From Terriglobia bacterium (GTDB lineage Bacteria; Acidobacteriota; Terriglobia; UBA7540): a DNA stretch of 64,000 nt. How positions within the stretch are numbered: position 1 is the first letter of the stretch; every line of letters begins with the position of its first letter. The stretch spans positions 18,365 to 82,364 of the forward strand of contig JBEKNU010000002.1 in NCBI GenBank assembly GCA_049522495.1, in the 5' to 3' direction. Made by a program: the position numbers and the translations under genes. The notes below the pieces were generated by a model that saw only the letters and a list, made by a program, of their open reading frames with translations, did no database searches and was not told the origin of the DNA. Shown here one piece after another: positions 1 through 64,000 of the stretch.

Positions 1-1341
1 AGCGGCAATCTGATAGACCGTGGCGTTGCTCCGCATGTAGGTGGCATACAGCAGATCTTTATCCCTGAGCTTGAAATCAAAGCGGTCGTTGGTGGTCCCA
101 ATGTCGTGAGCCGTCCGGTTCACAGGAATATAGTCAAACGCCCCGTTCGGCAGCCCCGGGGTGACGATGCTGGGGGCAGGGAGATAACCCATCAAGGTGT
201 TGGACTGGGAGGCAAACATCGACGTGGGAATCACGTTGCCGGCGAAGGCTGCGCTGGTCAAGGGATTATACAGTTGTCCGGCGGTGCTGCTGCAAACGCC
301 GCTGCCATTGAAGCTCGCGCCCGCAATGCTCGTGCAGATTGACCCAAAGTTACCCTGATGCATGGCCAGGGAGGGCTGAATCAGGTTCTCCGGCGTGTAA
401 GTGCGATCGATGTACTCCGAGTAGTTGAGGAAGAAAAAGACTCGATCGCGCTTGATGGGGCCGCCGATATTGATTCCCATCTGGTTACGGACATATCCGG
501 GGCGAGGGATGTGGAGGGCGTTGTTGGTGAAGGCGTTGGCATTGAGGGCCGCATTGGCATTAATCTCGTTCAGGTCGCCATGGAATTGGTTGGACCCGGC
601 CTTCGTCACCATGGCAATGGTGGTCGTCCGCGTATACTCGGCATTGGTATTCATTGAGTCCACCCTGAATTCCTGGAAGGACTCGGGCTGGGGGTAGACG
701 ATCGCGTATCCGTTGTTCGCATAGGCCTGCCCGCCGGTTGCCAATTCATTGGCTTCCGCACCGTTGAGCGTGTAGTTGAGAGACCCGATATAGGCCCCGC
801 CATTGACCCGGGCATTGGACAGGATTTGGCCATACATGAAGCCCGGAACGATCTTATCCACCGCATCGATGGTGTCGTTATAGAGCGGCAATTCGGCGAG
901 CTGCTGGTTGTTGAAATTAGTGCCCACGCTGACCGAATCCGTGTGCACCATCGAGACATCCTTGCCGGTCACGGTTACCACTTGGACAGCCGCCCCGACC
1001 TTGAGCGTCACGTCCGCGCGCTGCGTTTGCGCGCTCAGCAGTTGCAGGTCGGTGACCTGAGAAGTCTCGAAACCCTTCTGGGTCACCAAGACCGTGTACA
1101 CACCGGCCGCCAGGCCTGACACCGAATAAAACCCCACGGAATCGGTCACGGTCTTGCTGGTTATGGATGTCCCCTGGTTGGTGATGGCAACATCAGCTCC
1201 CGGAACTACCGCGCCGGAACTGTCGCTGACGTGGCCGAGGATGGTGCTGGTGATGATTTGCCCCCGCGCCGTCGTGCAGAATAACAGCACGAACGCCGCG
1301 AGTGCCCACGAAACTCTCCGGAGATGCTCAGTTTTTTGCAC
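1..1341 (-). CDS. TonB-dependent-receptor-like outer-membrane protein with N-terminal carboxypeptidase-regulatory-like domain (5' part only; gene continues beyond window start)
   Basis: Absent from the supplied ORF track because it runs off the edge. The minus-strand frame from GTG (1341-1339) is stop-free for 447 codons to position 1: VQKTEHLRRVSWALAAFVLLFCTTARGQIITSTILGHVSDSSGAVVPGADVAITNQGTSITSKTVTDSVGFYSVSGLAAGVYTVLVTQKGFETSQV... AGGAGG (reverse complement of 1349-1354) lies 7 nt upstream. A signal peptide followed by a CarboxypepD_reg-type beta-sandwich is the usual N-terminus of Acidobacteria-type TonB-dependent receptors. Confidence 0.7.
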   Translation of the reverse strand, partial: MQKTEHLRRVSWALAAFVLLFCTTARGQIITSTILGHVSDSSGAVVPGADVAITNQGTSITSKTVTDSVGFYSVSGLAAGVYTVLVTQKGFETSQVTDLQLLSAQTQRADVTLKVGAAVQVVTVTGKDVSMVHTDSVSVGTNFNNQQLAELPLYNDTIDAVDKIVPGFMYGQILSNARVNGGAYIGSLNYTLNGAEANELATGGQAYANNGYAIVYPQPESFQEFRVDSMNTNAEYTRTTTIAMVTKAGSNQFHGDLNEINANAALNANAFTNNALHIPRPGYVRNQMGINIGGPIKRDRVFFFLNYSEYIDRTYTPENLIQPSLAMHQGNFGSICTSIAGASFNGSGVCSSTAGQLYNPLTSAAFAGNVIPTSMFASQSNTLMGYLPAPSIVTPGLPNGAFDYIPVNRTAHDIGTTNDRFDFKLRDKDLLYATYMRSNATVYQIAA

Positions 1342-2114
1342 GTCGAATCCTCCTGTCACTGGAATATAAGTGCCCAATGTCCGACGCCACTCGCACGCGG
1401 ATGTAACACGCCTGTAACGTTCGACTGCGAGGCCATTCGCCAAATTGTATTGAAGCAGTGATCCCTGAGTTTGGTCTATCGCGGTTAGATTAATCGCCTC
1501 GTGTGGTCTTGTCAAGAGGAATTTTTTGTCCGACGTGAGGAGCAAGTTCGGTTATTTCACGGCGTTATGTTGTGGTCTAATGTGGGCTAATTGGAGCCAG
1601 ACCTCGACTCCTCAACGCAACATCTTTGAAATAATCTGCGGTGTTTTGTGACATTTTGGCGGGGAGGGGGCGGCTTTGCTGTCATTTCAGCCGACAGGCT
1701 TGTCGACAATACAGACGGAGCTATGCACCTGTCAAAGCAAAGTAGAGCTCAAGTTTATCATGGTGGGTGCCGATGGAAGGAGCGTGATTGCTTCGACCGC
1801 TTCTCTGCCTTGGGCCGCTCTGCGCCTTGCATTTGCATATCGGCGATCGGCTTCACCTTGAGAAGGACGGAGCGCGCGCGCTTTCTTCTCTGGCAGCGGA
1901 AAGCGGATTTTGTTTTGGTTTTCCCATGCCCGCATGATGGCGCAGGGGGGTGCGATAGTGCAAGTCGCGGATGGGACCAGCGGACCGTTGACTGCAAAGG
2001 CTTTGGCATGTTACATTTGTGATTCAGGGTAACCCCAAAGTTCATTGCAAACGTCCATTTGGTGTGGTAGTGTTGCGCCCCCAGGAATGGTGTAAAAAAT
2101 AGGAGAGGCCCCAG

Positions 2115-2363
2115 ATGGCTATCAAGAAAAGGTACAATGTGGGAGGAAGGGAAATCATGGGAGAAGAAGTGGAATTTGAAACAGAGCGCGAATCGTGGAA
2201 TGTTTACATTCTTGGGGATGGTACCACGCTTAAAATGAAGTCGGTAGCAGCCAGTATTGTGAGGTTGGACGAGTATGGTCCGAATGGCGACCCCATCTAT
2301 ATTGCGAACGCTTCCATTGTGGTGGCGACCGACGTACCTGAAAATCTAAAGAGGCACCCATAA
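2115..2363 (+). CDS. hypothetical small protein (82 aa), first gene of a lower-GC three-gene islet
   Basis: ORF track 2115..2363. AGGAGAGG lies upstream of the ATG. The stop TAA (2361-2363) directly abuts the next ATG (2364). No family recognised. Confidence 0.5.
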   Translation: MAIKKRYNVGGREIMGEEVEFETERESWNVYILGDGTTLKMKSVAASIVRLDEYGPNGDPIYIANASIVVATDVPENLKRHP

Positions 2364-2786
2364 ATGCAAATAAGCGCAACAACCCGCGACAATCAAGGCG
2401 CTCTTCCGGCAATACTTTCACAACAAGTGACTGGCGAAAACCATGGTTGGTCCAGGACTGACCTGCAGGTGTGGTTCATGGCGGATTCAAGGAATAAGCT
2501 GGTTTTCAGCTTCGAGACTTTCATCGGGTTGGAGTTGTCGCTTGTGCCCCAAGTGGAGACTATTTTTGTAAGAAGCGACAGCGAAACTGGAAAGGGCTAC
2601 ACTGTAATTACTGTCATCAACGAGCGCGACCCTCATGTACGAGCACTGGTATATGCCAGGGAACAGGCCATTATGGACGAGGCGCGAGGAATTGAATTCA
2701 GTTTCCGCGTTGTCTCAAGAATGAATCGCGATCTCTCTAGCCTGATTGATAACGTCGGGAAAGTCGTGTTTCAGCGTAAACGGTAA
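2364..2786 (+). CDS. hypothetical protein (140 aa), middle gene of the islet
   Basis: ORF track 2364..2786. AAGAGG lies ~9 nt upstream. The gene is tightly packed between its neighbours. No nucleotidyltransferase (GSx..DxD) or other motif recognised by eye. Confidence 0.5.
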   Translation: MQISATTRDNQGALPAILSQQVTGENHGWSRTDLQVWFMADSRNKLVFSFETFIGLELSLVPQVETIFVRSDSETGKGYTVITVINERDPHVRALVYAREQAIMDEARGIEFSFRVVSRMNRDLSSLIDNVGKVVFQRKR

Positions 2787-2798
2787 AGGTAAAATGTC

Positions 2799-3155
2799 TT
2801 GCCGACAACACCAGAACATCGCGCGAAAGCGGAGAATAATGAGTTTCTTGTTGATACGCTTGAAAATCCGTTCTGGGATTGGGCGATCAACGGAGTTTTC
2901 TACGCGGCACTACACTATGTAGAGGCGTATTTCGCCAGCCGAGTTCCTGCAGTCCATCCCTCTACTCATACCATAAGAGACAACCACATACATCGTGATA
3001 AGACATTAAAACCTATATATGTGGACTATCGCCAATTGGAGGATGAGAGCCGCAACGCAAGGTACGACGCTGGTATGAAATTTACTCAGTCTGATGTCGG
3101 TATGGCAAGAGGCTGTCTGGATAGAATAAAGAAGGTCATTCTTCCCCTGCTCTAA
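2799..3155 (+). CDS. HEPN-like domain protein (118 aa)
   Basis: ORF track 2799..3155 (TTG start). All-helical-looking sequence with an Rx4H motif, RDNHIH (R60-H65, nt 2976-2993). A downstream ESRNARYD segment resembles the R..A.Y helix of classical HEPN domains. Assignment is by eye only. Confidence 0.45.
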   Translation: MPTTPEHRAKAENNEFLVDTLENPFWDWAINGVFYAALHYVEAYFASRVPAVHPSTHTIRDNHIHRDKTLKPIYVDYRQLEDESRNARYDAGMKFTQSDVGMARGCLDRIKKVILPLL

Positions 3156-3342
3156 TCTGTCAGCATCTATCGCTTCCCGGTGGCCAATTTCAATGCGATC
3201 CGAGGCTTCACGGCTGGCGGATAAGCTCCTTGGGGCTAGATTTCTAAACCCTTTGCTGTCACCCTGAGGCGTTCATCGCCCCGCCGCTTCATCGACAGCT
3301 CGTGATTTCATTCAGGCCTGAGTACCTGGGGGGACGCGTTGT

Positions 3343-4719
3343 TCACCACGTCACCTCTACCACTTCATCGAGGTCCGAAGGTGATTCAGCGGGAAGCGTC
3401 AGCACAACGCGATCGCCGTCTTCCTTCCACGCCACAGTCTGGCCGGTGCGGAGCAACTTCGCTGCTTTCGGAGAGTGCACACCCGTTAAGGTGGCCGTCG
3501 GATGTTGGTGTGAGAGAAAATGAACGTACCATACGTTGCCCTTGATGGTCACGGGAGCATCGCTGCGCTCCGGATACGGTCCGGCCTCGACATCAAATAC
3601 GGAGACACTGTTGTGCTTCATCCACGCCGCCATCTCGTCGCAGATGGCGTAGTAAGTGGGCGCCATCGTCCCGTCCGGCCGCGGCCCGAAGTCCGGGAGG
3701 TAATTGCCGCCCCAGGCACGATCCCTGGCCAACCGCTCGAGGAGATGGCTGGTAGGCCGGCAGGGAGCATTTTCTCCGCGCCAACTCCAGCCCACGCACA
3801 CCTGCTCGCACTGTTCCCAGGCGCCCTCCGGACGATTGGCCGGATCCCTGGCCTCAAAGTGGGTGTCGTAGTCTCCAAACATCCTTTTGGGGCTTGTCCA
3901 GTGGCAGTACCGGTCGTTTTGCACGATGTGGGGCTGAAGCTGGCGGACGTAGCGATCCATGTCTTCCCCGTGAATGTCGATTCCTTCCGGCCAGTCGTAA
4001 CCATCCCACCACCACAAGTCGATGACGCCATAGCGGGTCAGCAATTCGCCCACCTGGCCCTTCACATAAGCATAGAATTGCTCGAAGTATTTCTGCATCT
4101 CCGCGATGGGCATGTCGACGAATTTTGGAATCCCCAGTTTCTGCGGAGAGGAATGGTGCATTTCCGCATCCCGCCGCGGAAAGGCCTGATGCGGCCAGCC
4201 CTGGGGGTTGTAATGCCAGTCGGTGGGCGAGTAATAAAAACCGACCTTCAAGCCGTGCTTCCGACAGGCTTCGACGTAGGGGCGCACCAAGTCCCGTCCA
4301 TGCATTGTTTGTTTTGTGCTGAAGTCACCGAATTCGCTCGGCCACAGGGCGTAGCCGTCGCAGTGCCGGGCGAGGTATACGCAGTATTTGAATCCGGCAC
4401 GCGCTGCCGCCTCCATCCATCGGTCGGGATCGTAGTTCTGCGGATCGAACCGGTCGGCCAAGGCGTAATATTTTTCCGGTGGCCAATACGGGTTGGGCTT
4501 GCCGACGTCCTCAAACAAACCCCACCCAATTTCGATGTTTCCCAAGCTGGAAATTCCAAAGCAAATGAAGAGCCCGAGGCCGTCCCGCGAGAACCATGCC
4601 TGGCTCGGCCGGCGGGGCTGAGTTGAATCTGTGCCCTCCGCCAGATTGAGGTGCGCATGGGCTGCCAGGGGCAGAGCGGCAGTTGTCGCGATGGATTGAA
4701 TGAAATTTCGCCGGTTCAT
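3343..4719 (-). CDS. alpha-L-fucosidase, GH29 family, Tat-signal exported
   Basis: ORF track 3343..4776. I prefer the ATG at 4719 (GGAGA 7 nt upstream), giving MNRRNFIQSIATTAALPLAAHA (twin-arginine signal). GH29-type blocks: GLGLFICFGISS, AGFKYCVYLARHCDGYALWPS, GRDLVRPYVEACRKHGLKVGFYYS. Confidence 0.85.
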   Translation of the reverse strand: MNRRNFIQSIATTAALPLAAHAHLNLAEGTDSTQPRRPSQAWFSRDGLGLFICFGISSLGNIEIGWGLFEDVGKPNPYWPPEKYYALADRFDPQNYDPDRWMEAAARAGFKYCVYLARHCDGYALWPSEFGDFSTKQTMHGRDLVRPYVEACRKHGLKVGFYYSPTDWHYNPQGWPHQAFPRRDAEMHHSSPQKLGIPKFVDMPIAEMQKYFEQFYAYVKGQVGELLTRYGVIDLWWWDGYDWPEGIDIHGEDMDRYVRQLQPHIVQNDRYCHWTSPKRMFGDYDTHFEARDPANRPEGAWEQCEQVCVGWSWRGENAPCRPTSHLLERLARDRAWGGNYLPDFGPRPDGTMAPTYYAICDEMAAWMKHNSVSVFDVEAGPYPERSDAPVTIKGNVWYVHFLSHQHPTATLTGVHSPKAAKLLRTGQTVAWKEDGDRVVLTLPAESPSDLDEVVEVTW

Positions 4720-4823
4720 ATTCTTGTCTCCTTTCGGATTTCTCTCTCTCGGCCTTCCGAAGTTATCAATCGACACTCGTCAATCGAAAATTCCGCGATG
4801 ACCAGATGGCCCGATGGCCCGAT

Positions 4824-5936
4824 CTACTTCAACGGTGTCCTCGGATAGTCCCCGCTGCGGTTGGGCGCAATTCTTTCCGCGTAGGCCGGCAAAGGCGGAG
4901 CAGGGTGAGCTCCTTCCTGATACCAGAACGCCACGCTGGTGTAATCGTCGTGGCTGGGCACTTGTTTTCCGTTGTCGTTTCGCTGGTTTTGAATTTCCAC
5001 TTCGAGCGATTTCTGGAAGCGCACAGGATTCGCCAGATACCATCGGTACATGCGATTCTGTCCCTCATCCATCTGGATGTACCCGCTGTAAATGTACGAG
5101 TAGATATGTTCGAATCCCCAGCACGCGCCGTATTCGTCTTCGGTTCCAGCGGTGTGAGTCAAAGCCTTGCCGTCCACGCGGAAATCCGTATCGCCTTCAC
5201 CCCACCAGCCCTCCCATTTGGTATCCACCTGGAGGAAATTGCCGACGTATTGGCCTTTGCCGGTGACATCCAGTAATTGGTGGATGCCGTCGCGAACCGG
5301 ATTCGAGCGGTTATACGTGGCATGGAGGCGGCTCATCTCGCCGGCGAAGGCGGGGTCACTTTCGTAATCGACGCCATACGCCACGGGGCGGATGTACTCC
5401 TCGTCGCCGTCATTCGCCAGGACCACGCGCGCGCGACGGGAGAAGGGCATGGGCAAATAGCACATGTAGTTGTAGTGATTGATTTGCATGGGGAGCGACT
5501 GATAATCAATCACTTTGTGGTTGAAGACGCCGAAGAAGGCCCAAAGCGGAACGCGAATGCTGGGCTCGGCGGCGTCGTCCCAATAGACCTTCAGCACCAG
5601 GCCGGCGTAAAGCGGGCCGGTGCCGTCCGTGCCATGCTTGTAACTGTTGTCGGTGTAATAGAAGTAGGTGATTTTCCCGGGGCCCGCGAGGTCGGCGAGC
5701 ACGAATTCCTTCCCCGGCGGCAAATCGATTCGGTGGTACTCCGTGTGATTCGCGAAGGCGCCGTTGTTGATGCGGAAGATGTCGTTAATCTGCGCCCAGA
5801 CGCGGGGCGAAGGACCCGCCGCAATCCACGCTGCCACCAGCAGCGCGATCATCGCCGGCCGGGCTGCGAGCTTGCGGCCGGGGTCAGCGGGGGTACTCCA
5901 CTTTTCCGCGCGCGGTCGATCATCCGAATGATTCAT
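4824..5936 (-). CDS. DUF2961 / GH172-family glycoside hydrolase-like protein, secreted
   Basis: ORF track. N-terminal hydrophobic signal segment. Characteristic DUF2961 blocks: GKGQYVGNFLQVDT, WWGEGDTDFRVDG, GTEDEYGACWGF, YRWYLANPVRF. Confidence 0.8.
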   Translation of the reverse strand: MNHSDDRPRAEKWSTPADPGRKLAARPAMIALLVAAWIAAGPSPRVWAQINDIFRINNGAFANHTEYHRIDLPPGKEFVLADLAGPGKITYFYYTDNSYKHGTDGTGPLYAGLVLKVYWDDAAEPSIRVPLWAFFGVFNHKVIDYQSLPMQINHYNYMCYLPMPFSRRARVVLANDGDEEYIRPVAYGVDYESDPAFAGEMSRLHATYNRSNPVRDGIHQLLDVTGKGQYVGNFLQVDTKWEGWWGEGDTDFRVDGKALTHTAGTEDEYGACWGFEHIYSYIYSGYIQMDEGQNRMYRWYLANPVRFQKSLEVEIQNQRNDNGKQVPSHDDYTSVAFWYQEGAHPAPPLPAYAERIAPNRSGDYPRTPLK

Positions 5937-6006
5937 GTTGTTTCTCCCTTAGGGCGGGATAAATATCAGATTTCCATACCGGATTGCAACTGTGACTGAC
6001 GGTGCG

Positions 6007-6287
6007 GGGTGCTATAACGATATTCCACGTCCTGTGGCGGTCATGGGATGCGGAGGCGCCAGGCGGACTGCTGGCTCTATCACACGTACGGGGACATCCT
6101 CGGGTGGGGGTGCTATGTAACTTACCGTTAATATAAAAGGTTCTACTTGAAGGGTCGGAGGATTTCGGGTAGACTGCAGATAGTCCAAACGTTTGAATGT
6201 CATAGCCCGACGGGAGGGGGAGTTACCCCCGCAAGGAAAGGTTTCTCCAGATGAGCTTCACCACCGAGGTGGTGGGGTGGGTGCTAT
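6007..6287. repeat. three direct copies of the 9-mer GGGTGCTAT in the divergent promoter region upstream of the two-component operon
   Basis: Exact copies at 6007-6015, 6108-6116 and 6279-6287, all in the same orientation, inside the ORF-free 5937-6325 gap. Confidence 0.45.
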
Positions 6288-6325
6288 ATCCTCTTGGGTG
6301 AGCCAGAGGGGCATTAGTTCGCAGC

Positions 6326-8191
6326 TTGGTTTTTGGAGCGCACGGTATGATTTTCGAAGGCGGAGCGGCGGGACTGGAGGGACAGGGCCGGGATCAGGAG
6401 TATTTCCTGGCACACGCCTGTCTCGTGCTCGGTTCTGCTTGCGTCCTTACCGGCTATCTCTATCCTGCGGTTCTCGGGAGGCATGTTGCCCTTGGCCGGC
6501 TATTGACTTTCGCCTATTTTGCGTACGGACTGTTAAACCTGGCGGTGGTGCGGTATGGGCGGCACAGCGGTTTGGTATGGCGATTGAGTTCTCACGTCGC
6601 GGACGTGATTCTTGCCTCGTTGATCATCATGATGACCGGGGGAGCGCACAGCCCGTTCCTTCCCCTCTACATTTTTGTGCTCCTCTCGGCGGCAAGCCGG
6701 TGGGGTGTGGCGGGAATTCTTCCCACGGTCTGCGTCGGCATTATTGTTTTGTTGTTAGACGCGGGTCCCCCTTCTGCCTGGTCCGATGGCATGCCGCACT
6801 GGGTGGGGGGAAGCGGGTATTTCAATGCGATTATTGCCCTGCTGGTCTTGTCGGCATATCTCTTCGGCCTACTGATGGAAAGGGAGAAGAAGCAACATGC
6901 TGACGGTGTTATTATCACGCGGCTGGTCAGGAAGACGCTTCATGAATCAAGCTTACGAGTGAATCTCGGGAATATCCTGAAATTTGTGCGCGAACACTTT
7001 CATGCCGATCAGGTGGGGCTGGTCATCCAGGAGATTAAAGGTGAACAGACATTCTTCTGGGAAGCCAGCCGCCCGACACACCCCGGTGAAAACGAGGTCA
7101 AGTCCTGGAGCCTGACCGGGCCGGAACGAGAGGCATCCTTTGCCATGTTGCCGGAAGAAGTCTGCCGGCTGCTCGGACTGCGTCGTATGGGAGGGGATCC
7201 AAAGCTGCGGGCCGCGGCCATGGTGAAGCGGGAGGAAGATTTGCAGAATCCCCTGCGCTCGGCGCTGGCGCAGTTCAGTGCCTTGGATCACTACTATGAC
7301 GAGCTTTACGATATGCGCATTGTGAGCGAGAAGCACGCGCCCTTGGGAGGATTCGGCTCACTCCTTGCCACCTCATTTTCTTTAGAGAAGAGGTGGTTTG
7401 GGCGCCTTACCGTTTACGGCCCCCGGAATCGAATGGACTCCAAGGACAATTCCCGATTCCTGGCGACTTTAGTCCGGGAAGTGGGCCCCGTCATTTTCAA
7501 CAGATTCCTGGTGGGGCGCTTGCGGTCACGGGCTCAATCCCGGGAGCGGTTGCGCTTGGCGCAGGAACTTCACGACGGGGTTATTCAGTCGCTGATCGGG
7601 GTGGAAATGCAAATCGATCTCCTGCGGCGGGCGCAAGAGAGCGCGAATGGCTCGGGCGCCCCGAGCGGGGATTTGAAGCGCTTGCAAGAAGTTCTCCACA
7701 ATGAGATTGCAAATTTTAGAGAGGAAATGCACCGCGTAAGACCGCTGGAGGTTGAGCCTGCCCGCCTTTTGGACTGCCTGGAGTGTACGGTGGAGAGGTT
7801 TCGGCGCGACCTGGGAATTTCCGCCAGTTTTGTCGCCGAAGCGCAAGAAATATCCTTGCAACCTCGGGTGTGCGCCCAGTTGGTGCGGATCGTGCAAGAG
7901 GCGCTGGCGAATGTCCGCAAGCATAGCGGCGCCCACAAAGTGCAAGTGGCCTTTGGCCGGGAGAATGGACATTGGAGATTGTGCGTCGAGGATGATGGCC
8001 GCGGTTTTGGGTTCACAGGCCGTCGATCGTCCCTAGAGCTGGAAAGTGTGCCCGAGTGTCCCTTGGTCATCAAGGAAAGGGTTCGCTCCATCGGGGGCGA
8101 ACTCATGATAGAATCAGTTCCAGGTTCCGGAGCCAAATTAGAAATCTTTGTACCCTTGAGCACTAATGGAAGAACTACCAACTCCAATTGA
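6326..8191 (+). CDS. membrane-bound sensor histidine kinase (HisKA_3 / NarX-type) with multi-TM N-terminus
   Basis: ORF track. Start uncertain (TTG 6326 or ATG 6347). About 5-6 hydrophobic helices in the first 190 aa. H-box LAQELHDGVIQSLIG. HATPase_c blocks QEALANVRKHSGA and VEDDGRGFG. Confidence 0.85.
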   Translation: MVFGAHGMIFEGGAAGLEGQGRDQEYFLAHACLVLGSACVLTGYLYPAVLGRHVALGRLLTFAYFAYGLLNLAVVRYGRHSGLVWRLSSHVADVILASLIIMMTGGAHSPFLPLYIFVLLSAASRWGVAGILPTVCVGIIVLLLDAGPPSAWSDGMPHWVGGSGYFNAIIALLVLSAYLFGLLMEREKKQHADGVIITRLVRKTLHESSLRVNLGNILKFVREHFHADQVGLVIQEIKGEQTFFWEASRPTHPGENEVKSWSLTGPEREASFAMLPEEVCRLLGLRRMGGDPKLRAAAMVKREEDLQNPLRSALAQFSALDHYYDELYDMRIVSEKHAPLGGFGSLLATSFSLEKRWFGRLTVYGPRNRMDSKDNSRFLATLVREVGPVIFNRFLVGRLRSRAQSRERLRLAQELHDGVIQSLIGVEMQIDLLRRAQESANGSGAPSGDLKRLQEVLHNEIANFREEMHRVRPLEVEPARLLDCLECTVERFRRDLGISASFVAEAQEISLQPRVCAQLVRIVQEALANVRKHSGAHKVQVAFGRENGHWRLCVEDDGRGFGFTGRRSSLELESVPECPLVIKERVRSIGGELMIESVPGSGAKLEIFVPLSTNGRTTNSN

Positions 8192-8840
8192 GATTGTCAT
8201 TTCGGATGACCACCCGGTATTTCGGGAGGGTTTGCGGAAGCTGCTTGAAGCTGAGCGGGGGTTCCGCATTGTTGCGGAAGCTTCGGATGGCGAAGAGACG
8301 GTCAAGGTGGTCCGCCAGCACAAACCGAGGATTTTGCTGTTGGATCTTTCCATGCCCAAGGGCACCGGCCTTGAGACCTTGCGCGCGTTGAGCCAGTTGG
8401 GGATTCAAACGCGCACCATCCTCCTGACTGCGTCCATCGAGAAGGAGCAGGTGATTGAGGCGCTGCAGTTGGGAGCGCGCGGCATCGTCTTGAAGCATTC
8501 CACTCTCCAGGTTATCTTGAAGAGTATCCGCTGCGTAAATGATGATCAGTTCTGGATCGGCCAGGATAGCACTTCCGACCTGATCCAGGCCCTGCAACGG
8601 ATGATGCCTCAACACCGTGCTGCGGAGACTACGCGGAACTTCGGACTTACCGCTCGTGAATTGCAGGTCGTCGCGCTCATCGTGGCGGGCTACACCAATA
8701 AGGACCTAGCTCGGAAGCTGGGTATCAGTGAACACACTTCCAAGCACCACTTGACGAACATTTTTGACAAGCTGGGAGTCTCCAACCGCTTGGAACTGGT
8801 GCTCTTTGCCATCAACCACCAGTTGATTAAACAGGACTAG
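8166..8840 (+). CDS. response regulator, NarL/LuxR family (REC + LuxR HTH)
   Basis: ORF track. REC: IVISDDHPVFREGL...ILLLDLSMPKGTG. HTH: LTARELQVVALIVAGYTNKDLARKLGISEHTSKHHLTNIFDKLGV. Overlaps the kinase stop by 26 nt. Confidence 0.9.
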   Translation: MEELPTPIEIVISDDHPVFREGLRKLLEAERGFRIVAEASDGEETVKVVRQHKPRILLLDLSMPKGTGLETLRALSQLGIQTRTILLTASIEKEQVIEALQLGARGIVLKHSTLQVILKSIRCVNDDQFWIGQDSTSDLIQALQRMMPQHRAAETTRNFGLTARELQVVALIVAGYTNKDLARKLGISEHTSKHHLTNIFDKLGVSNRLELVLFAINHQLIKQD

Positions 8841-8880
8841 CACCGCCCCCCACGATAGCCCCCTTTTTTCGGCCCTCGGG

Positions 8881-9020
8881 GGCTCATAACCCGTTAAAAG
8901 AAGAGCATGTTAGCGTGCCATCCAGATATGGGCTATTAGTGCTATTTCAACTATACCATCGGGCTATTGTCAGGGTTTTCTAATCAGCTAAGCTAAGTGT
9001 GTCCGGTCAGTACGTTGTGG
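8881..9020 (+). promoter_or_regulatory. conserved EPS-locus promoter/leader element, copy A (putative -35 TTGTCA 8967-8972, -10 TAAGCT 8989-8994)
   Basis: About 140 nt strongly similar to 14434-14575 and 17637-17778. The shared core is TCCTATTTCAACTACACCATCGGGCTATTGTCAGAGTTTTCTAATCAGCTAAG..GGGTGTGCGTC. The spacing TTGTCA-16 nt-TAAGCT is sigma70-like. Confidence 0.5.
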
Positions 9021-9234
9021 TTGACCGGCCGGGAGCAAAGAATAAACCCGGTTGTCAAAGATCTGCCTTCGCGACAGGGGCCTCAGTCAGGGTTGATGCG
9101 AGCCATGTTGGATACGAGAAGCGATGGGTTCATTCATAGGCATGAGCGTGCCCAACGCTTGCTATTCTATTCAGCACGGATGGAGACTAGTTTGGGCGTC
9201 GCTTCTCGTACGAACTAGACTGGAGGCTTTCAGA

Positions 9235-9696
9235 ATGAGGATTTCTGTAAGTCAAAGGGCGGAGCTGCCTTTCGAGCAGCCAAAGCATCAGAGAAGGGAA
9301 GAGACGTCAGTTTCATCGGTCATTGGCATGCCAACAAAAACCTTACTGCAATCCGTAGGCCGGGCACGACGGTTCGCGCTGCACCTTCGGGTTTACTACC
9401 GGGAACTAAACGGCCGGGAGTGGTTTGAGGGGTGGACAGAAAACATCAGCCGGACGGGCATGCTGTTCACGTGTACCACATCGTTTAGTGTGGATACGCT
9501 TGTGGAGCTGAGGTTACAGCTTGCGGCGGGTGGTGGAAAGGAAGACCCTCCCGCTGAGGTCCTCTGCAAGGGCACAGTTATGCGGGTTGAACGGTTGGGC
9601 GGGTGGGATGCTCCTACCGCTTTGGCCGTGGCAATCCACCCCTATCGCATAACGCGCGGGAATGCACCTTCCAAGGGTTTGATGCCGTTTGCCTGA
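9235..9696 (+). CDS. stand-alone PilZ-domain protein (paralog 1)
   Basis: Frame of ORF 9124..9696. ATG 9235 is preferred (GGAGG 9222-9226, 8-nt spacer). (D/N)xSxxG motif present (TENISRTG). The N-terminal RRxxxR position reads RRFALH. Clear paralog of 15728..16084. Confidence 0.7.
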   Translation: MRISVSQRAELPFEQPKHQRREETSVSSVIGMPTKTLLQSVGRARRFALHLRVYYRELNGREWFEGWTENISRTGMLFTCTTSFSVDTLVELRLQLAAGGGKEDPPAEVLCKGTVMRVERLGGWDAPTALAVAIHPYRITRGNAPSKGLMPFA

Positions 9697-9740
9697 GGAT
9701 CTTGGGGGCTGGGGTTTTGTCAGCTAAAAGGGGAGGTCTG

Positions 9741-10358
9741 ATGCCGATGGAAGAGAGAGGGACGGAACGAATTTCCAGCCTTGTGGAAGCGCGCTGGCAT
9801 GCGCTTTACACGCGCCATCAGCACGAAAGGCTGGTTGCCCACGCTCTGACCGGCAAAGGATTTGATGTCTTCCTGCCCCAGTATCGGGCCATTCATCGCT
9901 GGAAAGACCGCCGGAAGGAACTCGACATGCCGCTTTTCCCCAATTACGTTTTCATTCAGGGTGGGCTTGACCGCATGTTGAACATCCTGACGACACCGGG
10001 CGTTCACTCGCTGGTGGCTTGGGGAGGGCGTCCGGCTGATATTCCCCAAGATGAAATCGATGCGGTGCGCCGGTTGGTTGAAAGCCCTTTGCGAATTCAG
10101 CAACACCCCTTCATCAAGTGCGGAGACCGGGTGCGGATTAAGTCAGGCCCCTTGGAAGGAATCGAAGGGATTCTCGTCCGCAGCAAGAGCGCTTACCGGT
10201 TGGTCCTTTCGGTGGAAATGCTTGCCCGATCTGCCGCCGTGGAGGTTGACGCCAGCATGGTGGAGCGCGTCCGCGGATCCGAACCTGTCCGAAAGGACGA
10301 TTTGAGAATTGACACGGGCGGTCCGGTTGTCGAGCTCGTTGGACCGAGCGGGGCTTAA
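9741..10358 (+). CDS. specialised NusG-family transcription antiterminator (RfaH/UpxY/LoaP-like paralog)
   Basis: Frame of ORF 9603..10358. ATG 9741 follows GGGGAGG. NGN-type block WHALYTRHQHERLVAHALTGKGFDVFLPQY...RRKELDMPLFPNYVFIQG. KOW-type block GDRVRIKSGPLEGIEGILV. About 205 aa. It sits in a polysaccharide locus, not next to secE/rplK. Confidence 0.8.
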   Translation: MPMEERGTERISSLVEARWHALYTRHQHERLVAHALTGKGFDVFLPQYRAIHRWKDRRKELDMPLFPNYVFIQGGLDRMLNILTTPGVHSLVAWGGRPADIPQDEIDAVRRLVESPLRIQQHPFIKCGDRVRIKSGPLEGIEGILVRSKSAYRLVLSVEMLARSAAVEVDASMVERVRGSEPVRKDDLRIDTGGPVVELVGPSGA

Positions 10359-10434
10359 GAGTCATTAGCCCCAGCGGCGCTGATACGGCATTCCGGCCGA
10401 CCGCAACCAGCACTCCCCTAGGGAACCTAACGAG

Positions 10435-11148
10435 ATGAGAATGGATCACAGTGAGCGAGCAGGAATGATGTGGACCTCGAGTGCCAGGACTGGCTTGGTT
10501 CGAATCGTCCTGTCGGCTTGTCTTTTGCTCGCCTCTCATATTGCTCTTGGATCAGATTCCAGCAAAGGGGGAGGGTTCCAGGGCGTCCAGGTCGCCAGTA
10601 TGCTGGGGCCATCGGGGCAGAAAGCAAAGGATCAGCCCAACCCCAGTTCCAAGCAGGCCGACACGGATTACATCATCGGGCCCTCCGACGTCTTGGCGAT
10701 TACTGTTTGGAAGGATGTGGAGCTTACCCGGACCGTTCCGGTGCGCCCGGATGGCAAGATATCACTTCCCCTGATTAATGAGCTGGAAGTGAGCGGTTTA
10801 ACACCCGCCGCGGTGCAGCGGATATTGACACAGAAGCTGAAGGAGTTTATTTCCGATCCGCAAGTTGCGGTGATCGTGCAAGAGGTGAAGAGCCGAACTT
10901 ACAGCGTCCTTGGTAAAGTGGTCAAGCCAGGCGCCTATGAATTGGGAAAACCCACAACGGTTCTGGAGGCCATCGCGGTCGCTGGCGGCTTTTTGGATTT
11001 CGCCAAGCAGAGCAAGATTTACATCATCCGGCCCGTCAGTGGGGGCTCGAACCAGACGCTGCCCTTCGATTACAAGAAGGTTATTAAAGGGCGTAATCCC
11101 GAGCAGAACGTTGAACTCAAGAATGGCGATACGATCGTTGTTCCCTAG
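10435..11148 (+). CDS. short outer-membrane polysaccharide export (OPX, Wza-like) protein: Poly_export + one SLBB domain
   Basis: ORF track. YIIGPSDVLAITVW...VRPDGKISLPLINELEVSGLTPAAVQRIL (PES motif region), then GKVVKPGAYEL...TVLEAIAVAGG (SLBB). Ends at 237 aa right after the SLBB, with no C-terminal amphipathic helix. Confidence 0.85.
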   Translation: MRMDHSERAGMMWTSSARTGLVRIVLSACLLLASHIALGSDSSKGGGFQGVQVASMLGPSGQKAKDQPNPSSKQADTDYIIGPSDVLAITVWKDVELTRTVPVRPDGKISLPLINELEVSGLTPAAVQRILTQKLKEFISDPQVAVIVQEVKSRTYSVLGKVVKPGAYELGKPTTVLEAIAVAGGFLDFAKQSKIYIIRPVSGGSNQTLPFDYKKVIKGRNPEQNVELKNGDTIVVP

Positions 11149-11157
11149 AGAGTACAT

Positions 11158-11808
11158 TTGCGCACCTTCATATGGTTCAGCCTATTCTTGATGTTGTTTC
11201 CAACTGGCCTTGATGGACAAACCGTTTCACCCCCGGCAGACGTGCCAGTTCATGGAGATGCTTTTGAAAACGGCGTGCAGCCTAGAACAGGAGAAGGAGT
11301 TGTTGCCGCACTCGGTTTGCCCACGGATATGAAGTGGACGGGCTTGACTCCTGCGGCAAATCAGGGGCCGGATCACATGGGTTTGGATGCGGCTCATGCC
11401 AGGAATGAAAAGAGCGTTGAATCGGCGTTTCTGAAAGCTCCTCAATTGAGTGGAAGGCGAGGGGTCACCATACGGGAAAGAGTCGCCCTTATCCTTCTGG
11501 GCTTGGCTGTCCACGCCGCTGTAACTTGGGACGCGGAGAGTACAAATCACTTTTTCAGCCATTGCCCAAGCGGCTACAGGCCAACCGAAGTCGATCCGAT
11601 TATGCGCCCTTTCGCGGGCAAAGCCAGCATTTATCCCATGGCGAACCTGCTCTTTGCGGCTCCGTTCGACTTGCTCCTGTATCGAACTCGGTACGGCCAG
11701 AAACTGAGCAGAAGGCTGACTTATGCGGCGGCGAGCGCCTGGGTGGGAGTGGAAATACAGCAGTCAATTATGAACATACGGCACGAGCACATGAACAGTG
11801 GCCGGTAA
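11158..11808 (+). CDS. hypothetical secreted/membrane protein
   Basis: ORF track (TTG start). N-terminal signal-like segment MRTFIWFSLFLMLFPTGLDGQ and an internal hydrophobic segment. No family recognised. Confidence 0.45.
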   Translation: MRTFIWFSLFLMLFPTGLDGQTVSPPADVPVHGDAFENGVQPRTGEGVVAALGLPTDMKWTGLTPAANQGPDHMGLDAAHARNEKSVESAFLKAPQLSGRRGVTIRERVALILLGLAVHAAVTWDAESTNHFFSHCPSGYRPTEVDPIMRPFAGKASIYPMANLLFAAPFDLLLYRTRYGQKLSRRLTYAAASAWVGVEIQQSIMNIRHEHMNSGR

Positions 11809-11852
11809 CGGATGCGCTGCGGCGATTGAACATCACCTGGAGGTAGAATTTC

Positions 11853-13472
11853 TTGGGCGAACAAGATGAAGGCTTGGATGTATTAGTCAACAAGCTTCTA
11901 CGCGTGGCGGTCAAACGCCGCTGGTGGGTGTTTGTGCCCACGGTCGTGGTGGGTTTGGGCGCCTGTGCGGCGACGAGAGTGATCCCCAACCATTACACCT
12001 CAGTGGCCACGATTCTTGTGGCACACCAGCAAGTGCCGGAACGCTACGTTACTCCCAATAGTACCGCTGATCTCCAAGAGCAGCTCATGCTCATGAGAGA
12101 CGAGATTCTTTCGCGCACTCAGTTGCTCAAGATCATCGACGAATTCGGCCTTTACCCCAAGGCGCGGAAGCGTTTGGCGCCTGAGGAGTTGGTGGAAATG
12201 ATACGGAGCGATATTAATCTCGCACCCCCTGAAAAAGCCGGTGAGGCCAAAGACCTTAACTCCTTCAAGATTTCTTACACAGGCAATGATCCGCACATGG
12301 CTCAACGGGTTACCCTCGAGCTCACCACCCTCTTCACCCAAGGATACGAGAAGTCCCGTGAAGAGCAGTCCGCGGGGACGACTAACTTCCTGGACGAGCA
12401 TCTTCAGGCTGCTGCCGAAGATCTGAGGCGACAGGAGGAACTGCAGCGTGATTTTAAGATGAAATACCTCGGTGAACTCCCCGAGCAGCAGCAGGCAAAT
12501 CTGGCAAATCTTGCCGGGTTGCACGCGCAACTTCAGAACACCATGGCCACTATAAGTCATGCCCGCGAGCAACAGGCTTTCAATGAGTCCCTCCTCGCCC
12601 AGTACCAAAATATGGCGGCCGAGGGGATCGCACCGCCGGGGACGGTGGTTGTCAGTCCCACCGAAGCCGCCAGGCAGGAGTTGGCTAAACTCAAGAATGA
12701 AAGAGCCGGTCTCTTGGCGCGTTACACGGACAAATACCCAGACGTGGTGAAACTTGATGAACAAATAAAGGAAGCAGAAGCCACTCTGGCAACAGCGCAA
12801 GCCGCGCCGGCAGCACCGCCGAAGGGGCCCGACCCTGCCACGGGTGAAACAGGCAAGGATATTGCCAAAACGGCCAGTTCCCCTGAGAGAGACGCAGCGA
12901 TCGCCCAACTCCAAAGTCAACTGCAAGCAAACAAATTGGAAGTCCAGGATGGCCTCAAGGAGCAAAAGCAGATTGAATCGCGCATAGCGGAAATCCAAGG
13001 CCGCCTCAACATGACCCCGGTTCGTGAGGAACAGCTTGCGGCTATCCTGCGCGGCTATGACTTGTCAAAGAAAAACTACGACGACTTGCAAAGCAAGAAA
13101 ACGCAATCGGAGTTGGCAACCAGCTTGGAAATACGCCAACAGGGCTCCAAATTCACCGTCATCGACCCCCCCAACCTGCCCGTGAAGCCCTCCGGTTTGG
13201 ACCACATGAAAATCAGCTTGGGCGGTTTGGGGGCGGGCTTGGCACTGGGCGTGGCCGTGGTTTTCCTGCTCGAGGCCAAAGATCACTCGCTGATTGATGA
13301 AAAGGATCTGAGCCGTTTATTTTCCTTCCCCTTGATGGTGGGCATGCCGGCCCTGGTCACTAAAGCCGAAGGCCGCAGGCGTTCGCGCCTACGAATGGTA
13401 GAATGGTTTGTGGGGGCTGCCTTGTGCATGCTGGTTTGCGCGACGGAATTCTACGTTTACCGGCGGGGGTAG
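11853..13472 (+). CDS. polysaccharide co-polymerase / chain-length determinant (Wzz/GumC/EpsF-like, PCP-2b type)
   Basis: ORF track. GGAGG 8 nt upstream of the TTG. N-terminal TM (WWVFVPTVVVGLGACAA), a long coiled-coil periplasmic region, and a C-terminal TM (LGGLGAGLALGVAVVFLL). Confidence 0.85.
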   Translation: MGEQDEGLDVLVNKLLRVAVKRRWWVFVPTVVVGLGACAATRVIPNHYTSVATILVAHQQVPERYVTPNSTADLQEQLMLMRDEILSRTQLLKIIDEFGLYPKARKRLAPEELVEMIRSDINLAPPEKAGEAKDLNSFKISYTGNDPHMAQRVTLELTTLFTQGYEKSREEQSAGTTNFLDEHLQAAAEDLRRQEELQRDFKMKYLGELPEQQQANLANLAGLHAQLQNTMATISHAREQQAFNESLLAQYQNMAAEGIAPPGTVVVSPTEAARQELAKLKNERAGLLARYTDKYPDVVKLDEQIKEAEATLATAQAAPAAPPKGPDPATGETGKDIAKTASSPERDAAIAQLQSQLQANKLEVQDGLKEQKQIESRIAEIQGRLNMTPVREEQLAAILRGYDLSKKNYDDLQSKKTQSELATSLEIRQQGSKFTVIDPPNLPVKPSGLDHMKISLGGLGAGLALGVAVVFLLEAKDHSLIDEKDLSRLFSFPLMVGMPALVTKAEGRRRSRLRMVEWFVGAALCMLVCATEFYVYRRG

Positions 13473-13532
13473 TGGAGTGGGCGAAGCCCACTCGAGCAGC
13501 CCGACGATTCAAAGAAAAAGGGAGCTGAGTTC

Positions 13533-14366
13533 TTGCCGAACCGCTTTTTCAAGCCCGAGACCGAGCACGACATGATGCCCTCCAGCACGGCGGATGAGTT
13601 TCTGAAGGGATTGGAAAGGGCGGAAATCAATCTGCCTTTTCCGGCTGAAACGAGCCCGGTTCCCCCGGATTCCCGCATTGTCGTGCACAGCGATCCGCGG
13701 AGTGCCGGTGCAGACAGGTTCAGACTGGTGCAAATGCGCCTCAAGCACTTGCAGGCTTCGAAAAAGCTAAAAACCCTCCTGGTTACCAGCCCTTTGCCAG
13801 GCGACGGCAAGAGCACCGTGGCCTTAAATCTGGCCACAGCGATGTCCGAAAAGGGAAAGCGGCCCGTGCTCTTGCTGGAGGCCGACGTTTATCGACCATC
13901 TCTGTCAATAAAACTGGGTCTCAAGCCGTGGCCGGGGCTAACGGAGTGTCTTGAAAGCAAGAATGACCCGATGCTGGCAATCCGGCGCATCGATCCCCTG
14001 GGCTTTTACTTTTTGCCCGCAGGGCACCCGACGGAGGGGGGCAGCTTCCTACAGTTTGCCTTCACCTCGCACCTCGTGGAGGGTCTTGCGGCTACCTTCA
14101 AATGGATTCTCATCGATGCACCGCCTACGACCCCCATGGCTGAAATCCTTGCATTGAAGGCACAGTCTGATGCCACATTGCTGGTAGCTCGCGCCGGAAA
14201 GACTCCGCGAGAGGCTATTGAGGAAGCAACCCAGAATATCGGGCGCGATCACATCCTTGGAATCATACTTAACGGCGTAGAAGGGATCGACGCTTACTAC
14301 TCCAAATACTATGGATACGTACAGCCTAAACATCGCGCCAAGCAGTCTTGGTTCAGCCTAAAATAG
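13533..14366 (+). CDS. cytoplasmic BY-kinase (CpsD/CapB/EpsG-like tyrosine autokinase)
   Basis: ORF track. Walker A LLVTSPLPGDGKSTVALNLA, Walker A' LLLEADVYRPS, Walker B ILIDAPP. Tyr-rich tail IDAYYSKYYGYV. Confidence 0.85.
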   Translation: MPNRFFKPETEHDMMPSSTADEFLKGLERAEINLPFPAETSPVPPDSRIVVHSDPRSAGADRFRLVQMRLKHLQASKKLKTLLVTSPLPGDGKSTVALNLATAMSEKGKRPVLLLEADVYRPSLSIKLGLKPWPGLTECLESKNDPMLAIRRIDPLGFYFLPAGHPTEGGSFLQFAFTSHLVEGLAATFKWILIDAPPTTPMAEILALKAQSDATLLVARAGKTPREAIEEATQNIGRDHILGIILNGVEGIDAYYSKYYGYVQPKHRAKQSWFSLK

Positions 14367-14433
14367 AGAACCGGCACCCGTCACCGGTTAATCAACGAGG
14401 ACTAGCACCATCCTTCCCCCTTTCGGCGGTCTT

Positions 14434-14575
14434 GTGCCCGTAACCTCTTAAAAGGATTGGAATTCTGGTGCCACTCGGGCATGTGTTATCAGTCCTATTT
14501 CAACTACACCATCGGGCTATTGTCAGAGTTTTCTAATCAGCTAAGATGGGTGTGCGTCCGGTCAATCCGTTGTTT
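14434..14575 (+). promoter_or_regulatory. conserved EPS-locus promoter/leader element, copy B (putative -35 TTGTCA 14520-14525, -10 TAAGAT 14542-14547)
   Basis: See copy A. Similarity to the copy A region extends much further, roughly 14387-14905 versus 8822-9330. Confidence 0.5.
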
Positions 14576-14807
14576 CAGCGAGGGAATGATCGACTTGGAG
14601 CAAAGATTAAGCCAGGTCGGAGGAGATTCCCCCTCGCCCAACGGGGAACCTCAGTCAGGGTTAATTCAAACCATGTTGGATGCGAGAAGTGATGGGCATA
14701 TTCATAGCAATGAGCGTGCCCAACGCTTGCGATCCTAATTCAGCAGGGGTGGAGGCTGTTTCGGGCGTCCCTTCTCGTACTCGTACGAATTCGGGTCAAG
14801 GCTTACA

Positions 14808-14905
14808 GAGTAAGTGCTTCTGTAAGTCATAGGGCGGAGCTGTATTTTCAACGAATAATTCCTTCAGTCGAGGAAATGGACTTCAGCTTCATTGGTCACG
14901 AACGG
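14808..14905 (+). pseudogene. decayed 5' remnant of a PilZ gene (duplicate of the 9235.. start region)
   Basis: TTCTGTAAGTCATAGGGCGGAGCTG here versus TTCTGTAAGTCAAAGGGCGGAGCTG in PilZ1. The RBS and ATG are lost and an in-frame TAG has been created. Similarity continues (GACTTCAGCTTCATTGGTCA vs GACGTCAGTTTCATCGGTCA). Confidence 0.3.
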
Positions 14906-14974
14906 CAACCCGTTTGAGCTGAGGCAAGAATCAGGCAAGGGCAGAGGGCATCCGGGGCCTGGGACAGACGGCAT

Positions 14975-15451
14975 ATGGAAAGTATGTTCGCAAAGCCAGC
15001 CTCCGTGCTCTGGTGGGTCATAACCCTTGCATGGGCTATACAGATTTTCTTCCTTTCCACTCATGGGTTCAGTCCCCATTACACGGGACGTTGGTTGGCC
15101 CTGGCGCTGGACCTAATGCACCTCCACGTCTCGCTGCGCACCTTCGGGCTTCTGCATGCGGCTCTCCGGAAACTGGCGCACTTGACCGAGTATGGCATTT
15201 TCGCCCTTCTTCTGTACGGTATTCCTAATGGAAAGGGCTTGGAATCCTGGCGATCGAGCCGTGCGGCGATTTGCATTGCGCTCGCCGCCGCTTATTCCCT
15301 CTCGGATGAGTTTCATCAGCTATTTGTTCCTGGACGACATGCCTCGCTTCGCGATTGCGGATTGGACACGCTCGGCGCATCACTGGCCTTGCTCGTGCCC
15401 TATGCCCGGGAACGGATGTCTTTCCTGAGATTCCCCGGCAAGCTCTCCTAA
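14975..15451 (+). CDS. VanZ-like family membrane protein
   Basis: ORF track. Four hydrophobic helices. KLAHLTEYGIFALLL and SDEFHQLFVPGRHASLRDCGLDTLG match the VanZ-like signature. Confidence 0.75.
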   Translation: MESMFAKPASVLWWVITLAWAIQIFFLSTHGFSPHYTGRWLALALDLMHLHVSLRTFGLLHAALRKLAHLTEYGIFALLLYGIPNGKGLESWRSSRAAICIALAAAYSLSDEFHQLFVPGRHASLRDCGLDTLGASLALLVPYARERMSFLRFPGKLS

Positions 15452-15727
15452 GTCCGGGCCTTAAAGAAAAGCACTTCGCCTAATGCCCTGAGGGCTGCCC
15501 ACGCCTGCACTGAAAGGAAGCCCCTATCATGGTTGCGGCACTTGGGCGGGCGACCGCAAGAACGAAGACTAGGATGACACACCGATTTATGGATTTTGTG
15601 AGCAGGTTTCTTTTCTGGGTATTGCACTCCTGAGTTTTCTTTTAACATCCTTGAGTCAATCTGACAAAATCGTATAAAAGGAGACGCGGACTAATCAGAG
15701 ATAATTTCTGTAACCGCGAATACTGCC

Positions 15728-16084
15728 ATGACTGACCCTCGCCTCGAACTGCTCCCCAAAGGCACCATACGGAAAGAACGATTTCCGCTCAGCATTCCTG
15801 TGCGCTACCGCCAGCCACACGAGTCGACCTGGTTCGAGGGCAGGACTGAGAACATCAGTTGCTCGGGAGTACTGTTGCTTGCGGAAGCCTCCTTAGAGCC
15901 AAAGATCACGATTGAACTGAGATTTGAGCTTCCCATTGCCGTCCTCGGGGAAGCACGCGGCGAGGTTGTCTGTAAGGGAACGGTGGTTCGCACCCAAGAG
16001 AATCCCATGGCAGGTATTCCGACAGCCCTGGCGGTGGCGATACGAAGTTATCGCATGACCCGGGGAGGGCAACAAGTTCATTAG
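15728..16084 (+). CDS. stand-alone PilZ-domain protein (paralog 2)
   Basis: ORF track. TENISCSG = (D/N)xSxxG. The RRxxxR position reads ERFPLS. Shares WFEG.TENIS, V.CKGTV.R and PTALAVAI..YR.TRG with PilZ1. Confidence 0.7.
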   Translation: MTDPRLELLPKGTIRKERFPLSIPVRYRQPHESTWFEGRTENISCSGVLLLAEASLEPKITIELRFELPIAVLGEARGEVVCKGTVVRTQENPMAGIPTALAVAIRSYRMTRGGQQVH

Positions 16085-16170
16085 TGCATTTTGGGGAAGG
16101 GATTGACACCTGAACCCGGAACTGGAGTTCAGGAGGAGTGATATGATGGTAGTTGTCTTGGAGAGGTAAT

Positions 16171-17493
16171 TTGAAGAAACTCTTTCCCCTCGCCATGTTC
16201 GCGATCTTGTTGCCCTTAGGTCTTATGGCGCAAACAGCATCGCCCACGGCAGGGGCCGCATCCCAACCAGCAGTTTTTGGCGTTGGATTGCAGACACCGT
16301 TACGGTTCGCGGGAGAGTCCATTCCCACGAACCAAGTTTCGCTGAGCTTGGGCGCCTCGACCTTCTACGACGACAACGTCCTCCAAAGGAACTCAGGCCG
16401 GATCAGAGATGAAGGGGCCAATTTTAGTTCTGATCTAAAGTTTCTAAGGCAGACCGAGAACGTGACATTCAGTTTTGATTACCAGCCTGAGTTTGCCTTA
16501 TACAACAATACTAACCAACTGGACCGGCTCAACCATCTTGGTACTCTGAACCTGACTTACCGAATGAGTTCACGCTTTTATATCGGAATGTATGACACTT
16601 TCAGTTATCTAAACGGCGCCTTTCAATCCCAGCAGATTCTGTCGGGGCTTAGTTCGCCCACCGCCCTGAATCAATCGATCATCCCGTACACGGTCAGAAC
16701 GCTGGCGAATACGAGTGGGTTGAATCTGAGCTTTGTGAAGAGCCATAGGACGTCTCTTACCCTTTCGGGTAATTACGACGAGCGCCGATTCGGAAGCGCC
16801 CAGATCGTGGGTCAGCCGTTGTATAACACCCGGGAAATGAGTGGCGGCTTTCAGTATCAATACCGTATTACCGAGCATACAAGTTTCGGCCTTGCTTTGC
16901 TCCATCAAGATTCCACGTACGATGGGGGCACGGGCTTCGGCGGCAACCGGCGTTTTCAAAACGAAAGCGCGTTCTTCTCCATCCAGTCACGAGTGTCCCC
17001 CACCGTCACCCTGGCGTTCTTCGGCGGGCCGCAATACGCTAGTATCTTTGGCCAGTCTGCGAGCGGGGGTGCGGTGAGACAATTGCAAGGCGCCGGTGGA
17101 GGAAGTATTACCAAAGAGGTTAAGAAGACGGCCTTGGATCTGTCTGTCCAAAGGGCGGCATCCGACAGCGGGGGCCTTTACACCATGGTGGAAAGCACCT
17201 CGGCCACACTGGGAGTGCGCCGGCGCCTGGTTGGACGCTGGGAAGCTGGACTGCACGGCGGCGCTACGAGAGTGGAAACCTCGCTCTTGCACCTTGGCAG
17301 TGGAAAGACGGATGCCTTATTGGGGGGATTTGATCTCACGCGCCCCTTCTCGAATGGCGCGGCCTTCCACGTATCCTACCAAACCTTTCACCAATTGTCC
17401 TCTGGGAGCGTACCCGTTGCGGCGAATTTCGACCGCGACCTCGTAACGGTGGGCATTGATTTCCGACTTAAAGCAATCCCGCTTGGTCATTAA
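16171..17493 (+). CDS. putative integral outer-membrane beta-barrel protein (candidate porin partner of the short OPX)
   Basis: Frame of ORF 16153..17493. TTG 16171 follows GGAGAGG, giving the signal peptide MKKLFPLAMFAILLPLGLMAQ. The sequence is rich in alternating hydrophobic/polar stretches with Y/F/G/N/S/T (FSFDYQPEFALY, LNLTYRMSSRFYIGMYDTFSY, AFHVSYQTF). Confidence 0.55.
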   Translation: MKKLFPLAMFAILLPLGLMAQTASPTAGAASQPAVFGVGLQTPLRFAGESIPTNQVSLSLGASTFYDDNVLQRNSGRIRDEGANFSSDLKFLRQTENVTFSFDYQPEFALYNNTNQLDRLNHLGTLNLTYRMSSRFYIGMYDTFSYLNGAFQSQQILSGLSSPTALNQSIIPYTVRTLANTSGLNLSFVKSHRTSLTLSGNYDERRFGSAQIVGQPLYNTREMSGGFQYQYRITEHTSFGLALLHQDSTYDGGTGFGGNRRFQNESAFFSIQSRVSPTVTLAFFGGPQYASIFGQSASGGAVRQLQGAGGGSITKEVKKTALDLSVQRAASDSGGLYTMVESTSATLGVRRRLVGRWEAGLHGGATRVETSLLHLGSGKTDALLGGFDLTRPFSNGAAFHVSYQTFHQLSSGSVPVAANFDRDLVTVGIDFRLKAIPLGH

Positions 17494-17636
17494 GCGCGCA
17501 GCCCAACTCAAAACTGGCTCCCTGGCGAGAAACGGTCCCAGAAGTGTTTGAGCATTCTCTTCATAGATTTTTAATAATCATGTCGTCGAGGGTTAGCAGC
17601 AACCCCTTACTATACTCCCCGTTATCGGCATTTTTG

Positions 17637-17778
17637 GGCTCATAACCCCCTAAAAGGATAGCATCTTGGTGCCAGTCAGATATGCGCCATTAGTCCTATT
17701 TCAACTCCACCATGGGGCCATTGTAAGAGTTTTCTAATCAGCTAAGCTGGGTGTGCGTCAGGGCAGTCCGTGGTTTGA
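17637..17778 (+). promoter_or_regulatory. conserved EPS-locus promoter/leader element, copy C (putative -35 TTGTAA 17721-17726, -10 TAAGCT 17743-17748)
   Basis: See copy A. It lies ~85 nt upstream of the priming transferase ATG (17834; RBS AGGAGAG 17821-17827). Confidence 0.5.
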
Positions 17779-17833
17779 TTGAACGGGTAACCGGTCTACT
17801 TATTAACATATTGGCGATAGAGGAGAGATTAAG

Positions 17834-19006
17834 ATGATCAGCGAAATCTTTGCTCCAAAAAGGTCGCGGAAGATGACCCTGGGAGCTGTGTCTCCATTGA
17901 ATCCACTTGACAGGGAAGAGGGCCAGAGCGAGGATACCGGGTTTTCGCTGGTGTCGGAAGAGCTTTTCCGGAAGGTGTTGTCGATTGAGCGGAAAAGAAG
18001 TGAGCGCTCTCGGCAACGGTTTGTGCTAATGCTTGTGCATGTCGGCAAGGTTATTGAGACCGACCGCAGCGGGATGGTTCTTGAAGGAATATCGGAGGCG
18101 CTTTCCAGCTCCGCGCGCGAGACGGATTTGCATGGCTGGTATCAGAACGGTTCGGTGGTGGGTGTTATCTGCACAGAAATCGGCAAGGGGGACCTGACCT
18201 CCATCCTCAGCGCTCTGCATTCGAGGGTGGGCGCAGCCTTACGGAACAGGCTGGGTCTGGAGCAGATGAATGCCATCCATATCTCCTTCCATGTGTTTCC
18301 AGACGATTTGGACCTCAACAAGGGCGGCCGTTCCACGGACATCAGTCTCTATCCCGATTTACTGCCAAAAAACATCGCATCCACAACCTCCCGGGTAGTC
18401 AAAAGAGCCATAGATCTGACCGGGAGCCTCGCGGCGCTTATCCTGCTCTCCCCGCTCTATGCTGTCATTGCTGTCGCAATTAAGCTGACGTCGAAAGGCC
18501 CGATCCTGTTCAAGCAGGATCGCGTGGGAGAGTATGGCATTCGCTTTTCCTGCCTGAAGTTCCGATCAATGTATTACAAGAACGATGCGAAGATTCACCA
18601 GGAATACGTCCGAGGGCTGATTTCCGGGAAGCACGATGGCAAGGGGAATGTTTACAAGATAAAGGACGACCCCCGGGTTACACCTGTCGGGAAATTTCTG
18701 CGGAAGACCAGTCTGGACGAACTACCTCAGTTCTTCAACGTGCTCAAGGGCGAGATGTCTCTGGTGGGGCCCCGTCCCCCTATCCCTTACGAGGTTGAGG
18801 CCTATGAAGTATGGCACCGGCGGCGCTTCCTCGAGGCGAAGCCGGGGATCACGGGACTGTGGCAGGTGGAGGGACGGAGCAGGACCAAGTTTGACGAAAT
18901 GGTCCGTCTGGACCTCCGCTACGCAAAAACCTGGTCGCCTTGGTTGGACATCAAAATCCTCCTGCGAACGCCCGCTGCGGTGTTTAGGGGAGACGGCGCG
19001 TATTGA
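17834..19006 (+). CDS. priming phosphoglycosyl transferase (Bac_transf / WbaP-EpsB type) with N-terminal degenerate GGDEF-like domain
   Basis: ORF track. C-terminal half: KRAIDLTGSLAALILLSPLYAVIAVAIKLTSKGPILFKQDRVG...DDPRVTPVGKFLRKTSLDELPQFFNVLKGEMSLVGPRP...PGITGLWQV. N-terminal ~170 aa aligns by eye to a GGDEF fold, with RETD (18116-18127) five residues before QNGSV (18143-18157) at the GG(D/E)EF position. Confidence 0.85.
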   Translation: MISEIFAPKRSRKMTLGAVSPLNPLDREEGQSEDTGFSLVSEELFRKVLSIERKRSERSRQRFVLMLVHVGKVIETDRSGMVLEGISEALSSSARETDLHGWYQNGSVVGVICTEIGKGDLTSILSALHSRVGAALRNRLGLEQMNAIHISFHVFPDDLDLNKGGRSTDISLYPDLLPKNIASTTSRVVKRAIDLTGSLAALILLSPLYAVIAVAIKLTSKGPILFKQDRVGEYGIRFSCLKFRSMYYKNDAKIHQEYVRGLISGKHDGKGNVYKIKDDPRVTPVGKFLRKTSLDELPQFFNVLKGEMSLVGPRPPIPYEVEAYEVWHRRRFLEAKPGITGLWQVEGRSRTKFDEMVRLDLRYAKTWSPWLDIKILLRTPAAVFRGDGAY

Positions 19007-19046
19007 TCCTTACCAAGCGGCAATATATCGAGCCCAAGGGGGAAAA

Positions 19047-20048
19047 ATGATTCGGATCGGTATTATCGGTTACGGTTATTGGGGCCCACAAATCGTCAGA
19101 AACTTCTGTTCCCTGGAGGACTGTGAAGTTGGCGTGGTGTGCGACAAGAGCGCGGCGGCGCTGCGCCGCGCCAAACAAGCGCACCACAGCATGCAAGTAT
19201 CTTCCGACATCGGCGAAACCCTATCGGCCCCGAACCTCGACGCCATAGCAGTTATCACGCCCGTTTGGACGCATTTCGAATTGGCCAAAGCTGCGCTGGA
19301 AAATGGCAAGCACGTGTTTGTGGAAAAGCCCTTTACCTCCACGGCCGCGCAAGCCGAGGAACTGATCGAACTGGCCGAGAAAAAGAATCTGCGAATTATG
19401 GTGGACCACACGTTCCTGTTCACCGGCGCCGTGAAGAAGATCCGGGAACTGGTTGATGAAGGAGCGCTGGGAAAGCTTTTTTACTATGACTCGACCCGCG
19501 TGAATTTAGGCCTTTTCCAACACGACGTCAATGTGATTTGGGATTTGGCCCCCCACGACCTCTCCATAATGGATTATTTAATCAAGGACAAGGTGGAGGC
19601 GATCGTTGCGACGGGCGAAAGACACTTGAATGGCCACGAGGATATAGCATTTATCACGGTTTATTTCGAGAACAACATCATCGCTCACATCAATGTCAAT
19701 TGGCTATCGCCCGTTAAGGTTCGGACCACCCTGATCGGCGGAGAGAAAAAAATGGTGGTGTGGAACGATCTGGAAGCGGACGAGAAAGTGAAGATTTACG
19801 ACAAGGGAGTGAAGATCACCAGCCGCGAGGGTGTCTACGACCTGTTGGTCAGTTACCGCTCCGGCGACATGTGGGCGCCCCGGGTGGAGCAGACCGAGGC
19901 CTTGAAGGCGGAGTGCAGCTACTTCATCGATTGCATCAAGAATAGCAAAACCCCCTTCAACGACGGGCATGCTGGACTGAAGGTGGTGAAAATGCTGGAA
20001 GCTGCGACCGAATCGATCCGGGAAAGGGGGAAGATCGTCCGCATATGA
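19047..20048 (+). CDS. Gfo/Idh/MocA-family NAD-dependent sugar oxidoreductase (WbpB-like)
   Basis: Frame of ORF 18795..20048. ATG 19047 gives MIRIGIIGYGYWGPQIVRNF (Rossmann). GKHVFVEKPFTSTAAQAEELIELAEKKNLRIMVDHTFLF. Confidence 0.85.
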   Translation: MIRIGIIGYGYWGPQIVRNFCSLEDCEVGVVCDKSAAALRRAKQAHHSMQVSSDIGETLSAPNLDAIAVITPVWTHFELAKAALENGKHVFVEKPFTSTAAQAEELIELAEKKNLRIMVDHTFLFTGAVKKIRELVDEGALGKLFYYDSTRVNLGLFQHDVNVIWDLAPHDLSIMDYLIKDKVEAIVATGERHLNGHEDIAFITVYFENNIIAHINVNWLSPVKVRTTLIGGEKKMVVWNDLEADEKVKIYDKGVKITSREGVYDLLVSYRSGDMWAPRVEQTEALKAECSYFIDCIKNSKTPFNDGHAGLKVVKMLEAATESIRERGKIVRI

Positions 20049-20524
20049 GCGAATTCCTGAGCATCGCCCCCGATGTCAAGCTGGGAAAAGACGTCAAGCT
20101 TTCCAAGTTCATTAACCTCTATGGATGTGAGATCGGCGACGGCACAAAGATTGGCGCGTTTGTGGAGGTGCAGAAGAATGCCAAAATCGGGCAAAGATGC
20201 AAGATCTCCAGCCACACTTTTATCTGTGAGGGCGTAACCATCGAAGACAATGTCTTCATTGGGCACAGCGTGACGTTCATCAACGACGCGTATCCGCGGG
20301 CCGCCAATCCCGACGGCGGGCTGCAGACGGAGGCCGACTGGAAAGTGGAAAAAACCCTGGTGAAAAAAGGTGCTTCGATCGGTTCAGGGAGCACGATTCT
20401 CTCTAAAGTGACAGTCGGCGAAAATGCCATCGTGGGGGCAGGGAGTGTGGTTACAAAGGATGTTCCTGCCAACGTGATCGTGGCGGGGAACCCCGCCAAA
20501 TTCTTGAGAAAACTGGACAAATAA
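20045..20524 (+). CDS. left-handed beta-helix (hexapeptide) N-acetyltransferase (WbpD-like)
   Basis: ORF track. ATGA overlap with the upstream stop. Hexapeptide repeats IGDGTKIGAFVEVQKNAKIGQRCKISSHTFI...IGSGSTILSKVTVGENAIVGAGSVV. Confidence 0.85.
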   Translation: MSEFLSIAPDVKLGKDVKLSKFINLYGCEIGDGTKIGAFVEVQKNAKIGQRCKISSHTFICEGVTIEDNVFIGHSVTFINDAYPRAANPDGGLQTEADWKVEKTLVKKGASIGSGSTILSKVTVGENAIVGAGSVVTKDVPANVIVAGNPAKFLRKLDK

Positions 20525-20543
20525 AAGACGGAGGAAACAGATC

Positions 20544-21776
20544 GTGGAAACTAATCGAATTCCTTTTCTTGACCTCGTGACTCCCCATCGGGAGCTCAAA
20601 GATGAGTTGGCGGCGGTGTTTTCACATGTTCTCGATACGGCGGGCTTTATTGGCGGCCCCATGGTGGAAGATTTTGAAAAATCTTTCGCCAAGTTCTGCG
20701 ACGCTCAGCATTGTGTCGGTGTGAGCAGCGGCACCGATGCCTTGCGGTTTGCACTGATGGCCGCCGGGGTTGGGTCCGACGATGCCGTCATCACCGTCCC
20801 GAACACCTTTATCGCCACGAGCGAAGCCATTTCTCAATGCGGCGCCCTCCCGCGATTTGTGGATGTCGACGAGCGCACCTACAACATGGATGTGAAGAAG
20901 CTGGGCGATTACCTTGCTTTGGAATGCTCTCGAAACGACTCCAACGGCAAGCTCGTGGACAAGCAGACCGCCAGGGCAGTAAAGGCCATCGTCCCGGTGC
21001 ATCTTTACGGGCAAATGGCGGATATGGACCCCCTCCTTGAATTGGCAGAAAAGTACAATCTGATTATCATTGAGGATGCTTGCCAAGCGCACGGAGCCGA
21101 GTACTTTTCGCGCAAAGATAACCGTTGGAAGAAAGCGGGCTCGGTGGGAAGGGCGGCGGCTTTCAGCTTTTACCCCGGGAAGAACCTGGGAGCTTGTGGG
21201 GAAGCCGGAGCCGTTACCACCAACGATGCGGACCTTGCCAAGAGAGTCCGCCAATTGCGTGATCACGGCCAGGCCCAAAAGTATTACCACGACCTGGAAG
21301 GATACAATGGCCGATTGGATGCGATCCAGGCCGGCATCTTGCGCGTCAAGCTCCGGCATCTCGGCCAGTGGAATGAAAGGCGCCGGGAATGTGCGTCGCG
21401 ATATCAGAAGCTCTTAGGTGGGGCCTCCGAGGCCATTCGGCTTCCCTTCGAACCCTCTTGGTCTAAAGCGGCTTTCCACCTCTACGTCGTGCAGGTTCAA
21501 CACCGGGAACAACTTCAGAAACAACTCGGCGAGGCTGGTATCGGGACGGGAATTCATTATCCCATTCCCCTCCACCTGCAAAAAGCCTATAAGCATCTTG
21601 GCTACCACGAGGGTGATTTCCCGGTATCCGAAAAGGCTGCTTTGCAAATTCTGTCTCTGCCCATGTTTCCGGGGCTCACCTCGGCGCAGCAGGAGCGAAT
21701 TGCCCAGCAAGTGTTGGATTCCGTTAGCGGAGAGACTGTCGCCAATTCCCAACTCTCTCTCGGGGCGCGGTCATGA
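20544..21776 (+). CDS. DegT/DnrJ/EryC1/StrS-family PLP-dependent sugar aminotransferase (WbpE-like)
   Basis: ORF track (GTG start). GVSSGTDALRFALMAAGV, IIEDACQAHGA, SFYPGKNLGACGEAGAV (PLP-lysine region). Confidence 0.9.
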   Translation: METNRIPFLDLVTPHRELKDELAAVFSHVLDTAGFIGGPMVEDFEKSFAKFCDAQHCVGVSSGTDALRFALMAAGVGSDDAVITVPNTFIATSEAISQCGALPRFVDVDERTYNMDVKKLGDYLALECSRNDSNGKLVDKQTARAVKAIVPVHLYGQMADMDPLLELAEKYNLIIIEDACQAHGAEYFSRKDNRWKKAGSVGRAAAFSFYPGKNLGACGEAGAVTTNDADLAKRVRQLRDHGQAQKYYHDLEGYNGRLDAIQAGILRVKLRHLGQWNERRRECASRYQKLLGGASEAIRLPFEPSWSKAAFHLYVVQVQHREQLQKQLGEAGIGTGIHYPIPLHLQKAYKHLGYHEGDFPVSEKAALQILSLPMFPGLTSAQQERIAQQVLDSVSGETVANSQLSLGARS

Positions 21777-22041
21777 CCTCCATCATGGGGTTATAACGAA
21801 ACCAGCTCTGCTCCTTATTGGGAAAGGATGCCCTTCCAAAGTCAATAAATGCCGGTTTCCAAATCGCGTTAAACAGGCACTGGGGTGTGTTTGCCGGTGA
21901 GCGTAGTTCGTGGGATGATTATCCCGTCCGGGAGTGATCGCCGGATGTCGTTTGCAGTGCAGACAACAGTCCACTGCTACGAGGAACCACGGTGTCGTTG
22001 GTCGCCAAACTGTAACTCTTATTGGAGGAGGCTCAAAAGCC

Positions 22042-22806
22042 GTGACAAAGGACAGCAAAGTTGTGGTTGCTGGGCTTGGAGAGGTGGGGAAGCCGCTCTT
22101 CGAGCTCGTTTCCAAGCACTATGATGCCGTAGGGGTGGATATCTCGCCGGTCGAGCGGGCGGAGCAGGTCGAAGTCCTGCACGTCTGCTTTCCGTTCGGG
22201 ATTAAGGACTTTGTGGGTGAGACCGTGCGGTATATCGAGCTTTTCAAACCCAGTTTGACGATCATCAACAGCACCGTAGCGGTCGGGACAACACGAAAGA
22301 TCGCCCTGCGAGCGCGTGCCGCCGTTGTGAACAGCCCGGTGCGTGGCAAACACGCTCGCATGCTCGAGGAGCTCCTTATCTACAGAAAATTCGTGGGAGC
22401 CATGGATCCCGCAACTGGCGAGTTGGCTGCCAAACATTTCGAGTCCATCGGCATGAAAACCAAGGTTCTCTCGTCTCCGGAGGCGACCGAGCTGGCGAAG
22501 CTAACGGAAACGACTTACTTCGGTGTGTTGATCGCCTGGGCGCAGGAGGTGGAGAGATATTGTGACCAAGCGGGCCAGGATTTCGGCGAAATCAGCTCGT
22601 TCTGGGAAGAAATAAAATACTTGCCACCCGTTAAGTTCTTTCCGGGAATTATCGGTGGTCATTGCGTCATGCCCAACATCAAGATCCTAAGCGAGTTTGA
22701 CCATTCAGTGATCCGGGAGGCGATTCAGGCTTCCAACAGCATGAAGATCGAGCGCGAGGCGTCCAGGAAGGTTGTTGACAACGTTGCGGCGACCACGAGA
22801 GGATAG
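22042..22806 (+). CDS. short nucleotide-sugar dehydrogenase-like protein (NAD-binding + central domain only)
   Basis: Frame of ORF 21934..22806. GTG 22042 follows GGAGGAGG. VVVAGLGEVGKPL (Rossmann), ATELAKLTETTYFGVLIAWAQEVERYC and GGHCVMPNI resemble the UDP-Glc/GDP-Man dehydrogenase central domain and catalytic Cys. About 254 aa, so a C-terminal nucleotide-sugar-binding domain seems to be missing. Confidence 0.5.
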   Translation: MTKDSKVVVAGLGEVGKPLFELVSKHYDAVGVDISPVERAEQVEVLHVCFPFGIKDFVGETVRYIELFKPSLTIINSTVAVGTTRKIALRARAAVVNSPVRGKHARMLEELLIYRKFVGAMDPATGELAAKHFESIGMKTKVLSSPEATELAKLTETTYFGVLIAWAQEVERYCDQAGQDFGEISSFWEEIKYLPPVKFFPGIIGGHCVMPNIKILSEFDHSVIREAIQASNSMKIEREASRKVVDNVAATTRG

Positions 22807-23152
22807 GAGAGCGGCGTCTAATGGCTGACGGAATTCCCTGGGATCTCCGTCTCGGCCGCCGTTTTCGACACGACCACGGCGCCTTACTATGGACCTATTT
22901 TACCGGCAGGGCCCTTCGAGGATGACGCTCGACTACATGGATAGTTGTTGGGATAGCATCGCGAAGGGAGACCCGCAGCGACGCTGCTTTGCCTCATGGC
23001 GAAACTTCGCCAAGCTTGTCACGAGTACGATTCATCTGAGTGCAGATCGCGCCGCTACCACGCAGCCCAACGATGCACAGGGGCACCCCCCTTCACCATC
23101 CCAGTCCGCGGTCCTCTCGAGCAGTTCGGGCCTTGAGGGAAAGCGGGTGGGG

Positions 23153-24337
23153 ATGGTTTTGTTTTCCCAATACCCTTCCGATCCACGACCGCGTCGGGCC
23201 GTGGACGCCCTTGTCAAAGAAGGCATGAGTGTGGATTTGATATGCCTGGGGGATGGGAAAGCACCGAAGCGTGAGGCATTGAACGGAATCGATGTCCTCC
23301 GGATCCCCATGACCAAGAGTCGCGGCGGCAAGTTTACATACGCTTTCCAGTATTCTACCTTCATTCTCATTTCCTCGATCATCCTGGCCATGCGGTCGCT
23401 CAAACGTCGCTATGACATGGTCTATGTGCACAACATGCCCGACATTCTCATCTTGAGTTCCTTGGTCCCTAAGGCGTTGGGAGCAAAGGTAATTCTCGAT
23501 CTGCACGATCCCATGCCCGAACTCATGACGACGATATTCGATCTTGACAAAAACAGTCTAAGCGTCCGGCTCATCAGCCGACTTGAGAAATGGAGCATGG
23601 CGCGCGCGGATTTGGTGCTTACCGTCAACGTCGCTTGCAAACGCATCTTCGCCTCGCGCAGCTGTCGTCCCGAAAAAATTGGCGTGGTGATGAATGCTCC
23701 CGATGAAGAGATCTTCCCGTTCCGAAAGGCGCACGCACACGAGCCCGCAAGCGACCCTGCTGCCAAACGGTTTGTGATCATGTATCACGGGTCGTTGGTT
23801 GAACGCAATGGTCTGGATCTTGCTGTCGACGCCCTTGCCAAAGTGCGAGAGGCTGTTCCTGTCGCGGAGCTGAGAATTTATGGTGGCAAGACTCCTTTTC
23901 TGGAACGCGTGATGGAAGAGGCTCGCCAGAAGGGCCTGCAGGATTGTGTGCATTTTCTGGGGCCGAGGCGCCTGGAAGAACTGGTCCGAGAGATCGAAGA
24001 CTGCGATGTAGGAGTCATCCCCAACCATCGAAGTGCCTTTGCAGACATTAATACGCCGACTCGAATTTTCGAGTATCTGGCAGTCGGCAAACCGGTGATT
24101 GCTCCGCGAACCCCAGGCATCCAGGATTACTTCGGCCCGGACTCTCTCCTTTTTTTCGAATCGGGGAACTCGGAGGACCTTGCCGAAAAAATTGAATATG
24201 TCTCTTCTCACCCCAGCGAGGCTATTGCGATCGCCGAGCGAGGGCAGCAGGTTTACATGGCACATACATGGTCCCAGGAGAGACAGACCCTGGTGAACTT
24301 GGTCAACGGGCTCCTGAAGGGGGGCAAACCAAATTAA
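23153..24337 (+). CDS. glycosyltransferase family 4 (GT-B, Glycos_transf_1)
   Basis: Frame of ORF 22889..24337. The conserved part begins at ATG 23153 (MVLFSQYPSDPRPRR); an upstream start is possible. C-terminal EX7E-type region VIPNHRSAFADINTPTRIFEYLAVGKPVIAP. Confidence 0.8.
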   Translation: MVLFSQYPSDPRPRRAVDALVKEGMSVDLICLGDGKAPKREALNGIDVLRIPMTKSRGGKFTYAFQYSTFILISSIILAMRSLKRRYDMVYVHNMPDILILSSLVPKALGAKVILDLHDPMPELMTTIFDLDKNSLSVRLISRLEKWSMARADLVLTVNVACKRIFASRSCRPEKIGVVMNAPDEEIFPFRKAHAHEPASDPAAKRFVIMYHGSLVERNGLDLAVDALAKVREAVPVAELRIYGGKTPFLERVMEEARQKGLQDCVHFLGPRRLEELVREIEDCDVGVIPNHRSAFADINTPTRIFEYLAVGKPVIAPRTPGIQDYFGPDSLLFFESGNSEDLAEKIEYVSSHPSEAIAIAERGQQVYMAHTWSQERQTLVNLVNGLLKGGKPN

Positions 24338-24409
24338 TTCCTATAGGTGCCACGGCGAAGCGCAGTCGGTCCGATTGAGCCCTGGGATGATTGAGAAAGG
24401 TAGCGGAAT

Positions 24410-24976
24410 ATGCAGATTAAAATCGAATCGAGGCACCTGCAGGATGTTGTTGTAATCGTACCCGACATTTTCAAGGACAGCCGGGGCTTTTTCTCGGAGA
24501 CATTCCGGACAGACCAATTCAAATTGCTTGGCTTGCCCACCGAATTTGTTCAAGACAATCATTCCCGATCAACCAAGGGGGTTGTGAGAGGGTTGCATTT
24601 TCAATGGGCCCCTCCCATGGCCAAATTGATGCGGGTTACGGTAGGTTCCGCATTCCTGGTTGCGGTCGATATTCGAAAGGGTTCTCCGACGCTCGGGAAG
24701 TGGGTCGGGGTAGAGAGCTCCGCAGAGAATCGCCGAATGGTTTGGGCGCCCGCTGGCTTTGCGCGTGGTTTCTGCGCACTCTCCGATCCAACTGAAATCC
24801 AATACAAATGCACCGGCATTTACAACCCTCAAGCCGAGTCTGCCATCCGCTGGAATGATCCCGCGATCGGCGTGGAATGGCCGCTCGCCGATGTCGCCAT
24901 TTCGGAGAAGGACGCCAAGGCACAAACGCTGGCACAGTGGCTCGCCGCGCCGGAATCCGACAACTTTCGCTATTAG
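24410..24976 (+). CDS. rfbC: dTDP-4-dehydrorhamnose 3,5-epimerase
   Basis: ORF track. FKDSRGFFSETFR, QDNHSRSTKGVVRGLHFQ, KLMRVTVGSAFLVAVDIRKGSPTLGKW: the classical RmlC cupin signature. Confidence 0.9.
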   Translation: MQIKIESRHLQDVVVIVPDIFKDSRGFFSETFRTDQFKLLGLPTEFVQDNHSRSTKGVVRGLHFQWAPPMAKLMRVTVGSAFLVAVDIRKGSPTLGKWVGVESSAENRRMVWAPAGFARGFCALSDPTEIQYKCTGIYNPQAESAIRWNDPAIGVEWPLADVAISEKDAKAQTLAQWLAAPESDNFRY

Positions 24977-25014
24977 AACCAATCGACAACTCATTAATTT
25001 GGAGGCAAGATACC

Positions 25015-26010
25015 ATGAAGCTTTTGATTGCCGGGGGCGGTGGCTATGTAGGTTCCGTACTGATCCCGCGACTGCTTGAACGAGGTTACAAGGTCGACGT
25101 CGTAGACCTGTTCTGGTTCGGCAACCACTTGCCACCGCAAGTGGGCATACTCAAAAAGGATATCTTCCAGCTCTCGGGAGAGGACCTCGAGTCATACGAC
25201 CAAGCGATTTTTCTCGCGGGGCTCTCCAACGATCCGATGGCGGAGTATTCCCCGAGCAAGAATTTCATCTTTAACGCCGCAGCTCCGGCCTACCTCGCTT
25301 ACATGGCCAAGATTGCCAAGGTGAAGAGGTTCATCTACGCGTCGTCCTGTTCGGTATACGGTTATACGGAGAACGAACTGTACGATGAAAGCCGCCCGGT
25401 CGCTTCCCGCTATCCCTATGGGATCTCCAAGCTGCAGGGAGAGCAAGCAGCTATGCAGTTGACCGACGACAGCTTCTCCGTCATCTCGCTGCGCAAGGGA
25501 ACTATTTCCGGATACAGCCCGCGGATGCGCTTCGATCTCATTATCAACACCATGTTTAAGAGCGCGATGAAGAACCGCGTCATTACCGTGAACAATCCTT
25601 CCATCTGGAGGCCGATACTCGCCATTGAAGATGCCGCGACCGCATACATCCGGGCCATCGAGGCGAACTACGGGATTTCGGGTATCTTCAACATCGCTTC
25701 CGGGAATTACACCGTGGGAGAGATCGGAGATTTGGTGAAAGGCGCGATCGAAGAACGACTTTCCATTCGCTTGGAACTTTGCATCAAGCACATGCAGGAC
25801 TTCCGGAACTACAAGGTCAGCATCGAAAAGGCGAAGAACGTACTGAGTTTTCACCCAGGCTGCGATGTAAAATCGATCGTAGGGAGCCTCATCGACAACA
25901 AGGATAAGTACGAAGGTTGGGATAATCCCCAGTATTCTAACATTGAGTCTTTCAGAGCAATGGGAGACGGGATTGAAGTCCACGACATGGCGGGAGCTGC
26001 GCGCCGATGA
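25015..26010 (+). CDS. NAD-dependent epimerase/dehydratase (extended SDR), substrate unknown
   Basis: Frame of ORF 24877..26010. ATG 25015 follows GGAGG. MKLLIAGGGGYVGSVL (Rossmann). YGISK = YxxxK. Confidence 0.8.
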   Translation: MKLLIAGGGGYVGSVLIPRLLERGYKVDVVDLFWFGNHLPPQVGILKKDIFQLSGEDLESYDQAIFLAGLSNDPMAEYSPSKNFIFNAAAPAYLAYMAKIAKVKRFIYASSCSVYGYTENELYDESRPVASRYPYGISKLQGEQAAMQLTDDSFSVISLRKGTISGYSPRMRFDLIINTMFKSAMKNRVITVNNPSIWRPILAIEDAATAYIRAIEANYGISGIFNIASGNYTVGEIGDLVKGAIEERLSIRLELCIKHMQDFRNYKVSIEKAKNVLSFHPGCDVKSIVGSLIDNKDKYEGWDNPQYSNIESFRAMGDGIEVHDMAGAARR

Positions 26011-26900
26011 GGGTCGCCATTGTTGGTGCAAACGGACAACTTGGGAGTGACGCCGCTCAAGCTTTCGCAGACAAGGGAGATACTGTCTGTGCTCTCGGCC
26101 ATGGGGATTTCGAGATCTCGGCAATCGAATCCGTCGCCACAGCCCTAAAAGATCTACACCCTGACCTCATCATTAATACTGCGGCCATGCATCACGTTGA
26201 ACGCTGTGAGCAGGATCCCAAGGCCGCATTCTCTATCAACGCGCTGGGGCCCCGAAACCTTGCGATGGTTGCGCAGGATTTGGGTGCAACCTTGATGCAA
26301 ATTAGCACCGACTATGTGTTTGATGGCGCCAAGTGCAGGCCTTACGAAGAGAATGATGCCCCCCGGCCTTTGAATACGTATGGAATCACCAAACTGGCTG
26401 GGGAGCACTACGTTCGTTGCACCGCCGATCGCCACTTTGTGTTGCGGACGTCGGCGCTGTATGGTCAGCACCCTTGCCGTGGCAAGGGTGGTCTCAATTT
26501 CGTTGACCTCATGCTCAAGCTCGGAAAAGAACGCGGCAAGGTGCGTGTGGTCGACAGCGAAGAAGTTACTCCGACCTCCACCTACGAACTGGCGCAGCAG
26601 ATGGTGCTCCTCAGCCGCAGCGACAACTTTGGGTTGTTCCATGCGACCGCCGAAGGCAGTTGCACCTGGTACGCTTTTGCGCGGGAAATCTTTTCCGTCG
26701 CGAACCTGCCGGTAAAGGTGGAGATAGCTGATCCGAAGGAATTCCCTGCAAAGGTTCAACGCCCAACGTATTCGGTTTTGGAGAATGCCGCATTGAAAGC
26801 CCGTGGCCTGAATTGTTTTCGGCCCTGGCAAGAAGGACTTCGCCACTACCTTGGGCGGGTGTTGGCTTTGGCGCCGCAGGCCTCCGGTGATGGTGGATAA
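26007..26900 (+). CDS. rfbD: dTDP-4-dehydrorhamnose reductase
   Basis: ORF track. ATGA overlap with the upstream gene. MRVAIVGANGQLGSD, ISTDYVFDG, YGITKLAGE: RmlD substrate-binding-domain pattern. Confidence 0.85.
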   Translation: MRVAIVGANGQLGSDAAQAFADKGDTVCALGHGDFEISAIESVATALKDLHPDLIINTAAMHHVERCEQDPKAAFSINALGPRNLAMVAQDLGATLMQISTDYVFDGAKCRPYEENDAPRPLNTYGITKLAGEHYVRCTADRHFVLRTSALYGQHPCRGKGGLNFVDLMLKLGKERGKVRVVDSEEVTPTSTYELAQQMVLLSRSDNFGLFHATAEGSCTWYAFAREIFSVANLPVKVEIADPKEFPAKVQRPTYSVLENAALKARGLNCFRPWQEGLRHYLGRVLALAPQASGDGG

Positions 26901-27277
26901 AGGGCAAATAAGGGCACAACAGGGCTACAGATGGAACGTAAATGACATTGTGTCCGTTTCCGGGCGTGGTTCGGGGGTTTGGGTGGCCGAGGGATTGGTG
27001 ACAAAATGTTGCTCTTACGGCGAGTTCAAGCCCTGCCGAGAGTCCTTGTGGACCCCACGCCCACCAAATTCTGCCGTGACCCGTCTGGCGGGTTGGGCGG
27101 GGATGACGCCTAACAAAGGTCGCGGAAGCCGGGAAAGGAGCCGGCCCAAAGAATGGGTGCAACCCTGGGGTTGGAAGTTCCGCTTGTCCGGCAAGGTCCT
27201 AGAAAATGCCCTGCCTGGTGAAAAGCCCAGGGCAACGCCGCCGGGGCTGCGGATCGGCCCTACAACTAAATAGAATC

Positions 27278-27393
27278 CAAGGGCTATCCGCTGCATGTTC
27301 TTTCAGGTAACCCCCAAAGGATGTACACACGGGCGGGGGCATACTGTATTTTGGGGTCACCTGAATTAACCGGATAGCCCTTGAATTTTTTTT
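27278..27393 (+). terminator. long imperfect hairpin followed by a T8 run (intrinsic-terminator-like or structured RNA)
   Basis: Outer arms CAAGGGCTATCCG (27278-27290) and CGGATAGCCCTTG (27371-27383) are perfect complements. Inner arms TTCAGGTAACCCCCAAA / TTTTGGGGTCACCTGAA pair with one mismatch or bulge. TTTTTTTT at 27386-27393. Confidence 0.4.
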
Positions 27394-27480
27394 GGCGTCG
27401 GGGCGCCTCTAAGGCTTATACTTGAGTCGGACGGTATTTCCATCAGGGTTCGCCGGCAGGTGAACCCATGGGGATGGTTT

Positions 27481-29118
27481 ATGGAGAAAATAGTGATCAG
27501 ACCCCGAAATCTGCTGTTTTTAGTGATTCTCGCCATCGCCGCCGTGGGCAATTCCGCAGGCACTGATGTTTACCTGGCTCAAGCGGCGGTAGGGGGCAAC
27601 AACGGTGCTGATTGCGCGGATGCATTGGTCTATACCTTTTTCAACTCATCGAGTAACTGGACCTCCGGCACGCCCACCGGGACTAAGATCGGGCCGGGCA
27701 CGACCGTCCACATCTGCGGCACGATTACGGGCACAACCAACTTTCAGCCCTTCGTGTTCCAAAGGGGTGGCTCAAGTGGAAATCCCATCACGCTCAAGTT
27801 TGAGGCGGGAGCGGCTATCAAGCCATCATATTGCAATGCAAACGGCTGCATTTACTCAGATGGGAACAGTTTCATCACGGTGAACGGGGGAACGAACGGG
27901 TACATACAAAACCAATTGAACGGCACCACAGGCGGGGCCTGTCCTGGAGGGACATGCTCAGAGAACGCTTCAGTTGCTGTCGAGTTCGTGGCTTGTATTG
28001 GGTGCACGGTGGAAAACCTAGGGATCTACGACATTTACGACCGGAGCAGCACCGGCGATGAATCCAGCGCCGCGCAAGGCACCACATGCGTATATTTCGC
28101 AAACCAGGCGGCCTCCGGGGCCACGAATAACCTGATTCAGAATGATACGATTCACGATTGTGTGAACGGTATATATTACGGTTACGGCCTGAATGACAGC
28201 GGCGTACGGATCATGGGCAACACTATCTACCATACTAACTGGGCAATCGGCACCAACGGAGGAAGTGCCAATGATACGGTCACGGGGATGATTATATCGG
28301 GCAACACGATTCACGACCTGGTTACCTGGAACGACGGCGGCCTAGATTCTCCCCCTGGAACTGATATCTTTCATCATAACGCCATCGTGCTGTTCAGCGG
28401 TAATACCGGGACATCAATATCCGCCTATGTGTACAACAATTACTTCTATGGGGATATTGGCAATGCGACATCACCCATGGACATCCAGAACAGCAGTGCT
28501 CTAGCGGATGTCGCTTATTTTTTTAATAATCTGATTTTGCTTTCGGCGACGACTAATACGACAGGCGGGGATGGCGGGATCTACGCAGAGAACGACAACT
28601 CCTCCGGGTCTGTCGCCTTTCACGTTTACAACAACACCCTCGTGGGCGCGAACACGATGAGCGGCCTGATGTCCTTAGAACCTGGCATCACGATGGACGC
28701 GCGCAACAACATCGTTCAGAACTGGGGAACTCCGCTTCAACTGGCCGATTCGGCCGGACTCCCATCTATCGAAAATTACAACGACTGGTATCAGCCGACC
28801 GTTGGAGGAAATGGAATTTGGGACAATAATGGGCACGGTTACACCACGCTTTCCTCGTGGCAATCGGCCAGCGGTTTGGACTTGAACAGCGTGCTTGGCA
28901 ATCCCTTACTGAACGCGAACGGGACGCTGAAACCTGGGAGTCCGGCAACCGGGCTTGCCACAAATCTCTCTAGCATTTGCAGCGGGCAACCTAATCCCGG
29001 CTTGGGAGCGCTGTGCTTTGACAAGGCTGGCAACCCACGGCCCTCCACGGGAAATTGGGACGCAGGAGCATATGTTTACACGGGTCCCGCGAGCGGCCTG
29101 ACTGCTGCTGGGTATTAG
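27481..29118 (+). CDS. secreted right-handed parallel beta-helix repeat protein (possible EPS glycanase/lyase)
   Basis: Frame of ORF 27460..29118. ATG 27481 gives the signal peptide MEKIVIRPRNLLFLVILAIAAVGNSAG. PbH1-like repeats: NNLIQNDTIHDCVNGIYYG, RIMGNTIYHTNWAIG, IISGNTIHD, HVYNNTLVG. Confidence 0.65.
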   Translation: MEKIVIRPRNLLFLVILAIAAVGNSAGTDVYLAQAAVGGNNGADCADALVYTFFNSSSNWTSGTPTGTKIGPGTTVHICGTITGTTNFQPFVFQRGGSSGNPITLKFEAGAAIKPSYCNANGCIYSDGNSFITVNGGTNGYIQNQLNGTTGGACPGGTCSENASVAVEFVACIGCTVENLGIYDIYDRSSTGDESSAAQGTTCVYFANQAASGATNNLIQNDTIHDCVNGIYYGYGLNDSGVRIMGNTIYHTNWAIGTNGGSANDTVTGMIISGNTIHDLVTWNDGGLDSPPGTDIFHHNAIVLFSGNTGTSISAYVYNNYFYGDIGNATSPMDIQNSSALADVAYFFNNLILLSATTNTTGGDGGIYAENDNSSGSVAFHVYNNTLVGANTMSGLMSLEPGITMDARNNIVQNWGTPLQLADSAGLPSIENYNDWYQPTVGGNGIWDNNGHGYTTLSSWQSASGLDLNSVLGNPLLNANGTLKPGSPATGLATNLSSICSGQPNPGLGALCFDKAGNPRPSTGNWDAGAYVYTGPASGLTAAGY

Positions 29119-29279
29119 TCGGGATGGAACCCAACCTCTGCATCAAGGCGGAATAACTTCGCAAACCATTGATAACGTCTTTCAGATTAGCGCACACCCC
29201 CGGGCACCCGGAACCTGGTAGGCCTTCGGGTAAACGGCTACTCCCCATTTCATGCTAAGCCATTACTTAGTGAGGTATC

Positions 29280-30854
29280 TTGGCAGCCTTAGGTAGAATT
29301 GTCGCGCCTGAACAAAGACCCTTAAGCATTAAGGTCATTCGAAACGCGACCTCGTCAGCCATTCGCATGGCTCTCTTGGGGCCGGTGCAGTTTCTCCTTA
29401 TACCCTACATCATTGGAAAAGTGGGCGCCGGAGGGTATGGCACATGGGTGTTAATTTTGGTGTTTATCAACATGAGCTCACTTGCCGATCTTGGTCTAGC
29501 AGGAACTCTGACCAAGCACGCTGCCGAATACTATGCTCGCGATGATTTCACCTCCTTAAACCGGCTCATTGACACGGGGCTCTCCCTCTATCTCGCGATT
29601 GCGTTGCTCGTCATGATGCTGTTGGGTGGTGCGTCTCCCATTCTAGTTCGTGTGTTATTCAAAGGTTCGGCGATTCCCGCTCGCGAGTTGGCAATTCTCT
29701 GGATGTGCAACTGCGTGATTGTGGGCATAGGCTTACTGTCCGCGCCATACTATTCGGTCCTTTTGGGACTTCAGAGGATGGATTTTACGAACGCTCTGAA
29801 TTTAGCCCAAAACCTTCTCCGAGCTCTTCTCACCGTGGTTTTCCTGCACTGGGGGTGGGGCCTCAGGGGCTTGGTGGGCGCCAATTTCGCCGGACTGGCT
29901 CTCGCCTTGCTTGTAAACATCTGGATAGTCCGTAAATTGCTCCCCGAGTTGCGCACATACCCCTTTGATTTCAACTGGGCCGAGGTAAGGCATATTTTCG
30001 ATTTCAGCCTAAAGGTGTACTTGACTCAAATCGCGATTACGCTTGATACCCAGATTAGCAAGCTTTACGTGGGGATGTTTGTGGGTGTTACGGCAGCAGG
30101 GTGGTTTAACATTGCAAGTGATACCGCAATGAGGATCCGTAAAGTCCCGGAGTTACTTCTCTCACCGGTCATGGCTGCGGCGTCGGAGCTAGATGCCAGG
30201 GGAGATTCCGGGAGGCTGCGGGAGCTATACTTCCGTTCCCACAAATACATAGCGTTATTTGGTCTGCCATTGGTGTTCTATCTGGCATTTGCCTCGCATC
30301 GGCTTGTCTACCTGTGGTTGGGCTCGGCGTTTGGCGTTGTTGCGATACCGCTGGCTGTGTTAACCTTGGTCCACTTTTTCAATCTAACCACGGGGCCCGG
30401 TTACCTCATGCTGATGGGTCAGGGCGTCTTGCGCCCAGGGATTAAATCCGCGATTTTTGGGCTGATTCTGGACTTGTCATTGGGCCTCCCTCTGACTTAT
30501 GAATACGGTTTCCTGGGAGCTCTTTTCGTTACCTGTTTAACGCTGGTGACCGCGAGCTTATATTTTCTGTATTTGTTTGAGCGGCAAACGCACATTTCCT
30601 TCCTGACGGTAGCCGGGCAAGCGTACTTGAAACCGTCTGTCTGTGCGCTTGTTTTGCTTTCGATACTCTCGATGGTGAGCCCTTGGGGATACTTGCACTG
30701 GGTCGGACTAGCAGTTCAAGGCCTTCTTTTCGGCGTTTTGTATTTCCTGTGCCTTATGGTGACTAAATTCTTTGACGACTTTGACCTTAGGAAGGCGGAG
30801 AGCGTACTGCCCATGGCTCGGTTAGCCAGGAGGATGGTGTCGCTTGCATCTTAA
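29280..30854 (+). CDS. Wzx-type oligosaccharide flippase (MOP superfamily polysaccharide biosynthesis protein)
   Basis: ORF track. 524 aa with about 12-14 hydrophobic helices. N-terminal NATSSAIRMALLGPVQFLLIPYIIGKVG pattern typical of Wzx/RfbX proteins. Confidence 0.75.
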   Translation: MAALGRIVAPEQRPLSIKVIRNATSSAIRMALLGPVQFLLIPYIIGKVGAGGYGTWVLILVFINMSSLADLGLAGTLTKHAAEYYARDDFTSLNRLIDTGLSLYLAIALLVMMLLGGASPILVRVLFKGSAIPARELAILWMCNCVIVGIGLLSAPYYSVLLGLQRMDFTNALNLAQNLLRALLTVVFLHWGWGLRGLVGANFAGLALALLVNIWIVRKLLPELRTYPFDFNWAEVRHIFDFSLKVYLTQIAITLDTQISKLYVGMFVGVTAAGWFNIASDTAMRIRKVPELLLSPVMAAASELDARGDSGRLRELYFRSHKYIALFGLPLVFYLAFASHRLVYLWLGSAFGVVAIPLAVLTLVHFFNLTTGPGYLMLMGQGVLRPGIKSAIFGLILDLSLGLPLTYEYGFLGALFVTCLTLVTASLYFLYLFERQTHISFLTVAGQAYLKPSVCALVLLSILSMVSPWGYLHWVGLAVQGLLFGVLYFLCLMVTKFFDDFDLRKAESVLPMARLARRMVSLAS

Positions 30855-31530
30855 TTGGGCCGTCAGATACTTTCCACTCCTGCGAGTTCTAAGGGAAGGG
30901 CTGGCCCCCGGTGATCGGCTCCTGGAAATAGGGTCAGGGCCGTATGGACTAGGAAAATTCTATAAGCACCCTTTCGTCGGCTCTGACGTAACTTTCTCCG
31001 CGCCTCCGGAAAAGCCTATGCTTCCCGTGCGATGCTCCGGAACCAAGCTCCCTTTTGGCGATGCATCATTTGCGGCGGTTGTCGGTTCAGACGTCCTTGA
31101 GCATGTGCCACCCGAGCATAGGTCTACGGTAGTGCGAGAAGCTCTCCGGGTAACACGGAAATTCGCAGTCTTTGGATTCCCCTCCGGTTTGCTCGCCCAT
31201 CAGAAGGACCGAGAATTCCACGATTATATGAAGAAAAAAAAGATTGAGCTCTACGACTGGCTTGAAGAACACATGCGCTACCCCTTTCCCGATCAAACCC
31301 TTTTTGAAGGTTTGGCGCCTGAATGGTCAGTCGAAATTTTTGGCAACGAGCACATTAGGTTCCATGACTGGGTAGTCCGCAGGGAGTTGTCGGGAATTGC
31401 TTGTCGTCTTTTTGCGATTCTGCTGAAGCTCGTCCCGCGCGCCGTAGAGGCGCTGCTAAAGCTTGCTGACCGGCCTCCGTTTTATCGAATCATCGTGCTT
31501 GTGACTCGAAGGCACCCGGCAAAGAACTGA
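30844..31530 (+). CDS. class I SAM-dependent methyltransferase
   Basis: ORF track. LLEIGSGPYGLG (motif I) and FAAVVGSDVLEHV (Methyltransf_11-like). Confidence 0.7.
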   Translation: MHLNWAVRYFPLLRVLREGLAPGDRLLEIGSGPYGLGKFYKHPFVGSDVTFSAPPEKPMLPVRCSGTKLPFGDASFAAVVGSDVLEHVPPEHRSTVVREALRVTRKFAVFGFPSGLLAHQKDREFHDYMKKKKIELYDWLEEHMRYPFPDQTLFEGLAPEWSVEIFGNEHIRFHDWVVRRELSGIACRLFAILLKLVPRAVEALLKLADRPPFYRIIVLVTRRHPAKN

Positions 31531-31629
31531 CCCTGCTTGTGCCCATCTGGCTTTGCACGCTCAAGCCTCGTGCTCACAGCGGCATCTTCATCTCGGTGTG
31601 GTCCGGCTAGCTACCTCCTTACAAAAACT

Positions 31630-32574
31630 ATGAGCGATCCCCTGGTCAGCGTGGTTATTCCCACTTATAATCGAGCCGGAGTAATTTCGCAAACCATTGA
31701 AAACATCTTTCAGCAAACGTACCGTAACTTTGAGCTGATCATCGTCGATGACGGTTCAACTGACGACACGCAAGCCAAGCTTCGGCAGTACGGCGACCGC
31801 ATCCGAGTCGTTACGCAAGCTAATTCCGGACCGGCAGTCGCCCGGAACCGCGGGGCCGGGCTGGCGCGAGGTGAGATCATCGCGTTCCAGGATTCGGACG
31901 ATCTTTGGAAACCCACTAAGCTCGAACGTCAAGTTGCGCTCATGGAAATGGACAGGTCGATTCCGTGCTGTTTGTGCAGCATCCTCTTGCGCGTCATCAA
32001 CGGAAAATCGATTAGCTCATTCGATTACTCGTTAGTTCGCCTACGGCATGAAGAAGGCATCTGGGAGAATGTTCTGGATGTGTTGGCTACTCGATTTGTA
32101 ATGTTCATTCAAGCAGCGGCCATCCGGCGTCAGGCTTTCGAAAAGGTTGGAGGCTTTGCGGAGGATTTGAAGTACCTGGAAGATTACTACCTGCCGCTGC
32201 GTCTGTCGCTTGAGGGTCCCTGGGCATTCATTCGGGAACCGCTCGTGATCTATGGCGAGGGGTCACCGATGAGCTACTCGGAGCGGGCGAAGAAGGACCC
32301 CGTTGTATTGGTTGAATGTGAGATGCTGATTTATGAAAGGATCCTGGCACTCGTAGAGGGCATAAACGGGTATGCTGGCGCCTGTAGAAGCTTGAAACGG
32401 AGATTGGGACTGGCTCGCAGGCAGTTGAGGACTAGCAAGTTGCCGCCTGAACGATCGATCACCGGAACTGTCGGCAAGCTCCTCGTCCACATTGACCGCT
32501 ATAGACTTGCTGCTCTCAGAAAATCGCCATGGTTCCCCCAACCGAAGACCGTTCCATCGAAATCAAAGATGTGA
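31630..32574 (+). CDS. glycosyltransferase family 2
   Basis: Frame of ORF 31537..32574. ATG 31630 gives MSDPLVSVVIPTYNRAGVISQTIENIFQQTYRNFELIIVDDGSTDDT; FQDSDDLW (DxD). Confidence 0.85.
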   Translation: MSDPLVSVVIPTYNRAGVISQTIENIFQQTYRNFELIIVDDGSTDDTQAKLRQYGDRIRVVTQANSGPAVARNRGAGLARGEIIAFQDSDDLWKPTKLERQVALMEMDRSIPCCLCSILLRVINGKSISSFDYSLVRLRHEEGIWENVLDVLATRFVMFIQAAAIRRQAFEKVGGFAEDLKYLEDYYLPLRLSLEGPWAFIREPLVIYGEGSPMSYSERAKKDPVVLVECEMLIYERILALVEGINGYAGACRSLKRRLGLARRQLRTSKLPPERSITGTVGKLLVHIDRYRLAALRKSPWFPQPKTVPSKSKM

Positions 32575-32585
32575 GGGTAAAGTAT

Positions 32586-33500
32586 ATGGAATTTCAATCC
32601 TACACCCGAAACAAGATTGGGCTAGCGGGGCGCGCCGTCGAGCTATTCAACCTCCTTTCAATTCACCGAAGGTCTACCCCTGAAGGAGCAAGAATTTTAT
32701 GTGAGACGTTCGCGGCTCTACGAGAAGAACTGCAAGAACTGCGCGGCCAACCAATTTCTGGGCTGGATGTGCTCGAAGTTGGATGCGGTCAGAGGCCAAT
32801 GTACCTTGCTCTGTGGTCGCGCGAGAACCGAGCTGTGGGGATTGATAGCGAGATGGTCATCAAATCTTTCTCCATCGCTGACGGCCTGCGAGTTCTGCGT
32901 GCTAACGGCGTTGTCCGCGCTGCAAAATCTTTAGGCCGAAAAGCCCTCCGATTAGACAAGCGAGCCGAGGACGTCTTTAGGGAAGCCGCCGGGATGGCCA
33001 GCTTTCCCAAACTGGACGTGCGTCTCATGGACGCCTCAGCGATGTCTTTTCCCGACGCCTCGTACGACATCGTTTTTTCCAGGGCCGTTTTTGAACACCT
33101 TGCACATCCCGTACCGGTCACACGGGAGGTGCGTCGAGTGCTTCGGAATGGGGGTACGCTTTATTGCCTCATCCACCTCTATACGAGTGACAGCGGGTGC
33201 CACGACGCCCGCATTTTCAGTGAGAGCCGCTCGCGACCTCCCAGTTGGAGCCACCTGAGACAAAGATACAAGTCACTTGTACACGAAAATACCTTCCTAA
33301 ACCGGTGGTCCCTGAGGCAGTGGAAAGAAATGTTCGCAGCAGAAATGCCGGGCTGTGAGGTCGCACCAATGTGTGATGACAACTCGGCACAACGTAGGTC
33401 TGAGTTAATCTCACTTCGGGCCGCGGGTGAGTTAGTGGATTACACAGACGAAGAGCTGCTTAGTCCGACCCTCAAAGTGATCTGGACAAAACCTGCATAA
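32586..33500 (+). CDS. class I SAM-dependent methyltransferase
   Basis: Frame of ORF 32529..33500. ATG 32586 avoids overlap with the GT2 gene. LDVLEVGCGQRP (motif I), YDIVFSRAVFEHL, RRVLRNGGTLY. Confidence 0.7.
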   Translation: MEFQSYTRNKIGLAGRAVELFNLLSIHRRSTPEGARILCETFAALREELQELRGQPISGLDVLEVGCGQRPMYLALWSRENRAVGIDSEMVIKSFSIADGLRVLRANGVVRAAKSLGRKALRLDKRAEDVFREAAGMASFPKLDVRLMDASAMSFPDASYDIVFSRAVFEHLAHPVPVTREVRRVLRNGGTLYCLIHLYTSDSGCHDARIFSESRSRPPSWSHLRQRYKSLVHENTFLNRWSLRQWKEMFAAEMPGCEVAPMCDDNSAQRRSELISLRAAGELVDYTDEELLSPTLKVIWTKPA

Positions 33501-33694
33501 TTCACACCGAGGCCTTAGAATCTGATTCTTCCGACGCCAGTCCGCTACCCGGGGGCTTGATTATTACGAGGAGGCGCTCTTCAGGCGTTCGCCTTGGTTT
33601 CCACAAATGCTGACCGCTCTGATTGAGGATGCCCGGTTGTCCCTCTGGTTCCCGATTTCTGGCGATTGCAGCAAGAAGGCATAGGACTTGGACG

Positions 33695-35104
33695 ATGCCG
33701 CAAGTAAACCCAAACACTGGCGAGGTTGGAAATAACACCTTTGGCGGCGGGGCCACGGAGACGGTTCTGGGCCCTGGCGTGCTCGTGCTGTTCCTCCTCA
33801 TCCTCGTTCTGATACTCGTCCTACGCCGCAGATTTGTTGTCGGCCCTTTGATGTTCGGAGTATTCCTTCTCCCCGTTGGCCAGGCGCTGGTGATTGGCGG
33901 AGCCCATTTGTACGTGGGCAGAATCATAGTTGCGGTTGCCTTAGCCCGAGCCATCTTATCGCGACCATCCCATTCGCCCCATTTCGGGGCCGGATTCAAT
34001 GTTTTCGACAAACTTTTCATTCTCTGGGCTATCATGCGGGCACTGGCGTATGTCGCTCGGTTACCCGAAATGGGGGCGGTGGCATATCAGTTCGGAGTTC
34101 TCTGGGATGTCCTGGGTGGATACTTCGCGTTGAGATTCCTGATCCAGGACAATGAGGACTGTCTATTTGCTGTTAAGGTTTTTTCCGTAATTGTTGCGAT
34201 CCTTAGCGTTACTGTGTTAATAGAGCATGTGTATGGCGTGAATTTATACGGGCTGCTGAGAGGCAGGCCGATCATCCCTGAGATTCGCAAGGGATCGATT
34301 CGTGCCCAGGGACCGTTCGCTCATGCGATCCTTACCGGAACTTTCGCCGCCACACTGGTGCCACTGTTTATGTGGCTGTGGAGGACCAAGAAAGCCAGGT
34401 TCCTCGGCATAATAGGTATTGCAGGATCCACGGTTACAGCCTTCGGCGCTGCTTCCAGTACGCCACTTAGCGCCTTTTTAGGGGGGCTTCTGGCGATTTG
34501 CTTATGGCCAATGAGACGCAACATGCGAATGATTCGTTGGGGACTTGTCTTAGGTATCGTAATGCTGAATTTTACGATGCATGCACCGGTTTGGTGGGCT
34601 ATTGAACACATCGATTTAGCCGGGGGGTCATCGGGAGAGCACCGGGCGGCCCTTGTTGACAATTTCATCAGGCACTTCGGTGATTGGTGGCTGGTCGGAA
34701 CGGATGACAATGCCAACTGGGGATTCGAGATGTGGGATTTGAGCGACCAGTATGTTGCCGAGGGCGAGAAGGGCGGGTTGGCCACATTTATCTGTTTCGT
34801 GGGGATGCTCTATCTCGGCTACAAGTGGATTGGCATGTCAAGAAAGGCCGTGGCGGGAAACCGGCAGAAGGAGTGGTTTTTCTGGCTCCTGGGCGCCGCT
34901 TTGTTTTCGCACTCCGTCGCCTTCCTCGGTATCAGCTACTTCGATCAAACAAAGTTCTCCTTCTTCGCTTTGCTGGCGGTGATCTGCGTGGCCACAGCTC
35001 CCTATATTCGCCGGACAGCCTTGCCTAAGCCAATGCCCCAATCAGAACAGAGCTCGAATATGGTCTCAGAGTCGGTGGATGGTCTGGGGATGGGCTTGGG
35101 CTAG
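33695..35104 (+). CDS. O-antigen ligase / Wzy-like polymerase family membrane protein
   Basis: Frame of ORF 33623..35104. ATG 33695. About 10-12 TM helices with a large loop containing GSIRAQGPFAHAILTG (Wzy_C-like R..G.F.H motif). Confidence 0.7.
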   Translation: MPQVNPNTGEVGNNTFGGGATETVLGPGVLVLFLLILVLILVLRRRFVVGPLMFGVFLLPVGQALVIGGAHLYVGRIIVAVALARAILSRPSHSPHFGAGFNVFDKLFILWAIMRALAYVARLPEMGAVAYQFGVLWDVLGGYFALRFLIQDNEDCLFAVKVFSVIVAILSVTVLIEHVYGVNLYGLLRGRPIIPEIRKGSIRAQGPFAHAILTGTFAATLVPLFMWLWRTKKARFLGIIGIAGSTVTAFGAASSTPLSAFLGGLLAICLWPMRRNMRMIRWGLVLGIVMLNFTMHAPVWWAIEHIDLAGGSSGEHRAALVDNFIRHFGDWWLVGTDDNANWGFEMWDLSDQYVAEGEKGGLATFICFVGMLYLGYKWIGMSRKAVAGNRQKEWFFWLLGAALFSHSVAFLGISYFDQTKFSFFALLAVICVATAPYIRRTALPKPMPQSEQSSNMVSESVDGLGMGLG

Positions 35105-35112
35105 ATCCTTTC

Positions 35113-36114
35113 ATGAGACTATCGATCATCATTTTGTGTTGGAACGACCGCAAGGTCATCGCCGATTGCCTGGAGTCGATTTTTGCCCACACCCACTCCA
35201 CGGAGCTGGAAGTGATCGTTTCCGATAACGGCTCGACGGATGGATCGATCGAGTTCATTCGGGCGTCATACCCCCAGGTGCAAGTGATCGAAAACGGCCG
35301 GAATTTGAGGTTTGCGAGGGCGAATAATGTCGGGATCCGCGCGAGCCGGGGTGAGTACATCCTGATCCTCAACCCTGATACCCTCATTCACGAAGGCACG
35401 CTTGACACGATGGTGAAGTTCGCTGACCAACATCCCGGGATCGGGGCGGTCGGGTGCAAGGTACTGGGCGCGGACGGTTCGTACCAGGTGTCGGCTTTTC
35501 CTTTCGATTCACTGCGCAGTGACTGGATCATCGCCCTCCATCTTGAGTTTCTAAATGGAATCGGGAAGTGGTTTCAAGGAGGTGCTTATGCCGGCTGGAA
35601 GGGTGAAACGCAGCGGCAGGTCGACTGGATATCGGGCTGCTGTATGATGATCCGGGGAAACGTACTGAGAGACGCGAGCGGGTTTGACGAGCAATTCTTC
35701 TATTATTTCGAAGACCAGGACCTTTGCCGGCGAATTTGGGCGGCAGGCTACCCGATTCTGTACGTCCCGGATGCGACGATCACGCATCTGGGAGGACAAT
35801 CAACGAAAAGCCGCTTCCCTCCGCTGGGCTTCGTGCTTGATGGTCAAGTGACGCGGTATTTGTACTATTACAAATATTATGGGAGGCGTGGGGTGCGCCG
35901 GGCGCGCCGCGTCGCATTGACCTCGGCCCTACTCCGGCGCGTTGGCTACGGACTGAAACAACTTGTGCATCCCACCGAAGCTGGGCGGAAGCGCTTGGAG
36001 CTTTTGCGCGGAGTATTCGAATGGAACTACCTCGTGGACCCGGTACGCCTGGTTGAGAATGGCGAAGAGCCACATCTGAAGACGGAACCGGCGGGCCGCG
36101 TGGTGGAAAGGTGA
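35113..36114 (+). CDS. glycosyltransferase family 2 (rhamnosyltransferase-like)
   Basis: ORF track. LSIIILCWNDRKVIADCLESIF...EVIVSDNGSTDGS; FFYYFEDQDLCRR. Confidence 0.85.
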   Translation: MRLSIIILCWNDRKVIADCLESIFAHTHSTELEVIVSDNGSTDGSIEFIRASYPQVQVIENGRNLRFARANNVGIRASRGEYILILNPDTLIHEGTLDTMVKFADQHPGIGAVGCKVLGADGSYQVSAFPFDSLRSDWIIALHLEFLNGIGKWFQGGAYAGWKGETQRQVDWISGCCMMIRGNVLRDASGFDEQFFYYFEDQDLCRRIWAAGYPILYVPDATITHLGGQSTKSRFPPLGFVLDGQVTRYLYYYKYYGRRGVRRARRVALTSALLRRVGYGLKQLVHPTEAGRKRLELLRGVFEWNYLVDPVRLVENGEEPHLKTEPAGRVVER

Positions 36115-36146
36115 GAAAGAATTGCATTGGGGAGACCTGAATCCTC

Positions 36147-36974
36147 GTGAAAAATAACGATCTTGGAGGGGATATGGGGGGGATACGGGCCAGGCTGGAG
36201 AGGTCCGCCCGCGACCTGCTGTACGGCAGCCGATGGTTCTTCCCTCTCCGCTCGGGTTATCAGTTCATTTTCAGCCGTGAGAAGCGGGCTTTTCGCCAGA
36301 AGATTTGCGAGTTCTACGCCGGGTTTGTCCACCGGGGCGATTTGGTATTTGACGTCGGAGCGAATATCGGCATGTACTCAGAGGTCTTCAGCGAACTGGG
36401 AGCGAACGTGGTGGCTGTCGAGCCGAACCCCGCCTGTTGCGGAAGACTCCGGCAATTAGCACGAACGCGCCCTGTCTCGGTCGAGTGTTGCGCGGTTGGA
36501 GACGTACCTGGCAGGAAAACCATGCACATCTGCGAGGACCCCCATCTCAGCACCCTCACGGATTACTGGCGTGACGCAGTGCAAAGGTCTCCACTGCATC
36601 GGGATGCCAGGTGGCTGGGGACAATGGAAGTCGAAGTTATCACTTTGGACCAACTGGCGGAGCGGTACGGCGTTCCGGCGTTCGTCAAGATCGATGTCGA
36701 AGGGTATGATGACCTTGTGCTCCGGGGAATGTCGTTTCGCCCTCAAGCGCTCAGCTTTGAGTATTATCACGAGATGTCAGAAGTAGCGGCACGTTGCTTG
36801 GGCGTGCTAGCGCGGGCCGGTGGTTTCCGGTTCAATTACGCCCGGGGACTGGACATGCATATGACGTCCGAAACCTGGATGCGGGCTGACGAGCTTCTCG
36901 AGCGGCTCGAAAAGCTGGCGGGAAACAACGAATACGGTGACGTATTCGCGCGGCGAGATGACGCGAAGGATTGA
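36147..36974 (+). CDS. FkbM-family methyltransferase
   Basis: ORF track. VFDVGANIGMYSEVFSELGANVVAVEPNP and FVKIDVEGYDDLVLRG are the FkbM-family signature blocks. Confidence 0.8.
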   Translation: MKNNDLGGDMGGIRARLERSARDLLYGSRWFFPLRSGYQFIFSREKRAFRQKICEFYAGFVHRGDLVFDVGANIGMYSEVFSELGANVVAVEPNPACCGRLRQLARTRPVSVECCAVGDVPGRKTMHICEDPHLSTLTDYWRDAVQRSPLHRDARWLGTMEVEVITLDQLAERYGVPAFVKIDVEGYDDLVLRGMSFRPQALSFEYYHEMSEVAARCLGVLARAGGFRFNYARGLDMHMTSETWMRADELLERLEKLAGNNEYGDVFARRDDAKD

Positions 36975-37002
36975 CGAATCTAGAGGCCAGAGTGCGTGAC
37001 AT

Positions 37003-38034
37003 ATGAACACTGAGAAGGTCGACTCAACCCAGGGCAGCCTAATGACTACGGCAACTTGTGCAAGAGCCGGCAACGCTCAACCCGATGGGGCCACATCCGA
37101 GGCTTCGTCCGCGCCCCGCTCATCAGCTCCGGAGAAGGGAACGCCTGTTAAATCGCAGTTAGCGCACGAGAAGTACCTCATGGTTACGCCCGCCTTCAAC
37201 GAAGAGAAGTTCATCGGGAAGATGATCGAGTCTATCGTCGCACAATCCATTCCGCCCTCCAAATGGATCATTGTAAATGACGGGTCAACTGACCGGACGG
37301 GAGAGATCATCGAGGGCTACAGGAGCAAATACCCCCTTATCGAGCAGCTGATGCTGCCCAAGCGGGATAAACGCCTGCCGGGCGGTGAGGCCGCAATCGA
37401 ATACGCCCTTAAGCAGATTGATCTTAAGGACTACGATTTCCTGGCTCGGTATGATGCTGATATCGTTTTCAGTGACGACTACGTTCAGCGGGTCCTGGAC
37501 GAATTCCACCGGGACGCCACACTCGGGATTGCTGGGGGTGAGCTTTCGTGGGACGCCAACGGCACTCTCATTCCCGAGAGGAGCCCGCGGTACCACGTCC
37601 GTGGAGCTCTCAAGATGTACAGGGTTCCATGCTTCCTCGATATCGGCGGGTTGAAGCCCTACATGGCGTGGGACACCATCGACGAAGTTTCGGCGTGGGT
37701 AAAGGGTTGGAAGACCAAAACTGTGGATGGGGCCAAGGCGGTCCATTTGAGACCCACGGGCTCGGCAATTCCAGCCCGGTCCCTATTTTGGGAGAGTGGA
37801 AAGATGGAATATTGGTCGTGGAGTCATCCCGCGTTCGTGCTTGCCAAGACGGCGAATCTGGCCGTTCGCACCTTGAGTCCAGTCAGGGCGGCTTCATATC
37901 TAGGCGCCTTCCTTTCCTGCTATTTCCTAAGGGTCGAAAGGATCCAAGATAAAGATTTCAAGAGGGTTAGAAGGCAGCAGCAGATCCGGAGGATGCTTGC
38001 GCTCGACATCAACGGACAGCGCGAAAAGATCTGA
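37003..38034 (+). CDS. glycosyltransferase family 2
   Basis: ORF track. YLMVTPAFNEEKFIGKMIESIVAQSIPPSKWIIVNDGSTDRTGEII; ARYDADIVF (DxD). The low-complexity N-terminal 55 aa make the start uncertain. Confidence 0.8.
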   Translation: MNTEKVDSTQGSLMTTATCARAGNAQPDGATSEASSAPRSSAPEKGTPVKSQLAHEKYLMVTPAFNEEKFIGKMIESIVAQSIPPSKWIIVNDGSTDRTGEIIEGYRSKYPLIEQLMLPKRDKRLPGGEAAIEYALKQIDLKDYDFLARYDADIVFSDDYVQRVLDEFHRDATLGIAGGELSWDANGTLIPERSPRYHVRGALKMYRVPCFLDIGGLKPYMAWDTIDEVSAWVKGWKTKTVDGAKAVHLRPTGSAIPARSLFWESGKMEYWSWSHPAFVLAKTANLAVRTLSPVRAASYLGAFLSCYFLRVERIQDKDFKRVRRQQQIRRMLALDINGQREKI

Positions 38035-38366
38035 CCTCCTGCACCGAGCAACATTCGAACCCAACAGAGAACCCAAGAGCCAAGTCGAATGAGACCCTCG
38101 CCCGCCCGTGGGAGCAGGTTGGGAGAAAACGTCAGGAAATGCCCCCTCTAAGCTACTGAAAACAAGTGCTGAAAAAATAAACAGCCATATAACACCATGA
38201 AAATACATTGGTTACCTGATGCTCGGGGAATACCCCCTAGCGGCGGGAAACCTTGGGATATCCACAATGGTCTAACCCTGATTTTGGCGATCAGCGCAAT
38301 CAAAATTTTCGCTAATGCGATACTTGGCACTGGGCTTTCAGCCCAACTAACAACAAAGGATAACTC

Positions 38367-39812
38367 ATGAGTGACGGTTCCACCCCACAAAAAACGAATC
38401 TTCATGATGCCACCATTACTATCCTGGGCTTAGGCCATATCGGGCTTCCCACCGCCCTGGGATTAGCGGAATTGGGGCGGCGAGTTATTGGCGCCGATGA
38501 CGATGCCAAGAAGGTGGCCCGCATACGGGCGGGAGATCCGATTTTTTTTGAGCCCGGCCTCGGCGAATTGTTAACCAAACACCTCAAGAGCGGCAAATTC
38601 CAGCCCGTCGAAGATGTGGGAGCGGCGGTGCAATCCGGCTCCATCATCTTCATCTGCGTGGGCACGCCCCAGAAAGCTAGCGGCCAGGCCGACCTCGGCC
38701 AGGTGGAAGCGGTGGCGCGGGTGGTGGCACGCAATTTAAACGGATACAAACTCATCGTCGAAAAAAGCACCGTTCCGGCCATCACGGCACAGTGGCTGAA
38801 GCGGTCGATTGTGCGCTATAACCTCGGGAAAACGCCCGTGGCGGCGGGTGAGTCGACCTCCGGCCAGGGTTCCCCGGCCCCCTTGGATTTTGATGTCGCC
38901 TCCAATCCCGAATTCCTCCGCGAAGGCAAGGCCGTGGAGGATTTCTTCCATCCCGACCGCATCGTGTGCGGGGTGGAATCCGAGCGGGCGCGCGAGATCT
39001 TGACAACCCTGTATACCCCTTTACAACGGCCGATTGTGGTGACCGACACGAGCACCGCCGAGCTGATTAAACACGCCGCCAACGCCTTTCTGTCCATGAA
39101 GATATCGTTTATCAACATGGTGTCAGACCTGTGCGAGAAGGTGGGTGCAGATGTCACGGCGGTGGCGCGGGGCATCGGACTGGATTCCCGCATTGGACGG
39201 CAGTTCCTTGACGCCGGAATCGGCTACGGCGGTTACTGTTTCCCCAAAGACCTGCGCGCCTTCATTCACCTGGCGGAGGAGCACGGCGCGGATTTTTCGC
39301 TGCTTCAGGAAGTGGAGCGCATCAACCAACGCCGTGTGGACGTCTTTGTGCGCAAGGTCCGCCAGGCGCTCTGGACCCTGTCGGGGAAAACCCTGGGCAT
39401 TCTGGGATTGGCTTTCAAGGCCGGCACCGATGACATGCGGGAAGCGGTCAGCCTGAAGATCATCCAAGCCTTGCTCGACGAGGGAAGCATCCTGCGCCTG
39501 TACGATCCCGAAGCCATGCCCAACACCCAGCAAGTGTTTCCCGCCACGACCAAAAACCTCACTTACTGTTCATCGGCCTATGAGGCGGGGCAGGGCACGC
39601 AGGCCCTGCTTCTCCTGACCGAGTGGGAAGAATTCCGCCAGTTGGACCTCTTACGAATGCGCGGCCTGATGGAAGTGCCCGTATTGGTGGACGGTAGAAA
39701 CCTTTTTGATCCGGGCACCGTCCGCAAAGCAGGCTTCGAGTATGTTTCCATGGGCCGGGATGGGGCGATCCTTGCGGGTCTTCCCGCCCAGCCGGGAACA
39801 GCCACTCCCTAA
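38367..39812 (+). CDS. ugd: UDP-glucose 6-dehydrogenase
   Basis: ORF track. [50 protein letters not shown] (catalytic Cys), [11 protein letters not shown]. Confidence 0.9.
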
Positions 39813-39849
39813 TGTGGACCACGTAGGACCGGGAGACAAAAAACCCTAT

Positions 39850-40902
39850 ATGTCGAACGCCATGCCTAGCGAGAATTTCCGGCCGCTGACCTTGGTCACG
39901 GGCGGGGCAGGTTTCTTAGGTTCGCATCTCTGCGACCGCCTCCTGGTAGAGGGCCATGAGGTCATCTGCCTCGACAATCTCATCACCGGGCGGAAGGAGA
40001 ATATCCAGCACCTTCTCGTCCATCCGCATTTCCACTTTCTGCTTCACGACGTGACGCGGCCGATTGACTTGCCGGCCTTGCTCGCCGCAGCCCCGGGGCC
40101 CGCCTTCGCTCCCCGGCCGCTCAGTTACCTCTTGCACTTTGCCTCGCCGGCGAGCCCCAAGGACTACGCTCGACACCCGATTCACACCCTCAAGGTGGGA
40201 GCGCTGGGGACTTACCATGCCCTGGGGCTGGCGAAGGCCCAGGGAAGCGTCTTCTTGTTGGCCTCCACCTCGGAGATTTACGGCGACCCGGAGATCAGCC
40301 CGCAGCCGGAGAAGTATTGGGGGCACGTGAACCCCATCGGTCCGCGCAGCGTTTACGACGAAGCCAAGCGGTTTGCGGAGGCCATCAGCATGGCTTATTA
40401 CCGTGAGCACGGGGTCAAGGTGCGCATCGTCCGGATCTTCAACACCTACGGCGAACGCATGCGCCTGGAGGATGGGCGCGCCCTGCCCAATTTCATGGTC
40501 CAGGCGCTGGAGGGCAAACCCTTGACCGTGTATGGAAAGGGCAGCCAGACGCGCAGCTTGTGTTATGTCAGCGATCTGGTGGAGGGGCTCTACCGCCTGC
40601 TGATCTCCGGCCAGACCGGACCCATCAATTTGGGAAACCCCGAAGAGGTTTCCATGCTGCAACTCGCGGAGGCGATCCTAAAGGCCACGCAGAGTAAAAG
40701 TTCGATCACCTTTGAACCCCTCCCCGAGGATGACCCGCAGCGCCGCCAACCGGATATCACCGCCGCCCGGGAAAAACTGGGATGGGAGCCCCGCGTCAGT
40801 TTGGAAAACGGCCTGGCCAAGACGCTCCCCTATTTCCAGTCCGCATTGCGGAATCCCCCGCGGCCCGCTGATCCCATCTCTCTCTTGCCCGTGGACTTTT
40901 AG
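39850..40902 (+). CDS. UDP-glucuronate decarboxylase (UDP-xylose synthase-like SDR)
   Basis: Frame of ORF 39706..40902. ATG 39850. [33 protein letters not shown] (YxxxK), [22 protein letters not shown]. Confidence 0.85.
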
Positions 40903-41053
40903 AGGTGCGGGCAGCGCTTCTAAAGGGGAGGGTGGCCCTTGAGGTGTGGCATCGGATATTCGTTGATGGAGGCCTCATTCCGAGTCTGACAGGAATCGAC
41001 CGGCCAATCAATCCGACGTCAAATCTTCTATCCAACCGTCAGAGCGGAGTTGC

Positions 41054-42712
41054 ATGATCGGCGTATTGTCAAAAGACGGCGAGGCGAGGGCGGTACAGGA
41101 GTTCTTTCAATTATTCAAAACGCCCTGGGAGTCTTGCATTCCGGGTAAAGGCTATGACCTCGTCATCACAACTCGGGAGGAAATTCCACAAGACCTCAAT
41201 GCCCGCGCACTAGTGATTTACCAATCGCACGCCATCCCATTCGATGATCAAACGGGCGTGGTGACGGAATCCGGAAAAAGAAGCGATTGGGTGGAATGGG
41301 ACGGCATTGAGTTCCCCGTGTACGGAGACTTGGCGGCGTTTCAGTCCGCTGGGCGGCCATTGCTGAGGCGCAGGCAGACATTGGAGACGGTGGGGAGCAT
41401 CGTCGGAGGGGCAGAACGGCCCACCGCGCGCATCGGGCTTGATTTGTTTTGTGAAGTTGCCTTCTTGCTCACCCAGGGCCAGCCGGCGGAGAACGCCCGA
41501 ATCCCGACCTTGGATATTCACATCTCGCTCCTTCGGGCGGTCATGGTGAGTCTGGGGGTTCCGTTCGTTGAGGTTCCGCCCGCACCGGCCGGCTATGACT
41601 TCATGGGATGTCTCACCCATGATGTTGACTTCGTCGGCATCCGTGATCATAAGTGGGACCACACCATGTGGGGATTTCTTTATCGGTGCTTGGTCGATTC
41701 GACTCTGCGCGCCCTAAGAGGCAGACTTTCCTGGTCCAAATGTTTTCAGAATTGGACGGCTGCCTTGTCTCTCCCCTTGGTTTATCTGGGTTTGCGAGAT
41801 GATTTCTGGCTGGAGTTCGAGCGGTACACGGAAATTGAAAGAGAGTTCGGTTCAACGTTTTTTCTTATTCCCTTCAAGGACGTCGCGGGGACCCGGGGGT
41901 CCATTCCCGCGCCCAGGCGCCGGGCTGCGAAGTATGATGTCGGGGAGATAAGGGAGCAGATCCTCGATCTGATAGAAAATGGCTGTGAGGTTGGCCTTCA
42001 TGGGATTGATGCTTGGCAGAACCTCCAGAGTGCTCAATCCGAGCAAACCCGGATTCGCGAGATAACGGGACAATCGGGCTTGGGAACTCGTATGCATTGG
42101 CTTTATTGGGCAGAAAGCTCGCCCAAGACTCTCGAGGAGGCGGGCTTAGAGTACGATTCGACTTTTGGTTACAACGACGCGGTGGGCTTCCGCGCGGGAA
42201 CAACTCAGGCATTCTGTCCCTTGGTTGCTGAACGCCTGCTTGAGCTTCCGATGATTATTCAGGACTCCGCGATGTTCTACTCGGGTCGGATGAAGTTGTC
42301 GGAAAGTGATGCTCTGAGTGCTTGCAAGGAGCTCATTCACTCCGCGTTCTTGTCGGGTGGTGCGCTTACGGTGAACTGGCACACGAGGAGCTTGTCTCCG
42401 GAGAGACTCTGGGGAGACTTCTATGCGAAGCTGCTGAAGGAGATGCAGACGTATCGCGTATGGTTCGGGACAGCGAAGGAAATTGTCGGGTGGTTCCGAG
42501 AAAGGCGCGCGCTGCGCTTTGATTCCGTGCAGTTTGGAGAAAGCAGCGCGTCTGTGGCGCTGGCTAGCGCAGCCGGGGGTTCGGAGCCCTCGCTCACCGT
42601 GAGAATTCACCATCCGAGATTCGCGGCGGATCAGCCTGGCTCTCCCGCTCATATGCCCGCCCATAAGGACAAGCAGTGGAACGGGGAGGGTGTCGTGGAA
42701 ATTCCGTACTGA
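41054..42712 (+). CDS. large polysaccharide-deacetylase-like (CE4/NodB-like) protein, paralog 1
   Basis: ORF track. GCLTHDVDFVG, NGCEVGLHGIDAW and TRMHWLYW resemble the Asp-Asp / His / Arg blocks of NodB-type esterases. The N-terminal ~190 aa are unassigned. Assignment by eye only. Confidence 0.5.
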   Translation: MIGVLSKDGEARAVQEFFQLFKTPWESCIPGKGYDLVITTREEIPQDLNARALVIYQSHAIPFDDQTGVVTESGKRSDWVEWDGIEFPVYGDLAAFQSAGRPLLRRRQTLETVGSIVGGAERPTARIGLDLFCEVAFLLTQGQPAENARIPTLDIHISLLRAVMVSLGVPFVEVPPAPAGYDFMGCLTHDVDFVGIRDHKWDHTMWGFLYRCLVDSTLRALRGRLSWSKCFQNWTAALSLPLVYLGLRDDFWLEFERYTEIEREFGSTFFLIPFKDVAGTRGSIPAPRRRAAKYDVGEIREQILDLIENGCEVGLHGIDAWQNLQSAQSEQTRIREITGQSGLGTRMHWLYWAESSPKTLEEAGLEYDSTFGYNDAVGFRAGTTQAFCPLVAERLLELPMIIQDSAMFYSGRMKLSESDALSACKELIHSAFLSGGALTVNWHTRSLSPERLWGDFYAKLLKEMQTYRVWFGTAKEIVGWFRERRALRFDSVQFGESSASVALASAAGGSEPSLTVRIHHPRFAADQPGSPAHMPAHKDKQWNGEGVVEIPY

Positions 42713-43146
42713 GAACCCGGTGCGACGTTGACCATGATATTGTCGGATGCTGCGGATGGAGTCGGTAGTCGTTCTGGCCCTCACCTGTCACGTCCCAAGG
42801 CATTTGGGCTTGTCGCGCTGGTCAACCACTTATTCCCCTGTATACGCTCCGCCGCCTTCACTCATCTCCGGGCGGAAATCTGCCGATTCAAGCTGGAGTG
42901 CGGCTCGGGTGAGGCTTCTGAAAGAGTCTAATGTCACAAGGGCTGTGAAGTGGGCAATCCCGCCGGCAATAGTGGCAAGGGAGGCCGCGATTGAGAACGA
43001 CTTCCCATTTGCGAATGTACGGTCATACGGTACACTACACGACGAAGTTTCGGCAGTGGTTGGCGCTGACGTGGACGGAGTAGCTGAGTAAACAGGTTTT
43101 CAGCCGTCTCTGACCCTTCACCTGAGTCAGGGTTGAAAGACCATGG

Positions 43147-44511
43147 TTGAGCATGATGAAACAATCTAACAAGGTGATTATCGATCACCTCCGCTGCCCT
43201 GACGATTTGGTGCAGATAGGAATGATAGGGGAGCTGTCTCGGGACCCTGGATTCTTCAATTTCGGTAGCGATGTCCTCTGCTACGGGAAATGTTCCGCAC
43301 TCACCCCCAGCCGGAAATTTAGCCCGCCATTACCTGACGCTCTGGAGCATGCTCAGGTCGACCAAGGGGTTGTGTCTCTTCCTTTTGATTTGACCGAGGT
43401 TGTCGAAGCCTTCCGCCGGGAAGAATACACCGCCGCTCTAGGGCATAAGGCGCGCCATTGGGCGCAGAATCCCGTTTTACGGATGGGCTATTACGTGGCA
43501 CGGCCTTTACTGCCGGTCCCGGTTCGCAAGCATCTTCAGAGGCTTGCCTTGCGCGGATGGGACAAACAACCTTTTCCTCACTGGCCGGTGGATACGACCG
43601 TCGAGCAGATTCTAGAGTCCCTGGTCGGATTGATCCTCCGGGAGAGCAAGGACCAGGCTTTGCCTTTTATTTGGTTTTGGCCGGAAGGGAAGCTAGCCTG
43701 CGCGGTCATGACTCACGACGTGGAGACGGCCGAAGGCAGAGATTTCTGTAAGAGTCTCATGGACGTTGATGACTCCTTTGGGATCAAGGCGTCATTCCAA
43801 GTTGTTCCGGAACGCCGGTATAAAGTTCCGGAGACCTACCTGACCAGCATCACCCAACGCGGATTCGAGGTGAATGTCCAGGACCTGAATCACGATGGGC
43901 GACTGTTTGACAAATATGAGGAGTTCCAACGCCGGACGAAAGCCATCAACGCATATGCTGGCGCTTTCAAGGCAGTGGGTTTTAGGTCCGCCGTTTTATA
44001 TCGCAATGCTGATTGGTTGAACTCGCTATCCTTCGAATATGACATGTCGATTCCCAATGTTGCCCATCTCGATCCCCAGGCGGGTGGATGCTGTACGGTT
44101 TTTCCTTATTTCGTAGGAGACATCTTGGAGATCCCCGTGACGACGATCCAGGACTATTCACTTTTCCACATTCTCCGAGACTATTCCCTGGATCTCTGGA
44201 AAGAGCAAAGCAGCCGTATCCAGGAGAGGCACGGGGTCATGAACTTTATCATCCATCCGGATTATGTGACCGGGGATCGGGAAATGCGAGTGTTTAAGGA
44301 CCTACTGGCGTATCTTGCCGAGTTGCGTGCCAAGGCTGGCTTATGGATTCCGCTGCCGCGCGAGCTCAGCGAATGGTGGAAGCAGAGGAGCCGGATGCAA
44401 ATTGTCAAAAGCGCGAGCGGTTGGGAGATTGTAGGAGAAGGCAAGGAACGGGCGCGACTCGCATACGCGCGATGGGTGAACGGGAAGCTGGTTTACGACC
44501 TCAAAGCCTAA
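43147..44511 (+). CDS. polysaccharide-deacetylase-like (CE4/NodB-like) protein, paralog 2
   Basis: ORF track. CAVMTHDVETAEG, GFEVNVQDLNHDG, FRSAVLY. Same block order as 41054..42712. Confidence 0.5.
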   Translation: MSMMKQSNKVIIDHLRCPDDLVQIGMIGELSRDPGFFNFGSDVLCYGKCSALTPSRKFSPPLPDALEHAQVDQGVVSLPFDLTEVVEAFRREEYTAALGHKARHWAQNPVLRMGYYVARPLLPVPVRKHLQRLALRGWDKQPFPHWPVDTTVEQILESLVGLILRESKDQALPFIWFWPEGKLACAVMTHDVETAEGRDFCKSLMDVDDSFGIKASFQVVPERRYKVPETYLTSITQRGFEVNVQDLNHDGRLFDKYEEFQRRTKAINAYAGAFKAVGFRSAVLYRNADWLNSLSFEYDMSIPNVAHLDPQAGGCCTVFPYFVGDILEIPVTTIQDYSLFHILRDYSLDLWKEQSSRIQERHGVMNFIIHPDYVTGDREMRVFKDLLAYLAELRAKAGLWIPLPRELSEWWKQRSRMQIVKSASGWEIVGEGKERARLAYARWVNGKLVYDLKA

Positions 44512-45219
44512 GCATCGCCTCCCGGTGGAGTGAGGGAATATTTCGGTGGCGGTTCCGGACCGTGGCCGCAGCCAGTAACCCCGGACAAGGGCATTACCGT
44601 CCGCAGGGCTTTTCGACTTGGTGCCTGATACCAGTACCTCCTCTACCTTAGCGTCTCAGCGAACTCACCGCCCCTCTTGACCATAATCCCTGACGACTCC
44701 CCGCTGTCGGCAGATCACAATAGCTGTGCGGATATTGTCTCTCGGACGCAGTTGGCCATCAACCACGCGTTTCTTCCCTCGCATGCCACCCATCCAAGGT
44801 CTGCCCCCCCTCGGAATTGCTGAAATCCTCCTCAAGCATGCCGTTTCGTGCAAGGGATTTCATGCGCTCACGCCAAATCCCCGTCAAGGGTTGATTTAAC
44901 AACCCTTTAACATAAGTCTGTTGAAAAATGAAATAAAATGCAATCAGGGGCGTGAAAGAGCCCCGAATGACCATAGGGAATCTATTGGACTTTGATATTT
45001 TCCTCCCAACGCGAAACCGGCCAGCGGTTTTGGCTCAATCCGTCACTCTGCGGCTTTCGGGATCTCGTTTGCCGAGGCGTTCCCTTGTGGTAAATCCAAG
45101 CAACAACCGTGGTAAAATTTGAAGGATCGCGGAGTGTTTGTTGGAGGATGCGAAACCCACGTCAAAGTGCGGTTTTCGCGGGCGGAGGCTGGAAGTTCCT
45201 ACCGGCGTAATGTCCGTTT

Positions 45220-48200
45220 GTGGCGAGTATAACCACCCGTGGTGTTCTTCCGACAAGCCAGGTCTGCATAATGCTCACAAGAGTACCGAGTTCCGATAGT
45301 CGTGCCGTCCGCTCTTGCCCCCCGTCATCCGACAAGGAAGTTGCGACCATCCGGGAACTGATTGACCATATGGCCCGGACGCAGCCGGAGGCTTCCTTTC
45401 TCATCAGCCCTGAAACCGGACGAGTATTGACATTCCAGGGTTTACAAGAGCAGTCGAGGTTTCTCTCCACCCAACTTCGGGAGGCAGGATTAGAGCGTGG
45501 CGACAAGGTTGCCTTCTTGCTGGAGAACGGGTTGTTTACCGCACAGTTGTTCTTGGGAGCAATGTACGGAGGGTTCGTATCGGTGCCGTTGAATGTTCGC
45601 GCCGGCGTGTCCCAACTGTCCTACATGCTGGACCACTGTGACGCCAAAGTGGTTTTCGTCGCCGACGAGTACGCGACGATGATGGCCGAGGTGATGGCCC
45701 AGGTGCGGCGGACCGTACAGGCGATTCCCGCCGACATTGATGGCTTCCCTGCGGCGGGCGAAACACCTCCTTCGGCCACATCGCTGCCGGTCCCTGGGCC
45801 AGAGGACCAAGCGCTCCTGATGTACACCTCCGGCAGCACGGGTCATCCGAAAGCGGCAGTGCATTCCCATCGCACGGTGCTCTCCTTCGCCGCCAATAGC
45901 GTCCGTTCACACCAACTCGCCGGCGCGGACCGCTCCCTTTTGATGCTGCCGCTGTACCACATCAACGCGTCGTGCGTCACCCTGGTTCCCACGCTCATGA
46001 CTGGTGGATGCGTCGTCGTGCCCCATCGCTTCAGTGTCAGCCAGTTCTGGGACTGGCTGGACGAACACCGCTGTACGTGGTCGGCCGTGGTGCCGACGAT
46101 CATCGCTCAGCTTCTCGAGTGGGAAGATCCCCGTGCGGATAAGCGTCAAGCCGCCTTCCAGCGGATCCGGTTCGTACGTTCTTCTTCGGCGCCGCTGGCG
46201 CCGTCCCTGCACCGCGAGTTCCTTGATAAATTCCCTTTGTTGCTGATCCAGGCCATGGGCTCGAGCGAAGCGGGCAATGTTTTTTCCAATCCACTACCCC
46301 CAGGCAAGAACAAGATTGGATCGCCCGGCTTACCCTGGGGCTTCGAGGTCAAGATCGTTGATCGGGAGGGGGTTGAACTGGCAGCAGGAGAGCCCGGCGA
46401 AATCGTGCTTCGCGGTCCCGCCGTCATGCAGGGTTACTACAAGGAGCCGGAGGCGACGGCGGCGGTCCTTGACCCCGACGGCTGGCTGCACACCGGTGAC
46501 CTCGCGTATCGGGACGAAGACGGGTACTTCTTCGTGGTCGGCCGATCCAAGGAACTGATTATCAAAGGGGGAGTTAACATTGCTCCTCGGCAGATCGACG
46601 ACGTTCTGGAATCCCACCCGGCGGTGCGGGAAGCAGCCGCCGTAGGAGTTCCCGACCGTTACCTGGGTGAGGATCTCGTTGCTTTCGTGGTATTGCGCGC
46701 AGGAGTTGCCTGCGAGGAGAGGGAACTGCTCGCCTTTTGCGAAAGCCGATTGGGCCACTTTAAGACCCCAACACGGATCCACTTTGCCGACGACTTGCCC
46801 AAAGGCCCTTCCGGCAAAGTACAGCGGTTGCACTTGCGCGACGAGGCGGCACAGCTTGCCACGGGCAGCTCCGGTTCCTCTCGAGGCGAACTGGCGATAG
46901 CACTGGGCACTGGCCAGGTTGCACACCCTGGATTGCCGGCTGCCGGGTCGTCCATCGAGCAAATCATCGCCGAAACCTGGACGGAAGTCCTTTCGAAAGC
47001 GCCCGTGGACGCTGAGAGCAATTTCTTCGCGTTAGGGGGACACTCGCTGCTCGCTATGCAATGCGTGTCGCGTCTTCGCGAGAGAATCCCCGTTGCCCTT
47101 TCGCTGTCGGATTTCTTCGAGAACGCTACGGTGGCGCAGCAGGCCGCGCTTGTCCGGCGGCGATTGCCCCGGGACGAAGGTCAAGCCCTTGCGGGTGGAT
47201 CGGCCGCGGCTCGCGAAGAAGCCTGGCAGCTAAAGGTCGCGTCGTCCGTCAGCCCGCTGGCCATCCCTCCGCGGGATCCGGCGCTCCCTTGCCCTCTCAG
47301 CACCGCGCAGCGTCGGTTGTGGTTTATCGAACAGTTGAATCCCGGGTTGCCGCTTTACAACGAAGCTGAGGGCGTGCGGTTGCTCGGCGAACTCAATACC
47401 GAGGCGATGGAACGAGCGCTGAACGTTATCGTCGCACGCCACGAGGTGCTGCGCACTACCATCCAGGTAACGGACAACGAACCCGTGATGGTAGTCCACG
47501 AGAGCTGGCCGCTTCAGCTTAAGAAGATCGACCTGAGCGCATTGACCCCCGCGGAGCGGCAGGCAGAAGTCGAGCGCTTGCTCATTGACGAGCCGCGGCG
47601 CCTGTATCATCTCGAAGCCGAACCGGGAATCCGTGCGACGTTGCTCCGTTTGGCCCCCCGGGAGCATATCTTCATTCTGATGATGCACCATATCTTTAGC
47701 GACCGGTCATCGCTAGGGATTTTGTTTCGGGAGATGGCAACACTGTACCGCGCCTTTTGCCGCGGCGAGTCGATTGCCTTGCCTCCTCTGCTGATCCAGT
47801 ACGGAGATTATGCGGTTTGGCAGCAACAGAGGATTACGGACGCGGCGTCAGCCGAAGACCTGTCCTTCTGGACGGAGAACCTGCGTGGGGCGCCTCAACT
47901 CCTGGAATTGCCCGCGGATCGGCCCCGCCCGCTCACGCTTTCCTACCGCGGCGTCAAACGGCGCTTCCGGCTTAACCCCGCCTTGACCAAAGCTCTACGC
48001 GATGCCAGCCAACGGGAAAAGGCAAGCTTGTTCACCCTGTTTACCGCGGCGCTCGACACCCTGCTCTATCGTTACACGGGACGGGAAGACATCCTGTTGG
48101 GAATTCCGATCGCCGACCGGGAACGGCCGGAACTGCAATCGGTGATCGGTTTTTTGGTCCACACCTGCGTCTTGCGAACCGGGCTTTCGGGAGACATGAC

Positions 48201-51200
48201 GTTTCGGGAGTTGCTCGCCCTCGTTCAGAAGGAAATGTTGGAGCTTTACCGTCATCGCGCCGTGCCATTTGACGAGGTTGTGCGAAAACTCCGGCCGGAG
48301 CGCAACCCAAGTTACTCCCCGCTGTTCCAAGTGATGATCAATTGGCGCGATCGCGGTCTGCAACTGTCGTTTATCGGGTTGGAAGGACTTGTGGTGGAGC
48401 CGCTTCTGGCCCAGAGCGAAACGGCGAAGCTCGATTTGCAACTGTTCATAACCGACGGCGGGGACGAATTCTGGTTGGAGATGGAATACAGCACTGACCT
48501 GTTCGACGAGGCGCGCATCTCGCGAATGATCGGGCACTATCAAACCCTGCTGGAATCGGTGGCCTCTGATCCCGGCCGGCGACTGGCGGAATTGCCTTTG
48601 TTGACAGCGGAGGAGCGGCGCCAACTCCTGGTGGAATGGAATAACACCAGGGTCGATTATCCCGCTGATGCGTGCGTTCACGAGCTATTTGAAAGGCAGG
48701 CGAAAAGGACACCTGAGGCGGTGGCGGTGGAGTTCAATGGCGAACGATTGACATATTCCGAGTTGAACAGGCGAAGCACGGAGTTTGCTCAACACCTGCA
48801 AGCGCGGGGAGTTGGCCCGGACGTCCTTGTCGCTGTCTATGTCGACCGCTCGTTGGAATTGGTGATCGCCTTACTGGGAATTCTCAAGGCCGGAGGCGCT
48901 TACCTGCCCGTTGACCTGGTTTTTCCGCAGGAGCGGGTGGCATTTATGCTGGGTGATGCACAACCCCGAGTTTTGGTTACGGTTACGAAACTTCTGGCGG
49001 AACTTCCGCGTAACCAATCGGAGGTAGTCTGCGTCAATGACTTTGCGGCCCTGAGTGAGGCGCCGATGGCTCGGCCCCCGGAGTCCCGCCATTTGGCGTA
49101 CGTGATTTACACTTCCGGTTCCACAGGAAAGCCCAAGGGGGTTGAAATTTGCCACCGGGCGGTGGTGAATTTCCTGAACTCCATGCGACAAGTGCCGGGG
49201 ATGGAGGCGCAGGATACGCTGTTGTCTGTCACTTCCCCGTCATTCGACATTTTTGGCCTGGAACTGTGGCTGCCACTCACCAGCGGAGCTAAGGTGGTGA
49301 TCGTGTCGCAGGACGTGGCAATGGATGGAAGCCAACTTGCCAAGGTCATGGCCGCGCGCGGTGTGACGGTGATGCAGGCCACGCCGTCAACCTGGCGGGT
49401 GTTGTTGGAGGCAGGATGGGAGGGCGACCTGAGTTTGAAGATTCTCTGCGGTGGTGAAGCGTGGCCGGAAGAACTCGCCGCGCAACTGCTGCCCAAGGGC
49501 CGCGCGCTATGGAATATGTACGGGCCCACGGAGACCACCCTCGGGTCGGCCGTATACCCGGTGGAGAAGGGGACGCCGATTTTGATTGGGGATCCGATTG
49601 CGAACACGCAATTTTACGTGGTCGATAGTGACCTGCAGCCAGTGCCGGTGGGAGTGCCCGGCGAGCTTTTGATCGGAGGTGATGGTCTGGCGCGAGGCTA
49701 CTTGCGGCGTCCCGAGTTGACGGCCGAAAAGTTCATTCCCGATCCCTTCAGCGCGAGCGCGGGTTCGCGACTGTATCGGACCGGTGACTTGGTGCGCTAC
49801 CTGCCGGACGGCAATCTTGAGTTCCTCGGCCGGCTGGATCAACAGGTGAAAATCCATGGCTTCCGTATCGAGTTGGGTGAAATCGAAGCCGCGCTGCGCC
49901 AACATCCGGCCGTGCAGCAAACCGTCGTGATCGCGCGAGAGGATACGCCGGGAGACAAACGCCTTGTCGCCTACGTGGTGGTGAATCCCGAGTACGAAAT
50001 CGGCTCAGACGAAGCCGAATCGCATTCGGAACACCTTGACGGCTGGCAGACGATGTGGGACGAGACCTACCAGCAGTCGGCGGAGATTCCCGATCACACG
50101 TTCAACATCGCAGGGTGGAATAGCAGTTATACCGGCGAGGCCATACCCGCCGAGCAAATGCGCACATGGGTTGACACCACCGTCGAACGGATCCTTGCCC
50201 TGCGGCCGCAGCGAGTGTGGGAAATCGGTTGCGGCACCGGTTTGCTGCTCCACCGCCTGGCTCCCCACTGTCTCCATTATTACGCGACGGATTTTTCCGC
50301 CACCGCGGTGAATACCCTGCAACGGCAGATTGCCGGATCGGCTGTGACGAATAAGGTGGTGCTGAAGCAAGCCCAGGCGCATGACTTTACCGGCATCGAA
50401 GCAGGGAGCTTCGATGTTGTCATCCTGAACTCCGTCGCACAGTACTTTCCTGACGTCAATTATCTGGTGCGGGTGTTGGAAGGCGCGGTGCGGGCCGTGA
50501 AGCCCGGGGGCGCAATTTTCCTGGGCGACATTCGCAGCGAGCCGCTCCTGAACGCGTTTCATGCGGCGGTCCAACTGGAGCAGGCGCCTGCCTCGCTGCC
50601 AGGCGCTGATCTGCGGCAAAGGATTCAAAGGGCTCTGAGCCAGGAAAGCGAATTGGCCATCAGCCCCGGCTTTTTCATCGCCTTGTGGAAGCACCTGCCG
50701 GCCATTACCCAGGTGGAGATTCAACTCAAGCGGGGCCGTCATCACAACGAGTTGAGCCTCTTTCGTTACGATGTGGTCCTGCGCGTGGGAGCGACGGTTA
50801 AATCCACGGAAAACCAGACTCGCTTCGACTGGCAACAACGCGGGTTTTCGGTGCCCGATCTGCGCCGGTATCTGGAGGAGGAGCGGCCCGCCGCGCTCAC
50901 CCTGACGGGAGTGCCCAACGCCCGGCTGCAGCGTGAATTCAAGCTGCTTGAAATCCTCGCCGGCGTGGAATGTCCAGCGACGGTAGGGGAGCTCCGCGGA
51001 GCCCTGAGAGCGGACAGCGCGCCCAACGCGATCGACCCGGAGGATCTCTGGACTTTAGGTGAGTCGCTGGGTTACACCGTTCAAGTCCGCTGGTCGGATG
51101 GCGGAGCAGCGGCTTCGTGCGATGCGGTATTCCTGCGACGCGAGAACGGCGCGGGGGATGGGGTGGACTCGGTGTTCCATTTCCCGGGCGAGCCGAGTGC

Positions 51201-51780
51201 CTCCCGGCCTTGGAGCGCGTACGCGAACAATCCGCTCCAGCGCGCCTTGATCAGTAACTTGACGCCGCGATTATCCTCGTACTTGCAAGAGAGCTTGCCG
51301 GACTACATGGTCCCCTCGGCCTTCGTGACGCTCGGAACCCTGCCGTTGACGCCCAACGGTAAAGTGGACCGACGCGCCCTGCCTCCCCCGGCCGCAGAGA
51401 GGCTTGCCGGGGCGATTTCCGCTGACCTTGTACCGCAGAATGAAACGGAACGGAAGATCGCAGCGATTTGGCAGGACGTCCTGGGGATTACCAGCGTCGG
51501 CAGAGAGGACAACTTTTTTGATCTGGGTGGTGATTCTTTCCGCTTAATAAGGGTTCGCAACCATTTGCAGCGGACCTTTGGCAAAGACATTCCCCTGGTC
51601 GATATGTTTCGGTGCACGACGGTTCGAGCCCTCGCGCAATACTTTGCAGGCCGACCGGCCGAGTTGACTGCGCCGGACCACACCCAGGAAGAGCTTGAGG
51701 CGCGAAGAGGCGCAAGCCGGCGTCATCGGCAATTGCGACGGCTTCTCGTGGATGAGTTGCGAGAGCATTTGAATGAGTAA
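45220..51780 (+). CDS. non-ribosomal peptide synthetase: CoA-ligase-like loading domain - CP - C - A(with embedded methyltransferase) - CP
   Basis: ORF track (start uncertain: GTG 45220 or ATG 45270). Loading domain: LMYTSGSTGHPKAAVHSH, HTGDLAYRDEDGYFFVVGRSKELIIKGG, PKGPSGKVQR. Carrier: FFALGGHSLLAMQ. C domain: MHHIFSDRSS (HHxxxD). A domain: YVIYTSGSTGKPKGV, NMYGPTETT, YRTGDLVRY, GRLDQQVKIHGFRIELGEIE. MT insert: VWEIGCGTGLLLHRL, FDVVILNSVAQYF. A10: PLTPNGKVDRRAL. Carrier: FFDLGGDSFRLIR. Confidence 0.9.
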   Translation: MASITTRGVLPTSQVCIMLTRVPSSDSRAVRSCPPSSDKEVATIRELIDHMARTQPEASFLISPETGRVLTFQGLQEQSRFLSTQLREAGLERGDKVAFLLENGLFTAQLFLGAMYGGFVSVPLNVRAGVSQLSYMLDHCDAKVVFVADEYATMMAEVMAQVRRTVQAIPADIDGFPAAGETPPSATSLPVPGPEDQALLMYTSGSTGHPKAAVHSHRTVLSFAANSVRSHQLAGADRSLLMLPLYHINASCVTLVPTLMTGGCVVVPHRFSVSQFWDWLDEHRCTWSAVVPTIIAQLLEWEDPRADKRQAAFQRIRFVRSSSAPLAPSLHREFLDKFPLLLIQAMGSSEAGNVFSNPLPPGKNKIGSPGLPWGFEVKIVDREGVELAAGEPGEIVLRGPAVMQGYYKEPEATAAVLDPDGWLHTGDLAYRDEDGYFFVVGRSKELIIKGGVNIAPRQIDDVLESHPAVREAAAVGVPDRYLGEDLVAFVVLRAGVACEERELLAFCESRLGHFKTPTRIHFADDLPKGPSGKVQRLHLRDEAAQLATGSSGSSRGELAIALGTGQVAHPGLPAAGSSIEQIIAETWTEVLSKAPVDAESNFFALGGHSLLAMQCVSRLRERIPVALSLSDFFENATVAQQAALVRRRLPRDEGQALAGGSAAAREEAWQLKVASSVSPLAIPPRDPALPCPLSTAQRRLWFIEQLNPGLPLYNEAEGVRLLGELNTEAMERALNVIVARHEVLRTTIQVTDNEPVMVVHESWPLQLKKIDLSALTPAERQAEVERLLIDEPRRLYHLEAEPGIRATLLRLAPREHIFILMMHHIFSDRSSLGILFREMATLYRAFCRGESIALPPLLIQYGDYAVWQQQRITDAASAEDLSFWTENLRGAPQLLELPADRPRPLTLSYRGVKRRFRLNPALTKALRDASQREKASLFTLFTAALDTLLYRYTGREDILLGIPIADRERPELQSVIGFLVHTCVLRTGLSGDMTFRELLALVQKEMLELYRHRAVPFDEVVRKLRPERNPSYSPLFQVMINWRDRGLQLSFIGLEGLVVEPLLAQSETAKLDLQLFITDGGDEFWLEMEYSTDLFDEARISRMIGHYQTLLESVASDPGRRLAELPLLTAEERRQLLVEWNNTRVDYPADACVHELFERQAKRTPEAVAVEFNGERLTYSELNRRSTEFAQHLQARGVGPDVLVAVYVDRSLELVIALLGILKAGGAYLPVDLVFPQERVAFMLGDAQPRVLVTVTKLLAELPRNQSEVVCVNDFAALSEAPMARPPESRHLAYVIYTSGSTGKPKGVEICHRAVVNFLNSMRQVPGMEAQDTLLSVTSPSFDIFGLELWLPLTSGAKVVIVSQDVAMDGSQLAKVMAARGVTVMQATPSTWRVLLEAGWEGDLSLKILCGGEAWPEELAAQLLPKGRALWNMYGPTETTLGSAVYPVEKGTPILIGDPIANTQFYVVDSDLQPVPVGVPGELLIGGDGLARGYLRRPELTAEKFIPDPFSASAGSRLYRTGDLVRYLPDGNLEFLGRLDQQVKIHGFRIELGEIEAALRQHPAVQQTVVIAREDTPGDKRLVAYVVVNPEYEIGSDEAESHSEHLDGWQTMWDETYQQSAEIPDHTFNIAGWNSSYTGEAIPAEQMRTWVDTTVERILALRPQRVWEIGCGTGLLLHRLAPHCLHYYATDFSATAVNTLQRQIAGSAVTNKVVLKQAQAHDFTGIEAGSFDVVILNSVAQYFPDVNYLVRVLEGAVRAVKPGGAIFLGDIRSEPLLNAFHAAVQLEQAPASLPGADLRQRIQRALSQESELAISPGFFIALWKHLPAITQVEIQLKRGRHHNELSLFRYDVVLRVGATVKSTENQTRFDWQQRGFSVPDLRRYLEEERPAALTLTGVPNARLQREFKLLEILAGVECPATVGELRGALRADSAPNAIDPEDLWTLGESLGYTVQVRWSDGGAAASCDAVFLRRENGAGDGVDSVFHFPGEPSASRPWSAYANNPLQRALISNLTPRLSSYLQESLPDYMVPSAFVTLGTLPLTPNGKVDRRALPPPAAERLAGAISADLVPQNETERKIAAIWQDVLGITSVGREDNFFDLGGDSFRLIRVRNHLQRTFGKDIPLVDMFRCTTVRALAQYFAGRPAELTAPDHTQEELEARRGASRRHRQLRRLLVDELREHLNE

Positions 51781-54700
51781 GCACCAGGAAGCTGACCAGC
51801 TCGATAGGATCGCTGTTATTGGCATGGCGGGACGTTTTCCGGATGCCCCCGACCTTGGGCAATTCTGGAAACACCTGTGCGCTGGTGTGGAGTCTGTAAC
51901 CACGTTGACGGATGAGCAACTCGCGTCCGCGGGTGTGGAACCTGAGGTGATCCGCGCGGCGAACTATGTGAAATCGAACGTGCTGTTGGAGGGCATCGAC
52001 CTCTTTGATGCCCGGTTTTTTGGCTTCACGCCTCGAGAGGCGGAGTTGACGGATCCTCAGCATCGGCTGTTCCTGGAGTGCGCTTGGGAGGCGCTGGAGG
52101 ACGCTGGCTACGATTCCGACAAGACTCGACTTCGGATTGGAGTGGTCGCTGGAGTTGGCACGAATTCCTACTTCGTATATAACCTGGCTTCAAATCCAGC
52201 CCTACTGAAGTCGCTGGACGAATTCATGAGGAGTATAGCGATTGAGAAGGATTTCCTTTCGACACGCATCTCCTACAAGCTAAACCTGCGGGGACCCAGC
52301 CTCACCGTGCAAACCGCCTGTTCCACCTCTTTGGTTGCGACCCACCTGGCCTGCCAGAGTCTGCTCAATGGAGAGTGTGACATGGCATTGGCGGGCGGTG
52401 TCTCAGTTCGGATTCCTCAGATTGCCGGCTACCTGCACGAACCAGGATCAGCGATGTCACCCGACGGTCACTGTTACGCTTTTGATGCCGCCGCTCAAGG
52501 AATGGTCAACGGCAGTGGAGCGGGCGTGGTTGTGCTCAAACGAATTGCCGATGCGCAGGCGGATGGCGACTCCATCCGCGCGGTCATTCGCGGCTCAGCG
52601 ATTAACAACGACGGTGCGGCAAAGATTGGCTATACGGCGCCTAGCGTGGAAGGGCAGGCGAGCGTGATTGCGGAGGCACAAGCCCTAGCCAGCGTGAGCG
52701 CTGATGAGATTAGTTATGTCGAGGCTCATGGCACGGCCACGGCCCTGGGGGACCCCATCGAGATTGCGGGCCTGACGAAAGCATTCCGCAGAACCAGCCA
52801 GAGGGACGGTTTCTGTGCGATCGGCTCGGTTAAGACCAACATTGGTCACCTTGGCGCCGCGGCAGGCGTTGCGAGTCTGATCAAGGTGGTGTTGGCTTTG
52901 CAGAACCGCAAGCTCCCCCCAAGCCTGAATTTCAAGCGGCCCAACCCCGCTATCGATTTCGTCCATAGCCCATTCTACGTGCAGCAAACACTGTCCGAGT
53001 GGCAGCCCGCGAATGGCCGGCGTGCGGCAGGCGTGAGTTCTTTTGGCCTCGGCGGGACGAATGCTCATGCCGTACTCGAAGAAGCGCCCGTCACCGACCC
53101 TTCCGGGCCATCCCGGCCCTGGCAGCTTCTTTTGCTGTCGGCTCACACAACTTCTGCTTTGGATAAGATGACGAGAAACCTCGGTGAGCACCTGAAGAAC
53201 AATCCTCTCTCCATCCTCGCCGATGTCGCCTATACGCTTCAGAGGGGCCGGAAGGCCTTTCCTCATCGCCGCATGTTGGTGTGCCAAAGCCTCGAGGACG
53301 CCGCCGCCGCACTGCAATCCCTGGACCCGGCACGAATATCATCACACCATCAAGAGCCGGCTCATCGAGATGTCGCCTTCATGTTTCCTGGCCAAGGCGC
53401 CCAGTACGCCAACATGAGCTTGGAGCTCTATCGGGCGGAATCGGAGTTTCAGGAACAGGTCGATCGTTGCTGCGAACTACTCAAGCCTCACCTTTCTTTT
53501 GATTTGCGGGCCATCCTGTATCCCGGGGATAAGGAGGTCGAGAGCGCTTCGCAGAAGCTGAAGCAGACACTGGTCGCTCAACCTGCTCTTTTCATAATCG
53601 AGTACGCCCTCGCAAAACTGCTCATGTCATGGGGCATAAAACCCGCCGCTTTGGTGGGCCATAGTATCGGCGAATATGTGGCGGCCTGTCTGGCCGGAGT
53701 GTTCTCCCTCGAAGACGCCCTGGCTCTCGTCGCTGCCCGAGGCCGACTCATGCAGGACCTCCCCCAAGGTTCCATGCTGGCCGTTTCTGTTTCGGAGGCA
53801 GAGATCGCGCCGCTTTTGAACGAAAGACTTTCCCTGGCCGCGGTCAACAGCCCTTCGCTGTGCGTCGTTTCGGGAGAAACGGAGGCAGTGAAGCATCTGG
53901 AGGAGGAGCTTTCGAAGAGGGGTGTGACCTGCCGCCACCTGCATACTTCTCATGCGTTTCATTCCAGGATGATGGATCCCATCCTGGGCAAGTTCACCCG
54001 AGAGGTAGAAAAAGCGGACCTTCATCCCCCGGAAATTCCGATTCTTTCCACGGTCACCGGCACCTGGACACATTCCGCGGAACTTGCCTCACCGGATTAT
54101 TGGGCCAGAAATCTGCGGCAGACCGTCCGCTTCTCCAAGTGCGTTCAAGAGTTGATGAAAGAGCCGGATAGAATCCTCCTGGAGGTCGGGCCGGGAAATG
54201 CCCTCGGGACGTTAGCCAGGCAGCATCCGGGTGGATCAGGCAAACGCATTGTGCTAACGACGATCCGCCACCCCCATGAGCAGACCTCGGATATTGCTTT
54301 CATCCTGAACACCCTCGGGCGACTCTGGCTTGCCAATGTTGAGGTAGACTGGTCCGGATTCTATAAGAAGGAACGCCGCCATCGAATTCCCTTACCGACC
54401 TATCCCTTTGAGCGACAGCGTTACTGGATTGAGCCATCGCAGGAGATGCCTGCCATGGGGGTGGCTCGAAGGTTGTCAGAGAAGAAGCCCGACATCGCGG
54501 AATGGTTTTATGTTCCATCATGGAAACGAGCGCAACTGCCCGACCATAGCAATGGCAGCGGACCCTCAACCCATAGTTTGTGCGCTTTGGTGTTCCTCGA
54601 CGAGGGCGGATTTGGCGCCAATCTCGTCAAGTTACTGCAGAATAGCGGGCAGCGCGTGACCGTTGTGAAAGCAGGAGCGAAGTTTAATCGAATCAGTGAC

Positions 54701-56395
54701 GGGTCCTTTACCATAAACCCTGAAGTGAGGGAAGACTACCAGACCTTGTGGAATGAACTTAAGGCAGGTGAACGGTCACCCAGCGCGATCGTGCATCTAT
54801 GGTGTCATACCAGCAGGGATGAGAAGCTATCGATCGCCGATTCCTGCGAGCACTTCCGCAAAGTGGGATTTAACAGTTTGCTGTTTCTGGCTCAAGCCAT
54901 TGGCGAGCAACCTTCCGGGGAACCGGTGCAAATCAAAGTCATTTCCAACCACCTCCATGAGGTAACGGGCGAGGAGTTTTTGAATCCTGCTAAGGCCGTC
55001 CTTCTTGGTCCGTGTCGGGTCATCCCTCAGGAGCTTCCCAACATACAGTGCACGAACGTTGATATGGGAGACAGCCAGCCAGCAGACGAATACGCGCAGT
55101 TGCTTGTGAAAGAACTAACCGCCAAGACTACGGATGCAGTTGTCGCCTACCGAGGGACACACCGGTGGGTACAAACGTTTGAACGCATAAAGTTGGGCAG
55201 AATCGACCGTTCCAAATCCCCGTTAAGAGAAGGAGGCGTATATCTCATTACGGGTGGTCTCGGCGGAATGGGTCTGGTTTTGGCCGAGTATTTGGCTCAA
55301 TCGGTGCATGCAAAACTTGTTCTGATTTCACGGACCGGCCTGCCCGCCAGAGAAAAATGGCAACAATGGCTGGACACGCACGAGGAACAGGATGCTGTTA
55401 GCCGAAAGATTCGAAAGGTACAATTGATCGAGAAACAAGGAGCAAAAGTCCTAATTCTGAGGGCCGATGTAACCGACGCCAATCAGATGAAGGCGGCCAT
55501 TGAGCAAGCGCATGGTCAATTTGGAAAAATCCATGGAGTGATACACGCCGCAGGCATCGGCGATCCCGGCACCATCCTGGAGAAAAAACCTGAAGTGGCA
55601 GCAGGCGTTATGGCGCCGAAAGTGGAGGGAACTCTATTGCTCGGTCAACTGCTGCGTGAAAGCAGGTTGGATTTTTTCGTCCTCTGCTCCAGCCTCAGTG
55701 TACATGTGGGGGGAATAAAAAGAGTGGATTATTGCTCGGCGAATGCCTATTTGGATGCATACGCGCAGAGGTATCATAGAGAGAATAACGTCATCTCAAT
55801 AGATTGGGGTTTCTGGCAGGAAGTTGGTATGGCTGTCAACACTGAAGTGCCGTTGCGTCTCAAGGAGGAGAGAGAACGGGTTCTGCGGCTTGGAATGTCG
55901 CCCGACGAGGGAATAGAGGCATTTGGCAGGATTCTGGGGAGGCCCTATCCGCAAGTGATCGTCTCTCCGTCACAAGACCTTACCGCGTTGATGCCAAGAA
56001 GCGATATGGGCGGGGAATCGGGTGCTGTAGAACAGAAAACGGAGTCTCCTTTAGGCAAACCGACGCACGCACGTCCTGAACTGTCCAGTGACTATGTTGT
56101 TCCCGGAAATTCAACGGAGCAGACCATTGCCGATATCTGGCAGGAACTTCTTGGCATTGCCAACATCGGGATCCACGACAATTTCTTCGAATTAGGCGGA
56201 CATTCGTTGCTGGCACCAAGCCTCGTAGCCCGCTTGAAGAGCGTATTTCCCATCGAACTCTCCGTGGCAAGCCTGTTCGAAAACCCCACGGTCCATTCGC
56301 TCAGCGAGAAGGTACGGCAAGGAGGGCGGGATGGATCATCCTTCGACGAGAGCAGGAGCCGGGGACAGAAACGGAAGGAGCGCATTCGAGGATGA
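51773..56395 (+). CDS. type I polyketide synthase module: KS-AT-KR-CP
   Basis: ORF track. Start overlaps the NRPS stop (ATGAGTAA). KS: IAVIGMAGRFPDAPD, TACSTS (Cys codon 52319-52321), EAHGTATALGDP, NIGHLGAAAG. AT: GHSIGEY (Ser codon 53663-53665) and HAFHS (malonyl-type). KR: YLITGGLGGMGL, YCSANAYLD. Carrier: FFELGGHSLLA. No DH or ER motifs seen. Confidence 0.92.
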   Translation: MSKHQEADQLDRIAVIGMAGRFPDAPDLGQFWKHLCAGVESVTTLTDEQLASAGVEPEVIRAANYVKSNVLLEGIDLFDARFFGFTPREAELTDPQHRLFLECAWEALEDAGYDSDKTRLRIGVVAGVGTNSYFVYNLASNPALLKSLDEFMRSIAIEKDFLSTRISYKLNLRGPSLTVQTACSTSLVATHLACQSLLNGECDMALAGGVSVRIPQIAGYLHEPGSAMSPDGHCYAFDAAAQGMVNGSGAGVVVLKRIADAQADGDSIRAVIRGSAINNDGAAKIGYTAPSVEGQASVIAEAQALASVSADEISYVEAHGTATALGDPIEIAGLTKAFRRTSQRDGFCAIGSVKTNIGHLGAAAGVASLIKVVLALQNRKLPPSLNFKRPNPAIDFVHSPFYVQQTLSEWQPANGRRAAGVSSFGLGGTNAHAVLEEAPVTDPSGPSRPWQLLLLSAHTTSALDKMTRNLGEHLKNNPLSILADVAYTLQRGRKAFPHRRMLVCQSLEDAAAALQSLDPARISSHHQEPAHRDVAFMFPGQGAQYANMSLELYRAESEFQEQVDRCCELLKPHLSFDLRAILYPGDKEVESASQKLKQTLVAQPALFIIEYALAKLLMSWGIKPAALVGHSIGEYVAACLAGVFSLEDALALVAARGRLMQDLPQGSMLAVSVSEAEIAPLLNERLSLAAVNSPSLCVVSGETEAVKHLEEELSKRGVTCRHLHTSHAFHSRMMDPILGKFTREVEKADLHPPEIPILSTVTGTWTHSAELASPDYWARNLRQTVRFSKCVQELMKEPDRILLEVGPGNALGTLARQHPGGSGKRIVLTTIRHPHEQTSDIAFILNTLGRLWLANVEVDWSGFYKKERRHRIPLPTYPFERQRYWIEPSQEMPAMGVARRLSEKKPDIAEWFYVPSWKRAQLPDHSNGSGPSTHSLCALVFLDEGGFGANLVKLLQNSGQRVTVVKAGAKFNRISDGSFTINPEVREDYQTLWNELKAGERSPSAIVHLWCHTSRDEKLSIADSCEHFRKVGFNSLLFLAQAIGEQPSGEPVQIKVISNHLHEVTGEEFLNPAKAVLLGPCRVIPQELPNIQCTNVDMGDSQPADEYAQLLVKELTAKTTDAVVAYRGTHRWVQTFERIKLGRIDRSKSPLREGGVYLITGGLGGMGLVLAEYLAQSVHAKLVLISRTGLPAREKWQQWLDTHEEQDAVSRKIRKVQLIEKQGAKVLILRADVTDANQMKAAIEQAHGQFGKIHGVIHAAGIGDPGTILEKKPEVAAGVMAPKVEGTLLLGQLLRESRLDFFVLCSSLSVHVGGIKRVDYCSANAYLDAYAQRYHRENNVISIDWGFWQEVGMAVNTEVPLRLKEERERVLRLGMSPDEGIEAFGRILGRPYPQVIVSPSQDLTALMPRSDMGGESGAVEQKTESPLGKPTHARPELSSDYVVPGNSTEQTIADIWQELLGIANIGIHDNFFELGGHSLLAPSLVARLKSVFPIELSVASLFENPTVHSLSEKVRQGGRDGSSFDESRSRGQKRKERIRG

Positions 56396-59300
56396 CGCCG
56401 GGGGATGGGGTACAGCCCGTGAAGAAGCCAGAAACCTCTGATCGCTGGAGCGGTTCTGAGATAGCGATCATTGGTATGGCCGGCCGCTTTGCCGGTGCGC
56501 CGGACATTGAAGCGTTCTGGAATAATCTGCGGGATGGAGTGGAGTCCATCACCTTCTTCACCGATGAGCAATTGCTGGCCTCAGGGGTTGATCCCAAAGC
56601 CCTGCAGAGCAACCACTACGTCAAAGCAGGTTCCGTACTGGAGGGAGTCGAGCTCTTTGATGCCGCCTTCTTCGGATTCAATCCGCGAGGGGCCGCAGCG
56701 ATGGATCCGCAACATCGCCTTTTCCTGGAATGCGTGTGGGAGGCGATCGAAGCGGCCGGGTACGACCCGGAGCGCTACAAGGGCGCCATCAGTTTATTTG
56801 CCGGCGCAAGCATGAGCAGTTATTTTCTTAACAACCTTTATGCGAACCCGGACGCCTTTGACCTCGCCGAAATGTATCAGGGCTTTCTCTCCAACGCCCA
56901 AGATTCTTTGGCCACGCTCGTTGCCTATAAACTGAATTTGAAGGGAGCCTGTTACACCGTCGGGACCTTCTGTTCCACTTCCCTGGTGGCCGTCCATCTC
57001 GCCTGCCAGAGCTTGCTGAATTTTGAATGTGACATGGCCGTGGCCGGGGGCGTAAGGGTCGGCGTACCACAACATGCCGGCTACTGGTATCGAGAGGGCC
57101 TGATCGTTTCCCCGGATGGGCATTGCCGGCCCTTTGATGCCAAAGCGCAGGGAACGGTGTTCGGCAACGGGTTGGGGGCCGTGGTGCTGAAAAGGTTTAA
57201 AGACGCTTTAGCGGATGGCGATCGAATTGACGCGGTGATCCTCGGCTCGGCAACAAACAATGACGGTTCCCTGAAGGTGAGTTACACGGCGCCCAGCGTG
57301 ACCGGCCAGTCTGAGGTCATCGTAGAGGCGCTGGCTAATGCCGGGGTCCAGCCCGAGACAATCACCTACGTGGAGGCCCACGGGACCGGAACTGCCCTTG
57401 GGGATCCTACGGAAGTTGCTGCCCTTACCCATGCCTTTCGCAGTGGAACGCAGAAGAAGGGCTTCTGTGCCCTGGGTTCACTGAAGTCAAACATCGGACA
57501 CGTGGATGCGGCGGCCGGCGTGGCCGGTCTGATCAAAACCGTTCTCGCGCTCAAGCACCAGCAAATTCCTCCCACCCTGCATTTCCATGAGCCGAATCCC
57601 AGTATTGATTTTGCAAGCAGCCCGTTCTACGTCAATTCGACCCTTTCCGAATGGAAAAGCGATGGCCTCCCCCGACGCGCCGGCCTCAGCGCATTCGGCG
57701 TGGGAGGGACAAACGCCCACGTAATTCTCCAGGAGGCCCCTGTAGCTGAACCCTCGGGTCCGTCCCGGCCTTGCCAACTGCTTGTACTCTCCGCCAAGAC
57801 CCGATCCGCTCTGGAAACGGCCACAGGGAATTTGAGCAAGTTCTTTAAGAGCCACCCCGATCTGAACCTCCCGGATGCCGCCTACACCCTGCAGGTAGGT
57901 CGAAGAGCTTTCAACCACCGCAGGGTCATCGTCTGCCAGGATGTTGAGGATGCCTTGTCCGCGATTGCAGCGGCGGACTCGAAACCCCTGGCGACCGCCT
58001 ACCAGGATAAAAGGAATCCCCCTGTCACATTCATGTTTTCTGGACAGGGTGCACAATATGTGAGCATGGGGTCGGAGCTTTATAGGACCGAGTCAAGATT
58101 TCGCGCACAAATCGATCGCTGCGCGGAAATACTTCAGTCTCATCTTTCGCTCGATATACGGCAGATCCTATACGCGGACGCTGCCGGTGTCGAAGAGGCC
58201 GCGCGAAGGCTGGGCCAAACATCCATCACCCAACCCGCACTATTCATCGTGGAATACGCCCTGGCGCGATTGTGGATGGCATGGGGGGTGCATTCGACCG
58301 ATATGGTAGGGCACAGCATCGGAGAGTATGTTGCCGCCTGCCTTGCAGGAGTATTCTCCCTGGAAGACGCCTTGGCGCTAGTGGCCGCCAGGGGACGGCT
58401 CATGCAGAGTCTACCCGGTGGCAGTATGCTGGCGGTTCGGCTTCCGGAGGACGCGATTCGGTCGCTTATCGACAATGAACTTTCCCTGGCGGCGATCAAC
58501 AGCCCTTCCTTATGCACCGTTTCCGGCGCAGGCAAAGCTGTGGAAGATTTCAAAGGGCGGCTTTCCGAAAGGAATGTGGATTGCCGCCCCTTGCATACCT
58601 CCCACGCCTTTCATTCAAGTATGATGGACCCGGTTATAGATGCATTTGCTGACGAAGTGAAACGAACGCGAAGGAACCCTCCCCAAATTCCCTTCATTTC
58701 GAATGTCACCGGAACGTGGATTACTCCGGACGAAGCGGTGGCCCCCGAATACTGGGCGAGGCACCTTCGCCACACCGTCCGATTCTCCGACGGGGTTCGA
58801 GAATTGTTGAAGGAGCCAAACAGAGTTTTTCTGGAGGTGGGTCCCGGAAACACGCTCAGTACGCTGGTGAAACAACATCTGAACGGATCGGAACATAAGG
58901 TAGTACTTTCCTCGATCCGTCACCCCCATGAGCAAGATTTGGATGTTGCTTTTATTCTGAACACTCTCGGCCGGCTCTGGTTGACCGGGGTTGAGGTGGA
59001 TTGGTTCGGGTTCCATGAAAAGGAGAGACGCCATCGGGTCCTTCTGCCGACCTATCCCTTTGAGCGCCGGCGTTATTGGGTCGAGCCGGTAGATCCACCA
59101 CGAGGTTATCTTGCGGCACGCGCGGGCTTGATCCGAAAGCAAGAAAATCTGCCGCGCTCCGTCGAACCGGAGATGACGCAGGAGGAGCTGGCTCCCAGAG
59201 ATTCAGCGCTGCAAAGTGAGTACGTGGCTCCGCAAACCGACGTGGAGAAAAAGCTCGCAACCCTCTGGCGAGAGTCTTTCGGCATCGACAAAATTGGCAT

Positions 59301-60306
59301 CCATGACAATTTCTTCGATCTGGGTGGGGACTCAATTCTGGCTGTTCACATCTTCGTTCAAATCGAGAAGGTACTGAAAGTTAAGTTGCCCCTCGCCACG
59401 CTCCTCGGAGCTCCCACAATTGCGCAGCTCGCTCAGGTTCTCCGCCAGGAGGCCCCAACGTCCGGGTGGTCGCCGCTGGTGACAATTCAGCCCACAGGCT
59501 CGCGTCCTCCGTTCTTTTGTATTCATGGGGCTGGCGGTGGCGTCCTCATCTATCGAGACCTTTCGCGACACCTGGGCTCTGACCAACCGTTCTACGGTCT
59601 GCAAGCCCAGGGACAGGACGGGAGTTGCTTGCCCCTTACCAGAATCGAGGACATGGCTACCCTTTACGTCAAGGAGATTAAAAGGGTGCGGCCACACGGG
59701 CCGTATTTCCTCGGCGGATACTGCGGGGGCGGGACCATTGCCTATGAGGTGGCGCAGCAGCTCCAAGCGGAGGGAGAACAGATCGGCTTGTTGGCAATGT
59801 TCGACACGTCAAACTGGTGCAAAGTTCCCCGCCCTTCGATCTGGGATAGAACTTACCGCTCTGTGGAGACACTGATATTTCATGCGGCCAATTTCCTTTC
59901 TCTAGATTCCAAAGGGAAGGGCAAGTTCTTTTTGGAAAAGGCCAAGATCTTGCGCAGCCGGATCCCCGTGTGGCGAGGGATGCTGCTCGCCAAGTTCGAC
60001 AAGCACTCACGGATGCCCGGGTCAGAATCCCGCGTGTTAGGACAGATCTGGCAGGCGAATGACCGGGCAGGCTTGAATTACATCCCCAAGCCCTTTCCCG
60101 GCACGGTCACAGATTTTCGCCCCAAGAAGCAGTATCGGAGGCTCAACCATCCAAGTGTGAAATGGGATCAGTTGGCGGAAGGCGGGCAAGAGATTGTTGT
60201 TCTGCCCGTCTACCCCGGCGGCATGCTGGTCGAGCCTTTCGTCAGGGACTTGGCCGATGCCCTGAGAAGATCCATCGACAACGCGATTAACCATCGCCCA
60301 AGCTGA
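56392..60306 (+). CDS. type I polyketide synthase module: KS-AT-CP-TE (terminal)
   Basis: ORF track. ATGA overlap with the upstream stop. KS: IAIIGMAGRFAGAPD, TFCSTS, EAHGTGTALGDP, NIGHVDAAAG. AT: GHSIGEY, HAFHS. Carrier: FFDLGGDSILAVH. TE: PPFFCIHGAGGGVLIYRDL ... GPYFLGGYCGGGTIAYEVA. Confidence 0.92.
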   Translation: MTPGDGVQPVKKPETSDRWSGSEIAIIGMAGRFAGAPDIEAFWNNLRDGVESITFFTDEQLLASGVDPKALQSNHYVKAGSVLEGVELFDAAFFGFNPRGAAAMDPQHRLFLECVWEAIEAAGYDPERYKGAISLFAGASMSSYFLNNLYANPDAFDLAEMYQGFLSNAQDSLATLVAYKLNLKGACYTVGTFCSTSLVAVHLACQSLLNFECDMAVAGGVRVGVPQHAGYWYREGLIVSPDGHCRPFDAKAQGTVFGNGLGAVVLKRFKDALADGDRIDAVILGSATNNDGSLKVSYTAPSVTGQSEVIVEALANAGVQPETITYVEAHGTGTALGDPTEVAALTHAFRSGTQKKGFCALGSLKSNIGHVDAAAGVAGLIKTVLALKHQQIPPTLHFHEPNPSIDFASSPFYVNSTLSEWKSDGLPRRAGLSAFGVGGTNAHVILQEAPVAEPSGPSRPCQLLVLSAKTRSALETATGNLSKFFKSHPDLNLPDAAYTLQVGRRAFNHRRVIVCQDVEDALSAIAAADSKPLATAYQDKRNPPVTFMFSGQGAQYVSMGSELYRTESRFRAQIDRCAEILQSHLSLDIRQILYADAAGVEEAARRLGQTSITQPALFIVEYALARLWMAWGVHSTDMVGHSIGEYVAACLAGVFSLEDALALVAARGRLMQSLPGGSMLAVRLPEDAIRSLIDNELSLAAINSPSLCTVSGAGKAVEDFKGRLSERNVDCRPLHTSHAFHSSMMDPVIDAFADEVKRTRRNPPQIPFISNVTGTWITPDEAVAPEYWARHLRHTVRFSDGVRELLKEPNRVFLEVGPGNTLSTLVKQHLNGSEHKVVLSSIRHPHEQDLDVAFILNTLGRLWLTGVEVDWFGFHEKERRHRVLLPTYPFERRRYWVEPVDPPRGYLAARAGLIRKQENLPRSVEPEMTQEELAPRDSALQSEYVAPQTDVEKKLATLWRESFGIDKIGIHDNFFDLGGDSILAVHIFVQIEKVLKVKLPLATLLGAPTIAQLAQVLRQEAPTSGWSPLVTIQPTGSRPPFFCIHGAGGGVLIYRDLSRHLGSDQPFYGLQAQGQDGSCLPLTRIEDMATLYVKEIKRVRPHGPYFLGGYCGGGTIAYEVAQQLQAEGEQIGLLAMFDTSNWCKVPRPSIWDRTYRSVETLIFHAANFLSLDSKGKGKFFLEKAKILRSRIPVWRGMLLAKFDKHSRMPGSESRVLGQIWQANDRAGLNYIPKPFPGTVTDFRPKKQYRRLNHPSVKWDQLAEGGQEIVVLPVYPGGMLVEPFVRDLADALRRSIDNAINHRPS

Positions 60307-60576
60307 TTATTTTTCTCACAGCCGCTCCCTCATATTCATGTCCGTTGCCATGTGTCTGGCCTGAATATGCGGTTTCACGGGGCAAATTTTTGTCATGTCG
60401 GGAATAGAAGCCGCTGGAACTTTGTGGGCGCAAAGCATGTGAGATTCCCGTCTATCCTAGAGGTATGTTCGTCGAGCCCTCGTCCAGGCGTGGGCTTAGG
60501 AGCTCAGCGTGTGTTAAAGAGAAACCAAATAGGTTAAAGCCCGACATAGGGCCCACGCTGCAGAGAGGGAGGGATT

Positions 60577-61749
60577 ATGGAGCGCAAGAGGTTGCTGATT
60601 TTCGATACGTCGCTTCGTGACGGGGAGCAGGCGCCCGGATGCAGCATGAACATCGAAGAAAAGCTGTTGCTCGCCCGGAAACTGCAGCGCTTGGGAGTGG
60701 ATATCATCGAAGCTGGTTTTCCGGTTGCCTCACCCGGTGATGCTGAGGCGGTGCGGCTCATCGCCGGCGAGGTGGAAGGCCCGATCATTGCCGGGTTCGC
60801 CCGGTGCACCGAAAAGGACATTAAGGCGGCTTGGGAAGCGCTGAGCCATTCCCCGCGCCCGCGCATTCACACTTGTCTTTCGACTTCGGACATTCACCTG
60901 ACGTTCGACCTGAAAATCAGCCGGGACGAAGCGCTGCACAAAGCTGCAAGCATGGTGGCTTATGCGCGCTCGCTCTGCGCCGACGTCGAATTTTCCCCCC
61001 AGGACGCTACCCGCTCTGACCCAAGCTATTTGTGCGATGTACTGCAGGCCGTAGTGGAAGCCGGAGCATCCACGCTCAACATCTGCGACACGGTTGGCTA
61101 CACCACGCCTGCCGAATATGCGGAGCTGATCCGCGTCATTCGACAGCGCCTGCAGGGCGCGGAGCACGTCACCCTCTCGGTCCATTGCCACAACGATCTG
61201 GGCTTGGCGGTTGCCAATTCTCTGGCCGGCGTTGAGGCTGGCGCGCGGCAGGTCGAGTGCACCGTAAATGGCATAGGCGAGAGGGCCGGGAACGCCTCCC
61301 TGGAGGAGATCGCCATGGTGTTGCACGTTCGCCGTGAGCGCTATTCGGTCGAAACCGGCATTCGCCATGAGGAGATTTACTCAACCAGTTGCTTGCTAGC
61401 GAAGATCCTGGGGTTTGAACCTCAACCGAACAAGGCAATCGTGGGACGGAATGCCTTTGCGCACGAAGCCGGCATGCATCAACATGGCATCCTCAGCAAT
61501 CCGCTCTGCTACGAAATCATGACCCCGGAAACGGTGGGGGTACCACCGAACCGCATCGTGCTGGGCAAACACTCAGGCCGGTACGCGCTTGCCCATAAAC
61601 TCAAGGAAATGGGCTACGAACTTTCGGGTGACGAGCTTAACCGATTCTACCAGGAATTTGTCCGGCTCGCTGACTCCAAGAAGCACGTGTACGACCAGGA
61701 TCTACTGTCGATTCTCGCCGCACAGCGCGCTGAAATACCCGCTTCCTGA
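60577..61749 (+). CDS. 2-isopropylmalate synthase / homocitrate synthase family enzyme, short form without C-terminal regulatory domain
   Basis: ORF track. LIFDTSLRDGEQAPG, GVDIIEAGFPVASPGD, VHCHNDLGLAVANSLAGVEAGA, HEAGMHQHG. Ends at 390 aa, at the point where the LeuA allosteric domain begins in E. coli LeuA. Confidence 0.85.
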   Translation: MERKRLLIFDTSLRDGEQAPGCSMNIEEKLLLARKLQRLGVDIIEAGFPVASPGDAEAVRLIAGEVEGPIIAGFARCTEKDIKAAWEALSHSPRPRIHTCLSTSDIHLTFDLKISRDEALHKAASMVAYARSLCADVEFSPQDATRSDPSYLCDVLQAVVEAGASTLNICDTVGYTTPAEYAELIRVIRQRLQGAEHVTLSVHCHNDLGLAVANSLAGVEAGARQVECTVNGIGERAGNASLEEIAMVLHVRRERYSVETGIRHEEIYSTSCLLAKILGFEPQPNKAIVGRNAFAHEAGMHQHGILSNPLCYEIMTPETVGVPPNRIVLGKHSGRYALAHKLKEMGYELSGDELNRFYQEFVRLADSKKHVYDQDLLSILAAQRAEIPAS

Positions 61750-62241
61750 AGACCTCCGGCACCGCGCCATCGAAGCTCATCGAAAAGAAGCGATCGGGGT
61801 CGCCTTTCCCTGCGGCCTTTATGGGCCTTGCGTCCTCACCGCCGCTCACTGTCCTGCCGACATCGAACCCACCCCTGGGCAACGCCGTCTCCTCCGCCTC
61901 CAGCCTCACGACAACCTGCCTGAATGGAACTACAGCATCCGACCCAATCTCTGAACATATTCCGGCACCAATCCCACGTGACCGCGGCACTTCCATGCAC
62001 CGGAGATCTGCGGCATTGGGGCGCACTGAGAAAACCGGGCCGAGCAATGATACTTGCGCATGTCACCCTACGGCGTCGGGTATAATACTCACCTCCTGAT
62101 CAGACGCCGGCCGTCAGGCCGGAACCGCTGGAAGCCCTCGCGGAAAGGGAGGAGCACTTCTCGAAGCGCCAACGGTAAATTGGCTATGGGCCATGATTCA
62201 CCAAGGGAGTTGGGCACAAGCCCTGAAGAGGAGCGTCAAAC

Positions 62242-63108
62242 GTGCGGATCAGAAAGGCGGTCATCACAGCAGCGGGAGGGAATCAACGGGCGCTTCCGCT
62301 CCAGACCCTCATCCACGACGGAGCGGAAAAATCCGTTCTGACCATCCTGATCGAACAGGCCCTCACCGCCAATATTGGCGAGATCTGCGTCGTGGTCTGG
62401 CCTGGCGACGAAACCCGTTATGCGCAAGCCGCCGGAAATCTGGCCGGCGCGGTGCGATTCGTGCCCCAGCAGCAGCCACCGCGAGGATATGGCCACGCCA
62501 TTTACTGTACGCGCGAATTTGTGGCCGATGAACCCTTCCTGCACATGGTGGGAGATCACCTATACGTGAGTGAAACAAAGCCCGGGGTGCAGCGCCTAGT
62601 GGAGTTGGCTGAAATCGAGTCGTGCTCCGCCTCCGGGGTTCAGCCCACGCGCGAAAGCCTGCTCACCCGGTTTGGCGCCGTGGCGGGACGCCGCATGTCC
62701 GGCCGGCCCGGCGTTTATCGCGTGGAGACGGTCATCGAGAAACCTACACCTACTGAGGCCGAACAGCGCCTTATGGTGCCGGGAATCCGCGCGGGCTACT
62801 ACCTCTGTTTTTTTGGCATTCACGTTTTCACCCCCACGGTGATGGACCTCCTGGGGCGGATGCTGGCGAGCGACCCAAGCCGCACCCTCACGCTTTCCGC
62901 GGCTCTCGCCGAACTCGCCCGGCAGGAGCAGTACCTGGCGCTGGAAGACACTGGCCGGCGTTACGATCTTGGCGCTCGTTACGGATTGCTCACTGCGCAA
63001 CTGGCCCTGGCGCTTAACGGTCGCGACCGCGATGAGGTGCTTACGCACCTGCTGGAACTGCTGGCGGGGCGTGAGATGACCACTCCGTCTGCCGGGGGCA
63101 AGGGGTGA
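62242..63108 (+). CDS. sugar-1-phosphate nucleotidyltransferase, UTP-glucose-1-phosphate uridylyltransferase (GalU)-like
   Basis: ORF track (GTG start). [44 protein letters not shown] and IEKP resemble GalU blocks. The G-x-G-T-R loop is atypical (GGNQR). Confidence 0.65.
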
Positions 63109-64000
63109 GCCTGCTTACCGAGGTCATAACCGCTCGCGATCCCGAGACCCGCAATCGCTCGCTGGACGCGCTGTGCCGGGCTGCGACGCTGGAAGAACTA
63201 CTGCTCGAATGCGAGGCGCTCGACCGCTTCCGGCGAAGCAGCGACAATCTTTACGAGCGCGTGCGAGCCCTGTTTTTCCTGTATGCCATACATCGCTTTC
63301 ACATTTCTACACGCAAGTTAGCGGCTTCACACGCACTACTTCCTTTCGCGGGTTACACCAACCTCCTAAAGCGCAGGTTCGAAGAAGCCCTTGATATTTT
63401 CCTGACCGCGCAGGCCGCCACCGGACCGAGCGCTGCCCTTTCCAGCGCGCTCGCCGCCGGTTACCGCTCACTGGGTTTTCAGACTCTCGCTGACCAGGTG
63501 CGACGCAGCGTGCGCTCGCTCCGCGGCAATCAGTGGATGTTCCGCGCCGCCCATCCTGAAGACGTGCCGCTGCGAATTCGCCCAGAGCTTCTGAAGCGCC
63601 AGACCCCCGATCAACTCTTCCCCGTCCTGCGCGAGTCTACGCCGGTACGCATGGACTTGAGCCATAGCGGGTGGAGCGATATTTTCTTCTTGGGTATGGA
63701 TTTCCCCGAAGGCGCCCGCGTGCTCAACATTTCCATCGACTTGACCGTGCGCACCGCTGGCGCCCCCAAGCCTCCCGTTGAAGCATGGTTCCGCGTCATC
63801 GATCAGCCGGTGCTACGCCTGGTCAGCGTTGACCTTCAGTGCAGCGCCGAACTCAGCTCAATTGCTGAACTTTTCGATTTTGCGCACGACTACCTGGGCC
63901 TGCTCAAGGCCGGGGTTATTGCCTCCGGCATCGTACCCCCGGGGATGGAGGGCGCCACTCAGCCCCTTACTGACATCCTGACCCATTTGACGGGTCAGCC
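63105..64000 (+). CDS. conserved hypothetical protein (5' part only; continues beyond window end)
   Basis: Absent from the ORF track (runs off the edge). GTG 63105 overlaps the upstream TGA (GTGA). My translation is stop-free for 298 codons: [66 protein letters not shown]...[26 protein letters not shown]... No family recognised. Confidence 0.55.

Follow-up and report, generated by a model that had tools for sequence, protein, structure and literature searches.

The window (the whole stretch of DNA that was analysed, 64,000 nucleotides) contains a polysaccharide locus and, further along the same strand, three co-directional NRPS/PKS genes, the last of which ends in a thioesterase (TE) domain with a Cys nucleophile (Table 1). 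The polysaccharide locus encodes NusG-like, Wza-like, Wzz, P-loop kinase-like and Bac_transf proteins, a GT4, epimerases, a flippase, three GT2, methyltransferases and a UDP-Glc dehydrogenase, together with relatives of WbpB, WbpD and WbpE. The assembly line lies directly downstream of two CE4-like genes and is located inside a single-strand polysaccharide locus. The CE4 assignment of the second of these genes comes from fold search alone (TM 0.42/0.65). The first one matches the NCBIfam family VimE with an E value of 2.9e-15 and 55.8 bits, far below the family cut-off of 440 bits; VimE is described in NCBIfam as a UDP-2,3-diacetamido-2,3-dideoxy-glucuronate deacetylase. Neither of the two CE4-like proteins has a Pfam match, even at E <= 1, and no PDB sequence match was found for them. 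No VimA (FemAB-like) gene adjoins the deacetylases in the window. The TE-bearing gene is followed by a short 2-isopropylmalate/homocitrate-synthase-like gene, whose counterpart is kept after the TE gene in an Acidobacteriota MAG (L050), and by a sugar nucleotidyltransferase gene.

Table 1. Genes, domains and residues of the assembly line and its surroundings (positions in the window)
Feature	Position	Strand	Basis
Polysaccharide locus with co-directional genes, preceding the assembly line	9603..40902	+	
WbpB-like GFO oxidoreductase	18795-20048	+	
WbpD-like hexapeptide acetyltransferase	20045-20524	+	
WbpE-like DegT aminotransferase	20544-21776	+	
CE4-like ORF, THDVD motif, distant paralog of ORF 43147..44511	41054..42712	+	
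CE4-fold deacetylase-like protein, THDVE motif	43147..44511	+	Fold match
NRPS, 2186 aa: acyl-CoA-ligase-like A - T - C - A (embedded methyltransferase) - T	45220..51780	+	
PKS module KS-AT-KR-ACP, 1540 aa; 4-base overlap with the TE-bearing gene	51773..56395	+	
Final PKS module KS-AT-ACP-TE, 1304 aa	56392..60306	+	ORF and Pfam
Carrier domain (ACP/PCP-type), GGDS motif	59251..59439	+	Pfam PP-binding 954-1016
Thioesterase domain, alpha/beta-hydrolase fold	59470..60303	+	Pfam PF00975, AlphaFold2 model
Nucleophile Cys1111 (TGC), GYCGG elbow	59722..59724	+	Alignment and AlphaFold2 model
Acid Asp1138 (GAC), 'position I', after the strand following the nucleophile helix	59803..59805	+	
His1164 (CAT), first lid helix, 'FH' motif; candidate replacement base	59881..59883	+	
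Pro1275 (CCC), in the column of the canonical catalytic His	60214..60216	+	Multiple alignment
Short 2-isopropylmalate/homocitrate-synthase-like gene	60577-61749	+	
Sugar nucleotidyltransferase	62242-63108	+	

The stop of the NRPS gene (51780) overlaps the start of the first PKS gene. In the final protein, Pfam delimits a KS (residues 23-399), an AT (546-868), a PP-binding domain and a Thioesterase domain (1040-1140). Its active-site residues can be read as Cys194 in the KS and Ser642 in the AT, the latter with a HAFH malonyl-type motif, and the phosphopantetheine-bearing Ser981 is encoded at 59332-59334. Pfam detects no KR in this module, so that the thioester-proximal unit of the chain is expected to be a beta-keto group, and the module content places the sole KR-derived hydroxyl at C5. 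The NRPS and the two PKS modules would accordingly deliver an acyl-(N-methyl?)aminoacyl-5-hydroxy-3-oxo chain, for whose release the assembly line encodes nothing but the TE.

The alpha/beta-hydrolase domain directly follows the carrier domain. The Pfam Thioesterase match (E = 5.1e-27) covers only the N-terminal 103 of the 226 profile positions. The AlphaFold2 model of the domain has a mean pLDDT of 83, and each of the top 50 PDB fold matches listed for it is a TE domain or a synthase containing one. The lid and the C-terminal half (domain residues 125-288) have no sequence match among PDB chains by phmmer, even at E <= 10. The FFC(I/V)HG..GG motif mentioned in the preliminary description is present as FFCIHGAGGG, and its reading of a Cys at the nucleophile elbow is confirmed by the frame, by alignment with the nucleophiles of solved TEs and by the model. 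The TGC codon is in frame with the ORF and, since (59722-56392)/3 = 1110, it encodes residue 1111, in the context LGGYCGGG within ...PYFLGGYCGGGTIAYE... Comparison with PDB chains by phmmer pairs Cys1111 with the Ser of Skyxy-TE (7crn, GWSLG), the Cys of AB3403 (4zxh, GGWCFGG) and the Ser of EntF. In the AlphaFold2 model this residue comes directly after strand 166-171, which is the elbow position, and the G-x-Nuc-x-G elbow reads G-Y-C-G-G, with Cys rather than Ser as nucleophile. Asp1138, in the sequence MFDTS, is paired with the DT of AB3403 and EntF and provides the position-I acid; across the clade, this column contains D in 79 sequences, E in 55 and N in 9.

The Cys is shared by all the 120 closest homologs (64-85% identity), which read G-Y-C-x-G-G, and this contradicts the earlier expectation that the subfamily normally has GGYSGGG. 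In a wider MAFFT alignment, which took in 175 TE domains from the best 150 representative clusters, the elbow has Cys in 147. One could suspect that sequencing or assembly had turned a Ser codon (AGC or TCC) into TGC, from which it differs by one base, but this closeness is the sole support for such an error. Both TGC and TGT encode the Cys among 17 independently assembled homologous TE loci, whereas the Ser-type relatives encode their nucleophile by TCN and have a different set of co-varying residues. Since the 120 closest homologs agree and both codons occur in independent assemblies, the Cys is neither chance nor error, and the probability that the codon was misread is practically negligible. 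Judging from the sequences, Cys is the rule in a large clade related to the AB3403 TE, and not a substitution. This clade has thousands of members, distributed over several phyla and several architectures, and one solved but functionally uncharacterised structure. Cys nucleophiles have been termed 'less common' among TEs (PMC11298585), and the rarity that the preliminary description attributed to them holds among characterised TEs but not in the clade to which this domain belongs. Among the conditions under which it would have given up its reading, it had named close homologs in which Cys is common for hydrolytic TEs of this clade; as regards commonness, this is what the homologs display.

The preliminary description did not mention a more unusual feature of the domain, namely that it has no canonical catalytic His. 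This residue normally lies in the loop that joins the last strand to the last helix, and here this loop reads PVYPGGMLVEP. An L-INS-i alignment with intermediate sequences places Pro1275 in the His column of AB3403 and the Ser-type relatives, LP-VYP-GGML of the query corresponding to LP-GDH-SSIM in AB3403, whose TE has the C-terminus LPGDHSSIM. The equivalence of His and Pro1275 rests on multiple alignments with intermediates because the pairwise BLASTP match between both TEs is significant over the first 100 residues only; it is further anchored by a shared W-D-Q-L ... L-P. The Cys-His-Asp triad that the preliminary description proposed to look for is therefore present in part: Cys1111 and Asp1138 are in place, but Pro1275 occupies the column of the His.

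The loss of the His is related to the nature of the nucleophile. Among 160 full-length representative domains, which are not phylogenetically independent, the loop His is missing in 99 of 141 Cys forms and in none of the 14 Ser forms, and a His in the lid is found in 92 of the 99 Cys forms that lack the loop His, as compared to one of the 17 Cys forms that have the canonical one. Thus, the canonical His is lost only where the nucleophile is Cys among these representatives. The lid His also occurs in 8 of the 14 related Ser/His domains, and it is consequently not exclusive to the His-less forms. The homologous loci show the same association, as Cys is accompanied by VYP[AGR]G and the lid His, and Ser by G-N-H without the lid His. 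The query groups with the majority of the clade, in which the position-I acid was kept, the canonical His lost and the lid His conserved, and His1164 may be the replacement base in this TE. We know of no His-less Cys-TE of this clade that has been characterised.

As it lacks the canonical His and has only a short Pfam match, the TE could be taken for a dead domain or a purely structural remnant. Yet, the lid residues, namely His1164, an Arg, a Trp and Asn-Asp motifs, are invariant across homologs that are 64-85% identical, all of which keep the Cys, and the clade persists in several phyla and architectures. If the domain were inactive, the assembly line would moreover be left without any encoded release function. 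A dead TE is therefore very unlikely.

The preliminary description had associated the Cys with the strained-ring (beta-lactone or beta-lactam) release carried out by the TEs of ObiF and SulM. Both of these have a Cys nucleophile and both are among the fold matches of the TE model, but the module architecture largely refutes this association: the last module has no KR, the chain end is predicted to be a beta-keto group and, as a consequence, no beta-OH or beta-NH would be available on the terminal unit to close a four-membered ring. In addition, the triad Asp of ObiF and SulM is at 'position II', after the following strand, with a Gly at position I (PMC6668435, PMC11298585), whereas the query has its Asp at position I; the Gln-Cys-Asn motif of SulM (PMC11298585) is replaced by Tyr-Cys-Gly, the sequence match to ObiF is remote (E = 4e-5) and the same Cys-TE is joined to many unrelated module types. 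Strained-ring release is thus exceedingly improbable. Because Cys is normal in a large His-less family, it is not a one-off pointer to such chemistry.

The homologous loci are informative about the context in which these TEs work. In a Desulfobacteraceae MAG (L055), the gene order is Wzc-Wza-Bac_transf-WbpB-WbpD-WbpE-PPTase-x-[A-T]-[KS-AT-ACP-TE(Cys)]-CE4-like-DegT-GT4, and in a Nitrospirae locus (L007) a CE4-like gene follows the Cys-TE PKS at a distance of ~2.2 kb (two genes); the CE4-like genes near the Cys-TE PKS in these two loci are the homologs of ORF 43147..44511. The embedding of Cys-TEs in Wbp-type loci with adjacent CE4-like genes recurs in three phyla. Free-standing Cys T-TE homologs of Acidobacteriota have as neighbours a PPTase, a stand-alone adenylating enzyme, Bac_transf, NusG, WbpB/E-like genes and GTs. 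With a single adenylating enzyme, cyclisation is impossible and the hydrolysis of a freshly activated acid would be futile. Two Dehalococcoidia loci (L009 and L010) have the same TE and no sugar genes in the locus DNA examined. Clustering with polysaccharide genes suggests, without proving it, that both gene sets contribute to a shared product.

The domain is a genuine Cys-nucleophile off-loading TE; the role of the lid His, the transfer to another molecule and the choice of acceptor are our inference. The reading that we favour, whose chances we consider almost balanced, is that the TE off-loads its chain through an acyl-S-Cys intermediate to an acceptor of the glycan pathway and not to water. 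In that case, the chain would pass from the phosphopantetheine of Ser981 to Cys1111 in a near-thermoneutral transthioesterification, and an incoming nucleophile would then resolve the acyl-S-enzyme, perhaps with His1164 and Asp1138 acting as a re-wired dyad. This nucleophile would most likely not be water, and the acceptor could be the amine of a Wbp-type diamino-uronic sugar, freed by the adjacent CE4-like deacetylases. Such a step would be the assembly-line counterpart of the VimE/VimA step in the Wbp/Vim pathway. Transfer to a sugar or another acceptor is a candidate function suggested by the polysaccharide locus, the CE4-like neighbours and the free-standing systems in which an A enzyme accompanies a T-TE. 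What speaks against it is the usual behaviour of terminal assembly-line TEs, which is hydrolysis or cyclisation, and the presence in the chain of a delta-hydroxyl that could be lactonised.

A serious rival is precisely such an ordinary release, by hydrolysis to a beta-keto acid, which may decarboxylate, or by attack of the C5-hydroxyl to give a six-membered delta-lactone, a 4-hydroxy-5,6-dihydro-2-pyrone. The product would then be a free lipopeptide-polyketide, and the glycan neighbourhood would reflect co-regulation or coincidence. This is the default role of a C-terminal TE domain in a collinear assembly line, the 5-hydroxy-3-oxo chain expected from the modules suits delta-lactonisation, the nearest characterised relatives (EntF, Skyxy-TE and the GbnD6 TE) cyclise or hydrolyse, and the Dehalococcoidia loci carry the same TE without visible sugar genes. 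Nevertheless, the canonical His that usually activates water or a hydroxyl is absent, the T-TE unit also exists in the free-standing form for which neither outcome makes sense, the lid is unusually conserved over upstream modules as unrelated as C-A-T-TE, C-T-TE, T-TE and KS-AT-T-TE, and the Wbp-type loci with CE4-like genes recur across phyla. Ordinary release is accordingly a distinct possibility, though not a probable one.

If off-loading to a glycan-pathway acceptor were extended to the whole group, the His-less Cys T-TEs would be widespread carrier-protein-dependent acyltransferases that put NRPS/PKS chains on de-N-acetylated Wbp-type sugar amines, by means of a re-wired Cys-His(lid)-Asp or through base-free aminolysis of the enzyme thioester. 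We advance this generalisation only tentatively and regard it as rather unlikely in its full scope, that is, for acyl and aminoacyl chains, diamino-uronic sugars and the synthesis of exopolysaccharides or capsules. We did not find this system in the literature on Cys-TEs, on NRPS from Acidobacteria EPS loci or on TE-mediated amino-sugar N-acylation. The recurrence of these TEs in polysaccharide loci beside CE4 deacetylases suggests a route for decorating surface glycans with acyl groups built by NRPS/PKS, and for many of the unusual N-acyl groups that O-antigens and exopolysaccharides carry we know of no responsible enzymes. A genome-mining tool would classify the present cluster as an NRPS-PKS for a free metabolite; should the product be glycan-bound, predictions of this kind would mislead in the case of many Acidobacteriota clusters. 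An alpha/beta-hydrolase release domain that works without the canonical His, and tolerates its loss exclusively with a Cys nucleophile, would also be relevant to the resolution of thioester acyl-enzymes and to TE engineering, for instance to Ser-to-Cys swaps.

The closest known system is AB3403 (ABBFA_003403), a C-A-T-TE NRPS from Acinetobacter baumannii (PDB 4ZXH/4ZXI), which is the best sequence match of the TE (E = 1.7e-23; by profile, E = 3.8e-45) and also its best fold match (4ZXH, E = 6.5e-21). Both TEs have a Cys nucleophile, a position-I acid (IDTR in AB3403, FDTS in the query), a Glu two helical turns past the elbow (AYE) and, immediately before the TE, a PCP-type carrier. Yet, AB3403, whose TE is functionally uncharacterised (PMC11298585), has a complete Cys-His-Asp triad with the canonical His (LPGDH, as opposed to LPVYP) and no His in the lid 'FH' position of His1164; the lid and C-terminal halves of both proteins have no significant pairwise similarity, and the AB3403 TE is fused to C-A-T instead of KS-AT-T. 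ObiF (6N8E) and SulM (8W2D) share the Cys nucleophile and the alpha/beta-hydrolase TE fold, ranking 13 and 9 among the fold matches, but the ObiF1 sequence is far more distant than AB3403, the acid of the query is placed as in AB3403 and EntF, and the substrates of ObiF and SulM have a beta-hydroxy or beta-amino amino acid at their end instead of a beta-keto group. The Ser-His-Asp TEs of EntF (3TEJ), Skyxy-TE (7CRN) and GbnD6 (9F7B) have the same fold, and their N-terminal half aligns well with the query, including the H-x-x-G-G oxyanion region, the elbow and the position-I Asp; in contrast, they have a Ser nucleophile and the canonical His, and they hydrolyse, cyclise or epimerise free products. 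The Pks13 TE of Mycobacterium tuberculosis resembles the query in sequence and fold (E = 1e-11 to 3e-19) and off-loads its product onto a sugar, trehalose, and not to water, a reaction of the type put forward here for the query, but it does so with a Ser-His-Asp triad, by O-acyl transfer and outside any Wbp-type polysaccharide locus. Finally, in the Wbp/Vim pathway of Porphyromonas gingivalis and Tannerella forsythia, VimE removes an N-acetyl group and the aminoacyl transferase VimA re-acylates the amine (PMC7468200). The query locus shares with this pathway the WbpB/D/E-like and CE4-like deacetylase genes, but an NRPS-PKS ending in a Cys-TE stands in the place of VimA, and the acyl group would come from a carrier-protein thioester.

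The codon TGC is in frame and encodes Cys1111 of the terminal thioesterase (TE) within PYFLGGYCGGGTIAYE. In phmmer searches against all PDB chains, this residue pairs with the Ser nucleophile of Skyxy-TE (7CRN) and EntF and with the Cys of AB3403 (4ZXH, GGWCFGG). AlphaFold2 modelling of the ACP-TE didomain (mean pLDDT 83) puts Cys1111 just behind a central strand, as in a classical elbow. When the model is compared with PDB folds, AB3403 ranks first (E 6.5e-21), ahead of EntF, Skyxy-TE, SulM and the gladiolin GbnD6 TE. Since codon, alignment and model agree, the preliminary description was right to place a Cys at the nucleophile elbow. It was mistaken in regarding GGYSGGG as the normal state of the subfamily. 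When the TE domain was searched against 5.8 billion clustered proteins, 1327 matches were retrieved (E <= 1e-5), and all of the best 120 (64-85% identity) carry G-Y-C-x-G-G. Among 1.84 billion cluster representatives, searched exhaustively with HMMER, 3763 matched at E <= 1e-30; the best 150 of these contain 175 TE domains, 147 with Cys and 21 with Ser at the elbow, many of the latter being the second domain of tandem-TE proteins. Independently assembled homologous loci use TGC or TGT for the Cys, and TCN codes for the Ser of Ser-type relatives. Given the Cys throughout these homologues and its two codons in independent assemblies, a sequencing error in place of Ser can be excluded from the sequences compared. 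By the same comparison, Cys is the ordinary state of the clade and no exception. The preliminary description had named Cys as the common state in the clade's hydrolytic TEs as a finding that would count against it, and as far as frequency goes this is what the comparison shows.

The Cys-His-Asp triad is only partly recovered by alignment and model: Asp1138 occupies the usual acid position (position I), but Pro1275 stands in the column of the canonical His. The Pfam and PDB sequence matches end at the position-I Asp; neither the lid nor the C-terminal half matches any PDB sequence. Alpha/beta-hydrolase TEs hold their catalytic His in the loop that joins the last strand to the last helix, and in the model this loop reads PVYPGGMLVEP. 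The AB3403 TE C-terminus reads ...GWDQLIKDTLTQVDLPGDHSSIM..., and its His shares the column of Pro1275 (...KWDQLAEGGQEIVVLPVYPGGML...) when the two TEs are aligned together with intermediate sequences. Among 160 full-length domains, whose counts are not phylogenetically independent, 99 of the 141 Cys forms have no loop His, 17 have the canonical His, 16 have it shifted by one (PxxPH) and nine have it elsewhere in the loop; all 14 Ser forms have the canonical His, and in the other five the elbow residue is Asp, Gly or Ala. The acid column remains D/E in the His-less forms. The first lid helix contains another His, His1164, within an 'FH' motif (pLDDT about 91 in the model). This lid His is found in 92 of the 99 Cys forms without a loop His and in one of the 17 with the canonical His, counts that are again not phylogenetically independent; it also occurs in 8 of the 14 Ser forms. 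In individual loci, VYP[AGR]G and the lid His accompany a Cys, and G-N-H with no lid His accompanies a Ser. This covariation fits two readings: the lid may have taken over the role of the His, or an acyl-enzyme held as a thioester may do without it.

The carrier-TE unit is modular, occurring as C-A-T-TE (AB3403-like), C-A(MT)-T-TE, C-T-TE with a TubC-type docking domain, KS-AT-T-TE (Acidobacteriota, Nitrospirae, Dehalococcoidia and Desulfobacteraceae) and, in Terriglobia, as free-standing T-TE proteins about 375 aa long, to which most of the closest homologues belong. The lid is highly conserved across these architectures; such strong conservation is unusual for TE lids. Many Cys-TE proteins are docking-C-T-TE proteins of about 850-900 aa devoid of an adenylation domain (representatives P0128 and P0144), which implies that their carrier is loaded in trans. 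At the genomic level, the acidobacterial window best matches a Candidatus Sulfotelmatobacter MAG (81%) and next an Acidobacteriota MAG (L050, 78%), the latter with a syntenic NRPS-PKS-PKS(TE)-IPMS-like block. In the Sulfotelmatobacter contig (L006), the closest orthologue of the TE-bearing PKS (81% identity) stops past the carrier domain, with a condensation domain coming next, so that the assembly line goes on instead of terminating.

From about 9.6 kb to the window end all genes are on the plus strand, and nearly the whole window is a single EPS or capsule locus, with the NRPS-PKS between sugar-modification genes and a nucleotidyltransferase. The two ORFs before the NRPS lack any Pfam domain and are distant paralogues with a common THDV(D/E) motif. 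One has a weak NCBIfam match, well under the cut-off (E 2.9e-15), to VimE, the UDP-2,3-diacetamido-2,3-dideoxy-glucuronate deacetylase. The model of the other (43147-44511; pLDDT 87) matches CE4-type polysaccharide deacetylases, including ArnD and the Bordetella O-antigen protein WbmS; its family comprises at least about 7000 proteins, almost all annotated 'hypothetical'. An unusual building block, a keto acid or an amino acid, may come from the IPMS-like enzyme, and the upstream histidine kinase/LuxR-type pair possibly regulates the locus.

Features of the window and of homologous contigs
Feature	Position	Strand	Remarks
Upstream genes	3343-8840	-, then +	alpha-L-fucosidase, DUF2961 protein (-); histidine kinase/LuxR-type response regulator pair (+)
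Polysaccharide locus	9603-63108	+	co-directional
Order 1 (locus start)		+	NusG-like, Wza-like, Wzz, P-loop kinase-like
Order 2		+	Bac_transf, WbpB-like GFO oxidoreductase, WbpD-like hexapeptide acetyltransferase, WbpE-like DegT aminotransferase
Order 3		+	GT4, epimerases, flippase, three GT2, methyltransferases, UDP-Glc dehydrogenase, epimerase
Order 4, CE4-like ORFs	41054-42712; 43147-44511	+	no Pfam matches
Order 5, NRPS	45220-51780	+	acyl-ligase-type A-T-C-A(MT)-T; methyltransferase embedded in second A domain (residues about 1646-1788)
Order 5, PKS		+	KS-AT-KR-ACP; stops/starts overlap
Order 5, PKS-TE	56392-60306	+	KS-AT-ACP-TE, 1304 aa; Pfam KS 23-399, AT 546-868, carrier 954-1016, Thioesterase from 1040; stops/starts overlap
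Cys1111 codon	59722-59724	+	TGC
Order 6, IPMS/homocitrate-synthase-like	60577-61749	+	390 aa, short, no C-terminal regulatory region, after TE gene
Order 6		+	sugar nucleotidyltransferase
L050, NRPS	520-5655		syntenic, embedded methyltransferase missing
L050, IPMS-like	14330-15454		same place, 54% identity
L006, PKS orthologue	8430-13132
L055 / L007, conserved protein	7170-8441 / 3539-4828		beside Cys-TE PKS

The association recurs elsewhere. A Desulfobacteraceae MAG (L055) encodes on one strand Wzc-like, Wza, Bac_transf, WbpB, WbpD, WbpE, PPTase, an unknown protein, A-T, KS-AT-ACP-TE (Cys with VYPAG), a CE4-like protein, DegT and GT4s, and downstream of the Cys-TE PKS of a Nitrospirae contig (L007) a CE4-like gene follows at a distance of about 2.2 kb (two genes). 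Both contigs share a conserved unknown protein (60% identity) whose N-terminus carries a signal of twin-arginine-like type and which faintly matches nitroreductases; it has no homologue in the 64-kb window. The free-standing Cys T-TE genes of Acidobacteriota neighbour Bac_transf, NusG-like, WbpB/E-like, GT and PPTase genes; their surroundings also include a stand-alone adenylating enzyme and enzymes of amino-acid tailoring, and often a second T-TE, of the Ser type; another locus (L069) unites a CE4-like gene, PPTase, FemAB/VimA-like genes and a T-TE. No sugar genes were seen at two Dehalococcoidia loci within the sequence available. In five acidobacterial loci (L003-L005, L066 and L067), free-standing carrier-TEs are paired, one Cys/His-less and one Ser-type, in a conserved cassette whose other members are aminotransferase IV or FAD monooxygenase, a Cys/Met-metabolism PLP enzyme, a homoserine O-acyltransferase-like gene, a stand-alone adenylating enzyme, a TPP enzyme and a PPTase.

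Several scenarios may explain a terminal TE behind its carrier that has Cys as nucleophile, keeps the acid, lacks the canonical His and shows a lid His co-varying with that loss, and that is recurrently embedded in Wbp-type glycan loci adjoining CE4-like genes. The preliminary description linked the Cys to beta-lactone or beta-lactam release. The ObiF and SulM TEs are defined by a Cys nucleophile and a triad Asp shifted to a loop past the next strand (position II), SulM also by a Gln-Cys-Asn motif, and AB3403 has explicitly been set against them as having Cys yet Asp at position I (PMC6668435, PMC11298585). Apart from the Cys, the TE studied here departs from ObiF and SulM: Asp1138 aligns with the DT of AB3403 and EntF, its motif is Tyr-Cys-Gly, it matches ObiF1 at only E 4e-5, and most features of the ObiF/SulM group are absent. 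By Pfam domains, the last module also lacks a KR. With a beta-keto unit next to the thioester and the sole KR-derived hydroxyl at C5, a four-membered ring cannot close, and strained-ring release is ruled against; among the several cyclisation routes once envisaged, delta-lactone closure from the C5 hydroxyl could occur.

Such delta-lactonisation, or ordinary hydrolysis, is a serious rival explanation, though somewhat less likely than transfer; hydrolysis in the free-standing A plus T-TE systems would achieve nothing but a futile cycle, and this speaks for transfer. It is quite possible, if tentative, that the chain would instead move from the Ser981 phosphopantetheine to Cys1111 by transthioesterification and then to an acceptor nucleophile rather than to water. 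Thioester aminolysis hardly needs base catalysis; this would account for His loss being tolerated in Cys forms alone. The favored acceptor would be an amine bared by the CE4-like enzymes on a diamino-uronic sugar, although this particular identity is less likely than transfer as such.

The literature searched contained no account of the His-less Cys clade or of an association between it and polysaccharide loci; the reported 'substitution' is ordinary for its clade. The TE is related to type I TEs and predicted to act alike, and AB3403 is its nearest solved relative, but it lacks the canonical His that is a defining feature of both. In the Wbp/Vim pathway, an N-acetyl group is removed by VimE and an amino acid is installed by VimA (PMC7468200). 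The proposed deacetylation followed by acylation, with the CE4-like identity predicted here, would mirror that step.
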